64,000 nucleotides of DNA, taken from Phyllobates terribilis (taxonomy: Eukaryota). The position numbers and the translations under genes were made by a program. This document shows positions 1-64,000 of this stretch, piece after piece. Position 1 is the stretch's first letter, and each line of letters opens with the position of its first letter. The stretch spans positions 359,662,001 through 359,726,000 of the forward strand of contig NW_027362769.1 of NCBI RefSeq assembly GCF_046119375.1. Reading direction: 5' to 3'. The notes beneath the pieces were generated by a model. The model searched no databases and was not told where the DNA came from. It was given only the letters and a program-made list of their open reading frames with translations.

Positions 1-120
1 GCACAGGAGCTCTGTATATAGTGTCAGTGTGTGTGTATAGGTAATACAGTGATCACCAGTGACATTACACACAGGACCTCTGTATATAGTGTCAGTGTGT
101 GTGTATAGGTAATACACATA
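1..120. repeat. ~68-bp minisatellite (about 2 units, runs off the window start)
   Basis: CACAGGA(G/C)CTCTGTATATAGTGTCAGTGTGTGTGTATAGGTAATAC occurs at 2 and at 70. Confidence 0.75.
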
Positions 121-125
121 CTCAC

Positions 126-195
126 CAGTGATATCTCCAGTTGAAGTTCTTTATCTGCAGACCGATATATCACATCTTCTATGCAGGACTTATCT
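126..195 (-). other. Possible 70-nt internal exon of an unidentified minus-strand gene
   Basis: The minus strand reads TGTTATTTTCTGCAG|exon|GTGAGT. One frame is open (DKSCIEDVIYRSADKELQLEISL); the other two contain stops. No homologue recognised. Confidence 0.35.
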
Positions 196-1059
196 CTGCA
201 GAAAATAACATAGTTAGATATAACTGATTACTTCCAGAGCCCAATCCACACTTTTCCCAAGATTTCTATGTAACATCCCTGGCGGCGTGCTTGCATAGTG
301 CACCACCTCCCACTATGCAAGACCGCAATCTTACCTGTCAGTCCAGCCTGCAAACCTTGCTCCAGTTCATGCTGTATGCATGTCTCTTGACTGACTGCTT
401 AGGGCGGTGGCCCGGTTACTTCCTGATTCTTATAGCTGCTGTGGGCGCACCCCTAATGCGTCTCCAGCCTATTGCTGAGAGTCACTGGATATTTAAACCC
501 CCTCCACCCAGAAGGAGGGGCCTGAGCAACACCTTCACTCAGTTTGTCTTTGCAACTGAATTGCCAGGTCCTGTCCTGTATCTTGTCTGTTTCCGCCACT
601 CTGGGGGCTGCATACCCAGACCTGATATCTCTGACTTCTAGTCTGTTTCCGCCACTCTGGGGGCTGTATACCCAGGCCTGTTAACTGTGACTTCTAGTCT
701 GTTTCCGCCACTCTGGGGGCTGTATACCCAGGCTCGTTCTTGTATCTCATTGCAGTAGCAGTTCCTGTCTGAACTGTATCCTAGCCTGTTACCTGTTTGT
801 CTCTATGTCCGTACCTTCCCTTTTCCTGCAGTATCTGAACCTGCACCTAACTCCTACTCGTTGTCTCTGTACTTCTGTTTGTGAGTTTTGTGTCCACTCG
901 CTACTTCATAGTAAGTACATTGTGTGTATCTGGTTCGGCTTGTCCCTTTTCCCTTCCTCCGTATCTTCTTCCATTTGTTCTAGCCATCTTCCTGTGCTTT
1001 CCAGTCTGTTACATGTGAAGAGAGCCCTGTCCTCTCTGCCTGCACCTTCAGCCCTCTCT

Positions 1060-1350
1060 GCTCTGACTTGCTCACCGCGCCAGCAGTTTCTCTCTGCTCT
1101 GCCTTGTCCACCGCACCTGCGGTTTCGCTCTGCTCAGCCTTGTCCACCGCACCTGCGGTTTCGCTCTGCTTTACCTCGTCGACCGCACCTGCGGTTTCGC
1201 TCTGCTCTGCCTTGTCCACCGCTCCGGCGGTTCCTCTCTGCTCTGCCTTGCCCACCGCACCTGCGGTTTTTGCTCCGCTCTGCTTGCTCACCGCACCAGC
1301 TGTTCCTCTCTGCTCTGCCTTGTCCTCCGCTCCGGCGGTTTCGCCTTACT
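1060..1350. repeat. 36-bp tandem repeat inside the LTR
   Basis: Unit ~CCGCACCTGCGGTTTCGCTCTGCTCTGCCTTGTCCA; copies at 1111 and 1147. Confidence 0.8.
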
Positions 1351-1437
1351 CTGCTTGACTACCCCATCTGCTGCTCTGAACCTGTCTCCCAGTCTGTACT
1401 GGACCCTATCCAGCCTGCGCTCCAACCTGCTAGTACC

Positions 1438-1690
1438 TCCCTGTCTGCACTCCAGCCGTGCTTGCCAGTGCCCACCTGTCTGCATACCAGCCGTGCTTGC
1501 CAGTGCCCACCTGTCTGCATACCAGCCGTGCTTGCCAGTGCCCACCTGTCTGCATACCAGCCGTACTTGCCAGTACCCACCTGTCTGCATACCAGCCGTA
1601 CTTGCCAATACCCACCTGTCTGCATACCGGCCGTGCTTACCAGTATCCACCTGTCTGCATACCAGCCGTGCCTGCCAATACCCACCTGCC
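1438..1690. repeat. 35-bp tandem repeat inside the LTR
   Basis: Unit CACCTGTCTGCATACCAGCCGTGCTTGCCAGTGCC; copies at 1473 and 1508. Confidence 0.85.
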
Positions 1691-2273
1691 TGTATGCCAG
1701 TCTAACCTGCCTGTTCCTGCATTCCCCGGTGTGGGTCAACAACAGTGACCGGGTCTGACCTGGAGTAGCACCTGGTCCCTCTGCTAGGTTCCTCCTTGGT
1801 TCACAGAGTCGACTAAGCCGCCGTGCAACCTTGGTCGGATCGGGTTGATACTTAGTTAAGCCCCTCCAGGCGCTCCTCGGTTCATGTTACAGTGGGATCA
1901 CTAATCACGCTCTCGCCAGTCAGTCCAGGCGCGAGCGTAACATTCTACACTGCATGAAATGACAAAAAAAAAAACATAGTGCCGCACTACACAGTAACAG
2001 TGCTCCAGTGTCATTCTGTGCCTGCTCATCTCTGTCAGCAGACATATTTGTCTGATGGCAAAGATGTAGCAGAGCTGAAGACAAAGGACCTATGGATTAC
2101 GTTGGAGTGAGGATTTTTCTTTATTAAAGATGGAGTCCCTAAATGAGTTTTATTTTTAATAAAAAAAAAATTCTGTCTTTTTTTTTTCTGTTTACTAGAA
2201 ATTCATTGTGGCTATGTCTAATTTGGCGTGACACCATGAATTTCGGGCTTAGTACCAGCTGATAATACAAAGC

Positions 2274-2950
2274 AATAGCAAAAAGAACTTCGGCACTCCA
2301 TACATGAAAATATAAGAAATATTGTATCTAGACTAATGTCACTTTGAAAAATGAAGTTTTTTTGCGCATAATTTGGCCAATTTATGTGTGCCCATCAACC
2401 ACGACAAGGTCACCTTCGTATGATGGGAAACTACGCTATGCTACCACTGGATATGCCACTCTTGGGCTGTAAGCCTGTATGGACAATATGTCTCTGCTTG
2501 GGCTTTTAACCTACAATGTATGGGCTGGTAGAGCTAGTTAAAACCACCTGTGACTTAATGGAAGGGACACATGGTCAGAAAAAAGGCTGTCAAACTTCTA
2601 ATAGTGTGAACACGTACCTGCTGCAATGCTCCAGGAGCGGGATCCCAAAAATGATTAATAGAAAAAAGAGAGGGGTCGCTCACTGGTCTATTCGGGTGCT
2701 CTGAAGAAAAGAGTAATCTCAATAGCAAAAAGAACTTCGGCACTCCATACATGAAAATATAAGAAATATTGTATCTAGACTAATGTCACTTTGAAAAATG
2801 AAGGTTTTTTGCGCATAATTTGGCCAATTTATGTGTGCCCATCAACCACGACAAGGTCACCTTCGTATGATGGGAAACTACGCTATGCTACCACTGGATA
2901 TGCCACTCTTGGGCTGTAAGCCTGTATGGACAATATGTTTTTTCTTTTTT
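2274..2950. mobile_element. Small insertion with 219-bp terminal direct repeats and a long TSD (possible Penelope-derived fragment)
   Basis: 2273-2491 is nearly identical to 2720-2938. CTGATAATACAAAGC flanks both sides (2259-2273, 2951-2965). T-rich right end. Confidence 0.6.
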
Positions 2951-3221
2951 CTGATAATACAAAGCAGGCCTGGTAATAACCCTATTATTACCCAGGGTGC
3001 CACTCACCACCAGGGCCGCTGGAAGAGCCGGGTAAATCACCTGGAAATGGTGCTATGATGAATGCACCATTTTCAGGGGTGGCTGCAGGCAGCGATTTTC
3101 AGCGTGGGGGCCAAGAACGCTTGGGCCTTACCATGCTGAAAATCCCAGCCCCCAGCTGCCTTGTTTTATCTGGCTGGTGATCAACATATGTCGGGAGCTG
3201 GGCAATGGGCATGATTATCAA

Positions 3222-3615
3222 ATAATATATACCTGACAGGAGCCCATAGATTCTGTTGGCTCCAATAATATATAACTTACAGGAGCCCATAGATTCTGCT
3301 GCCTCGAATAATATATACCTGACAGGAGCCCATAGATTCTGCTGCCTCCATTAATATATACCTGACAGGAGCCCATAGATTCTGCTGGCTCCAATAATAT
3401 ATACCTGACGGGAGCCCATAGATTCTGCTGGCTCCAATAATATATACCTGACAGGAGCCCATACATTCTCCTGCCTCCAATAATATATACCTGAAAGGAG
3501 CCCATAGATTCTGCTGCCTCCAATAATATATACCTGACAGGAGCCCATAGATTCTGCTGCCTCCAATAATATATACCTGACAGGAGCCCATAGGTTCTGC
3601 TCCCTCCAATAATAT
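3222..3615. repeat. 43-bp minisatellite, left part
   Basis: Unit CCAATAATATATACCTGACAGGAGCCCATAGATTCTGCTGCCT. Confidence 0.95.
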
Positions 3616-5628
3616 CGTTAACAATCCCGAAAAGTAGGAAGCATGGGAAGCATTTAAGGAAACCAGGATGAATGAACACAGAACTTAAACACATGCTAAA
3701 AAAGAAAGGAAGAAATGTTTATCATATGGAAAGAGGGAGGCATATCTATAGAAGATTATAATGCAGTCTGCAGATCCTGTAGGGCACGTATCAGGTTAGC
3801 TAAAGGTGACAATGAATTAAGGCTTGCAAGAGATGTCAAAAGCAATAAAAAAGGATTTTGGGGGTATGTCAAAAGTAAAAGAAAAGTCAAAGATGCTATA
3901 GGATTTTTACAGGATGAAAATGGTGAAATGGTAAGAAAGGATGTTGAGAAGGCCGAACTTTTTAATTCCTATTTTGCATCTCTTTTCTCTCAGAAAGAAA
4001 ATGTAACATTAACTGATCTTCACTGTCCTATTAAAGGAAAAGAAGAATCCAAGTTATCTGTAAACAGAGAGATTGTGAAGGAATATTTAGCTAACATAAA
4101 TGAGTTCAAGTCTCCAGGTCCAGACGAATTACACCCCAGAGTACTGAAGGAGATCGTAGAAGAAATTTTAGATCCACTCTCCATAATCTTTGAAAATTCT
4201 TGGAGAACAGGAGAAGTCCCAGAAGACTGGAGAAGAGCAAATGTTGTTCCTATCTTCAAAAAAGGGAAGAAGGTGGACCCAGGGAACTATAGGCCGGTAA
4301 GTCTGACTTCTATACCAGGAAAGATCTTTGACAAATTATTAAACAATATGTATGTAAGTACCTGGATAAGAATGAAGTGATTAACCAGAGTCAGCATGGG
4401 TTTGTAACTAACAAGTCATGTCAGACTAACATAATTTCCTTCTATGACAGAATCACTGACTGGGTGGATCAGGGAAATGCTGTAAATATAGTATATCTTG
4501 ACTTCAGCAAAGCATTTGACAAAGTATCTCACACCATCCTTATTCAAAAAATTACCAAGTATGGAATGGACAAGGCAACTGTTAGGTGGATTCATAACTG
4601 GCTTAGTGATCGGACTCAAAGAGTGGTCGTAATTGGCTTCACATCCAGTTGGATGAATGTCTCAAGTGGGGTACCACAGGGTTCTGTCCTGGGACCTGTA
4701 TTGTTCAACATCTTTATCAATGATTTAGATGAAGGAATTGAGGGTAAACTGATTAAATTTGCTGATGACACAAAGCTAGGAGGGATAGCTAATACTTGAA
4801 AAGAGAGAGAGGGGATTCAAAAAGACCTAAATAAACTGGAGCATTGGGCAGTAACTAACAGTATGGTTTTTAACAGGGAAAAATGCAAAGTACTATATCT
4901 GGGCAATAAAAAAGAAAAAAGCATATACAAAATGGGAGGAATAGAGCTAAGCAACAGTACATGTGAAAAAGACTTGGGTATACTAATAGATCATAGACTG
5001 AACATGAGTCAACAGTGTGATGCAGCAGCAAAAAAGTCAAATACAATTCTGGGATGTATTAACAGAAGCATACAGTCTAGATCACGTGAAGTCGTTATCG
5101 GACTTTACTTTTCTTTGGTCAGACCTCATCTGGAATACTGCGTCCAGTTTTGGGCACCACATTTTAAAAAAGACATCGACAAACTGGAGCAAGTTCAGAG
5201 AAGAACGACCAGAATGATGACCGGTCTGCAAACCATGTCCTATGAGGAATGGTTACAGGATTTGGGAATGTTTAGCTTGCAAAAAAGAAGACTGAGAGGA
5301 GACTTAATAGCTGTCTACAAATATCTCAAGGGCTGTCACATTGTAGAAGGATCATCTTTATTCTCATTTGCACAAGGAAAGACTAGAAGCAATGGGATGA
5401 AACTGATTGGGAGGAGACACAGATTAGATATTCGAAAAAACTTTTTGACAGTGAGGGTGATCAATGAGTGGAACAGGCTGCCACGAGAGGTGGTGAGTTC
5501 CCCTTCAATGGACGTCTTCAAACAGAGGCTGGACAGATATCTGTCTGAGATGATTTAGCGAATCCTGCTTTGAGCAGGGGGTTGGACCAGATGACCCAGG
5601 AGGTCCCCTCCAACTCTACCATTCTATG
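3616..5628 (+). mobile_element. 5'-truncated CR1 LINE inserted in the 43-bp minisatellite
   Basis: CR1 ORF2 RT motifs [40 protein letters not shown]1-type 3' end ATTCTATG at 5621-5628. The satellite resumes immediately afterwards. Confidence 0.92.
3715..5558 (+). pseudogene. Disrupted CR1 ORF2 (reverse transcriptase)
   Basis: Split into ORFs 3715-4380, 4377-4799 and 4863-5558 by a frameshift and a stop. Confidence 0.9.
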
Positions 5629-8600
5629 AATATATACCTGACAGGAGCCCATAGATTCTTCTGGCTCCAATAATATATACCTGACAAGAGCCCATAGATT
5701 CTGCTGGCTCCAATAATAAATACCTGACAGAAGCCCAAACATTCTGCAGGCTCCAATAATATATACCTGACAGGAGCCCATACATTCTCCTGCCTACAAT
5801 AATATATACCTGACAGGAGCCCATAGATTCTCCTGCCTCCAATAATATATACTTGGTAGAAGCCCATACATTCTGCTGGCTCTAATAATATATACCTGAC
5901 AGGAGCCCATAGATTCTGCTGCCTCCAATAATATATACCTGACAGGAGCCCATAGATTCTGCTGCCTCCAATAATATATACCTGATAGGAGCCCATACAT
6001 TCTCCTGCCTCCAATAATATATACCTGATAGGAGCCTATAGATTCTGCTGTCTCCAATAATATATACCTGACAGGAGACCATACATTCTCCTGCCTCCAA
6101 TAATATATACCTGACAGGAGCCCATACATTCTGCTGCCTCCAATAATATATACCTGGTAGGAGCCCATACATTCTCCTGCCTCCAATAATATATACCTGA
6201 CAGGAGCCCATAGATTCTGCTGCCTCCAATAATATATACCTGACAGGAGACCACACATTCTCCTGCCTCCAATAATATATACCTGACAGGAGCCCATAGA
6301 TTCTGCTGCTTCCAATAATATATACCTGGCAGGAGCCCATACATTCTCCTGCCTTCAATAATATATACCTGAAAGGAGTCCATAGATTCTCCTGCCTCCA
6401 ATAATATATACCTGACAAGAGCCCATACATTCTGCTGCCTCCAATAATATATACCTGGTAGGAGCCCATACATTCTCCTACCTCCAATAATATATACCTG
6501 ACAGGAGCCCATAGATTCTGCTGCCTCCAATAATATATACCTGACAGGAGTCCATACATTCTCCTGCCTCCAATAATATATACCTGACAGGAGCCCATAC
6601 ATTCTGCTGCCTCCAATAATATATACCTGACAGGAGTCCATACATTCTCCTGCCTCCAATAATATATACCTGACAGGAGCCCATAGATTCTGCTGCCTCC
6701 AATAATATATACCTGACAGGAGCCCATACATTTTCCTGCCTCCAATAATATATACCTGACAGGAGCCCATACATTCTGCTGCCTCCAATAATATATACCT
6801 GACAGGAGTCCATACATTCTCCTGCCTCCAATAATATATACCTGACAGGAGCCCAAAGATTCTCCAGCCTCCAATAATATATACCTGAAAGGAGTCCATA
6901 CATTCTCCTGCCTCCAATAATATATACCTGACAGGAGCCCAAAGATTCTCCAGCCTCCAATAATATATACCTGAAAGGAGTCCATACATTCTACTGCCTC
7001 CAATAATATATACCTGACAGGAGCCCATACATTCTCCTGCCTCCAATAATATATACCTAATATATACCTGACAGGAGCCCATAGATTCTGCTGCCTCCAA
7101 TAATATATACCTGACATGAGCCCATATACTCTGCTACCTCAAAAAATAAATACCTGACAGGAGCCTATAGATTCTGCTTCCTCCAATAATATATACCTGA
7201 CAGGAGCCCAAACATTCTGCTGTCTCCAATAATATATACCTGACAGGAGCCCAAAGATTCTGCTGCCTCCAATAATATATACCTGACAGGAGCCCATACG
7301 TTCTCCTGCCTCCAATATTATATACCTGGTAGGAGCCAATACATTCTCCTGCCTCCAATAATATATACCTGACAATATACCGACAGGAGCCCATAGATTC
7401 TCCTGCCTCCAATAATATATACCTGGTAGGAGCCCATACATCTGCTGGCTACAATCATATAAACCTGATAGGAGCCCATAGATTCTTCTGCCTCCAATAA
7501 TATATACCTTGTAGGAGCCCATGCATTCTCCTGCCTCCAATAATATATACCTGACAGGAGCCCATAGATTCTGCTGCATCCAATAATATATACCTGACAG
7601 GAGCCCATAGATTCTGCTGGCTCCAATAATATATACCTGACAGGAGCCCATAGATTCTGCTGCCTCCAATAATATATACCTGACAGGAGCCCATAGATTC
7701 TGCTGGCTCCAATAATATATACCTGACAGGAGCCCATAGATTCTGCTGCCTCCAATAATATATACCTGACAGGAGCCCATAGATTCTGCTGGATCCAATA
7801 ATATATACCTGACAGAAGCCCATAGATTCTGCTGCCTCCAATAAAATATACCTGACAGGAGCCCATAGAATCTGCTGCCTCCTATAATATACACCGGGTA
7901 GGAGCCCATATATTCTGCTGCCTCCAATAATATATACCTGACAGGAGCCCATACACTCTGCTGCTCCAATAATATATACCTGACAGGAGCCCATAAATTC
8001 TTCTGCCTCCAATAATTTATACCTGACAGGAGTCCATACATTCTCTTGCCTCCAATAATATATACCTGACAGGAGCCCATACATTCTCCTGCCTCCAATA
8101 ATATATACCTGACAGGAGTCCATACATTCTGCTGCCTCCAATAATATATACCTGACGGGAGCCCATACATTCTGCTGCCTCCAATAATATATACCTGACA
8201 GGAGCCCATAGATTCTGCTGCCTCCAATAATATATACCCGACAGGACCCATACATTCTGCTGCCTCCAATAATATATATCTGACAGGATCCCATACATTC
8301 TACTGCCTCCAATAATATATACCTGACAAGTCTAATACATTCTTCTGCCTCCAATAATATATACGTGACAGGATCCCATACATTCTGCTGCCTCCAATAA
8401 TATATACCTGACAGGAGCCCATAGATTCTGCTGCCTCCAATAATATATACCCGACAGGACCCATACATTCTGCTGCCTCCAATAATATATACCTGACAGG
8501 AGCCCATAGAGTCTGCTGCCTCCAATAATATATACCTGACAGGATCCCATACATTCTCTTGCCTCCAATAATATATACCTGACAGGAGCCCATACATACT

Positions 8601-9890
8601 GCTGCCTCCAATAATATATACCTGACAGGATCCCATACATTCTCTTGCCTCCAATAATATATACCTGACAGTAGCCCATACATTCTGTTCCCTCCAATAA
8701 TATATACCTGACAGGACCCATACATTTTGCTGCCTCCAATAATATATACCTGACAGGATCCCATACATTCTGCTGCCTCCAATAATATATACCTGACAGG
8801 AGCCCATAGAGTCTGCTGCCTCCAATAATATATACCTGACAGGAGCCCATAGATTCTGCTGCCTCCAATAATATATACCTGACAGGAGCCCATAGATTCT
8901 GCTGCCTCCAATAATATATACCTGACAGGAGCCCATACATTCTGCTGCCTCCAATAATATATACCTGACAGAAGCCCATAGATTCTACTGCCTTCAATAA
9001 TATATACCTGACAGGAGCCCATACATTCCCCTGCCTCCAATAATATATACCTGACAGGAGCCCATAGATTCTGCTGCCTCCAATAATATATACCTGACAG
9101 GAGCCCATAGATTCTGCTGCCTCCAATAATATATACTTGATAGGAGCCCATAGATTCTGCTGGCTCCAATAATATATACCTGACAGGAGCCCATAGATTC
9201 TGCTGCCTCCAATAATATATACCTGACAGAAGCCCATAGATTCTACTGCCTTCAATAATATATACCTGACAGGAGCCCATACATTCCCCTGCCTCCAATA
9301 ATATATACCTGACAGGAGCCCATACATTCTGCTGCCTCCAATAATATATACCTGACAGGAGCCCATACATTCTACTGCCTCCAATAATATATACCTGACA
9401 GGACCCATACATTTTGCTGCCTCCAATAATATTTACCTGACAGAAGCCCATAGATTCTACTGCCTTCAATAATATATACCTGACAGGAGCCCATACATTC
9501 CCCTGCCTCCAATAATATATACCTGACAGGAGCCCATAGATTCTGCTGCCTCCAATAATATATACCTGACAGGAGCCCATAGATTCTGCTGCCTCCAATA
9601 ATATATACTTGATAGGAGCCCATAGATTCTGCTTGCTCCAATAATATATACCTGACAGGAGCCCATAGATTCTGCTGCCTCCAATAATGTATAGCTGACA
9701 GAAGCCCATAGATTCTACTGCCTTCATTAATATATACCTGACAGGAGCCCATACATTCCCCTGCCTCCAATAATATATACCTGACAGGAGCCCATAGATT
9801 CTGATGCCTCCAATAATATATACCTGGTAGGAGCCCATACATTCTCCTGCCTCCAATAATATATTCCTGGTAGGAGCCCATAGATTCTGC
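5629..9890. repeat. 43-bp minisatellite, right part (~100 units)
   Basis: Same unit as 3222-3615; source of the many YILLEAAESMGSCQ ORFs. Confidence 0.95.
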
Positions 9891-9899
9891 TGCCGCTGC

Positions 9900-10240
9900 C
9901 TCGGGCGACGCCGCGTCCGACCTCCACAGTGCGCACAGGAAGCAGTCCTAGGGAGATAACGTCATCGCCCTGAGACTGACCTCCTGCGCACGGACCGGCA
10001 GTGTTGCACTGCGCATAGGAGGCAGAGGATCACTGCCGTAGCAGGCAGAGGAGGGAGATCGCTCTCCCTGCTTTGACGTTGCAGAGGGCCCATCACTAAT
10101 CATATCGGCAGTGCTGCCGATATGATTAGCGAACCAGGGGGGCAGGTTGTGGGGCTTGGGGGCGTCGCCATCGGGACTCGGGGCCCACCCCGGGGCCCAC
10201 CCGGGGTTTTCCCGATCCTCCGGTGGGCCAGTCCACCCTG
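9900..10240. mobile_element. GC-rich terminal part of a probable non-autonomous DNA transposon
   Basis: Ends in a TIR-like CCGGTGGGCCAGTCCACCCTG abutting L2 sequence. The partner terminus was not found. Confidence 0.35.
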
Positions 10241-12457
10241 CCTACAGCCTCTCCCCACATCTACTCAATCATCCTCCTCCATAACCACGTTCTCTACCAT
10301 TACGGAAGATCAACTTTCCTATTTACTTTCCAAATCACACCTCACCACCTGTGAACTTGACCCAATCTCGTCCCACCTCATCCCAAACCTTACCACTATC
10401 TTCATCCCAACCTTAGCCCACCTTTTCAACTTGTCATCAACAACTGGCGTCTTTCCCTCATACTTCAAACATGCCTCGATCACACCCAACCTCAAAAAGC
10501 CCTCCCTTGACCTATCCTCTCTGACTAGCTATCGACCCATATCACTTGTCCCCTATGCCTCAAAACTACTGGAACAACACGTTCATTCTGAACTGTCCTC
10601 CCACCTCTCCTCCTGCTCCCTCTTCGACCACCTACAATCTGGTTTCCAATCGCACAATTTTACTGAAACTGCACTGACTAAGGTCACCAATGTTGTGGTG
10701 ACCCTTCTTTGTTATTAGGGAGAACTTTGGAATAGACAGCAAAGGGTCTTCACATTGCCAGTGAGATTCAAATTAAAATACTTCATCGATGAAGGGAGAG
10801 AGACAAAATGCATGCGATATGCATTGTCAGCAGGTAGAGTCTTCTGTGTGGCAGCTAAGACTCACCACCTTTATTAGCTAGACAAAACGGAACTACAATT
10901 GTTACATACAACTGAACAGGAAACCAAAATAGACAATCAGTGATAACACACTTACCTTGGCCCAACGTAAACCTTCTTGTCAGGGAATTCACAGGAAACC
11001 AGTATCTTAGTCAGAGATTCCATGATGCAAGTTTTCCTAAATAAATAATGAAGCTAGATATAAAATATTAACCATAACACCAATGGCCTACTAACAGCCA
11101 ATCCAAGCTACACTATTCTGTCCTCCTCCTCCTGGACCTGTCATCTGCCTTTGACACAGTGGACCATTCCCTCTTATTCCAGACTCTCTCATCTCTCGGC
11201 ATCACAGACTTGGCCCTATCCTGGATCTCCTCATACCTAACAGACCGGACATTCAGTGTCTCCCACTCACATGCCACTTCCTCATCTCACCCTTTATCTG
11301 TCGGTGTCCCTCAAGGTTCAGTTCTAGGACCCTTACTCTTCTCCATCTACACCTTAGGCCTGGGACAGCTCATAGAGTCTCACGGCTTTCAGTATCACCT
11401 CTATGCCGACGACACAGAAATCTACCTCTCTGAACCCGATATCTCCTCCATACTAACCAAAATCCCACAATGTCTGTCCGCTATTTCATCCTTATTCTCT
11501 GCTAGATTTCTAAAACTTAACATGGACAAAACAGAATTCATCATCTTTCCCCATCTCAACCCCCCCAACTGAACTATCTATCAATGTCAATGGCTGTCCA
11601 CTCTCCCCAGTCCCTCAAGCTCACTGCCTTGGGGTAACCCTGGACTCTAATCTCTCCTTCAAACCACATATCCAAGTCAGTTACACTTCCTGCCGACTCC
11701 AACTTAAAAATATCTCTCAGATCCGCACATTCCTCAACCATGAATCTGCGAACACACTAGTGCATGCCCTCATCTCCTGCCTCGACTACTGCAACCTCCT
11801 GCTCTGTGGCCTCCCTTCCAACACTCTCGCACCCCTCCAATCTATCCTAAGCTCTGCTCCCCGACTAATCTACCTGTCCCCCTGCTATTCCACAGGCTCT
11901 CCTCTCTGTCAATCTCTTCACTGGCTCTCCATTGCTCAGAGACTCCAGTTCAAAACCCTAACCATGGCATACAAAGCCATCCACAGTCTGTCTCCTCCAT
12001 ATATCTCTGACCTAGTCTCCCGGTACATACCTGCACGCAACCTCCGATCCTCACAACATCTCCTTCTCTACTCCTCTCTTATCTCCTCCTGTCTCAATCG
12101 CATACAAGATTTCTCCTGTGCATCCACCCTACTCTGGAACTGTCTACCCCAACATATCAGACTCTCGCCTACCATGGAAACCTTCAAAAGGAACCTGAAC
12201 CCACCTCTTCCGACAAGCCTACAACCTGCAGTAACCCTCGCTCCACCATACCACTCCACTACCAGCCCTACCCTCAACTACTGTATCCTCGCCAATCCCT
12301 TGTAGATTGTGAGCCCTCGTGGGCAGGGTCCTTGCTCCTCCTGTACCAGTCGCTGTCACGTTTTGTTCAAGATTATTGTAATTGTTTTTGCTATTTATTC
12401 CCCTTTTTTCACATGTAATGCGCCATGGAATAAATGGCGCTATAATAAATAATAATA
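10241..12457 (+). mobile_element. L2-clade LINE, 5'-truncated and degenerate
   Basis: RT motifs [34 protein letters not shown]. 3' hairpin GCGCCATGGAATAAATGGCGC and (AAT)n tail. Homologous to 35301-38170. Confidence 0.88.
10691..11079 (-). mobile_element. 389-bp solo LTR inserted in the L2 RT region
   Basis: Termini TGTTGTGG...CCATAACA. 4-bp TSD CCAA at 10687-10690 and 11080-11083. AATAAA on the minus strand near 10872-10877. L2 sequence is contiguous once it is removed. Confidence 0.8.
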
Positions 12458-12714
12458 TTAATTTTAAAATAAATAAAAAAATAAATACATACTTACCGCT
12501 CCTCATTCTCCGCTGCTTCCGTCTCTGCAGCACGTCTCTCTCATCACCTCAGCCGCTGCCAGCTCCACTCTCTGACACAGCGTGGTGCGTCATCATGCCG
12601 CTGCGTCAGACTTGGGAGGAGGAATGATCGGAGAGGGAGTGTCACATGACGCAGAGAAAAATAGTTTTACAACACAGGACCCAGCCTGCCTCTTCATCCT
12701 TCATATATGCAGAC

Positions 12715-12995
12715 ATGCCTGCACACACACAGTACGCAGACATGCACACACACACACAGTACGCAGACATGCACACACACACACTCACAGTACGCAGACA
12801 TGCACATACACACACAGTACGCAGTTATGCAAGCACACGGTAAGCATACATACACACACGTGCACATGGTACACAGATATGTACACATATAATAAGCAGA
12901 CACGTGCATACAGGCATACGTACATATTTGAACACATTCTTTAAAACACATAAAACAGACATAAATATGTATACACAGTCATACACACACACACG
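12715..12995. repeat. CA-rich degenerate minisatellite
   Basis: Repeated CACAGTACGCAGACATGCACACACA-like units. Confidence 0.7.
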
Positions 12996-13194
12996 TTAAA
13001 ATTATTTTTATCATGGGGTTTGGGGAAGCCGGCAACAAACCTCACTCACCTGCCTTGGTCTGTGTCCTGTCCAGCAACTCCTCAGGCATGAGTCAGTGCA
13101 GTGCTGCTAGCGTGTCACAGATATGACCCTGGACCATCAGGGGTCCCACTCGCCATCGGGCCCGGACCGCTTCCACGGCATCTGTGTAGGACTA

Positions 13195-13406
13195 CTGGCG
13201 CTGCTTGATTGCCGTCACTTCGCCTGACATGGCCATGCACAGTGCACTGTGCGGCTGTGTCGGGTAGTAATGCTGTGGTGGGGCGATACACAAGCACAAT
13301 TATAGGCGCAGTGTCACCCCTGCCTTGTCATTACTAGCAGACACAGCCGCACAGTGCACTGCGCATAGCCTTGTCAGGTGAAGTGCCGGTAATCAAGCAG
13401 CGCCAG
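13195..13406. repeat. 67-bp imperfect inverted repeat with 78-bp spacer (MITE-like)
   Basis: 13195-13261 is the reverse complement of 13340-13406 with about 7 mismatches. Confidence 0.75.
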
Positions 13407-13572
13407 AGGTCCTGCACAGATTAAATGAGTCCTCTGCAGCAAATCATACAGTGGAGCAAGGATCATGTACACAGATAGATCTATATACCGTCTGGTACAC
13501 AGGTGTCAGCAGACCCTAGTGTGGACCATCGCCTGCTATCTGCGGTGCGGGCTCTTATGAGGAGGATGTGGT

Positions 13573-13588
13573 GGCTCTTAGAAGAGCC
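13573..13588 (-). terminator. Histone 3' stem-loop of the H2A pseudogene
   Basis: Minus strand GGCTCT-TCTA-AGAGCC, preceded by AAA and followed by ACCA. Confidence 0.9.
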
Positions 13589-13622
13589 TTTAGTTGTTCT
13601 GACAGATGTGGAGGAGCGGCGC

Positions 13623-15636
<2,014 letters not shown>

Positions 15637-15670
15637 TCTGCTTCGTCTGCTGCTCCGCCATCACCCCAAA

Positions 15671-15710
15671 GGCTCTTCTGAGAGCCACCACCGCGTCTAC
15701 ATCAGAGCTG
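15671..15710 (+). terminator. Histone stem-loop plus downstream element (H2B pseudogene)
   Basis: GGCTCT-TCTG-AGAGCC 15671-15686; CAGAGCTG at 15703-15710. Confidence 0.9.
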
Positions 15711-18700
15711 TGGCTGCTTCTGTGTTCTCTCCCGTCTCCCCGAGTTGTCTGGCCACATAGCCCGGGTCTCTGTCTAATGACAGGGTAAATAGCAGGTGGC
15801 CCAAGTAGAAGTGAAGGCTAAGGGCTAACGAAGAAGATGGCGAAAAAACTGGGGCTGCTTTTGGGTTCTCCTTCACAGCTCAGCACTTTCACCAATGCCC
15901 TTGTGATTTCAGATGGAAGTTCAGTGACTTATTTAAGCCCTTGCTCCTCAGATCTGACTCCTTTTCGTCTCATTCCTATTTTAGGAATTGATTCGGTTTA
16001 GTTTCTCTAAATAATGAAATTACTTCACTGTTTTATGAAAGGTGATTACATGAGATTGTGGTCGGTGGAGTTTATTAGTGATGAGCAGCATGCTCACCAC
16101 TATTCGTTACGAGCTCGAGATGCTCGTTGCTGGCGAGTATTTTTTGAATGTTCGGGAGCTTGAATCGCCGCCCCGCATGTTTGGCGCATAATATACAGCC
16201 AATTACCATGCAGGGGTTGCGTGACAGTCAATGTCATGTCATAGCCAAGTTGGCTGTGGCATTACAGTGACTGGCTGGTCGCACAGCGTCATCAGGTCTA
16301 TATCAGAGGTCTATATCAGACCTGGCGCCGCCATGCTTGTCACAGTCACTCCGGAATCAGACAGTGTAGGGAGAGCTGCTGCTGAGCTAGGGAGTAGTGA
16401 TGAGCGAGCACTAAAATGCTCGAGTACTCGTTGCTCGGGTCGAGCAAATTGGAATACTCGGGTGCTTTACCCGAGTAATGAGCCCAATGTAATTCTATGG
16501 AAAACTCAAGCATTTTTCACGCGGCTCCCCCCGGTGGTTTGCAGAGGGCCTAAAAATTGGCCAAATCGAACAGTGCTCAAATGACATGGGAACAGCATGG
16601 GGAAGACCCCTGGAAGCATTTCTGACTCCCAGGTCACTGCTGTCAACAACGTTGTCAGAGTATTACGCCACTTTTACGGATTCACAATAGAACATACAAA
16701 AACAAAAGCAAAATGCATTTTCCTGGGAAATATATTAAGGAACATCCTTTCCAGGGTAATGACTTGTATATAAGGCAAAATAAATAACCAAAACCAAAAA
16801 TACTCCTCCACACCTTGGGCTATATTCAAACATAACATTTTTTATGCGTTTTTGCACTTTTGCATTGCTTTCAACAAAGACAAATGCATTCACTGGGAAA
16901 TGTCATTTTAACATTTTACAATCTTATCTGGCCATGTGGTGTGTGACACATCATCAGACACATGCATACAGTGCTGAAAAGACATGGGAACAGCATGGGG
17001 AAGACCTCTGGAACCATTTCTGACTCCCAGGTCACTGCCTAAAAGTGTGCCCATCATAAGTAATAAGATGCCTCCCGCCATGCTCCTGTCGTTGCAGACT
17101 TGCAACAATCACCGTCCATGTCCTTGTCCCAGTGCAGTGTTCAGTTGTCCCTACCCCATTCCTTGGAATGCAAGCACAAGTATGCAGCCAGCCACCCACC
17201 CACCTACAGGCTGCAATACTATACTGCCAAATTTTTGACAGCTGCTTGCACTTGAAATGTGGCCTTTTAGGGTCGTGGAGGCGGATGCTTTTCATAACCT
17301 CATGCCGGCGTCAGCTGGGTGCTCATGCTTGGTCCCCAGCCACCACTATTTCTCCCGGTATCTTCTCCGCCTTCCACAAGCACGGGTCCCACAACATTAC
17401 CCGTGCCCTCCCCAGTGCACTTACTGGTAAAGACTGCCTACCCACAAACACGTGGACAGGTGAATGTGGCCAGGGATGGTACGGAGCCAGTCCACAGCTT
17501 TTTTTGCTGAGAGTTGTATTTAGCTCGGTGAAAGTACTGGCATAGAGGGAAACCGTATCTACTCCGGCTGTCATTTCTCCGCCACTAGGTTCCGCCCATT
17601 GTCACACACGACCATGCCTGGCTGTATTTTCAGTGGTGAGAGCCACAGATCAGGCTGCCGTGTTACAGCTTTCAACAACTCTGCAGCGCTGGGCGGTTTG
17701 TCAATTAAGCATTAAGCATGTTATCTTCAGCACAGCCTGTTGCCACTTGGCCAGGGCAGTGCTGCAGTGCTGTCAGCTTGTGACTGATGTAGTCATTTCG
17801 GAGATGGAGGAGGAGGTGCAGGAGCTGAGCAATGTGATTACATTGAGGTTAAATTAGTGACGCTGTTATTTATACTAAAGAAAGATCCTATTGTTTGGTT
17901 TTTTTACGTTATTTTTAAAGATAAATGCATTCACTGGGAAATGTCATTTTAACATTTTACAACCTTATCTGGCAATGTGGTGTGTGACACATCATCAGAA
18001 ACATACTGTTTTATTTATGAAGGAGGGACTCTGAAAGTCATAAAGCCTATTTTTATAGGGACATCAGACGGCCCTTACTATTCTTAAAAGGCCAGCAGTT
18101 GGCCCTCGCTATTGTTAGAGAGCCATCAGGCGGCTATGCGTTGTTGTTCCCATTATTAACAAGTGGGTCTCCTATACTGTTATTGCGTATCCAGTGACTG
18201 CAAGGGCTGCCAAAAATTTGGACGCAATCCAATACCCCTTTGAAGAGACATAGAGGAGGGTCTCAGTAAAAAAATGTTCCCATTATAAAGGAGCGGGTCT
18301 CCTATAGTGGTAATGCCCATGCTGTGACTGCAAGAGCTGCCAAAATTTGGGAAAAACCCCTCTAAGAATTTAAAGACACATAGAACAGGGCCACAGTAAC
18401 GACACATTCCATTTAGAAAGGAGACAGTCTGCTATACAGTTATAGGTTATGCAGTGAGTCCAATGGCTGACCAATTTTAGGAAAAACCCCACTAAGAATT
18501 TAAAGACACATAGAGCAGGGCCACAGTAACAAGGTACGACATGTACCCATTAGGAAGGAGAGGGTCTGCTATACAGTTATAGGGTATGCAGTGAGTCCAA
18601 CGGCTGACCAATTTTAGGAAAAAACCCACTAAGAATTTAAAGACACATAGAGCAGGGCCACAGTAACGACAAATTCCCATTAGAAAGGAGAAAGTCTACC

Positions 18701-19119
18701 ATAGTGTTGGCCTATGCAGTGAATGCAAGGGCTGCCAAAAATTTGGAGGCACTTCAATACCCCTTGGAAGAGACATGGAGGATGGCCTCATAAAAAAATG
18801 TTCCCATTAAAAAGGAGTGGGCCTCCTATACTTGTAATGCCCATGCACTAAGTGTATGAGCTGACAAACATTTAACCCTGGGGGGTATACATGAACATAC
18901 TGTATAATTTTTTTTTTTATAGGCATCATAAACACCCTTTAAAAAAATTATGTGGGTGATGCATCATGGACCACGGTCACCCTGGTGATATGGTGGTGGA
19001 GGATGAGGATGAGGAGAAGGACAAGAGCAAATAGCCCAAATCAGGAAGCGTATACCAATGTGTGGGTGTGAAAAGGTGCATGGGAATACACCTCCCAAGA
19101 AAAGACACTGGATTTGAGT

Positions 19120-21229
19120 TTATGTTACGCTGCTATCATTCGGTGGTGTAGAGAAGTCTTGCCCAATCCATCCCTTGTTTATTTTTATAAGAGTCAACAT
19201 GTCAGCATTTTCAGTTGACAGGCAGAAGCGCTTATCAGTTATAATTCCACCAGCGGCACTAAAAACCCGCTGTGATAAAACGCTGGCGGCAAGGCAGGCC
19301 AGGACCTCCAAGGCATAGAGAGCCAGTTCATTCCACGTATCCTGCTTGGATACCCAATAATTATAAGGCACAGCGGAATCACAGAGGACATTGGTACGGT
19401 CGGCAAGGTACTCCCTCAGCATCTTCCCAAACTTTGCACTCCTTGTGAGAGTACCCCGCACCTCAGGGCCTGTGCGATGGGAGGGTCTGAGAAAACGCTC
19501 CCAGAACTTTGACAGTGTTCCCTGGCCTCAGCTGGATTGGAGTTGTGTCTCTCTCGCCTGTACTCCTTGGTTATCCAACGAAGTGTGCCCTCTGCTGCCA
19601 GCGTTTTCAGATGGGAATTTTTTTAATAGTTCCGCAACAAGGGCCTTCTGGTACTGCCCTATTTTTGTAGACCGCCTCAGGAATAAGAGATATAAAATTC
19701 TCCTTGTAGCGTGGGTCTAGAAGTATCACCAACCAGTAATGACTGTCACCCAAAATTTTGAGAACGCGAGGGTCATGGGAAAGGCAGCGTAACATAAACT
19801 CAGTCATGCTTGCCAGACTACTAACAGGCAAGACTTCCATGTCCTCACCAAGAGGATGACTGACCATGCTCTCCTCCTCCTCTCTGTCCTCTGGCCATCC
19901 ACGCTGAACAGACTGTATGACAGCTGAGCAGGTAGTACCGTCTATAGTGCATGAAACTAGCTCCTGTCCTTCCTCCTCCTCCTCTTCCTCATTGTCACCC
20001 AATCCATGTTGGGATGAGATGAGGCTTGGCTGTGTGTAATCACCCTTTATGGTTCCTTGCTCCATCTCTTCGTGCTCCGCCTGCAATGCATCCCCTTTGA
20101 TTGTGAGCAGAAAGAGTTTCAGAAGACAGAGAAATGGGGTGGTGACGCTAATTATGGCGTCATCGCCGCTCACCATCTTGGTGGCGTCCTCAAAGTTTTG
20201 GAGAATGGTACATATGTCTGACATCCATGTCCACTCCTGAGGTCTTATGTGTGTTGTCTGAACTGAATACCGATGGCCTTGTTGATGCTGGTACTCAACA
20301 GCTGCCCTTTTCTGCTCACAAATCCTTCCCAACATCTGCAATATAGAGTTCCAATGCGTGGGGACATCACACACCAGTCAGTGAGCCGGAAGCTGCAAAT
20401 GCTGCTGAAGCATGATAAGGGCGGCAGAAGCTGTAGGTGACTTTCTAAAATGGGAACACAGGCAGCATACTTTGACAAGCAGATCAGGCAGCTCTGGGTA
20501 GGATTTGAGAAATCGCTGAACCAGGAGGTTCAGCACATGGGCCAGACATGGTACGTGTGTGAGTTCGCCTCACCTCAGAGCAGCAACCAGGTACCGGCCC
20601 ATGTCACACACGACCATGCCTGGCTGTAGGTTTAGCGGTGTGAGCCACAGAACTGCCTGCTCTTTCAGAGCTGTCCACAATTCTTCAGAATTGTGCGATT
20701 TTTCACCTAAGCATATTAGCTTCTACACAGCCTGTTACCGCTTGGCCGAGGCAGTGCTGCAGTGCTTCCAGGTTGTGATTGTGACTGATGTGGTAATTTC
20801 GGAGATGGAGGCTGAGGTGCATTAGCTGTAGACTGTGGGGGCAACCCTGATTAATCTAGGACCCACGATCCTTGGCGTCGGGAGGACTTGTTCCGTCCCA
20901 AGGTCCGACTGGGTCCCGGCTTCCACTATGTAAACCCAGTGTGCTGTCAGCGAGATGTACCATCCCTGCCCACAAGCACTTGTCCATGTGTCCGTGGTTT
21001 GGTGGACTTTCCTGGTAACTGCGTTGTTGAGGGCACGGCTTTTGGATTACACAAGCACGTTTTGGGATACTTGCTTGTGTAATGCGGGGACGGCACACCA
21101 GGAGAAATAGTGGCAGCTGGGGACCGAGTACCGAGGAACGGTCGCCGCCATCAGGTTGAGGAATGCTTCCGTCTCAACGAGCCTAAAAGACAACATTTCT
21201 AGCGCAAGCAGTCGCGAAATGTGGGACAA
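19120..21229 (-). pseudogene. hAT (ZBED-like) transposase remnant
   Basis: CDVPTHWNS, LLDPRYK, and a hATC-type C-terminus WNELALYALEVLACLAASVLSQRVFSAAGGIITDKR; frameshifted. Confidence 0.85.
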
Positions 21230-23230
21230 TACACAAGCACGTGTCCCAAAACATTAGCCGTGCCCTAAACAACGTAGTTACCGGGAAAGTCCACATAACC
21301 ACGGACACATGGACAAGTGCTTGTGGGCAGGGACGGTACATCTCGCTGACGGCACACTGAGTTAACATAGTGGAAGTCGGGAGCCAGTCGGACATTCGGA
21401 CACAACACGTCCTCCCAACACCAAGGATTGCGGGCCCTAAGTCAATCAGAGTTGCCCCCACAGTCTACAGCTCCTGCACCTCATCCTCCTCAGCCTCCTC
21501 CTCCTCCATCTTAGAAATGACCACATCAGTCACAAGCTGGAAGCACTGCAGCATTGCCTCGGCCAAGCGGCAACAGGCTGTGCTAAAGCTAATATGCTTA
21601 GGTGACAAACCGCACAATGCTGAAGAGTTGCGGACAGCTCTGAAAGAGCAGGCCGATCAGTGGCTCACACCGTTGAACCTACAGCCAATCATGGTCGTGA
21701 ATGAAAATGGCCGGAACCTAGTGGCGGCTCACACACATATCATGCCTGGCCCATGTGCTTAACCTCGTGGTTCAGCAGTTTCTCAAATCCTACCTGGAGC
21801 TGCCGGATCTGCTTGTTAAAGTACACCACCTGTGTATGCATTTTAGAAAGTCACCTACAGCTTCCACCGCCCTTGCCGTGCTTCAGCAGTGTTTGCAGCT
21901 TCTGGTTCCCAGATTGGTGTGTGATGTCCCCACGCATTGGAACTCTACACTGCAGATGTTGGGAAGGATTTGTGAGCAGAAAAGGGCAGTTGTTGAGTAC
22001 CAGCATCATCAAGGCCGTCGGTATTCAGTTCAGACTCCACACATAAGACCTCAGCAGTGGACATGGATGTCAGACATATGTACCATCCTCCAAAACTTTG
22101 AGGACACCACCAAGATGGTGAGCGCCGATGATGCCATAATTAACGTCACCATCCCGCTTCTCTGTCTTCTCTCACAATCAGAGAGGATGCATTGCAGGCG
22201 GAGCACGATGAGATGGATCAAGGAACCATATAGGGTGATTATACACAGCCCAGCCTCATCTCATCCCAATGTGGACTGGGTGGCAATAAGGGAGAGGAGG
22301 AGGAGGAAGAACAGGAGCTAGTTTTATGAGCTATAGATGGTACTACCAACACAACTGTCATACCGTCTGTTCAGCTTGGATGGCCTGAGGACAGAGAGGA
22401 GGAGGAGGATAGCTTGGTCAGTTGTCATCTTGGAGAGGACATGGAAGTCTTGCCTGTTATCAGTATGGCACACATGGCTGAGTTTATGTTACGCTGCCTT
22501 TCCCGTGACCCTCAGGTTCTCAAAATTTTAGGTGAAAGTCATTACTGGTTGGTGACACTTCTAGACCCACGCTACAAGGAGAACTTTATATCTCTTATTC
22601 CTGAGGCGGACAGGTCTACTAAAATGGGGCTGTACCAGAAGGCCCTTGTTGCGGAACTATTTTAAAAATTCCCATCTGAAACCGCTTGCGGCAGAGGTCA
22701 CAGTTCGTTGGACAACCAAGGAATACAGGCGAGAGAGACACAACTTCAATCCAGCAGAGACCAGGGAATACTGTCAATGTTCTGGGAGAATTTTCACAGC
22801 CCCTCCCATCGCACAGGCCCTGAGGCGTGGGGTACTCTCACAAGGAGTGCAACGTTTGGGAAGATGCTGAGGGAGTACCTTGCCGACCGTACCAACGTCC
22901 TCCGTGATTCCTCTGTGCCTTTTAATTATTGGGTATTCAAGCTGGATACGTAGAATGAACTGGCTCTCTATGCCTTGGAGGTCCTGGGCTACCCTGCCGC
23001 TAGCATTTTATCAGAGCGGGTTTTTAGTGCCGCTGGTGGAATTATAACTGATAAGCGCATCCGCCTGTCAACTGAAAATGCTGCTGCTTTGTCTTAGCGG
23101 GTTTTTAGTTCTGCCGGTGGAATTATAACCGAAACTGAAAATGTTGACATGCTGACTCTTATAAAAATGAACATGGGCTGGATTGGGCCCGACTTCTCAA
23201 CAATGCCGGATGATAGCAGCGTAACATAAA
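21222..23230 (+). pseudogene. hAT (ZBED-like) transposase remnant, second copy
   Basis: LVCDVPTHWNSTLQMLGR, TLLDPRYK, REYLADRT; stops and frameshifts. Confidence 0.85.
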
Positions 23231-26200
23231 CTCAAATCCAGTGTCTTTTTTGGGAATTGTATTCCCATGCACCTTTTCACACCCACACATGGTTATATGC
23301 CTTCTGATTTTGGCTATTTGCTCTTGTCCTCCTCCTTCTCCTCACCCTCATCCTCCACCACCATATCACCAGGGTGACAGTGGTCCATTATGCAACACCC
23401 ACATAATTTTTGTTAAAGGGTGTTTATGATGCCCGTAAATTTTTTTTATGCAGTATGTTCATGTATACCCCCCAGGGGTAAATGTTTGTCATCCCATACA
23501 CTTAGTTCATGGGCATTACAAGTATAAGAGACTAGCTCCTTTCTAATGGGAACATTTTTTTTATGAGGCCCTCCTCCACGTCTCCTTCCAAAGGCATTGG
23601 AGTGCCTCCCAATTTTTGGCAACTCTTGCATTTACTGCATAGGCAAACACAATGGGAGACTCACTTCCTAATAATGGGAACATTGTTTTCAGGAGGCCCT
23701 CCTCTACATCTCTACCAAGGGGCGTTGTAGTAGGTCCAAATTTTTGGCAGCCCTTGCTTTCACTGCATAGGCTAACAGTATGGGAGACCCACTTCCTAAT
23801 AATGGGAACATTGTTTTCAGGAGGCGCTCCTCTAAGTCACTTCAAAGGGGTATTGGGGTGGGTCCAAATTTTCAAAGGGGTATTGGGGTGGGTCCACATT
23901 TTGGGCAGCCCTGCCACTCACTGCATATGCAATAACAGTATAGGAGATCCACTCTTTAGAAATGGGAACAGCAAAGCATAGCCGGCTGATATCTCTCTAA
24001 GAATAGTGAGGGCCGACTTCTGGCCCTTCAAGAATAGTAAAGGTCGCCTGATGGCCCTATAAAAATAGGCTTTGTGACTTTCAGAGTCCCTCCTTCATAA
24101 ATTAAACAGGATGTGTCTGATCATGTCTCACACACCACATGGCCAGATATGGTTGTAAAATGTTAAAATGACATTTCCCAATGAATGCATTTGTCATGTT
24201 TGAAAGCAATGCAAAAGTGCAATAACACATGAAAAACGCTACGTGTGATCATAGCCCAAGGTGTGGAGGAGTATTTTTGGTTTTGGTTATTTATTTTGCC
24301 TTATATACAAGTCATTACCCTGGAAACGATGTTCCTTAACATATTTCCCAGGAAAATGCATTTTGGTTTCGTTTTTGTATGTTTTATTGTGAGTCCGTAA
24401 AAGTGGCGTAATACCTCTGACAACGTTGTTGACACCAGTGACCTGGGAGTCCGAAATGCTGTTCCCATAACATTTGAACACTGTTCCCATCGATGTGGGC
24501 AATTTTTAGGCCCTCTGCAGACTTGCGGGGGGAGCCGCCTGAAAAATGCTCGAGTTTCCCATAGACTTACATTGTGCTCGTTGCTCGGGTCGAGCACCCA
24601 AGTATTCCAATGTGCTCGACTCGAACAACGAGCAGCCGAGCATTTTAGTGCTCGCCCATCACTAGTGAGCTGTTATTAATAGTCTGGGAAGATTCATGGA
24701 TAGTGAGCCCTTCCCGGCATAATAACACCAGACCCCAGCTGTCTGCTTTCCCTAAGCTGATTAAGAAAAATGAGGGGGACACCACGCCATTTTTTCTTTC
24801 TTTACTAGTTAAATACATGTACAGTGAGCTACACACGCACTGCGCTAATTATATATCTCACTGACTTCTTTCTATCTATTCTATGCATATATCTATTCTA
24901 TCTATTCTATTCTGACGGGTCACACTGTGCATATACACTCATGGTCTGTGTGACGATTTTTTTCTCGCACCCACTGCTTTGCATTGCTGAGTCTCGTCCG
25001 ATATATGCGGCCACTCGCAGCATGCTGAGATTTTTTCTCAGTCCGATTCGAGCTGAGAAAAAAATCACAGATGAACACAATCATTCAATAACATTAGTGA
25101 GAGTGCAATCCAATTTTTTATTGGATTGCACTCGTCCGATTTAAATGCAGATGACTATGAGCCCTTTGGGTTCGCTCACATCTATGTGTAAATCCGGCGA
25201 TTCCAATGTGAGAAAAAAAAATTGCATTGCACTTGCACCAATGTGATTCAATAAGGCAGTGTTCATCTGTGAGATTTTTTCGTCAGGTGGAAATGGGTTG
25301 AGTAAAAAAATTGCAGCATGCGAACGCCTGAGACTCACCAATGCAAGTCAATGAGTGCGAAAAAAAAAACGGACGGCACACGGACCATGCGTACTCCGTC
25401 CTTTTTTTCTCGCACACATCTCAGTAAAGACAGGAAATGTCATCAGCCAAGTACAATAAATCCACAGCAAAACCCTTAGAATAGATAGATAGATATCCTG
25501 TAGATATTTAATGTCACAACCCCCTTACATATAATAAAGTAGCACTCTTTAGTGCCCTTCATATGATACTAAAGGGTGGCTATGCTTATTTAACCTATTT
25601 AATAAAAAATAGTCTAAAAAAAATGACGTGGGGCCTCCCTATTTTTAATAACCAGCCAAGTGACAGCAGACAGCTGTTGGTAAGGGGACAATTTCCATGC
25701 ACCTTTCCAGCCTATTAATATCAGCCCCCAGCTGTCTTCTTTGCCTCTGCTGGTTGTTAAAAATGGGGTAAACCTAAAAAAATGAGGTGGGGTCCCCCTA
25801 TTTTTAATAACCAGCTAAGGCAAAGCACACATCTGGGGGCTGATATTAATAGGCTGGGAAGGGTCCATGGATATTGGAGCTGGCTGTGGAGATAATATGA
25901 GGGAGCTGGCTGTGGGGACATTGAGGGGCTGAATGTATTGGTATTGCTGTGCAGAGACCTTGTCTCTGCGCGGCAATACATTTCAATTGAATATGTGTCC
26001 AATGCGCTGACGTCGGCGGACCCCTGGACCTCGCCGCGATCATCAAGGGGTCTAGAGTGCATGTAGGCCGCATGTCCAAAAAGGTCATCAAGGAACGGAG
26101 GACAGGTGTGAACAAGCTTTTTGTCTGTCTTTTATGTGTATGTGAACAACAGTACAATAGGGGACATTACTACAATATAGGGACAAAAATGGGGTATTAC

Positions 26201-27129
26201 TACAAGATGAAGACGAGGATGAGCACATTATTGCAAGAAGGTGACCAGGATGGGGCATTACTACAAGAAGGTTGTACTATCCATTGCCGGCGCCCTCGCA
26301 TAGTTCCCCTGCACTCTTCATGAGGGACGCTGACAAACTCACTGCCCTGGTTACGGTAGCATCCTCACGCTCCTCTCCCCACTTCTCCTGAGCACACTAC
26401 ACTGCTCCCATGCTCTTAAAGGGGCAGCATGCGCACCTGCAAAGATTCTCCCAGCCCAGGCATCTTGTATAAAAGGCACTCTCCCCAATAAGGAGGTGCC
26501 TGAGCAACCCCTACAGTTACTTTGTGTTTGTGTGTGTTCAACTGTATGTTGACAGGTATATACTGTACACATAGCTTCCAACCGTCCTGTTTTTGGCGGG
26601 ACTGTCCCGCTTTGAGGGCTCAGTCCCGCTTCCCGTCACGGCTCAGCTGTTCTCCCGGCTGTGGAGGGTGGTGTTGCGGTGGTGGAGCAGCGGGCACAGG
26701 TAGTAGACAGCAGCCACAACTACCACGTGTGCCCCATGCTAAACATAATGAATATTCACTCTTCTTCATGCCCATGGGAGTGGAGAGGAGTGAATATTCA
26801 TTCTCTTTAGTAGCGGTCACAGAGGATCGCAGAGTCGCAGCAGGAGCTGCTCTCGTGCTGAAAGTGCGCACTATTAAGGAGAGTGACTATTCACTCCTCT
26901 CCACGCTCATAGTCCCGGCGTGGAGAGGAGTGAATATCCCCGCAACTCACCTTGGCATCTAATAGAGCATGGCAGTGATGTCATGCGCTGCTCAGATACT
27001 GAGATCAGCTACTGACACACAGGACACAGCGCTGGAGCAGAGGGGAGGAAGGAAGGCGTGTAGAAGTGTTTATTTTTTTCATGTGTGCAGTGATGGGGGG
27101 CCATGCACACTAGGATAGTGGGGCCATAC

Positions 27130-27700
27130 ATACCAGGATAAGGGGTTAGGGGGCCATGCACACCAGGATTGGGGATGAGGGGGCCATGAACACCAGGAAT
27201 GGGGATGAGGGGGCTATGCATACCAGGATTGAGGAAGAGGGGTACACACTTACCAGGATTGGGGAGGAGGGGCTCATGCATACCAGGATTGGGGAGGAGG
27301 GGGCCATGCATACCAGGATGGGAAGGAGGGGACCATGCATACCAGGATTGGGGATAAGGGGGCCATGTATATCAGAATTGGGGAGGAGGGGGCCATGCCT
27401 ACTAGGATTGGGGAAGAGGGGGCCATGCATACCAGGATTGGGAGGAGGGGGCCATGCATACCAGGATTGGGAGGAGGGGGCCATGCATACCAGGATGGGG
27501 GTGATGGGGCCATGCATACCATGAATGGGGATAAGTGTGCCATGCATACCAGGATGGGGATAAGTGGGCCAAGCATACCAGGATTGGGAGGAGGGGGCCA
27601 TGCATACCAGGATTGGGGAGGAGGGGGCCATGTATACCAGGATGGGGATGGGGGGGCAGGCATACCAGGAATGGGGATTAGTGGGCCATCCATACCAGGA
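27130..27700. repeat. ~31-bp G-rich minisatellite
   Basis: Unit ~GGGGCCATGCATACCAGGATTGGGGAGGAGG. Confidence 0.85.
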
Positions 27701-27819
27701 ATGGGGATGAGGGCCGTCTGCTGAATGCCCCTCATTACCAGCTCCCCTTTGACAACTCCTCCTACCAGGGGAGAAAGAAATCCGTAAATGGGCGTGTATT
27801 GGTGTGTGGCCAAAATTTG

Positions 27820-28232
27820 CCTGCTCTTTATACTTTAAATGCTGCTCTATATACTGTACACACTGCTCTATATACTGTAAACGCTGCTCTATATACTGTA
27901 CACACTGCACTATACACTGTATATACTGCTCTATATACTGTACATACTGCTCTATATACTGTACACACTGCTCTATACATTGTATATACTACTCTATATA
28001 CTGTACACACTGCTCTATATACTGTCTGTAAACACTGAACTATATACTGTACACACTGCTCTATATACTGTACACACAGAACTATATACTGTACAGACTT
28101 CTCTATATACTGTACATACTGCTCTATATACTGTATACACTGCTCTATATACTGTACACACTGCTCTATATACTGTACAGACTGTTCTATATACTGTACA
28201 CACTGAACTATATACTGTACACGTTGCTCTAT
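27820..28232 (-). repeat. 21-bp minisatellite, reverse-complement copy of the family at 40.8-64 kb
   Basis: Unit CTGCTCTATATACTGTACACA is the reverse complement of TGTGTACAGTATATAGAGCAG. Confidence 0.9.
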
Positions 28233-28842
28233 TATCTGGGACATCTATAAGGCTGCTGATCTGGGCTGTACAGATGTTGTGTTGGGGATGAGTCGCATTG
28301 TGAAGCTGGCGCCTTATCAGAGCTCTTCCCTCCTTTACCAGCCGCAGCGTCACAGCTTCACACAGGGTCAGACACGATATTACACAGGTGATTGCAATCA
28401 GCCCCCTATGTGGATACGTGTTCACCCCCCAATACTCTGCACATTCGGGGTGTACTTATATTACAGGTCAGGGAGGTGGCAGTCAGCGGAGGCCATCGCC
28501 TGTGTTACCCTTATGGGCTCTCAGCAGCTCCAGGTCGTCCCCACATCGTACAATCCGCTTCCTGTACGATGGATATTGTAGTAAAGATCCCTGTGATGGT
28601 GACAAGAGCCGGGAATAGGAGGAACGAGCTCCCGCAGCAGTTTTATCTCCCCGGATACACAGTGATGCGCAGATCGGGAGGACGGCGGCGATGATCCCGG
28701 GACCTCCTCTCGGCTCTTTCCCGGCATCTCTGCTGGTGACGGCTACAAACGGTCAGTGGAGATGATGGAGAAGAGGAAGCGACGGAGAAAGCGCGCTCTG
28801 CTGTCCGGTGTTAGCCGGTAAAGGGCTTTTATCCCGGGCAGG

Positions 28843-28980
28843 AAAGCACAAGGGGAGAGCGGAGCTTCACTCGGGCTCAGCAGGGAGGAGGCGGGGCCTG
28901 TGCTCAGTGTCAGCCAATAGATGCTCAGGACGGTGCAGATCAGCAGCCAATCAGTGCGCAGTAAGCCTGTACATATAACA
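28843..28980 (+). promoter_or_regulatory. H1 promoter
   Basis: AC-box-like AAAGCACA 28843-28850, GC box GAGGCGGGG 28888-28896, CCAAT at 28914 and 28947, TATAA at 28974. Confidence 0.75.
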
Positions 28981-29049
28981 GGCGCCTCCAGCTCCGGCCT
29001 CAGTGTTTTCCTATCAGGAGATATTTGTGTTCTAGTTCCGCAGCACACG

Positions 29050-29706
29050 ATGGCCGAGACCGCACCAGCCGCCGCTCCCCCTCCTGCAGAACCGGCCGCC
29101 AAATCCAAGAAACAGCCGAAGAAATCCGCCGCCGGGGACGCCAAGAAAAGCAAGAATCCCTCCGGTCCCAGCGTCGCCGATCTGATCGTGAAAGCCGTGT
29201 CCGCCTCTAAGGAGCGCAGTGGGGTGTCTCTGGTCGCCCTGAAGAAGGCTCTGTCTGCCGGAGGATACGATGTAGAGAAGAACAACAGCCGCCTGAAGCT
29301 GGCCGTCAAGTCTCTGGTCACCAAGGGCGCCCTCCTCCAGGTGAAGGGCAGCGGCGCCTCCGGGTCCTTCAAGCTGAACAAGAAGCAGCAGGAGACTAAG
29401 GACAAAGCGGCCAAGAAGAAGTCAGCAGCTGCGGCCAAGCCCAAGAAACCCGCTGCAGCCAAGAAAGCCGCCAAGTCTCCTAAGAAGCCCAAGAAGGCTC
29501 CGACCGCGGCCAAGAAGAGCCCGAAAAAGGCCAAGAAGCCCGCAGCAGCTGCCAAGAAGGCGGCCAAGAGCCCCAAGAAGCCAAAGGCCGCTCCGAAGCC
29601 CAAGAAGGTGACGAAGAGTCCGGCTAAGAAAGCTGCTAAACCCAAAGCTGCCAAGAGTCCTGCTAAGAAGGCAGCTAAAGCCAAGAAGCCCGCAGCTAAG
29701 AAATAA
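29050..29706 (+). CDS. H1: Replication-dependent linker histone H1, 218 aa
   Basis: [11 protein letters not shown]..., globular domain (KERSGVSL...[17 protein letters not shown]...[12 protein letters not shown]), Lys/Ala/Pro tail with SPKK motifs. Intronless, followed by a stem-loop. Confidence 0.97.
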
Positions 29707-29736
29707 TCCAAAGCCGCCCTGTTATTACCCCACAAA

Positions 29737-29778
29737 GGCTCTTTTTAGAGCCACCACCTTGTCCCCGGCAGAGCTGTA
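29737..29778 (+). terminator. H1 3' stem-loop and histone downstream element
   Basis: GGCTCT-TTTT-AGAGCC 29737-29752; AGAGCTGTA 29770-29778. Confidence 0.95.
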
Positions 29779-31530
29779 TGATCAGTGCCACCACCTTGTC
29801 CCCGGCAGCGCTGTATGATCAGTGCCACCACCTTGTCCCCGGCAGAGCTGTATTATCAGAGCCACCACCTTGTCCCCTCCCTGCAGAGCTGTATGATAAG
29901 TGCCACCACCTTGTCCCCGGCAGCGCTGTATGATCAGTGCCACCACCTTGTCCCCGGCAGCGCTGTATGATCAGTGCCACCACCTTGTCCCCGGCAGCGC
30001 TGTATGATCAGTGCCACCACCTTGTCCCCGGCAGAGCTGTATGATCAGTGCCACCACTTTGTCCCCGGCAGAGCTGTATGATCAGTGCCACCACCTTGTC
30101 CCCGGCAGAGCTGTATGATCAGTGCCACCACCTTGTCCCCGGCAGAGCTGTATGATCAGTGCCACCACCTTGTCCCCGGCAGAGCTGTATGATCAGTGCC
30201 ACCACCTTGTCCCCGGCAGAGCTGTATTTTCAGTGCCACCACCTTGTCCCCGGCAGCGCTGTATGATCAGTGCCACCACCTTGTCCCCGGCAGAGCTGTA
30301 TGATCAGTGCCACCACCTTGTCCCCGGCAGAGCTGTATGATCAGTGCCACCACCTTGTCCCCGGCAGAGCTGTATGATCAGTGCCACCACCTTGTCCCCG
30401 GCAGAGCTGTATTTTCAGTGCCACCACCTTGTCCCCGCCAGAGCTGTATGATCAGTGCCACCACCTTGTCCCCGCCAGAGCTGTATGATCAGTGCCACCA
30501 CCTTGTCCCCGGCAGAGCTGTATGATTAGTGCCACCACCTTGTCCCCGGCAGAGCTGTATTTTCAGTGCCACCACCTTGTCCCCGGCAGAGCTGTATTTT
30601 CAGTGCCACCACCTTGTCCCCGGCAGAGCTGTATGATCAGTGCCACCACCTTGTCCCCGGCAGAGCTGTATGATCAGAGCCACCACCTTGTCCCCTCCCT
30701 GCAGAGCTGTATAATCAGTGCCATCATCTTGTCCCCGGCAGAGCTGTATGATCAGAGCCACCACCTTGTCCCCTGCAGAGCTGTATAATCAGTGCCATCA
30801 TCTTGTCCCCGGCAGAGCTGTATGATCAGTGCCACCACCTTGTCCCCTGCAGAGCTGTATAATCAGTGCCATCATCTTGTCCCCGGCAGAGCTGTATGAT
30901 CAGAGCCACCACCTTGTCCCCTGCAGAGCTGTATAATCAGTGCCACCACCTTGTCCCCGGCAGAGCTGTATAAGTGCCACCACCTTGTCCTCTGCAGAGC
31001 TGTATAATCAGTGCCACCACCTTGTCCCCGGCAGAGCTGTATAAGTGCCACCACCTTGTCCCCGGCAGAGCTGTATGATCAGTGCCACCACCTTGTCCCC
31101 GGCAGAGCTGTATGATCAGTGCCACCACCTTGTCCCCGGCAGAGCTGTATGATCAGAGCCACCACCTTGTCCCCGGCAGAGCTGTATGATCAGTGCCACC
31201 ACCTTGTCCCCGGCAGAGCTGTATGATCTGTGCTACCACCTTGTCCCCGGCAGAGCTGTATGATCAGTGCCACCACCTTGTCCCCTGCAGAGCTGTATGA
31301 TCAGTGCCACCACCTTGTCCCCGGCAGAGCTGTATGTTCAGTGCTACCACCTTGTCCCCGGCAGAGCTGTATGATCAGTGCCACCACCTTGTCCCCTGCA
31401 GAGCTGTATGATCAGTGCCACCACCTTGTCCCCGGCTGAGCTGTATTATCAGTGCCATCATCTTGTCCCCGGCAGAGCTGTATGATCAGTGCCATCATCT
31501 TGTCCCCGGCAGATCTGTATGATCAGTGCC
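29750..31530 (+). repeat. 37-bp minisatellite (~48 units) built from the H1 3'-processing region
   Basis: Unit GCCACCACCTTGTCCCCGGCAGAGCTGTATGATCAGT; the first unit overlaps the right arm of the stem-loop. Confidence 0.95.
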
Positions 31531-32019
31531 CGTATATCCTGCCGCTTCTAGATTATAGTGTGTACAGGGAGCTGCTCCAGTGTTATAATGAATAAGCTTT
31601 TCCCCACATCTCCGCATAGAGCTGCGCTGTGTCCCGATCACACCAGTGCAGGTGACCGATCAGTGTAATCAATGGAGGGAAGGGGCCGATGTCCTACAGA
31701 AATCTAATTCTTACATCATTCTAATCAATCACCACTTGTAACCTGCGTCTTTATTAGTGAAAGGATTAGTGTGCGGTTATTACTTCGATGTGAGAATTGG
31801 AGAACCAGTGATTTGACTGATGATAGAGTAGACCCTGTACAGCTCCGTGTACTGGTGACATAGAAGAACAGTGACGACGGCGGCTCCTGCTGTAGAAGCC
31901 GCATGTAGACATGGTGTGACCCTGTGCCAGTATCCGCAGCCAGAAAAGAGAGAACAGAGACCATGCCCCTCTTTTTGAGGGCGGGATTAATGGGCGTTGC
32001 GATGATTTTGTGAATAATG

Positions 32020-32593
<574 letters not shown>

Positions 32594-32622
32594 ATCCGTC
32601 CTACACGTCTGACTATAACAAA

Positions 32623-32665
32623 GGCTCTTTTCAGAGCCACCAAATCCTCCATAATAACGAGCTGA
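32623..32665 (+). terminator. H3 3' stem-loop and downstream element
   Basis: GGCTCT-TTTC-AGAGCC 32623-32638; GAGCTG near 32660. Confidence 0.93.
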
Positions 32666-33461
32666 TCCCTCATCTGCTTCATATTCTGCTGAGTGTTCAC
32701 TTGTGCTCAGTAACATCAGGGGCGCTCAGCTCTCTTCTCAGTCTGCAGTTGGTATCTGGGGGGATTATTCCCTCCAATGCCGTTATAAGGGTGTGTAGAA
32801 ATGATCTGATGACTACACGAAGTACATTCTACTCATTCAACCACTTAATATTCGTATCCCCACTAGTTTTCGCACCGATCCTGCCGCACATCCAATAATA
32901 TCAGCTTTATTTAATGTATTAGGAGTCTGGACTGTGTTTTGAAGGAATAAATGCGCAGATTTCTTGGTGTATATGATGCGATCATTATAGGACGTCCATT
33001 ATCCAGCGCTATCTCCTGTGAACACTCGCTGACTCCTATCAGCCGCACGGGTCTGATCCTGGAAACGCATCAGGGTTAAGAGACTAATATCCTCTGCAGC
33101 TCTGTAGTAGGTTTATCTAGATAATATTAACCTACATTTTATAAAATCCCCGCCTCCTTTCAAAGTTTTCTGTAAACTGCAGTATCTCGTTTCTTTATAT
33201 TCCCGGCACTCGGAATATTGCTGGTGTGATGGAGTCACCATTGTTAGAATCAGTTCTGCACTTTGTGTTATAGAAAGCGGATACTGTTCCCTGGATCCTG
33301 GAAATGATAGAAATTCCTGTATGGAACCAAGAGACCATTGATCGCTCAACACAAGCAAATTTTCTGATATCCGACCGTCCTGAAACCACGTGATCCAGAA
33401 GGACAAAGAACAGAAAAAGCCATCAGCCCCTGAGCGGGAACTTCCTATTCGGTAACTATTA

Positions 33462-33548
33462 ACATTAGCTCCTCCCCTTCCTCTGCTGATTGGCTGAACA
33501 CAGGACGTTAGGGAGTTTGAATTTCCCGCTCCTTGTAGTTTCCGCAGC
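33462..33548 (-). promoter_or_regulatory. Inverted copy of the H4 upstream promoter segment
   Basis: Reverse complement aligns with 34461-34548, including AGCGGGAAATTCAAACTCCC and CTGTGTTCAGCCAATCAGCAGAGGAAGG. Confidence 0.8.
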
Positions 33549-34460
33549 TTCTACATGTAATTGTGTTACTACTTCTGCTGTGAAGAGAAGTGTCCGGTCT
33601 ATAGATAAACTCCACTGACCACATTCATGTAATCACCTTCCAGATCACAGTGTATTCTCCATTGGATATGGGACCACTGGAATGAGAATCAATCAGCTGC
33701 TCAGTGATTTTGTTATTTATACGGTTCCTTTTTTATTTGCCCAATCTGAGCTGTTGTCTTTATCTTCTACAGGAAGATAACAAATGTTCTCTAAATGCAA
33801 ATCCTCAAATGAAGAAACAAGTGATATCTGAGTTTTATGATCTCTGTCAATTACAATACAAGTGTTATTAGGAGAAAGTAAATATTGTCATTTCTGATGA
33901 GCGGAAAATCCCAGTGGTGGCAAAATATTAAGTATCTGAGCAGTGCTGCTGACCGCGGCTTCCTCCCTGCACTGTCCTTAGAAGAGGCAATAATCCTGGC
34001 TGCCACAATCCTCCTCTGATCGTGTCCAGGCATGGTCACATGCTGCTGCTCCTGGCAAATCACCGCACCCCAAGAGCAATTCTATCAGAAGTGACAAGCC
34101 CGTTTTGGAAACGTCACAGAGCTCAGTCAGGATCCTATAGATTAGTCACCGGGAGCAGCCAGAATGTCACATGTATTAATACATGTAGATTGTACAGAAT
34201 GAAGCCATGGCAAGGGATGATGAGGGGAGTAGTAAGATGTGGAAATGACCATGGAGATGTGAATAGCATGTTAGGAATATGCTGGTATGATGGAAGTGGG
34301 GGTTAATCACTGTCAGTGCCGCTATCTGTATATTCAGCAGTGATCTGATGCTTCTGCTCAGCTTCATCTCACTTGCAGGAGGTTGGTGTCGTGTCTGCCC
34401 TTTTATTTATAGACTGTATCTGACACATTTCTCATCACAGGGAAAAGATATATATTAGAC

Positions 34461-34982
<522 letters not shown>

Positions 34983-35014
34983 TTGTATTCTCTGCTCCAT
35001 CCTGACAACCCAAA

Positions 35015-35030
35015 GGCTCTTTTTAGAGCC
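35015..35030 (+). terminator. H4 3' stem-loop
   Basis: GGCTCT-TTTT-AGAGCC followed by ACCA. Confidence 0.95.
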
Positions 35031-35300
35031 ACCACATCTTCTAAGTGAGAGGCTACAATCTCCTGTTGCTGTGCCGGGAGCTGATCTCTACTGTGCACTG
35101 GTGATCTCTGTATTCTGGCTGGTGGGTCGCTCAGGTGTCCGGTTCTCATCAGTGTTAGTTTTGTTCTTCCCATATTGGGGAGAACGGCGGACAGTAATTC
35201 TAACACTAGTGGGATAACGCTGATCCGCGGTTACTACAGACCATTGGATCTAGGTCCTGCGGTGATAAGAATGTGACTCTACTACATATTTCCACATCAG

Positions 35301-38170
35301 ATTATTATTATTATAGCGCCATTTATTCCATGGCACTTTACATGTGAAGAAGGGGTATGCATACAAGAGCAATTACAATAATCTTGAACACCATGTGATG
35401 GCGACTGGTACAAGAGGAGCGAGGACCCTGCCTGCGATGGCTCAGTCTACAAGGAATGGGTGAGGATACAGTAGGTGAGGGTAGAGCTGGTCGTGCAGCA
35501 TTATTTGTGGAGTGGTGGTTACTGCAGGTTGTAGGCTTGTCGGAAGAGGTGGGTCTTCAGGCTCTTTTTGAAGGTTTCCACGGTCGACGAGAGTCTGATG
35601 TGTTGGGGTAGAGAGTTCCAGAGTAGGGGAGACGCACGGGAGAAATCTTGTATGTGATTGTGGGAAGGGGCGATAAGAGGGGAGTAGAGAAGGAGATCTT
35701 GTGAGGATCGGAGGTTGCGTGCGGGTATGTTGCGGGAGAGTAGGCAAGATATATGTGGAGGAGACAGGTTGTGAATGGCTTTGTATGTCATGGTTAGGGA
35801 TTTTAACTGGAGTCTCTGTTCAATGGGGAGCCAGTGAAGAGATTGACAGAGAGGAGAGGCTGGGGGAAAAGTGGATTAGTCAATGGGCAGCCATTGACGT
35901 TGATAGGTCAGTTGGTGGGGTTGAATGAGATGGCGGAAAGATGATGAATTCTGTTTTGTCTATGTTAAGTTTTAGAAATCTAGCAGAGAAAAAGGATGAA
36001 ATAGCAGACAGACATTGTGGGATTTTGGTTAGTAAGGAGGTGATATCAGGTCCAAAGAGGCAGATCTGTGTGTCGTCAGCATAGAGGTGATAATGAAAGC
36101 CATGAGACTCTATGAGCTGTCCCAGGCCTAAGGTGTAGATGGAGATGAGCAGGGGTCCTAGAACTGAACCTTGGGGGACACCGACAGATAGGGGGTGAGA
36201 TGAGGAGGTGGTCTGTGAGTGAGAGACACTGAATGTCCTGTCTGTTAGATATGAGGAGATCCAGGATAGGGCCCAGTTTGTGATGCCGAGAGATGAGAGT
36301 TTTTAGTAAGAGGGAATGGTCCACTGTGTCGAAGGCAGATGACAGGTCTTAAAGGAGGACAGAATAGTGTCGCTTATATTTGGCGGTTAGTAGGTCGTTG
36401 GTAACTTTGGTCAGTGCAGTTTCAGTAGAATGGTGTGGTCGAAGAGGGAGCAGGAGGAGAGGTGGGAGGACAGCTCAGAATGGACGTGTTGTTCCAGTAG
36501 TTTTGAGGCATAGGGGAGAAGTGATATGGGGCGATAGCTAGACAGAGAGGTTGGGTCAAGGGAGGGCTTTTTGAGGATGGGTGTGATTGAGGCATGTTTG
36601 AAGCATGAGGGTAAGACACCAGTTGTTAGTGACAAGTTGAAGAGGAGGGATAGCGCTGGGATGAAGATAGTGGTAAGGTTTGGGATGAGGTGGGACGGGA
36701 TTGGGTCAAGTTTACAGGTGGTGAGGTGTGATTTGGAAAGCAAAGAGGAAAGTTGATCTTCCGTAATGGTGAAGAGTGTGGTTTTGAAGGAGGAAGGTTG
36801 AGTAGGTGTGGGGAGGGGCTGTGGGGGCTTTAGGCAAAAGCTTTGTCTGATGGTGTCAATCTTCTGTTTGAAGAATGAGGCAAAGTCTTCGGCTGAAATA
36901 AGAGGAGAGGAAGGAGGCACTGGGGGACGGAGGAGAGAATTGAAGGTGTTGAATAGTTGTTTGGGGTTGTGAGACAGGTAGGATATGAGAGATGTGAAGT
37001 ATGTTTGCTTTGCTGCAGTGAGTGTGGACTTGAAGGTAGTGAGAGACTGTTTGAATGCGACGAAGTGCTCATTGGAGTGGGACCTTTTCCATCTACGATC
37101 AGCAACCCTGGAGGCCCGTCGCAGTTCTTTAGTTAGGCTGGTGTGCAAGGGTTGTCTGTTGATTGTGCGGGCTTTGGTATGTGTGAGGGGGTCGACCGAA
37201 TCGAGAGCTGCAGCTGTTGTGGTGTTGTATAAAGTGGCTGCAACATCTGCATCATGTAAGGAACAAATGTCTGTAAGAAGGAGAAGGGATTCAGAGAGTG
37301 AGTGTAGGTCAAGGTGTTTGAGATTTCTGCGAGGGTATGCAAGTTTGTGAAGTGGGGATTGTTGCCCTGGACAGGAGAGGGTAGAGAATGTAAGTAGGTT
37401 GTGGTCAGAGAGAGGGAGAGGTGAGTTAGAGAGGTTAGATGGGGAACAGAGGCTGGAGAAGATAAGGTCCAGCGTGTGGCCGTCTTTGTGGGTGGGTGTG
37501 GAAGACCACTGGGTAAGACCAAAGGAGGAAGTGAGGGAGTGAAGCTTAGAGGCAGCTGAGAGGGAAGTGTCAATGGGGATGTTGAAGTCACCCATGAGGA
37601 TAGTGGGGAAGTCAACGGAGAGGAAATGAAGTAGCCAAGTGGTGAAGTGGTCAAAGAAAGTGGTTAGTGGTCAAATAAAGTGGTGGCTGATCCTGGGGGG
37701 CGGTAGATGACAGCCAGTTGGAGGGGGAGTAGATGCGCACGCAGTGCACTTCAAAAGAGGGGAGAGAAATTGAGGATGGCAGTGGAATATGGGTGAAGAA
37801 GCAGTTATCTGAGAGGAGAAAACCTATTCCTCCACCGTGCTTGCCGGTGGGGCGAGGGGTATGGGAGAGGTGGAATCCGCCATACGAAAGTGCAGCAGGA
37901 GAGGCCGTGTCAGAGGGGGTGAGCCAGGTTTCAGTGATGCTGAGGAAGGAAAGCTTGTTGGTGATGAAGAGGTCGTGAATGTAGGAAAGTTTGTTGCAGA
38001 CGGAGCGAGCGTTCCATAGAGCTCCTTTTAGGGGGATTGGGGAAGTGGGGGCTGGGCGGATGGGTATAAGGTTAGAACGGTTACGAGAGTTTGGGATAGA
38101 TCGTCGCTAGGAGGTGGAAGTGACTGTGGGGATGTGGTGAGGATCTGTAGCTCCAGTGACTCCACATTCT
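35301..38170 (-). mobile_element. L2-clade LINE, degenerate (endonuclease + RT)
   Basis: (ATT)n tail at 35301. Minus-strand MGDFNIPID, THKDGHTLDL, SDHNLL (APE) and SYRPISLLPYASKLLE (RT). The left end is precise; the right end is approximate. Confidence 0.9.
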
Positions 38171-39592
38171 CTAGGTTTCCCGGATTAGGGGAGCAGTATT
38201 CACTGATGGAAGACTCGGGGTTCAGCAACGCTCTGGTCACTGGTTGATGCATATATTGTAGTCGCTCTATCCAGATGCTGGGATGTGCCCTGTGTGATCT
38301 GGAGACTGGCATCCTTTTCTGCAGATTGCAGCACATTCAGTTTGTGGACAAAGATCCTGACCAGGGAAGACTAACCTGCCTTTCCAATTGGATCCCTTTC
38401 TTGAATTACGCCCCCACCTCCAATGGGGAGTTCGTTTTTTTTTCTCTGTATAAAAACCTAAGATTCTGCAGTTATTGGGCCCTGATTAGTACCAGGCTCA
38501 GTGTATATGCAGGGTACGAGATCCTTTGTGCGGCTGCCTGTAATATTGGTAGCTGCTACAGCCTGGGACGTGTCTGTTATACACTCCTGACATGTACTGG
38601 TGTGTCTGCTCCGCAGTCTTTCACTTCTGGAGCTGACACCGCTGACTTTGGGTGATGTGATGTGTCTTCTTATGGATCTATAACAAATATTACACACATT
38701 GGATGCGGGGGAGTGGTGATACATATAGCTCTGTGCACACAGCTCATACCCTGCTGTGATGCGATTATTACAGAACAGAAATCCAAGTCTTGCCATGAGA
38801 TGAATGTGTTGATTCTGCTACATGATATTTTTTTCAGATCAGTGTAGAACGCAGGGGCAGCGAATATTCACTGCATGAGGCAGCTGGATAGATGGCCGCC
38901 CTGTGTACCCGGTATGTAGACTCCAATGTGATGACCGCGGATCTGTTTAGCCAATGAGTAGTAACCAGATATAGGGGTTTCCTCCTCCGTTTAACTCCTT
39001 AGTGGCCGTGTGACTGCTGATCACACACATGATTTACTCAAGCGGCTCCTTCCCCCACTACAGACCCGCAGCGCTCACATCAGGCTCCTGGTAGAACATG
39101 AGAGACTTGTCTTAGTCTGTGGTGGGATCGGAACCGACACCACAGGGAATCCGCAAAGAATAATACGCGGGTGAGTGAGGAGCCTCCTGCACGTGTAGAT
39201 GGAGCGGAGAAGCATCAGATCACTGCTGGATATACAGATAACGGCATTGATTGGAATTAACCCCCTCTCCCCCTACATGAGGATTGTGTGGAGCGCAGAA
39301 AACCCAAGCAAAGTAATCGTCCGATTTATAGGTTTTATGGAATAAAAGACATAATGACTGGACTCCATGCTTAATCTTCCCCTATGCAAATATTTACCAG
39401 TCATCCCTTGTACACTGCTGAATATACTAGATCACTGCACCATCACCACACCAGTAACATGTAGCAGGATCTACCTGTGCATTTAATGCTTCTACTCTAT
39501 AGTAAACAATGTATCGTGTAGTTCAATCTGACGCTGCAGGGGATGGTTCTCTTATCCACCAGCGGTGCCGGCTCTGATGAGGAGGATGTGGT

Positions 39593-39608
39593 GGCTCTTA
39601 GAAGAGCC
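39593..39608 (-). terminator. H2A 3' stem-loop
   Basis: Minus strand GGCTCT-TCTA-AGAGCC; CAGAGCCG downstream. Confidence 0.93.
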
Positions 39609-39642
39609 TTTGGTTGTTCGGACAGATGTGGAGGAGCGGCGC

Positions 39643-40751
<1,109 letters not shown>

Positions 40752-40785
40752 NNNNNTCCGTCTGCTGCTCCGCCATCACCCCAAA

Positions 40786-40801
40786 GGCTCTTCTAAGAGC
40801 C
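40786..40801 (+). terminator. H2B 3' stem-loop
   Basis: GGCTCT-TCTA-AGAGCC followed by ACCA. Confidence 0.93.
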
Positions 40802-40816
40802 ACCACCCTGTCTACA

Positions 40817-43106
40817 TAGAGCAGCCTGTACAGTATATAGAGCTGCGTGTATAGTATATAGAGTAGTGTGTATAGTATATAGAACTGCCTGTACAGTATA
40901 TAGAGCAGTGTGTACAGTATATAGAACTGCCTGTACAGTTTATAGAGCAGGGTGTACAGTATATAGAGCTGCCTGTACAGTATATAGAGCAGTGTGTATA
41001 GTATATAGAGCAGAGTGTACAGTATATAGAGCTGCCTGTACAGTATATAGAGCTGTGTGTATAGTATATAGAGTAGTGTGTACAGTATATAGAGCAGCCT
41101 GTACAATATATAGAGCAGCCTGTACAGTATATAGAGCAGTGTGTACAGTATATAGAGCAGTGTGTACAGTATATAGAGCAGCCTGTACAGTATATAGAGC
41201 AGTGTGTACAGTATATAGAGCAGTCTGTATAGTATATAGAGCAGTGTGTATAGTATATAGAGCAGCCTATACAGTATATAGAGTAGTGTGTATAGTATAT
41301 AGAGCAGTGTGTACAGTATATAGAGTAGTGTGTATAGTATATAGAGCAGCCTATACAGTATATAGAGCAGTGTGTACAGTATATAGAGTAGTGTGTATAG
41401 TATATAGAGCAGTGTGTACAGTATATAGAGCAGTTTGTACAGTATATAGAGCAGCCTGTACAGTATATAGAGCAGTGTGTACAGTATATAGAGCAGTGTG
41501 TATAGTATATAGAGCAGTGTGTACAGTATATAGAGTAGTGTGTATAGTATATAGAGCAGCCTATACAGTATATAGAGCAGTGTGTACAGTATATAGAGTA
41601 GTGTGTATAGTATATAGAGCAGTGTGTACAGTATATAGAGCAGTGTGTACAGTATATAGAGCAGCCTGTACAGTATATAGAGCAGTGTGTACAGTATATA
41701 GAGCAGTGTGTATAGTATATAGAGCAGCCTATACAGTATATAGAGCAGTGTGTACAGTATATAGAGCAGTGTGTACAGTATATAGAGTAGCCTGTACAGT
41801 ATAAAGAGCTGCCTGTACAGTATATAGAGCAGCCTATACAGTATATAGAGCAGTGTGTACAGTATATAGAGCAGTGTGTATAGTATATAGAGCAGCCTGT
41901 ACAGTATATAGAGCTGCCTGTACAGTATATAGAGCAGTGTGTACAGTATATAGAGCAGTGTGTACAGTATATAGAGCAGCCTGTACAGTATATAGTGCAG
42001 TGTGTACAGTATATAGAGCAGTGTGTATAGTATATAGAGCAGCCTGTACAGTATATAGAGCTGCGTGTATAGTATATAGAGTAGTGTGTATAGTATATAG
42101 AGCAGCCTATACAGTATATAGAGCAGTATGTACAGTATATAGAGCAGTGTGTACAGTATATAGAGCTGTGTGTTCAGTATATAGAGCTGCCTGTACAGTA
42201 TATAGAGCTGTGTGTATAGTTTATAGAGTAGCGTGTACAGTATATAGAGCAGCCTGTACAATATATAGAGCAGTGTGTACAGTATATAGAGCAGCCTGTA
42301 CAGTATATAGGGCAGCCTATACAGTATATAGAGCAGTGTGTACAGTATATAGAGTAGTGTGTATAGTATATAGAGCAGCCTATACAGTATATAGAGCAGT
42401 GTGTACAGTATATAGAGTAGTGTGTATAGTATATAGAGCAGCCTATACAGTATATAGAGCAGTGTGTACAGTATATAGAGTAGTGTGTATAGTATATAGA
42501 GCAGCCTATACAGTATATAGAGCAGTGTGTACAGTATATAGAGTAGTGTGTATAGTATATAGAGCAGCCTATACAGTATATAGAGCAGTGTGTACAGTAT
42601 ATAGAGCAGTGTGTACAGTATATAGAGCAGCGTGTACAGTATATAGAGCAGCCTGTACAGTATGTAGAGCAGTGTGTACAGTATATAGAGCAGCCTGTAC
42701 AGTATATAGAGCAGTGTGTATAGTATATAGAGCAGCCTGTACAGTATATAGAGCAGCGTGTACAGTATATAGAGCAGTGTGTACAGTATATAGAGCAGTG
42801 TGTACAGTATATAGAGCTGCCTGTACAGTATATAGAGCAGCGTGTGCAGTATATAGAGCAGTGTGTATAGTATATAGAGCTGCCTGTACAGTATGTAGAC
42901 CAGTGTGTACAGTATATAGAGCAGCCTGTACAGTATATAGAGCAGGGTGTACAGTATATAGAGCAGAGTGTACAGTATATAGAGCAGCCTGTACAGTATA
43001 TAGAGCTGCCTTTACAGTATATAGAGCTGTGTGTACAGTATATAGAGCTGCCTGTACAGTATATAGAGCTGCCTGTACAGTATATAGAGCAGTGTGTACA
43101 GTATAT
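40817..43106 (+). repeat. 21-bp minisatellite, first block (~109 units)
   Basis: Units TGTGTACAGTATATAGAGCAG and CCTGTACAGTATATAGAGC(A/T)G; starts 15 nt after the H2B stem-loop. Confidence 0.97.
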
Positions 43107-43289
43107 TACTAATTTAAACCCACCTAACCTCCCAAACCCCCCAAATCACCCAATCCAACCCCTGATGACTATTGAAGTCACACAACCTATAGCCACTCCC
43201 ACCACTTTAAATAATAGATTTGACTTTCTAGAAACTATTAATGAATCTCCATTCAACGAGGAAGACCAACCAGACATGGCCTCCAATAA

Positions 43290-45302
43290 CACCCCCAAGA
43301 GACAAAGTCGCGATAGTAACCCCAGACACCCACAAGTACGCAAGAAAACCAGCTCCTCAAATTTTTTTCAGAGGGCACAAAAAACAAACGTAAGAGGGGA
43401 GGTAGAGGAGGGCAACTCTCCAAAAAGAAAAAGGCAGATACAGAAGAGATAAACCAAAAAGCCGACACTATCTTCAATCTCAGTAAACATACCCTAAAAC
43501 CAAACGAAATCAACCTCCTAACTAAAGGTCTTAAATATGCCCCCTCCACAGGATTCAATAAATTTCAAGCTTTCATTGGAGTCAAACAGTTTATGCGAAA
43601 ACTAGCACTCAAAAAATACTACCTGAAACATCAGGACCGGGGGCACATAAATGAACCTAGAAACTCACTCACTTTGAAATATGCCCACACCAACTTAAAA
43701 ACCAAATCCAAATTCCATCCATTAAACGAATACTCATCTGCACTCGAAAGTTTTCAAAACAATGTCATCTCAGATATCCGTAAATTAAGCCACAAAAAAT
43801 GTAACAAATTCCAATACAACTTTAACGCCTCTGAGAAGAAAGCAATATATATCTTACAGAAAAATCAGAACATAATTATCCGTCCAGCTGATAAAGGAGG
43901 TGGTATAGTTATACTGGATCTAGAACAATATCAATCAGAAACAAACAGACTACTAAGTGACACAAGAACATACAATACTATGAGGGAGGACCCCACAGAT
44001 ATGTACCTAAAAGAACTAAAAACACTAACTACCAAAGGACTAGATAAAGGCTTCCTTACGAAACAGGAGTTTGAATACATCACTATCTCCCACCCACGTC
44101 TTGCAACATTTTATTATCTACCAAAAATACATAAGTCACTCTCCCATCCTCCAGGCAGACCTATCATCTCAGGTATCCAATGCCTAACATCAAATCTATC
44201 CAGATTTGTGGATAAACACTTACAAGACCTAGTACCCCTTTTGCCGACATATTTAAAAGACAGTCAACATGTACTTCAGCTTTTACAAAAAATCAAATGG
44301 CATGACAATTTCATCCTAGGCACCCTGGACATCTCGTCCTTATACACCGTGATTCAGCATAATGCGGGCTGCGACGCAGCCACACATTTTCTTTTGAAAC
44401 AAAACAAACTACCTAAAGAACAAATAATGTTCATGAAGGAATGTATGAAGTTCATACTGACGCATAATTATTTTAAACACGATAAACTTTTCTACACACA
44501 ACAATGGGGCACAGCAATGGGTACTAGATTTGCCCCAAGCTATGCCAATCTATACGTTGGCAAATGGGAGGAGTTAGCTATCCACCCAGGCGGCACACTC
44601 AGACCTAACTTGGTATTTTGGCATAGATTTATTGACGACGTACTTTTTATCTGGTCTGGTGACCAAGAATCCCTAGACTCCTTTATCAGGGAGATCAATA
44701 TCAATAACTTTTTCTTGGAATTTACCTCCAACATAAGCCAAAAACAGGTAAACTTCTTAGATCTCAACATATATATCCAAGATCAAAAAATCCATACAAA
44801 AACATATATGAAGCCAACGGACTCAAATAGCTTCATCTCTCTGGACAGCTGTCACCTCCCCAGCTGGCTGTTAAACATCCCACGCAGTCAATACATGAGA
44901 TTATATAGAAATTGCTCCAACACTGGGGACTTCAACGAAGAAGCCATACAATTAACAAATAAATTTTTAGAAAAAGGTTACAATCCACAATTTTTACAAA
45001 AAGTGAAAAATCAGATTCAAACTATACCCAGAGATAACCTCCTCAAGAACAGCACCACAAAAATTAATGCCACTGACCCTACAACACAACCAGATATCCC
45101 TATCATAACTCAATACAACTCCAATACATATTTATTAAGAAAAATAATTTCAAAACACTGGCATATCCTTCACGATGACAAAACAATAGGCGACCTTATT
45201 CCACCAAAACCAAGATTCATCTATAGGAAAGCAAAAAACCTAGGGAACCTCATCGCACCAACAGTTCGCAATCCTCAAATCATTAATCAACCCACACTCA
45301 TT
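43290..45302 (+). CDS. Penelope-like reverse transcriptase (5' part of the interrupted ORF)
   Basis: Frame open from 43290: KRKRGGRGG, IFNLS, IRPADKGGG, GRPIIS, LDISSLYT, GTAMGTRFAPSYANL, RFIDD, FLDL. First in-frame ATG at 43593. Confidence 0.88.
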
Positions 45303-46775
45303 AACCCCTTAATAACATCTGACGTACTAATACGCGTCTGTGCCCTGGGACTTAAGAGCCAGACCCGTATTAGTACGTCATCGCGATCGCGCGCGCACAC
45401 AGGCTGTGCGGGCGCGATCGCCGCCGGGTGTCAGCTGATTGTCACAGCTGACACCCGGTATTATGTGCAGGGAGCGGTCCTGCACCGCTCCCAGCACATT
45501 AACCCCCGCGATGCTGCGATCGAAGTCGATCGAAGTCGATCGCGGCATTGCGGGGGCAAGGGGAGGTGATCGGCGATACTCACCACCTCTTCCGGCTTCC
45601 AGCGCAGTCTGCAAAGGCTTACCGGGTGTTGCCATGACGACCCGATGTTGTCATGACAACATCCGGGTCACCAGAGAGCAGGAAGATTGCTTGGACATGC
45701 GCAGTGCATCTCCAAGCAATCTTCACACTGTGCATTTCTGACAGCCTTCATGGCATAGGGATGGTGCTCCATTCCTGTGCCATGCAGGCGATCAGAAAAA
45801 AAAAGTGAAAGTCTCAGAGTGGGACAAAGTAATAAAGTGTATAAACTGTGTGAAAGTGGAAAAAAAAAAAATGTGCAAAAATATTCTAAAAAAATAAAAA
45901 AAATAATACACCAAAAATAAAAATATAATGTACCCATCAATAAATATTATTATAAAAAAAACAAAAAAAAAAACAGTAAAAGTACACATATTTGGTATCA
46001 CCGCGTCCGGAAAAACCTGACCTATAAAACTGTCCCACTAGTTAACCCCTTCAGTGAACACGGTAAAAAAAAAAAAAAACGAAGCAAAAAACAATGCTTT
46101 ATCACCATACCGCCAAACAAAAAGTGGAATAACACGCGATCAAAAAGACGCATATAAATAAAAATGATACCGCTGAAAACGTCATCTCGTCCCGCAAAAA
46201 ACAAGCTGCCATACAGCTCCATCAGCTGAAAAATAAAAAAGTTATAGCTCTCAGAATAAAGCGATACTAAAAAATATTTTTTTCTATAAAATAGCTTTTA
46301 TTGTGTATAAGCGCCAAAACATAGAAAAATGATACAAATGTGGTACCGCTGTAAACGTACTGACCCGAAGAATAAAGCTACCTCATCAATTTTACCACAC
46401 GCGGAACAGAATAAAAAAAAAAAAAAAAACAATTCCTGAATTGTTGGTTTTTGTTTATTCTGCCTCCCAAAAATCGGAATAGAAAGCGATCAAAAAATGT
46501 CACGTGCCTGAGAATGGCACCAATAACAACGTCAAGTCATCCCGGAAAAAACGAGCCGTCACATGACTGTCTGCCAAAATCTGGAAAAATTATAGCTCTC
46601 AAAATATGGCGATGCAAAAACTAGATTTTACAAAAAATGCGTCTTTTAGTGTGTGACAGCTGTCAGTCATAAAAACCCCATATGATTCTGGCATTGCTGT
46701 AATCACACCGACCCGAAGAATAAAGTCGTCTAATCACTTATACCGCACAAGGAACGGCGTCAAAAATAAACTCTT

Positions 46776-46915
46776 GGGTTAGGATTGGGCTAGGGTTAGG
46801 GCTGGGTTTGGGGCTAGGGTTGTGCTGGGGCTAGGGTTGTGCTGGGGCTAGGGTTGTGCTGGGGCTAGGGTTGTGCTGGGGCTAGGGTTGTGCTAGGGTT
46901 AGGGCTGGGGTTGGG
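46776..46915 (+). repeat. Degenerate telomere-like (TTAGGG/CTAGGG) tract inside the element
   Basis: GGGTTAGG..GGGCTAGGGTTAGGG and repeated GCTGGGGCTAGGGTTGT. Confidence 0.7.
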
Positions 46916-46957
46916 ATTTTTTTCAAAAGTAAGAAAAAAAGATGACGATATGGCGAC

Positions 46958-47253
46958 TAGTGTTGAGAGCAAGTGCTCGCTACTTGAGTTTGCATCGGGT
47001 GCTCTGGTATGCATTGAGTATCGTGGGTATTTGAGTGACATGCTCGAGTCTCTGCCCCATATGCTTCGCGGCCAAAAAACTTTACGGGGATTGCCTGCTA
47101 TGCACGAGCGATCCCCGCATGTTTTTTTTTTGGGTGTCTAATAACCGTGAAACATGCGGAGCAGGGACTCGAGCATGTCACTCGAGCACACGCTGTACAT
47201 GGTGCATACCTGAGTACCCGATGCAAACTCAAGTAGCGAGCACTTGCGCTCAA
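46958..47253. mobile_element. ~295-bp MITE nested in the TTAA element
   Basis: ~40-bp inverted ends GCAAGTGCTCGCTACTTGAGTTTGCATCGGGT and ACCCGATGCAAACTCAAGTAGCGAGCACTTGC. Left end TAGTGTTGAG; right end truncated. Confidence 0.7.
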
Positions 47254-47349
47254 GAATAATGACAACTTATTCAATATGATGACCTAATGTAAACAAATTC
47301 TGTGCCGTACCTCTGGGTTCAAAATGTTCACTATACACCTTAATAAAAT

Positions 47350-48965
47350 CCTTGAGGGGTATAGTTTCCAAAATGGGGACACTTGTGGGGGAGCTCCACT
47401 GTTTAGGCACATCACAGGCTCTCCAAACGCGACATGGTGTCCGCTAACAAATTGAATGGAAAATCGGCTCAAATTGTTAGCGGACGCCATGTTGCGTTTG
47501 GAGAGCCCCTGTGTGCCCAAACATTGGAGCTCCCCCACAAGTGACCCCATTTTGGAAACTAGACCCCCCAAGGCACCTATCTAGATGCATAGTGAGCACT
47601 TGGAATCCCCAGGTGCTTCACAAATTGATTTGTAAAAATGAAAAAGTGAAAAAAAAATCACTTTTTCATTTTTATGAATCAATTTGTGAAGCACCTGGGG
47701 TTCCAAGTGCTCACTATGAATCTAGATAGGTGCCTTGGGGGGTCTAGTTTCCAAAATGGGGTCACTTGTGGGGGAGCTCCAATGTTTGGGCACGCAGGGA
47801 CTCTCTAAATGCAACATGGTATCCGCTAACAAATTGAATGGAAAATCGGCTCAAATTGTTAGTTGACACCACATTGCGTTTGGAGAGCCCCTCTGTGCCC
47901 AAACTTTGGAGCTCCCCCACAAATGACCCCATTTTGGAAACTAGACCCCCCAAGGCACCTTTCTAGATGCATAGTGAGCACTTGAAACCCCCAGGTGCTT
48001 CACAAATTGATTCGTAATAATGAAAAAGTGAAAAAAAAAACACTTTTTCATTTTTATGAATCAATTTGTGAAGCACCTGGGGTTCCAAGTGCTCACTATG
48101 AATCTAGATAGGTGCCTTGGGGGGTCTAGTTTCCAAAATGGGGTCACTTGTGGGGGAGCTCTAATGTTTGGGCACACAGGGACTCTCCAAATGCAACATG
48201 ATATCCGCTAACAAATTGTCGGCTCAAATTGTTAGCGGATATCATGTTGCATTTGGAGAGTCCCTGTGTGCCTAAACATTGGAGCTCCACCACAAGTGAC
48301 CCCATTTTGGAAACTAGACCCCCCAAGGCACCTATCTAGATGCATAGTTAGCACTTGTAACTCCAGGTGCTTCACAAATTGATTCATAAAAATGAAAACG
48401 TGTTTTTTTTTTCACTTTTTCATTATTACAAATCAATTTGTGAAGCACCTGGGGGTTTAAAGTGCTCACAATGCATCTAGAAAGGTGCCTTGGGGGGTCT
48501 AGTTTCCAAAATGGGGTCACTTGTGGGGGAGCTCCAAAGTTTGGGCACAGAGGGGCTCTCCAAACGCAATGTGGTGTCCGCTAACAATTTGAGCCGATTT
48601 TCCATTCAATTTGTTAGCGGATACCATGTTGCATTTAGAGAGTCCCTGTGTGCCCAAACATTGGAGCTCCCCCACAAGTGACCCCATTTTGGAAACTAGA
48701 CCCCCCAAGGCACCTATCTAGATGCATAGTGAGCAGTTGGAACCCCCAGGTGCTTCACAAATTGATTCGTAACAATGAAAAAGTGTTTTTTTTTTCACTT
48801 TTTCATTTTTACGAATCAATTTGTGAAGCAGCTGGGGGTTGCAACTGCTCACTATGCATCTAGATGGGTGCCTTGGGGGGTCTAGTTTCCAAAATGGGGT
48901 CACTTGTGGGGGAGCTCCAATGTTTGGGCACACAGGGGCTCTCTAAACGCAACATGGTGTCCGCT
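47350..48965. repeat. Array of ~380-bp palindromic units
   Basis: CCAAAATGGGGTCACTTGTGGGGGAGCTCC alternates with its reverse complement GGAGCTCCCCCACAAGTGACCCCATTTTGG about every 380 bp. Confidence 0.85.
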
Positions 48966-49794
48966 AATTATTCAAGCAAATTTTACAATCAAAAAGTCAA
49001 ATGGCGCTCCTTCCCTTCCGAGCCCTACAGTGCGCCCAAACAGTGTTTTTTCCCCAAATATTGGGTATCTGCGTGCCCAGGGGAAATTGCACAACAAATT
49101 TTGCGGTCCATTTTTTCTTGTTACTCCTGTGAAAATAAAAAAAATTGGGTCTAAAGTAATATTTTTGTGAAAAAAGTTAAATGTTCATTTTTTTCTTCCA
49201 CATTCAAAAAATTCCTATGAAGCACCTGAAGGGTTAATAAAGTTCTTGAATGTGGTTTTGAGCACCTTGAGGGGTGCAGTTTTTAGAATGGTGTCACTTT
49301 TGGGTATTTTCTGTCATAAAGACCTCTCAAAGTGACTTCAAATGTGATGTGGTCCCTAAAAAAATGGTTTTGTAAATTTTGTTGGAAAAATGTGAAATCG
49401 CTGGTCAACTTTTAACCCTTATAGCTCCCTAACAAAAAAAAATTTTTGTTCCAAAATTGTGCTGATGTAAAGTAGACATGTGGGAAATGTTATTTATTAA
49501 CTCTTTTGTGTGACATATCGCTCTGATTTCAGGGCTTAAAAATTCAAATTTTGAAAATTGCAAAATTTTCAAAATTTTCGCCAAATTTCCATTTTTTTCA
49601 CAAATAAACGCAAGTGTTATCAAAGAAATTTTTCCACAATCATGAAGTACAATATGTCACGAAAAAACAATCTCAGAATCAGGGGGATCCGTTGAAGCGT
49701 TCCAGAGTAATTACCTCATAAAGTGACAGTGGTCAGAATTGTAAAAATTGGCCCGGTCATTAACGTGCAAACCACCCGCGGGGCTTAAGGTGTT

Positions 49795-50256
49795 AAAGAA
49801 ACTGTTGGTTTTTATCCCTGTAATAAATGTGCAGCATGCAAGAAGCTGCACACTAAAAAACAAAAAATAATCACGGAAGACCAAACCACCTACAAAATCT
49901 CAGACTTCATTACTTGCAACACCGATGGCGTCATCTACAGCCTCCGATGTCCATGCAACAAACTTTATATAGGTAGAACCAAACGCCCCCTACAAGTGCT
50001 CATAAATGAACATCTGCGCAATATTTCCAAAAAATTTGACGGACACCCTCTATCTATACATTACTCCGAAAAACATGGAGGTTCCATTAAGGGCACTACC
50101 ATCACAGGCCTACAGAAGGTCCACAAACAATGGCGCAAATGGGACTATCTAAAACAAATGTCCAGGGTTGAAAGCAAGTGGATATTCAACCTGGACACAT
50201 TAAAACCAAAGGGACTCAATTCTGAGATTGAGTTATTTGCTTTCAATGATGACTAA
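49795..50256 (+). CDS. Penelope-like GIY-YIG endonuclease (3' part of the interrupted ORF)
   Basis: KETVGFYPCNKCAAC...GVIYSLRCPCNKLYIGRTKR...EHL...HY...RVESKWIFNLDTLKPKGLN; no stops. Confidence 0.9.
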   Translation, partial: KETVGFYPCNKCAACKKLHTKKQKIITEDQTTYKISDFITCNTDGVIYSLRCPCNKLYIGRTKRPLQVLINEHLRNISKKFDGHPLSIHYSEKHGGSIKGTTITGLQKVHKQWRKWDYLKQMSRVESKWIFNLDTLKPKGLNSEIELFAFNDD

Positions 50257-50353
50257 TGCATCCATCCAAACTAAAGCATATTACCAAGCAGACCCCGCCC
50301 CCACTAATTAATTATGCACAAGCGCGCATATATAAGTGACCTACTTACAGCAG

Positions 50354-50402
50354 TAGACCATCCCTGAGGAAGAGAACCGTAGTTCTTGAAACGTGTTGGT
50401 CT
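50354..50402 (+). ncRNA. Degenerate minimal (type I) hammerhead ribozyme motif in the Penelope 3' repeat
   Basis: CTGAGGA 50364-50370, stem II AGAAC-CGTA-GTTCT, GAAAC-GT-GTT; stem I weak. Confidence 0.6.
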
Positions 50403-51982
50403 TTTTGGTCCCTGTAAGCCACCGTACCGGTACGGGTCACATGCGCGCTGTCACGCGCACTTACGTCACGCAGGTCCTACTGCGTTGATACACGGCGCAA
50501 ACTCCAGGTCCTTCCCGCCCTCCACAGACCGCCGACGGAGGACACGCAGCGCAAGGGAGAACAGCTGGTCACCGGCCGGGACCCTGTCTCACTCCCTGCG
50601 CGACCCATCTCTATGCCCCACTACTCTTCTACCCCCCGCTGCCAGTTGTGACTCTGAGAGCACAGTGGGATGCCAACGAGTCCCTGTTAGCAGAACCATC
50701 CCTGACAGACTACTAACAGTAAGTACTGAGCTCTGCTCCCACGGTGACATTCAGCATCTAAGACTGCACTGCAGTGTGCACATGCTGCACACACACTAGA
50801 CTGCCCATCTCCCCTGATTGCAACTACCACCACGAATAAGCTCAAGAGTTTTAAGCAGATCCTCAGTACCCTAACATAGAGCACAGATACTGCTTCCCCA
50901 CTGCTACTGATACTACCAGTGAGTCCAAGGAACAAGCACACTTTCAGTGCTCTAACCCAACAGGTAACATTCTAATCATTTTACCTGCACTATACAGGTC
51001 TCCCCCCCCCCCTCCCCCTACTTAATAGAATCCATAGATATACCTATATTAACATTTATCCTTCAAAGCTCTTTTGGATACGCATACAGCTGTCCATCAC
51101 CCAGCCTCAGCTAACTGGCTTTAAGACCGTAGTCACCAGCCCAGGCTACCTTGGAACCTATACAGCACCTCGTACAGGTAATACGCATATCTTCTCACCT
51201 GTGCCACTCAGACCCGCTGTACTGTACCACAGGTATAACAAAACCCTTCTACTATCCGCCAACAGTAGCAAGCAGCTTCAAGCACTGCGATTAACAACAG
51301 GTGTCCATCACCCAGAACCGGACAACAATCAAGACCGCAGACACCATCTAGTGCAATCCTGCTACTTACACAGAACCCCCCTCCTTTACAGGTAAAAAAC
51401 TGCATCCCCTTATATGTGCCATTCAGACCCTATACCAAGCGTTATTGGCTTAACTAATATTACTCTATTTTCATTAGTAGCACTCTCTAATCCCGCTGCC
51501 TAAATATCTACAAACGATCATCAGCCCAAGCACAAGCCATCAACACCTGGAAATCTACCTAGACCGACAACAGGTAAATCACTTCTTACACCGGTGAGAG
51601 CAGCCACTCTAAGTATACGGGGAACAATCCGGTCACTAAAACCCCACCCCCCCTTTTTTTCCCCTTCTCTTTCTCCTTTTTACACATAGGAAATATCCAG
51701 ACTACTATCCTTCTAAAAACTGGCCTAGAAACCCACAAGACTACCACCACCAGGAACCTCCAAAAAGCCTCCACCCCAAAAGACCCACCAGCTATCTCTA
51801 TCTAATATTTTATCATTTTTTAACCTTCATTATGATTTAACGTCATTTTTATGCGAGATTTACTATTTAAAATAAAAACTCTTTTATCATCCTCTCTTAT
51901 TGTCCACATTTTTGTCCCCAACAACCTTCCCCCTTCAAGTATACGGCCTAAACCTTACCAGCGCAGGATATTTTAACTATTT

Positions 51983-54900
51983 CTACAGTATATAGAGCAG
52001 CCTGTACAGTATATAGAGCTGCCTGTACAGTATATAGAGCAGTGTGTACAGTATATAGAGCAGCCTGTACATTATATAGAGCAGTGTGTACAGTATATAG
52101 AGCTGCCTGTACAGTATATAGAGCAGTGTGTACAGTATAAAGAGCTGCCTGTACATTATATAGAGCAGTGTGTACAGTATATAGAGCAGTGTGTACAGTA
52201 TATAGAGCTGCCTGTACAGTATATAGAGCAGTGTGTACAGTATATAGAGCAGCATGTACAGTATATAGAGAAGCCTGTACAGTATATAGAGCAGTGTGTA
52301 CAGTATATAGAGCAGTGTCTATAGTATATAGAGCAGCCTGTACAGTATATAGAGCAGTGTGTACAGTATATAGAGCAGTGTGTATAGTATATAGAGCTGC
52401 CTGTACAGTATATAGAGCAGCCTGTACAGTATATAGAGCAGTGTGTGCAGTATATAGAGCAGCCTGTACAGTATATAGAGCAGCATGTACAGTATATAGA
52501 GCTGCCTGTACAGTATATAGAGCAGCGTGTACAGTATATAGAGCAGCCTATACAGTATATAGAGCAGTGTGTACAGTATATTGAGCTGCTGTACAGTATA
52601 TAGAGCAGTGTGTACAGTATATAGAGCTGCCTGTACAGTATATAGAGCAGTGTGTACAGTATATAGAGCAGCCTATACAGTATATAGAGCAGTGTGTACA
52701 GTATATAGAGCTGCCTGTACAGTATATAGAGCAGCGTGTACAGTATATAGAGCAGCCTATACAGTATATAGAGCTGTGTGTACAGTATATAGAGCAGCCT
52801 GTACAGTATATAGAGCAGCGTGTACAGTATATAGAGCAGCCTGTACTGTATATAGAGCAGTGTGTACAGTATATAGAGCTGCCTGTACAGTATATAGAGC
52901 AGTGTGTACAGTATATAGAGCAGTCTGTACAGTATATAGAGCTGCCTGTACAGTATATAGAGCAGCCTGTAAATTATATAGAGCAGCCTGTACAGTATAT
53001 AGAGCAGCCTGTACAGTATATAGAGCAGTGTGTACAGTATATAGAGCAGCATGTACAGTATATAGAGCAGTGTGTACAGTATATAGAGCAGTGTCTATAG
53101 TATATAGAGCAGCCTGTACAGTATATAGAGCAGTGTGTACAGTATATAGAGCAGTGTGTATAGTATATAGAGCTGCCTGTACAGTATATAGAGCAGCCTG
53201 TACAGTATATAGAGCAGCGTGTGCAGTATATAGAGCAGCCTGTACAGTATATAGAGCAGCATGTACAGTATATAGAGCAATGTGTACAGTATATAGAGCT
53301 GCCTGTACAGTATATAGAGCAGCGTGTACAGTATATAGAGCAGCCTATACAGTATATAGAGCAGTGTGTACAGTATATAGAGCAGCGTGTACAGTATATA
53401 GAGCAGCCTGTACAGTATATAGAGCAGTGTGTACAGTATATACAGCAGTCTGTATAGTATATAGAGCTGTCTGTACAGTATATAGAGCAGCCTGTACAGT
53501 ATATAGAGCAGAGTGTACAGTATATAGAGCAGCCTGTACAGTATATAGAGCTGCCTGTACAGTATATAGAGCAGTGTGTACAGTATATAGAGCAGCCTGT
53601 ACAGTATATAGAGCTGCCTGTACAGTATATAGAGCAGCCTGTACAGTATATAGAGCTGCCTGTACAGTATATAGAGCAGGGTGTACAGTATATAGAGCAG
53701 CGTGTACAGTATATAGAGCAGTGTGTACAGTATATAGAGCAGTCTGTACAGTATATAGAGCAGCCTGTACATTATATAGAGCAGTGTGTACAGTATATAG
53801 AGCAGTGTGTACAGTATATAGAGCAGCCTGTACAGTATATAGAGCAGTGTGTATAGTATATAGAGCAGCCTGTACAGTATATAGAGCTGCCTGTACAGTA
53901 TATAGAGCAGTGTGTACAGTATATAGAGCTGCCTGTACAGTATATAGAGCAGTGTGTACAGTATATAGAGCAGCCTGTACAGTATATAGAGCAGTGTGTA
54001 CAGTATATAGAGCAGCCTGTACAGTATATAGAGCAGTGTGTACAGTATATAGAGCAGTGTGTACAGTATATAGAGCTGCCTGTACAGTATATAGAGCAGT
54101 GTGTACAGTATATGGACCTGCCTGTACAGTATATAGAGCAGTGTGTACAGTATATAGAGCAGTGTGTACAGTATATAGAGCTGCCTGTACAGTATATAGA
54201 GCAGGGTGTACAGTATGTAGAGCAGCCTGTACAGTATATAGAGCAGTGTGTACAGTATATAGAGCTGTGTGTACAGTATATAGAGCAGTGTGTACAGTAT
54301 ATAGAGCTGCCTGTACAGTATATAGAGCAGGGTGTACAGTATATAGAGCAGCCTGTACAGTTTATAGAGCAGTGTGTATAGTATATAGAGCAGTCTGTAC
54401 AGTATATAGAGCAGTGTGTTCAGTATATAGAGCAGTGTGTACAGTATATACAGCAGTGTGTACAGTATATAGAGCAGTATGTACAGTATATAGAGCAGTG
54501 TGTACAGTATATACAGCAGTGTGTACAGTCTATAGAGCAGTATGTACAGTATATAGAGCTGCCTGTACAGTATATAGAGCAGTGTGTACAGTATATAGAC
54601 CTGCCTGTACAGTATATAGAGCAGGGTGTACAGTATATAGAGCAGTGTGTACAGTATATAGAGCAGCCTGTACATTATATAGAGCAGTGTGTACAGTATA
54701 TAGAGCTGCCTGTACAGTATATAGAGCAGTGTGTACAGTTTATAGAGCAGCGTGTACAGCATATAGAGCAGACTGTACAGTATATAGAACAGTGTGTACA
54801 GTATATAGAGCAGCCTGTACAGTTTATAGAGCAGTGTGTATAGTATATAGAGCAGTCTGTACAGTATATAGAGCAGTGTGTACAGTATATAGAGCAGTAT

Positions 54901-57900
54901 GTACAGTATATAGAGCAGTGTGTACAGTATATACAGCAGTGTGTACAGTATATAGAGCAGTATGTACAGTATATAGAGCTGCCTGTACAGTATATAGAGC
55001 AGTGTGTACAGTATATAGACCTGCCTGTACAGTATATAGAGCAGGGTGTACAGTATATAGAGCAGTGTGTACAGTATATAGAGCAGCCTGTACAGTATAT
55101 AGAGCAGTGTGTACAGTATATAGAGCTGCCTGTACAGTATATAGAGCAGTGAGTACAGTATATAGAGCAGTGTGTGCAGTATATAGAGCAGTGTGTATAG
55201 TATATAGAGCTGCCTGTACAGTATATAGAGCAGTGTGTACAGTATATAGAGCAGCCTGTACAGTATATAGAGCAGTGTGTACAGTGTATAGAGCAGTGTA
55301 TATAGTATATTGAGCTGCCTGTACAGTATATAGAGCAGTGTGTACAGTATATAGAGCAGTATATACAGTGTATAGAGCAGTGTGTACAGTATATAGAGCA
55401 GTGTGTACAGTATAAAGAGCTGCCTGTACAGTATATAGAGCAGTGTGTACAGTATATAGAGAAGCCTGTACAGTATATAGAGCAGTGTGTACAGTATATA
55501 GAGCAGTCTGTACTGTGTATAGAGCAGTGTGTACAGTATATAGAGCAGCGTGTACAGTATATAGAGCAGTGTGTACAGTATATAGAGCAGTGTGTATAGT
55601 ATATAGAGCTGCCTGTACAGTATATAGAGCAGTGTGTGCAGTATATAGAGCAGTGTGTATAGTATATAGAGCTGCCTGTACAGTATATACAGCAGCGTGT
55701 ACAGTATATACAGCAGTGTGTACAGTATATAGAGCGGCCTGTACAGTATATAGAGCAGTATATACAGTGTATAGTGCAGTGTGTACAGTATATAGAGCTG
55801 CCTGTACAGTATATAGAGCAGGGTGTACAGTATATAGAGCAGCCTGTACAGTATATACAGCAGTGTGTACAGTATATAGAGCTGCCTGTACAGTACATAG
55901 ACCAGTGTGTACAGTATATAGAGCAGCCTGTAGAGTATATAGAACAGGGTGTACAGTATATAGAGCAGTGTGTACAGTATATAGAGCAGCCTATACAGTA
56001 TATAGAGCAGTGTGTACAGTATATAGAGCAACCTGTAGAGTATATAGAACAGGGTGTACAGTATATAGAGCAGTGTGTACAGTATATAGAGCAGCCTATA
56101 CAGTATATAGAGCAGTGTGTACAGTATATAGAGCAGTGTGTACAGTATATAGAGCAGCCTGTACAGTATATAGAGCAGGGTGTACAGTATATAGAGCAGC
56201 CTGTACAGTATATAGAGCAGTGTGTACAGTATATAGAACAGTGTGTATAGTATATAGAGCTGCCTGTACAGTATATAGAGCAGTGTGTACAGTATATAGA
56301 GCAGTATATACAGTGTATAGAGCAGTGTGTACAGTATATAGAGCAGTGTGTACAGTATAAAGAGCTGCCTGTACAGTATATAGAGCCGTGTGTACAGTAT
56401 ATAGAGCAGTGTGTATAGTATGTAGAGCAGTATATACAGTATATAGAGCAGTGTGTACAGTATATTGAGCTGCCTGTACAGTATATAGAGCAGTGTGTAC
56501 AGTATATAGAACAGTATATACAGTGTATAGAGCAGTGTGTACAGTATATAGAGCAGTGTGTACAGTATAAAGAGCTGCCTGTACAGTATATAGAGCCATG
56601 TGTACAGTATATAGAGCAGTGTGTACAGTATGTAGAGCAGTATATACAGTATATAGAGCAGTGTGTACAGTATATAGAGCAGCCTGTACAGTATATATAC
56701 AGCTGCCTGTACAGTATATAGAGCAGCCTGTACATTATATAGAGCAGTGTGTACAGTATATAGAGCAGTCTGTACAGTATATAGAGCAGGGTGTACAGTA
56801 TATAGAGCAGTGTGTATAGTATATAGAGCAGCCTGTACAGTATATAGAGCAGTGTGTACAGTATATAGCGCAGTGTGTACAGTATATAGAGCAGCATGTA
56901 CAGTATATAGAGCAGTGTGTACAGTATATAGAGCAGAGTGTACAGTATATAGAGCAGCCTGTACAGTATATAGAGCAGTGTGTACAGTATATAGAGCAGA
57001 GTGTACAGTATATAGAGCTGCCTTTACAGTATATAGAGCAGTGTGTACAGTATATAGAGCAGCCTGTACAGTATATAGAGCTGTGTGTACAGTATATAGA
57101 GCTGCCTGTACAGTATATAGAGCAGTGTGTACAGTATATAGAGCAGCCTGTACAGTATATAGAGCTGCCTGTACAGTATATAGAGCAGCCTGTACATTAT
57201 ATAGAGCAGTGTGTACAGTATATAGATCAGTGTGTACAGTATATAGAGCAGCCTGTACAGTATATAGAGCAGGGTGTATAGTATATAGAGCAGCCTGTAC
57301 AGTATATAGAGCTGCCTGTACAGTATATAGAGCAGTGTGTACAGTATATAGAGCAGTGTGTACAGTATATAGAGCTGCCTGTAGAGTATATAGAGCAGTG
57401 TGTACAGTATATAGAGCAGCCTGTACAGTATATAGAGCTGCCTGTACAGTATATAGAGCAGCCTGTACAGTATATAGAGCAGTGTGTACAGTATATAGAG
57501 CTGCCTGTACAGTATATAGAGCAGTGTGTACTGTAAATAGACCTGCCTGTACAGTATATAGAGCAGGGTGTACAGTATATAGAGCAGTGTGTACAGTATA
57601 TAGAGCTGCCTGTACAGTATATAGAGCAGGGTGTACAGTATATACAGCAGTGTGTACAGTATATAGAGCAGTGTGTATAGTATATAGAGCAGGGTGTACA
57701 GTATATAGAGCAGTGTGTACAGTACATAGAGCAGCCTGTACAGTATATAGAGCAGCGTGTACAGTATATAGAGCAGCCTGTACAGTATATAGAGCAGTGT
57801 GTACAGTATATAGAGCAGCCTGTACAGTATATAGAGCAGTGTGTACAGTATATAGAGCTGCCTATACAGTATATAGACCAGTGTGTACAGTATATAGAGC

Positions 57901-60900
57901 AGCCTGTAGAGTATATAGAACAGGGTGTACAGTATATAGAGCAGTGTGTACAGTATATAGAGCAGCCTATACAGTATATAGAGCAGTGTGTACAGTATAT
58001 AGAGCAGCCTGTAGAGTATATAGAACAGGGTGTACAGTATATAGAGCAGTGTGTACAGTATATAGAGCAGCCTATACAGTATATAGAGCAGTGTGTACAG
58101 TATATAGAGCAGTGTGTACAGTATATAGAGCAGCCTGTACAGTATATAGAGCAGGGTGTACAGTATATAGAGAAGCCTGTACAGTATATAGAGCAGTGTG
58201 TACAGTATATAGAACAGTGTGTATAGTATATAGAGCTGCCTGTACAGTATATAAAGCAGTGTGTACAGTATATAGAGCAGTGTGTACAGTATATTGAGCT
58301 GCCTGTACAGTATATAGAGCAGTGTGTACAGTATATAGAGCAGTATATACAGTGTATAGAGCAGTGTGTACAGTACATAGAGCAGTGTGTACAGTATAAA
58401 GAGCTGCCTGTACTGTATATAGAGCCGTGTGTACAGTATATAGAGCAGTGTGTACAGTATGTAGAGCAGTATATACAGTATATAGAGCAGTTTGTACAGT
58501 ATATAGAGCAGTGTGTACAGTATATAGAGCAGCCTGTACAGTATATAGAGCTGCCTGTACAGTATATAGAGCAGACTGTACATTATATAGAGCAGTGTGT
58601 ACAGTATATAGAGCAGTCTGTACAGTATATAGAGCAGGGTGTACAGTATATAGAGCAGTGTGTATAGTATATAGAGCAGCCTGTACAGTATATAGAGCAG
58701 TGTGTACAGTATATAGCGCAGTGTGTACAGTATATAGAGCAGCATGTACAGTATATAGAGCAGTGTGTACAGTATATAGAGCAGAGTGTACAGTATATAG
58801 AGCAGCCTGTACAGTATATAGAGCTGCCTTTACAGTATATAGAGCAGTGTGTACAGTATATAGAGCAGCCTGTACAGTATATAGAGCTGTGTGTACAGTA
58901 TATAGAGCTGCCTGTACAGTATATAGAGCAGTGTGTACAGTATATAGAGCAGCCTGTACAGTATATAGAGCTGCCTGTACAGTATATAGAGCAGCCTGTA
59001 CATTATATAGAGCAGTGTGTACAGTATATAGATCAGTGTGTACAGTATATAGAGCAGCCTGTACAGTATATAGAGCAGTGTGTATAGTATATAGAGCAGC
59101 CTGTACAGTATATAGAGCAGTGTGTACAGTATATAGAGCAGTGTGTACAGTATATAGAGCTGCCTGTAGAGTATATAGAGCAGTGTGTACAGTATATAGA
59201 GCAGCCTGTACAGTATATAGAGCTGCCTGTACAGTATATAGAGCAGCCTGTACAGTATATAGAGCAGTGTGTACAGTATATAGAGCTGCCTGTACAGTAT
59301 ATAGAGCAGTGTGTACAGTAAATAGACCTGCCGGTACAGTATATAGAGCAGGGTGTACAGTATATAGAGCAGTGTGTACAGTATATAGAGCTGCCTGTAC
59401 AGTATATAGAGCAGGGTGTACAGTATATACAGCAGTGTGTACAGTATATAGAGCAGTGTGTATAGTATATAGAGCAGGGTGTACAGTATATAGAGCAGTG
59501 TGTACAGTATATAGAGCTGCCTGTACAGTATATAGAGCAGGGTGTACAGTATATACAGCAGTGTGTACAGTATATAGAGCAGTGTGTACAGTATATAGAG
59601 CAGCCTGTACAGTATATAGAGCAATGTGTACAGTATATAGAGCTGCCTGTACATTATATAGAGCAGTGTGTACAGTATATAGAGCAGTGTGTATATTATA
59701 TAGAGCAGCCTGTACAGTATATAGAGCAGGGTGTACAGTATATAGAGCAGTGTGTACAGTATATAGAGCAGCCTGTACAGTATATAGAGCAGTGGGTACA
59801 GTATATAAAGCTGCCTGTACATTATATAGAGCAGTGTGTACAGTATATAGACCTGCCTGTACAGTATATAGAGCAGTCTGTACTGTGTATAGAGCAGTGT
59901 GTACAGTATATAGAGCAGCGTGTACAGTATATAGAGCAGTGTGTACAGTATATAGAGCAGTGTGTATAGTATATAGAGCTGCCTGTACAGTATATAGAGC
60001 AGTGTGTACAGTATATAGAGCAGTGTGTATAGTATATAGAGCTGCCTGTACAGTATATACAGCAGCGTGTACAGTATATACAGCAGTGTGTACAGTATAT
60101 AGAGCTGCCTGTACAGTATATAGAGCAGTATATACAGTGTATAGTGCAGTGTGTACAGTATATAGAGCTGCCTGTACAGTATATAGAGCAGTGTGTACAG
60201 TATATAGAGCAGGGTGTACAGTATATAGAGCAGTGTGTATAGTATATAGAGCAGCCTGTACAGTATATACAGCAGCGTGTACAGTATATACAGCAGTGTG
60301 CACAGTATATAGAGCAGAGTGTACAGTATATAGAGCAGCCTGTACAGTATATAGAGCTGCCTGTACAGTATATAGAGCAGTGTGTACAGTATATAGAGCA
60401 GGGTGTACAGTATATAGAGCAGTCTGTACAGTATATAGAGCAGCCTGTACAGTATATACAGCAGTGTGTACAGTATATAGAGCTGCCTGTACAGTATATA
60501 GACCAGTGTGTACAGTATATAGAGCAGCCTGTAGAGTATATAGAACAGGGTGTACAGTATATAGAGCAGTGTGTACAGTATATAGAGCAGCCTATACAGT
60601 ATATAGAGCAGTGTGTACAGTATATAGAGCAGCCTGTAGAGTATATAGAACAGGGTGTACAGTATATAGAGCAGTGTGTACAGTATATAGAGCAGCCTAT
60701 ACAGTATATAGAGCAGTGTGTACAGTATATAGAGCAGTGTGTACAGTATATAGAGCAGCCTGTACAGTATATAGAGCAGGGTGTACAGTATATAGAGCAG
60801 TGTGTACAGTATATAGAACAGTGTGTATAGTATATAGAGCTGCCTGTACAGTATATAGAGCAGTGTGTACAGTATATAGAGCAGTGTGTACAGTATATTG

Positions 60901-63900
60901 AGCTGCCTGTACAGTATATAGAGCAGTGTGTACAGTATATAGAACAGTATATACAGTGTATAGAGCAGTGTGTACAGTATATAGAGCAGTGTGTACAGTA
61001 TAAAGAGCTGCCTGTACAGTATATAGAGCCGTGTGTACAGTATATAGAGCAGTGTGTACAGTATGTAGAGCAGTATATACAGTATATAGAGCAGTGTGTA
61101 CAGTATATAGAGCAGCCTGTACAGTATATAGAGCTGCCTGTACAGTATATAGAGCAGCCTGTACATTATATAAAGCAGTGTGTACAGTATATAGAGCAGT
61201 CTGTACAGTATATAGAGCAGGGTGTACAGTATATAGAGCAGTGTGTATAGTATATAGAGCAGCCTGTACAGTATATAGAGCCGTGTGTACAGCATATAGC
61301 GCAGTGTGTACAGTATATAGAGCAGCATGTACAGTATATAGAGCAGTGTGTACAGTATATAGAGCAGAGTGTACAGTATATAGAGCAGCCTGTACAGTAT
61401 ATAGAGCTGCCTTTACAGTATATAGAGCAGTGTGTACAGTATATAGAGCAGCCTGTACAGTATATAGAGCTGTGTGTACAGTATATAGAGCTGCCTGTAC
61501 AGTATATAGATCAGTGTGTACAGTATATAGAGCAGCCTGTACAGTATATAGAGCTGCCTGTACAGTATATAGAGCAGCCTGTACATTATATAGAGCAGTG
61601 TGTACAGTATATAGATCAGTGTGTACAGTATATAGAGCAGCCTGTACAGTATATAGAGCAGTTTGTATAGTATATAGAGCAGCCTGTACAGTATATAGAG
61701 CTGCCTGTACAGTATATAGAGCAGTGTGTACAGTATATAGAGCAGTGTGTACAGTATATAGAGCTGCCTGTAGAGTATATAGAGCAGTGTGTACAGTATA
61801 TAGAGCAGCCTGTACAGTATATAGAGCTGCCTGTACAGTATATAGAGCAGCCTGTACAGTATATAGAGCAGTGTGTACAGTATATAGAGCTGCCTGTACA
61901 GTATATAGAGCAGTGTGTACTGTAAATAGACCTGCCTGTACAGTATATAGAGCACGGTGTACAGTATATAGAGCAGTGTGTACAGTATATAGAGCTGCCT
62001 GTACAGTATATAGAGCAGGGTGTACAGTATATACAGCAGTGTGTACAGTATATAGAGCAGTGTGTATAGTATATAGAGCAGGGTGTACAGTATATAGAGC
62101 AGTGTGTACAGTATATAGAGCAGCCTGTACAGTATATAGAGCAGCGTGTACAGTATATAGAGCAGCCTGTACAGTATATAGAGCAGTGTGTACAGTATAT
62201 AGAGCAGCCTGTACAGTATATAGAGCAGTGTGTACAGTATATAGAGCTGCCTGTACAGTATATAGACCAGTGTGTACAGTATATAGAGCAGCCTGTAGAG
62301 TATATAGAACAGGGTGTACAGTATATAGAGCAGTGTACAGTATATAGAGCAGTGTGTACAGTATATAGAGCAGCCTATACAGTATATAGAGCAGTGTGTA
62401 CAGTATATAGAGCAGCCTGTAGAGTATATAGAACAGGGTGTACAGTATATAGAGCAGTGTGTACAGTATATAGAGCAGCCTATACAGTATATAGAGCAGT
62501 GTGTACAGTATATAGAGCAGTGTGTACAGTATATAGAGCAGCCTGTACAGTATATAGAGCAGGGTGTACAGTATATAGAGAAGCCTGTACAGTATATAGA
62601 GCAGTGTGTACAGTATATAGAACAGTGTGTATAGTATATAGAGCTGCCTGTACAGTATATAGAGCAGTGTGTACAGTATATAGAGCAGTGTGTACAGTAT
62701 ATTGAGCTGCCTGTACAGTATATAGAGCAGTGTGTACAGTATATAGAGCAGTATATACAGTGTATAGAGCAGTGTGTACAGTATATAGAGCAGTGTGTAC
62801 AGTATAAAGAGCTGCCTGTACAGTATATAGAGCCGTGTGTACAGTATATAGAGCAGTGTGTACAGTATGTAGAGCAGTATATACAGTATATAGAGCAGTT
62901 TGTACAGTATATAGAGCAGTGTGTACAGTATATAGAGCAGCCTGTACAGTATATAGAGCTGCCTGTACAGTATATAGAGCAGACTGTACATTATATAGAG
63001 CAGTGTGTACAGTATATAGAGCAGTCTGTACAGTATATAGAGCAGGGTGTACAGTATATAGAGCAGTGTGTATAGTATATAGAGCAGCCTGTACAGTATA
63101 TAGAGCAGTGTGTACAGTATATAGCGCAGTGTGTACAGTATATAGAGCAGCATGTACAGTATATAGAGCAGTGTGTACAGTATATAGAGAAGAGTGTACA
63201 GTATATAGAGCAGCCTGTACAGTATATAGAGCTGCCTTTACAGTATATAGAGCAGTGTGTACAGTATATAGAGCAGCCTGTACAGTATATAGAGCTGTGT
63301 GTACAGTATATAGAGCTGCCTGTACAGTATATAGAGCTGCCTGTACAGTATATAGAGCAGCCTGTACATTATATAGAGCAGTGTGTACAGTATATAGATC
63401 AGTGTGTACAGTATATAGAGCAGCCTGTACAGTATATAGAGCAGTGTGTATAGTATATAGAGCTGCCTGTACAGTATATAGAGCAGTGTGTACAGTATAT
63501 AGAGCAGTATATACAGTGTATAGTGCAGTGTGTACAGTATATAGAGCTGCCTGTACAGTATATAGAGCAGTGTGTACAGTATATAGAGCAGTATATACAG
63601 TGTATAGTGCAGTGTGTATAGTATATAGAGCAGCCTGTACAGTATATACAGCAGTGTGTACAGTATATAGAGCTGCCTGTACAGTATATAGAGCAGTGTG
63701 TATAGTATATAGAGCTGCCTGTACAGTATATAGAGCAGCCTGTACAGTATATAGAGCAGGGTGTACAGTATATAGAGCAGCCTGTACAGTATATAGAGCA
63801 GGGTGTACAGTATATAGAGCAGTGTGTACAGTATATAGAGCAGCCTGTACAGTATATAGAGCAGTGTGTACAGTATATAGAACAGTGTGTATAGTATATA

Positions 63901-64000
63901 GAGCTGCCTGTACAGTATATAGAGCAGTGTGTACAGTATATAGAGCAGCCTTTACAGTTTATAGAGCAGTGTGTACAGTACATAGAGCTGCCTGTACAGT
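51983..64000 (+). repeat. 21-bp minisatellite, second block (>12 kb, ~570 units, runs off the window)
   Basis: Same unit as 40817-43106; shows higher-order structure. Confidence 0.98.

Follow-up and report, generated by a model that had tools for sequence, protein, structure and literature searches.

A probably neutral minisatellite, apparently derived from the 3' processing signal of a histone H1 gene, in a poison frog histone cluster

Two described amphibian systems come closest to the arrangement reported here. In the newt Notophthalmus, histone gene clusters lie within satellite 1 and, on lampbrush loops, their transcription reads through (Diaz et al. 1981; Gall et al. 1981; Stephenson et al. 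1981; cited in PMC5615363 and PMC13525598). In hyloid frogs, the PcP190 satellite is derived from 5S rDNA, has reported transcripts, and is shared across frog species (PMC11675491). Like PcP190, the 37-bp array described here, which lies next to a histone H1 gene, appears to be a satellite that grew out of part of a functional multicopy gene and is common to several frog species. The source differs, however, being an RNA gene body for PcP190 and a 37-bp cis-acting 3' processing signal here, and PcP190 is a dispersed family with a unit of ~190 bp, whereas the H1 array adjoins its parent gene. The locus resembles the newt type in that an amphibian histone cluster is immediately flanked by a sense-direction tandem satellite, and here a 21-bp satellite also brackets a quintet of histone genes. 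To our knowledge, newt satellite 1 is not derived from a processing signal and, unlike in the newt type, no contig among those listed here runs from H1 into the array. With ordinary minisatellites the array shares head-to-tail units, block-wise spread of variants and higher-order periods, the sole difference being the identity of the amplified sequence. We found no description of a satellite built from the histone downstream element in the literature, of which our coverage was incomplete, and a satellite whose unit is a complete cassette of cleavage site plus U7 site seems previously undescribed.

The window, that is, the whole 64-kb stretch of DNA that was analyzed, contains a histone cluster of a dendrobatid (poison) frog, with the following genes:
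About 13.5-15.8 kb, divergent strands: H2A/H2B pair, the second such pair in the window
29050-29706, + strand: histone H1 coding sequence, an intact ORF of 218 aa
32183-32593, + strand: histone H3 gene (ORF), with a Histone3 stem-loop at 32618-32663
34671-34982, + strand: histone H4 (ORF)
40053-39643, - strand: histone H2A (ORF)
From 40371, + strand: histone H2B (ORF), partly masked with N

The H1 protein is 94% identical to the 'histone H1.01-like' protein of Ranitomeya variabilis, its homologues carry Pfam domain PF00538, and the exact protein has a sole record, in assembly GCA_046119375.1. RNA contigs place the 5' end of H1 near 29002-29010, ~25-30 nt 3' of a CATATAA motif. The next gene downstream of the array is H3, on the same strand and across a gap of 652 bp, with no AATAAA or ATTAAA between the end of the array and H3. 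Tandem repeats also occur elsewhere among the histone genes, with 46-bp and 103-bp minisatellites at 14002-14383, in the shared promoter region of the divergent H2A/H2B pair (13500-15800).

Between H1 and H3, the features of the processing signal and of the array are the following:
29737-29752, + strand: H1 stem-loop GGCTCT-TTTT-AGAGCC (Rfam Histone3), the sole such hairpin in the region
29753-29757, + strand: ACCA(C), the expected H1 pre-mRNA cleavage site, with ACCA at 29753-29756
29770-29778, + strand: first copy of AGAGCTGTA, which is the histone downstream element of H1 itself, 17 nt 3' of the stem
29750-31530, + strand: 37-bp minisatellite of 48 units plus a terminal GCC, unit GCCACCACCTTGTCCCCGGCAGAGCTGTATGATCAGT
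30679-31046, + strand: sub-block of alternating units with a two-unit higher-order period of about 74 bp
31528-31536, + strand: distal edge AGT/GCC followed by unique CGTATATCC, the array ending on the partial unit GCC

The first unit of the array belongs to the 3' processing signal of H1 itself. The Rfam Histone3 model matched positions 29732-29777 with 31.8 bits (E=1e-6), slightly below its gathering score of 34, and the 6-bp stem of the H1 stem-loop was seen in the minimum free energy (MFE) fold. The position of cleavage 3' of the histone stem is established processing knowledge (PMC7026596), and we infer that H1 pre-mRNA is cleaved at ACCA(C), which a 13-nt spacer separates (counted from ACCA) from the first AGAGCTGTA. 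Compared with the canonical system of histone downstream element (HDE) and U7, unit 1 is complete, with stem-loop, ACCA, spacer and purine-rich U7-complementary core in native order and spacing, and the later units likewise repeat the cleavage-site context and the core. The difference is that units 2-48 are without a stem-loop and hence without a site for SLBP, such that the placement of an HDE, about 10-20 nt past the cleavage site that follows a histone stem-loop, is found in unit 1 only. We know of no histone pre-mRNA with 48 downstream elements, as opposed to one per gene.

Tandem Repeats Finder reported the array at 29750-31530 with a period of 37, 48.1 copies, 93% matches and a score of 3063, and parsing yielded 48 head-to-tail units, most of them 37 bp long (44 units), with two units of 41 bp and two of 34 bp. 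The array starts with the GCC that closes the H1 hairpin, i.e. the last three bases of its right arm, and each unit comprises ACCA, the spacer and the downstream element. A first, sequence-only reading had described the unit as the H1 signal from the right-arm GCC through ACCA to the downstream element, and both the parsing and the Histone3 match bear this out. Unit 1 equals the array consensus at 37/37 positions. The same reading had counted ~48 U7 sites; the number of units agrees, but AGAGCTGTA is exact in only 41/48, being changed to AGCGCTGTA in five units, to TGAGCTGTA in one and to AGATCTGTA in one. All 41 copies of this 9-mer in the window lie inside the array, against a chance expectation of 1.46, a 28-mer of the unit gave 46 matches where 0 were expected by chance, and the 37-bp unit does not occur in the window outside the array. 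That no unit rebuilds the left arm of the hairpin had also been claimed, and this stands, GGCYCT being absent from the array, yet the full right arm AGAGCC followed by ACCA is restored at five unit junctions. At E-values up to 10, the Histone3 model had no match in the units after the first. The two edges of the array, TAGA/GCC on the proximal and AGT/GCC on the distal side, form an imperfect direct repeat AG(A/T)GCC, 37 bp apart.

A pseudo stem-loop, GGCA..CTG/CAG..TGCC, was considered across unit junctions before ACCA and dropped, the MFE of four units being weaker than that of 199/200 shuffles and the Histone3 model giving no match. The same comparison indicates that four consensus units fold less than shuffles (z=+2.28, with 199/200 shuffles more stable), and the motifs of the array are thus predicted to be accessible if the array is transcribed. 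On both strands, one of the three frames of the consensus unit is interrupted by a stop, and hence such arrays yield no callable ORFs.

Pairing with U7 was evaluated with the mouse/human U7 5' end (PMC7026596) in place of the frog's own U7 in all duplex energies, and no U7 gene was found within the 64-kb window. The other five histone genes of the window carry a U7-complementary element containing AGAGC or GAGC, 17 to 23 nt past the stem, and these elements suggest that the frog U7 is like the mammalian one. AGAGCTGTA pairs with the mammalian U7 5' end over 9 bp, at -14.0 kcal/mol, in agreement with the earlier proposal that the downstream element is complementary to the U7 5' end. About 95% of random 45-nt windows drawn from the same 64 kb pair more weakly (mean -8.8, sd 2.6, 5th percentile -13.0, 1st percentile -15.0). 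Among the other genes, the corresponding values were -19.1 kcal/mol for the first copy of H2B, -11.3 kcal/mol for H2A, -10.5 kcal/mol for H3 and -9.1 kcal/mol for H4. As the elements of H3, H4 and H2A (-9.1 to -11.3) pair no more strongly than that of H1, H1 is in no visible need of reinforcement. Each intact unit is, by these predictions, a moderate U7 site, equal to the H1 gene's own. In the seven non-exact units out of 48, the duplex is weakened to between -7.3 and -9.5 (AGATC variant -7.3 kcal/mol, AGCGC variant -9.5 kcal/mol), save for a TGAGC variant at -14.1.

In mammalian extracts, substrates without a stem-loop were cut in the absence of SLBP only when given a strong U7 duplex, of 15 bp (PMC7026596). 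Since units 2-48 have no stem-loop to bring in SLBP and only 9 bp of pairing, they should be weak binders of U7 and poor substrates for cleavage.

Variation among the units offers a view of how they are maintained. It had been set out beforehand that the U7-pairing motif should vary less than the rest of the unit, and this expectation failed: variable sites make up 3/9 of the motif and 13/28 of the rest (Fisher p=0.70), of the 37 circular 9-mers in the unit, the motif ties for the 5th to 7th lowest variant count, and fewer variants have accumulated in the spacer CTTGTCCCC than in the motif (2 variant cells vs 7). Counting individual cells, variants were fewer in the motif (7/432 vs 56/1344, p=0.011), but cells are not independent, and this deficit was traced to a single hotspot at unit positions 31-37. 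A motif-breaking A>C change, whose duplex of -9.5 kcal/mol is about the background mean of -8.8, has been amplified and now sits in five gene-proximal units (2, 5, 6, 7 and 14). Hence AGAGCTGTA is not specially protected within the array, which at a unit identity of 93% is too young for a sensitive selection test.

The distribution of the variants is that of block-wise growth. Unit variants are arranged in runs or alternate, with units 26-35 alternating between 5C>T,8C>T and 18G>T,31G>A and between lengths of 34 bp and 37 bp. Over the whole array, the similarity of units at lag 2 exceeded that in all 2000 permutations, and at lag 4 as much similarity was reached in 9/2000. The spread of variants in multi-unit blocks, runs and alternation points to growth by unequal exchange. 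Tandem arrays of about 290 bp or more make up 39% of the window, and the birth of an array is therefore commonplace in this region.

The array was also sought in sequencing runs. For organism A, a share of 0.23-0.30 of the array words was present in 8 DNA runs, which came from two studies, and a share of 0.06-0.12 in RNA-labelled runs. The share was 0.14-0.16 in runs labelled as organisms D and E, and 0.06 in those labelled as organism F.

Near-identical array 31-mers occur in runs labelled with four other organisms (B, D, E and F). The repeat family is common to several labelled species and, given these 31-mers, has persisted across species; this cross-species picture is drawn from word shares and one contig placed on the window.

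For transcripts, contigs of four RNA-labelled or untyped runs were placed on 28850-29900, i.e. on H1 and the first four units. H1 was covered from 29002/29010 to 29696/29719 at 99-100% identity, with a depth of 19-47 for the H1 mRNA and of 0 for the stretch of its promoter. Contigs of array sequence only (59-67 nt, depth 13-68) were found in X1 and X2, both from organism A, and in X5, from organism B, and the dominant array contig of X1 is a 36-bp form of the unit (depth 19.9 of 26). The fourth run, X15, a library of unknown type, contains H1 mRNA and no array words. Over the bin 29714-29749, which covers the last part of the 3'UTR and the greater part of the stem-loop, depth was 0 in X1, 0 in X5, 0.52 in X15 and 4.54 in X2; in X15 the contig stops at 29718, and the depth in X2 comes from a contig ending at 29719 that belongs to a paralogue diverging thereafter. 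This expressed H1 paralogue is the same as the window copy to 29719 and then has a different 3'UTR. H1 read-through RNA that enters the array, as had been envisaged, found no backing: none of the contigs listed for the four runs bridges H1 and the array, an absence that, in contigs, is weak evidence. Slight DNA carry-over and low-level read-through alike would give array-only contigs of the depth observed.

Taken together, we consider it probable that the array is a minisatellite derived from a gene signal, the 3' processing signal of a replication-type H1 gene, and most likely neutral. Neutral slippage had been one of several possibilities raised at the outset, and is favored by the variant blocks and the unprotected motif. 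The first duplication would have occurred by slippage between two near-identical hexamers, AGAGCC, which is the hairpin's right arm, and AGTGCC, 37 bp further on. The duplicated 37 bp would begin with the final three bases of the stem-loop, take in ACCA, the spacer and the element that pairs with U7, and end at the nearby AGTGCC. Later growth proceeded by unequal exchange of blocks of one, two or three units, of which the variant pattern is the record. Unit 1 alone would do the work of the H1 processing signal, and units 2-48 would be part of the fragment downstream of the cut, with no role under selection. The downstream product of histone cleavage is normally degraded. Any read-through transcript would offer the U7 snRNP extra 9-bp sites, which would be weak without SLBP.

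The main alternative is that the array is at work as a multi-site U7 array, where H1 transcripts that escape cleavage, or read-through of the lampbrush type in oocytes, would expose dozens of accessible sites for U7 pairing and so keep U7 snRNP at the histone locus, or give cleavage and Pol II termination repeated chances ahead of the H3 promoter, which lies 650 bp on. Several features of the locus would fit such a role. The cleavage context CCACCA is kept in every unit at its native distance from the element, most motifs are intact (41/48) with a duplex that outdoes about 95% of the random background, array RNA is predicted to be poorly structured, and the stretch from the array to H3 has no poly(A) signal. 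Array words occur in RNA-labelled libraries, the depth of the array-only contigs, comparable to that of H1 mRNA while the promoter stretch has none, would fit transcription, and both U7-rich bodies at amphibian oocyte histone loci (PMC12046345) and newt read-through into satellite (PMC5615363) are described. However, the motif shows no excess conservation and a motif-breaking variant has been amplified, no contig among those listed joins H1 to the array, and run X15 has H1 mRNA without array words. Moreover, 9 bp without SLBP falls far under the 15-bp duplex that worked without a stem-loop (PMC7026596), and H1 alone has such an array even though its element is not the weakest. We therefore regard a working array as unlikely. 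A particular form of it, in which H1 read-through RNA with tens to hundreds of U7-pairing sites would serve, in oocytes or rapidly cycling embryonic cells, as a multivalent scaffold at the histone locus body or as a zone of repeated cleavage and termination, appears quite improbable. The roles first suggested from sequence, as a concentrator of U7, a fail-safe site or a sponge, thus gain no support from the motif, which is no better kept than its surroundings, from the amplified variant, or from the contigs.

The array may instead act at the level of DNA, independently of U7, as a block that binds proteins, spaces the H1 and H3 transcription units or forms a boundary between them, and it does sit between two same-strand genes. 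Nothing in the unit is like a known binding site, among those testable, and on one contig of Ranitomeya imitator the distance from H1 start to H3 end is 1979 bp, versus 3544 bp here, which by gene coordinates alone leaves room for ~6 units. We consider a role of this kind very unlikely. An even smaller probability is given to array RNA acting as a regulator that titrates scarce U7 snRNP and thereby lowers or times the production of histone mRNA. U7 is reported to number no more than a few hundred copies in a mammalian cell (PMC5054213), and the 36-bp form of the unit dominates array contigs in X1, but DNA carry-over would produce just such a dominance of the commonest genomic variant, and the points raised against a working U7 array apply equally here. 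Finally, false expansion or misplacement of the repeat is extremely improbable despite the error-prone assembly of long tandem repeats, as the array contains many ordered, locus-specific variants and its words occur in other organisms and in 8 DNA runs of two studies, so that the array is real DNA and not an assembly artefact.

The array shows that satellites can arise from a cis-acting signal for RNA processing, as well as from RNA gene bodies and transposons, for which cases are known. Neutral or not, the locus offers a natural experiment on whether downstream U7 sites affect histone 3' processing, termination and the assembly of the locus body in vivo. If the reading as a scaffold or termination zone were true, the satellite would be an RNA-processing element.

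Other tandem repeats of the window also touch on histone genes. The 3' flank of the second H2B (40781-40830) matches that of the first copy (15668-15712) through the stem-loop, ACCA and '...GTCTACAT(C)AGAGC', and then passes directly into a 21-bp satellite at 40816-43106. As the flank continues there as satellite, a second histone gene runs into a tandem array exactly at the U7-pairing core. The own element of this second H2B is replaced by weakly pairing satellite, and the best U7 duplex within 45 nt of its stem, -11.2 kcal/mol, lies in a later unit. The 21-bp satellite (ATAGAGCAGTGTGTACAGTAT) is found at 27821-28232 (inverted), 40816-43106 and 51984-64000; it lies on both sides of the H1-H3-H4-H2A-H2B quintet, in opposite orientations, and takes up the final 12 kb of the window at least, and none of its other edges touches a histone 3' end. 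It was considered as a second array of U7 sites and rejected, its duplex of -10.9 kcal/mol being within about one sd of background (-8.8, sd 2.6). The best ungapped match between the 21-bp and 37-bp units covers 13/18 positions (TAGAGCAGTGTGTACAGT vs CAGAGCTGTATGATCAGT), and was reached by 14/1000 shuffles at length 18, 153/1000 at length 14 and 120/1000 at length 21, such that a common origin of the two units in the histone downstream region is suggestive only.

Further repeats are associated with reverse transcriptases. A 43-bp array at 3221-3615 (9 copies) and 5629-9894 (99 copies) flanks reverse-transcriptase-like ORFs at 3715-5558, and may be the tandem tail of a retroelement. Within 43290-50256, a Penelope-like reverse transcriptase ORF (43593-45569) is accompanied by a 382-bp tandem array at 47350-48967.
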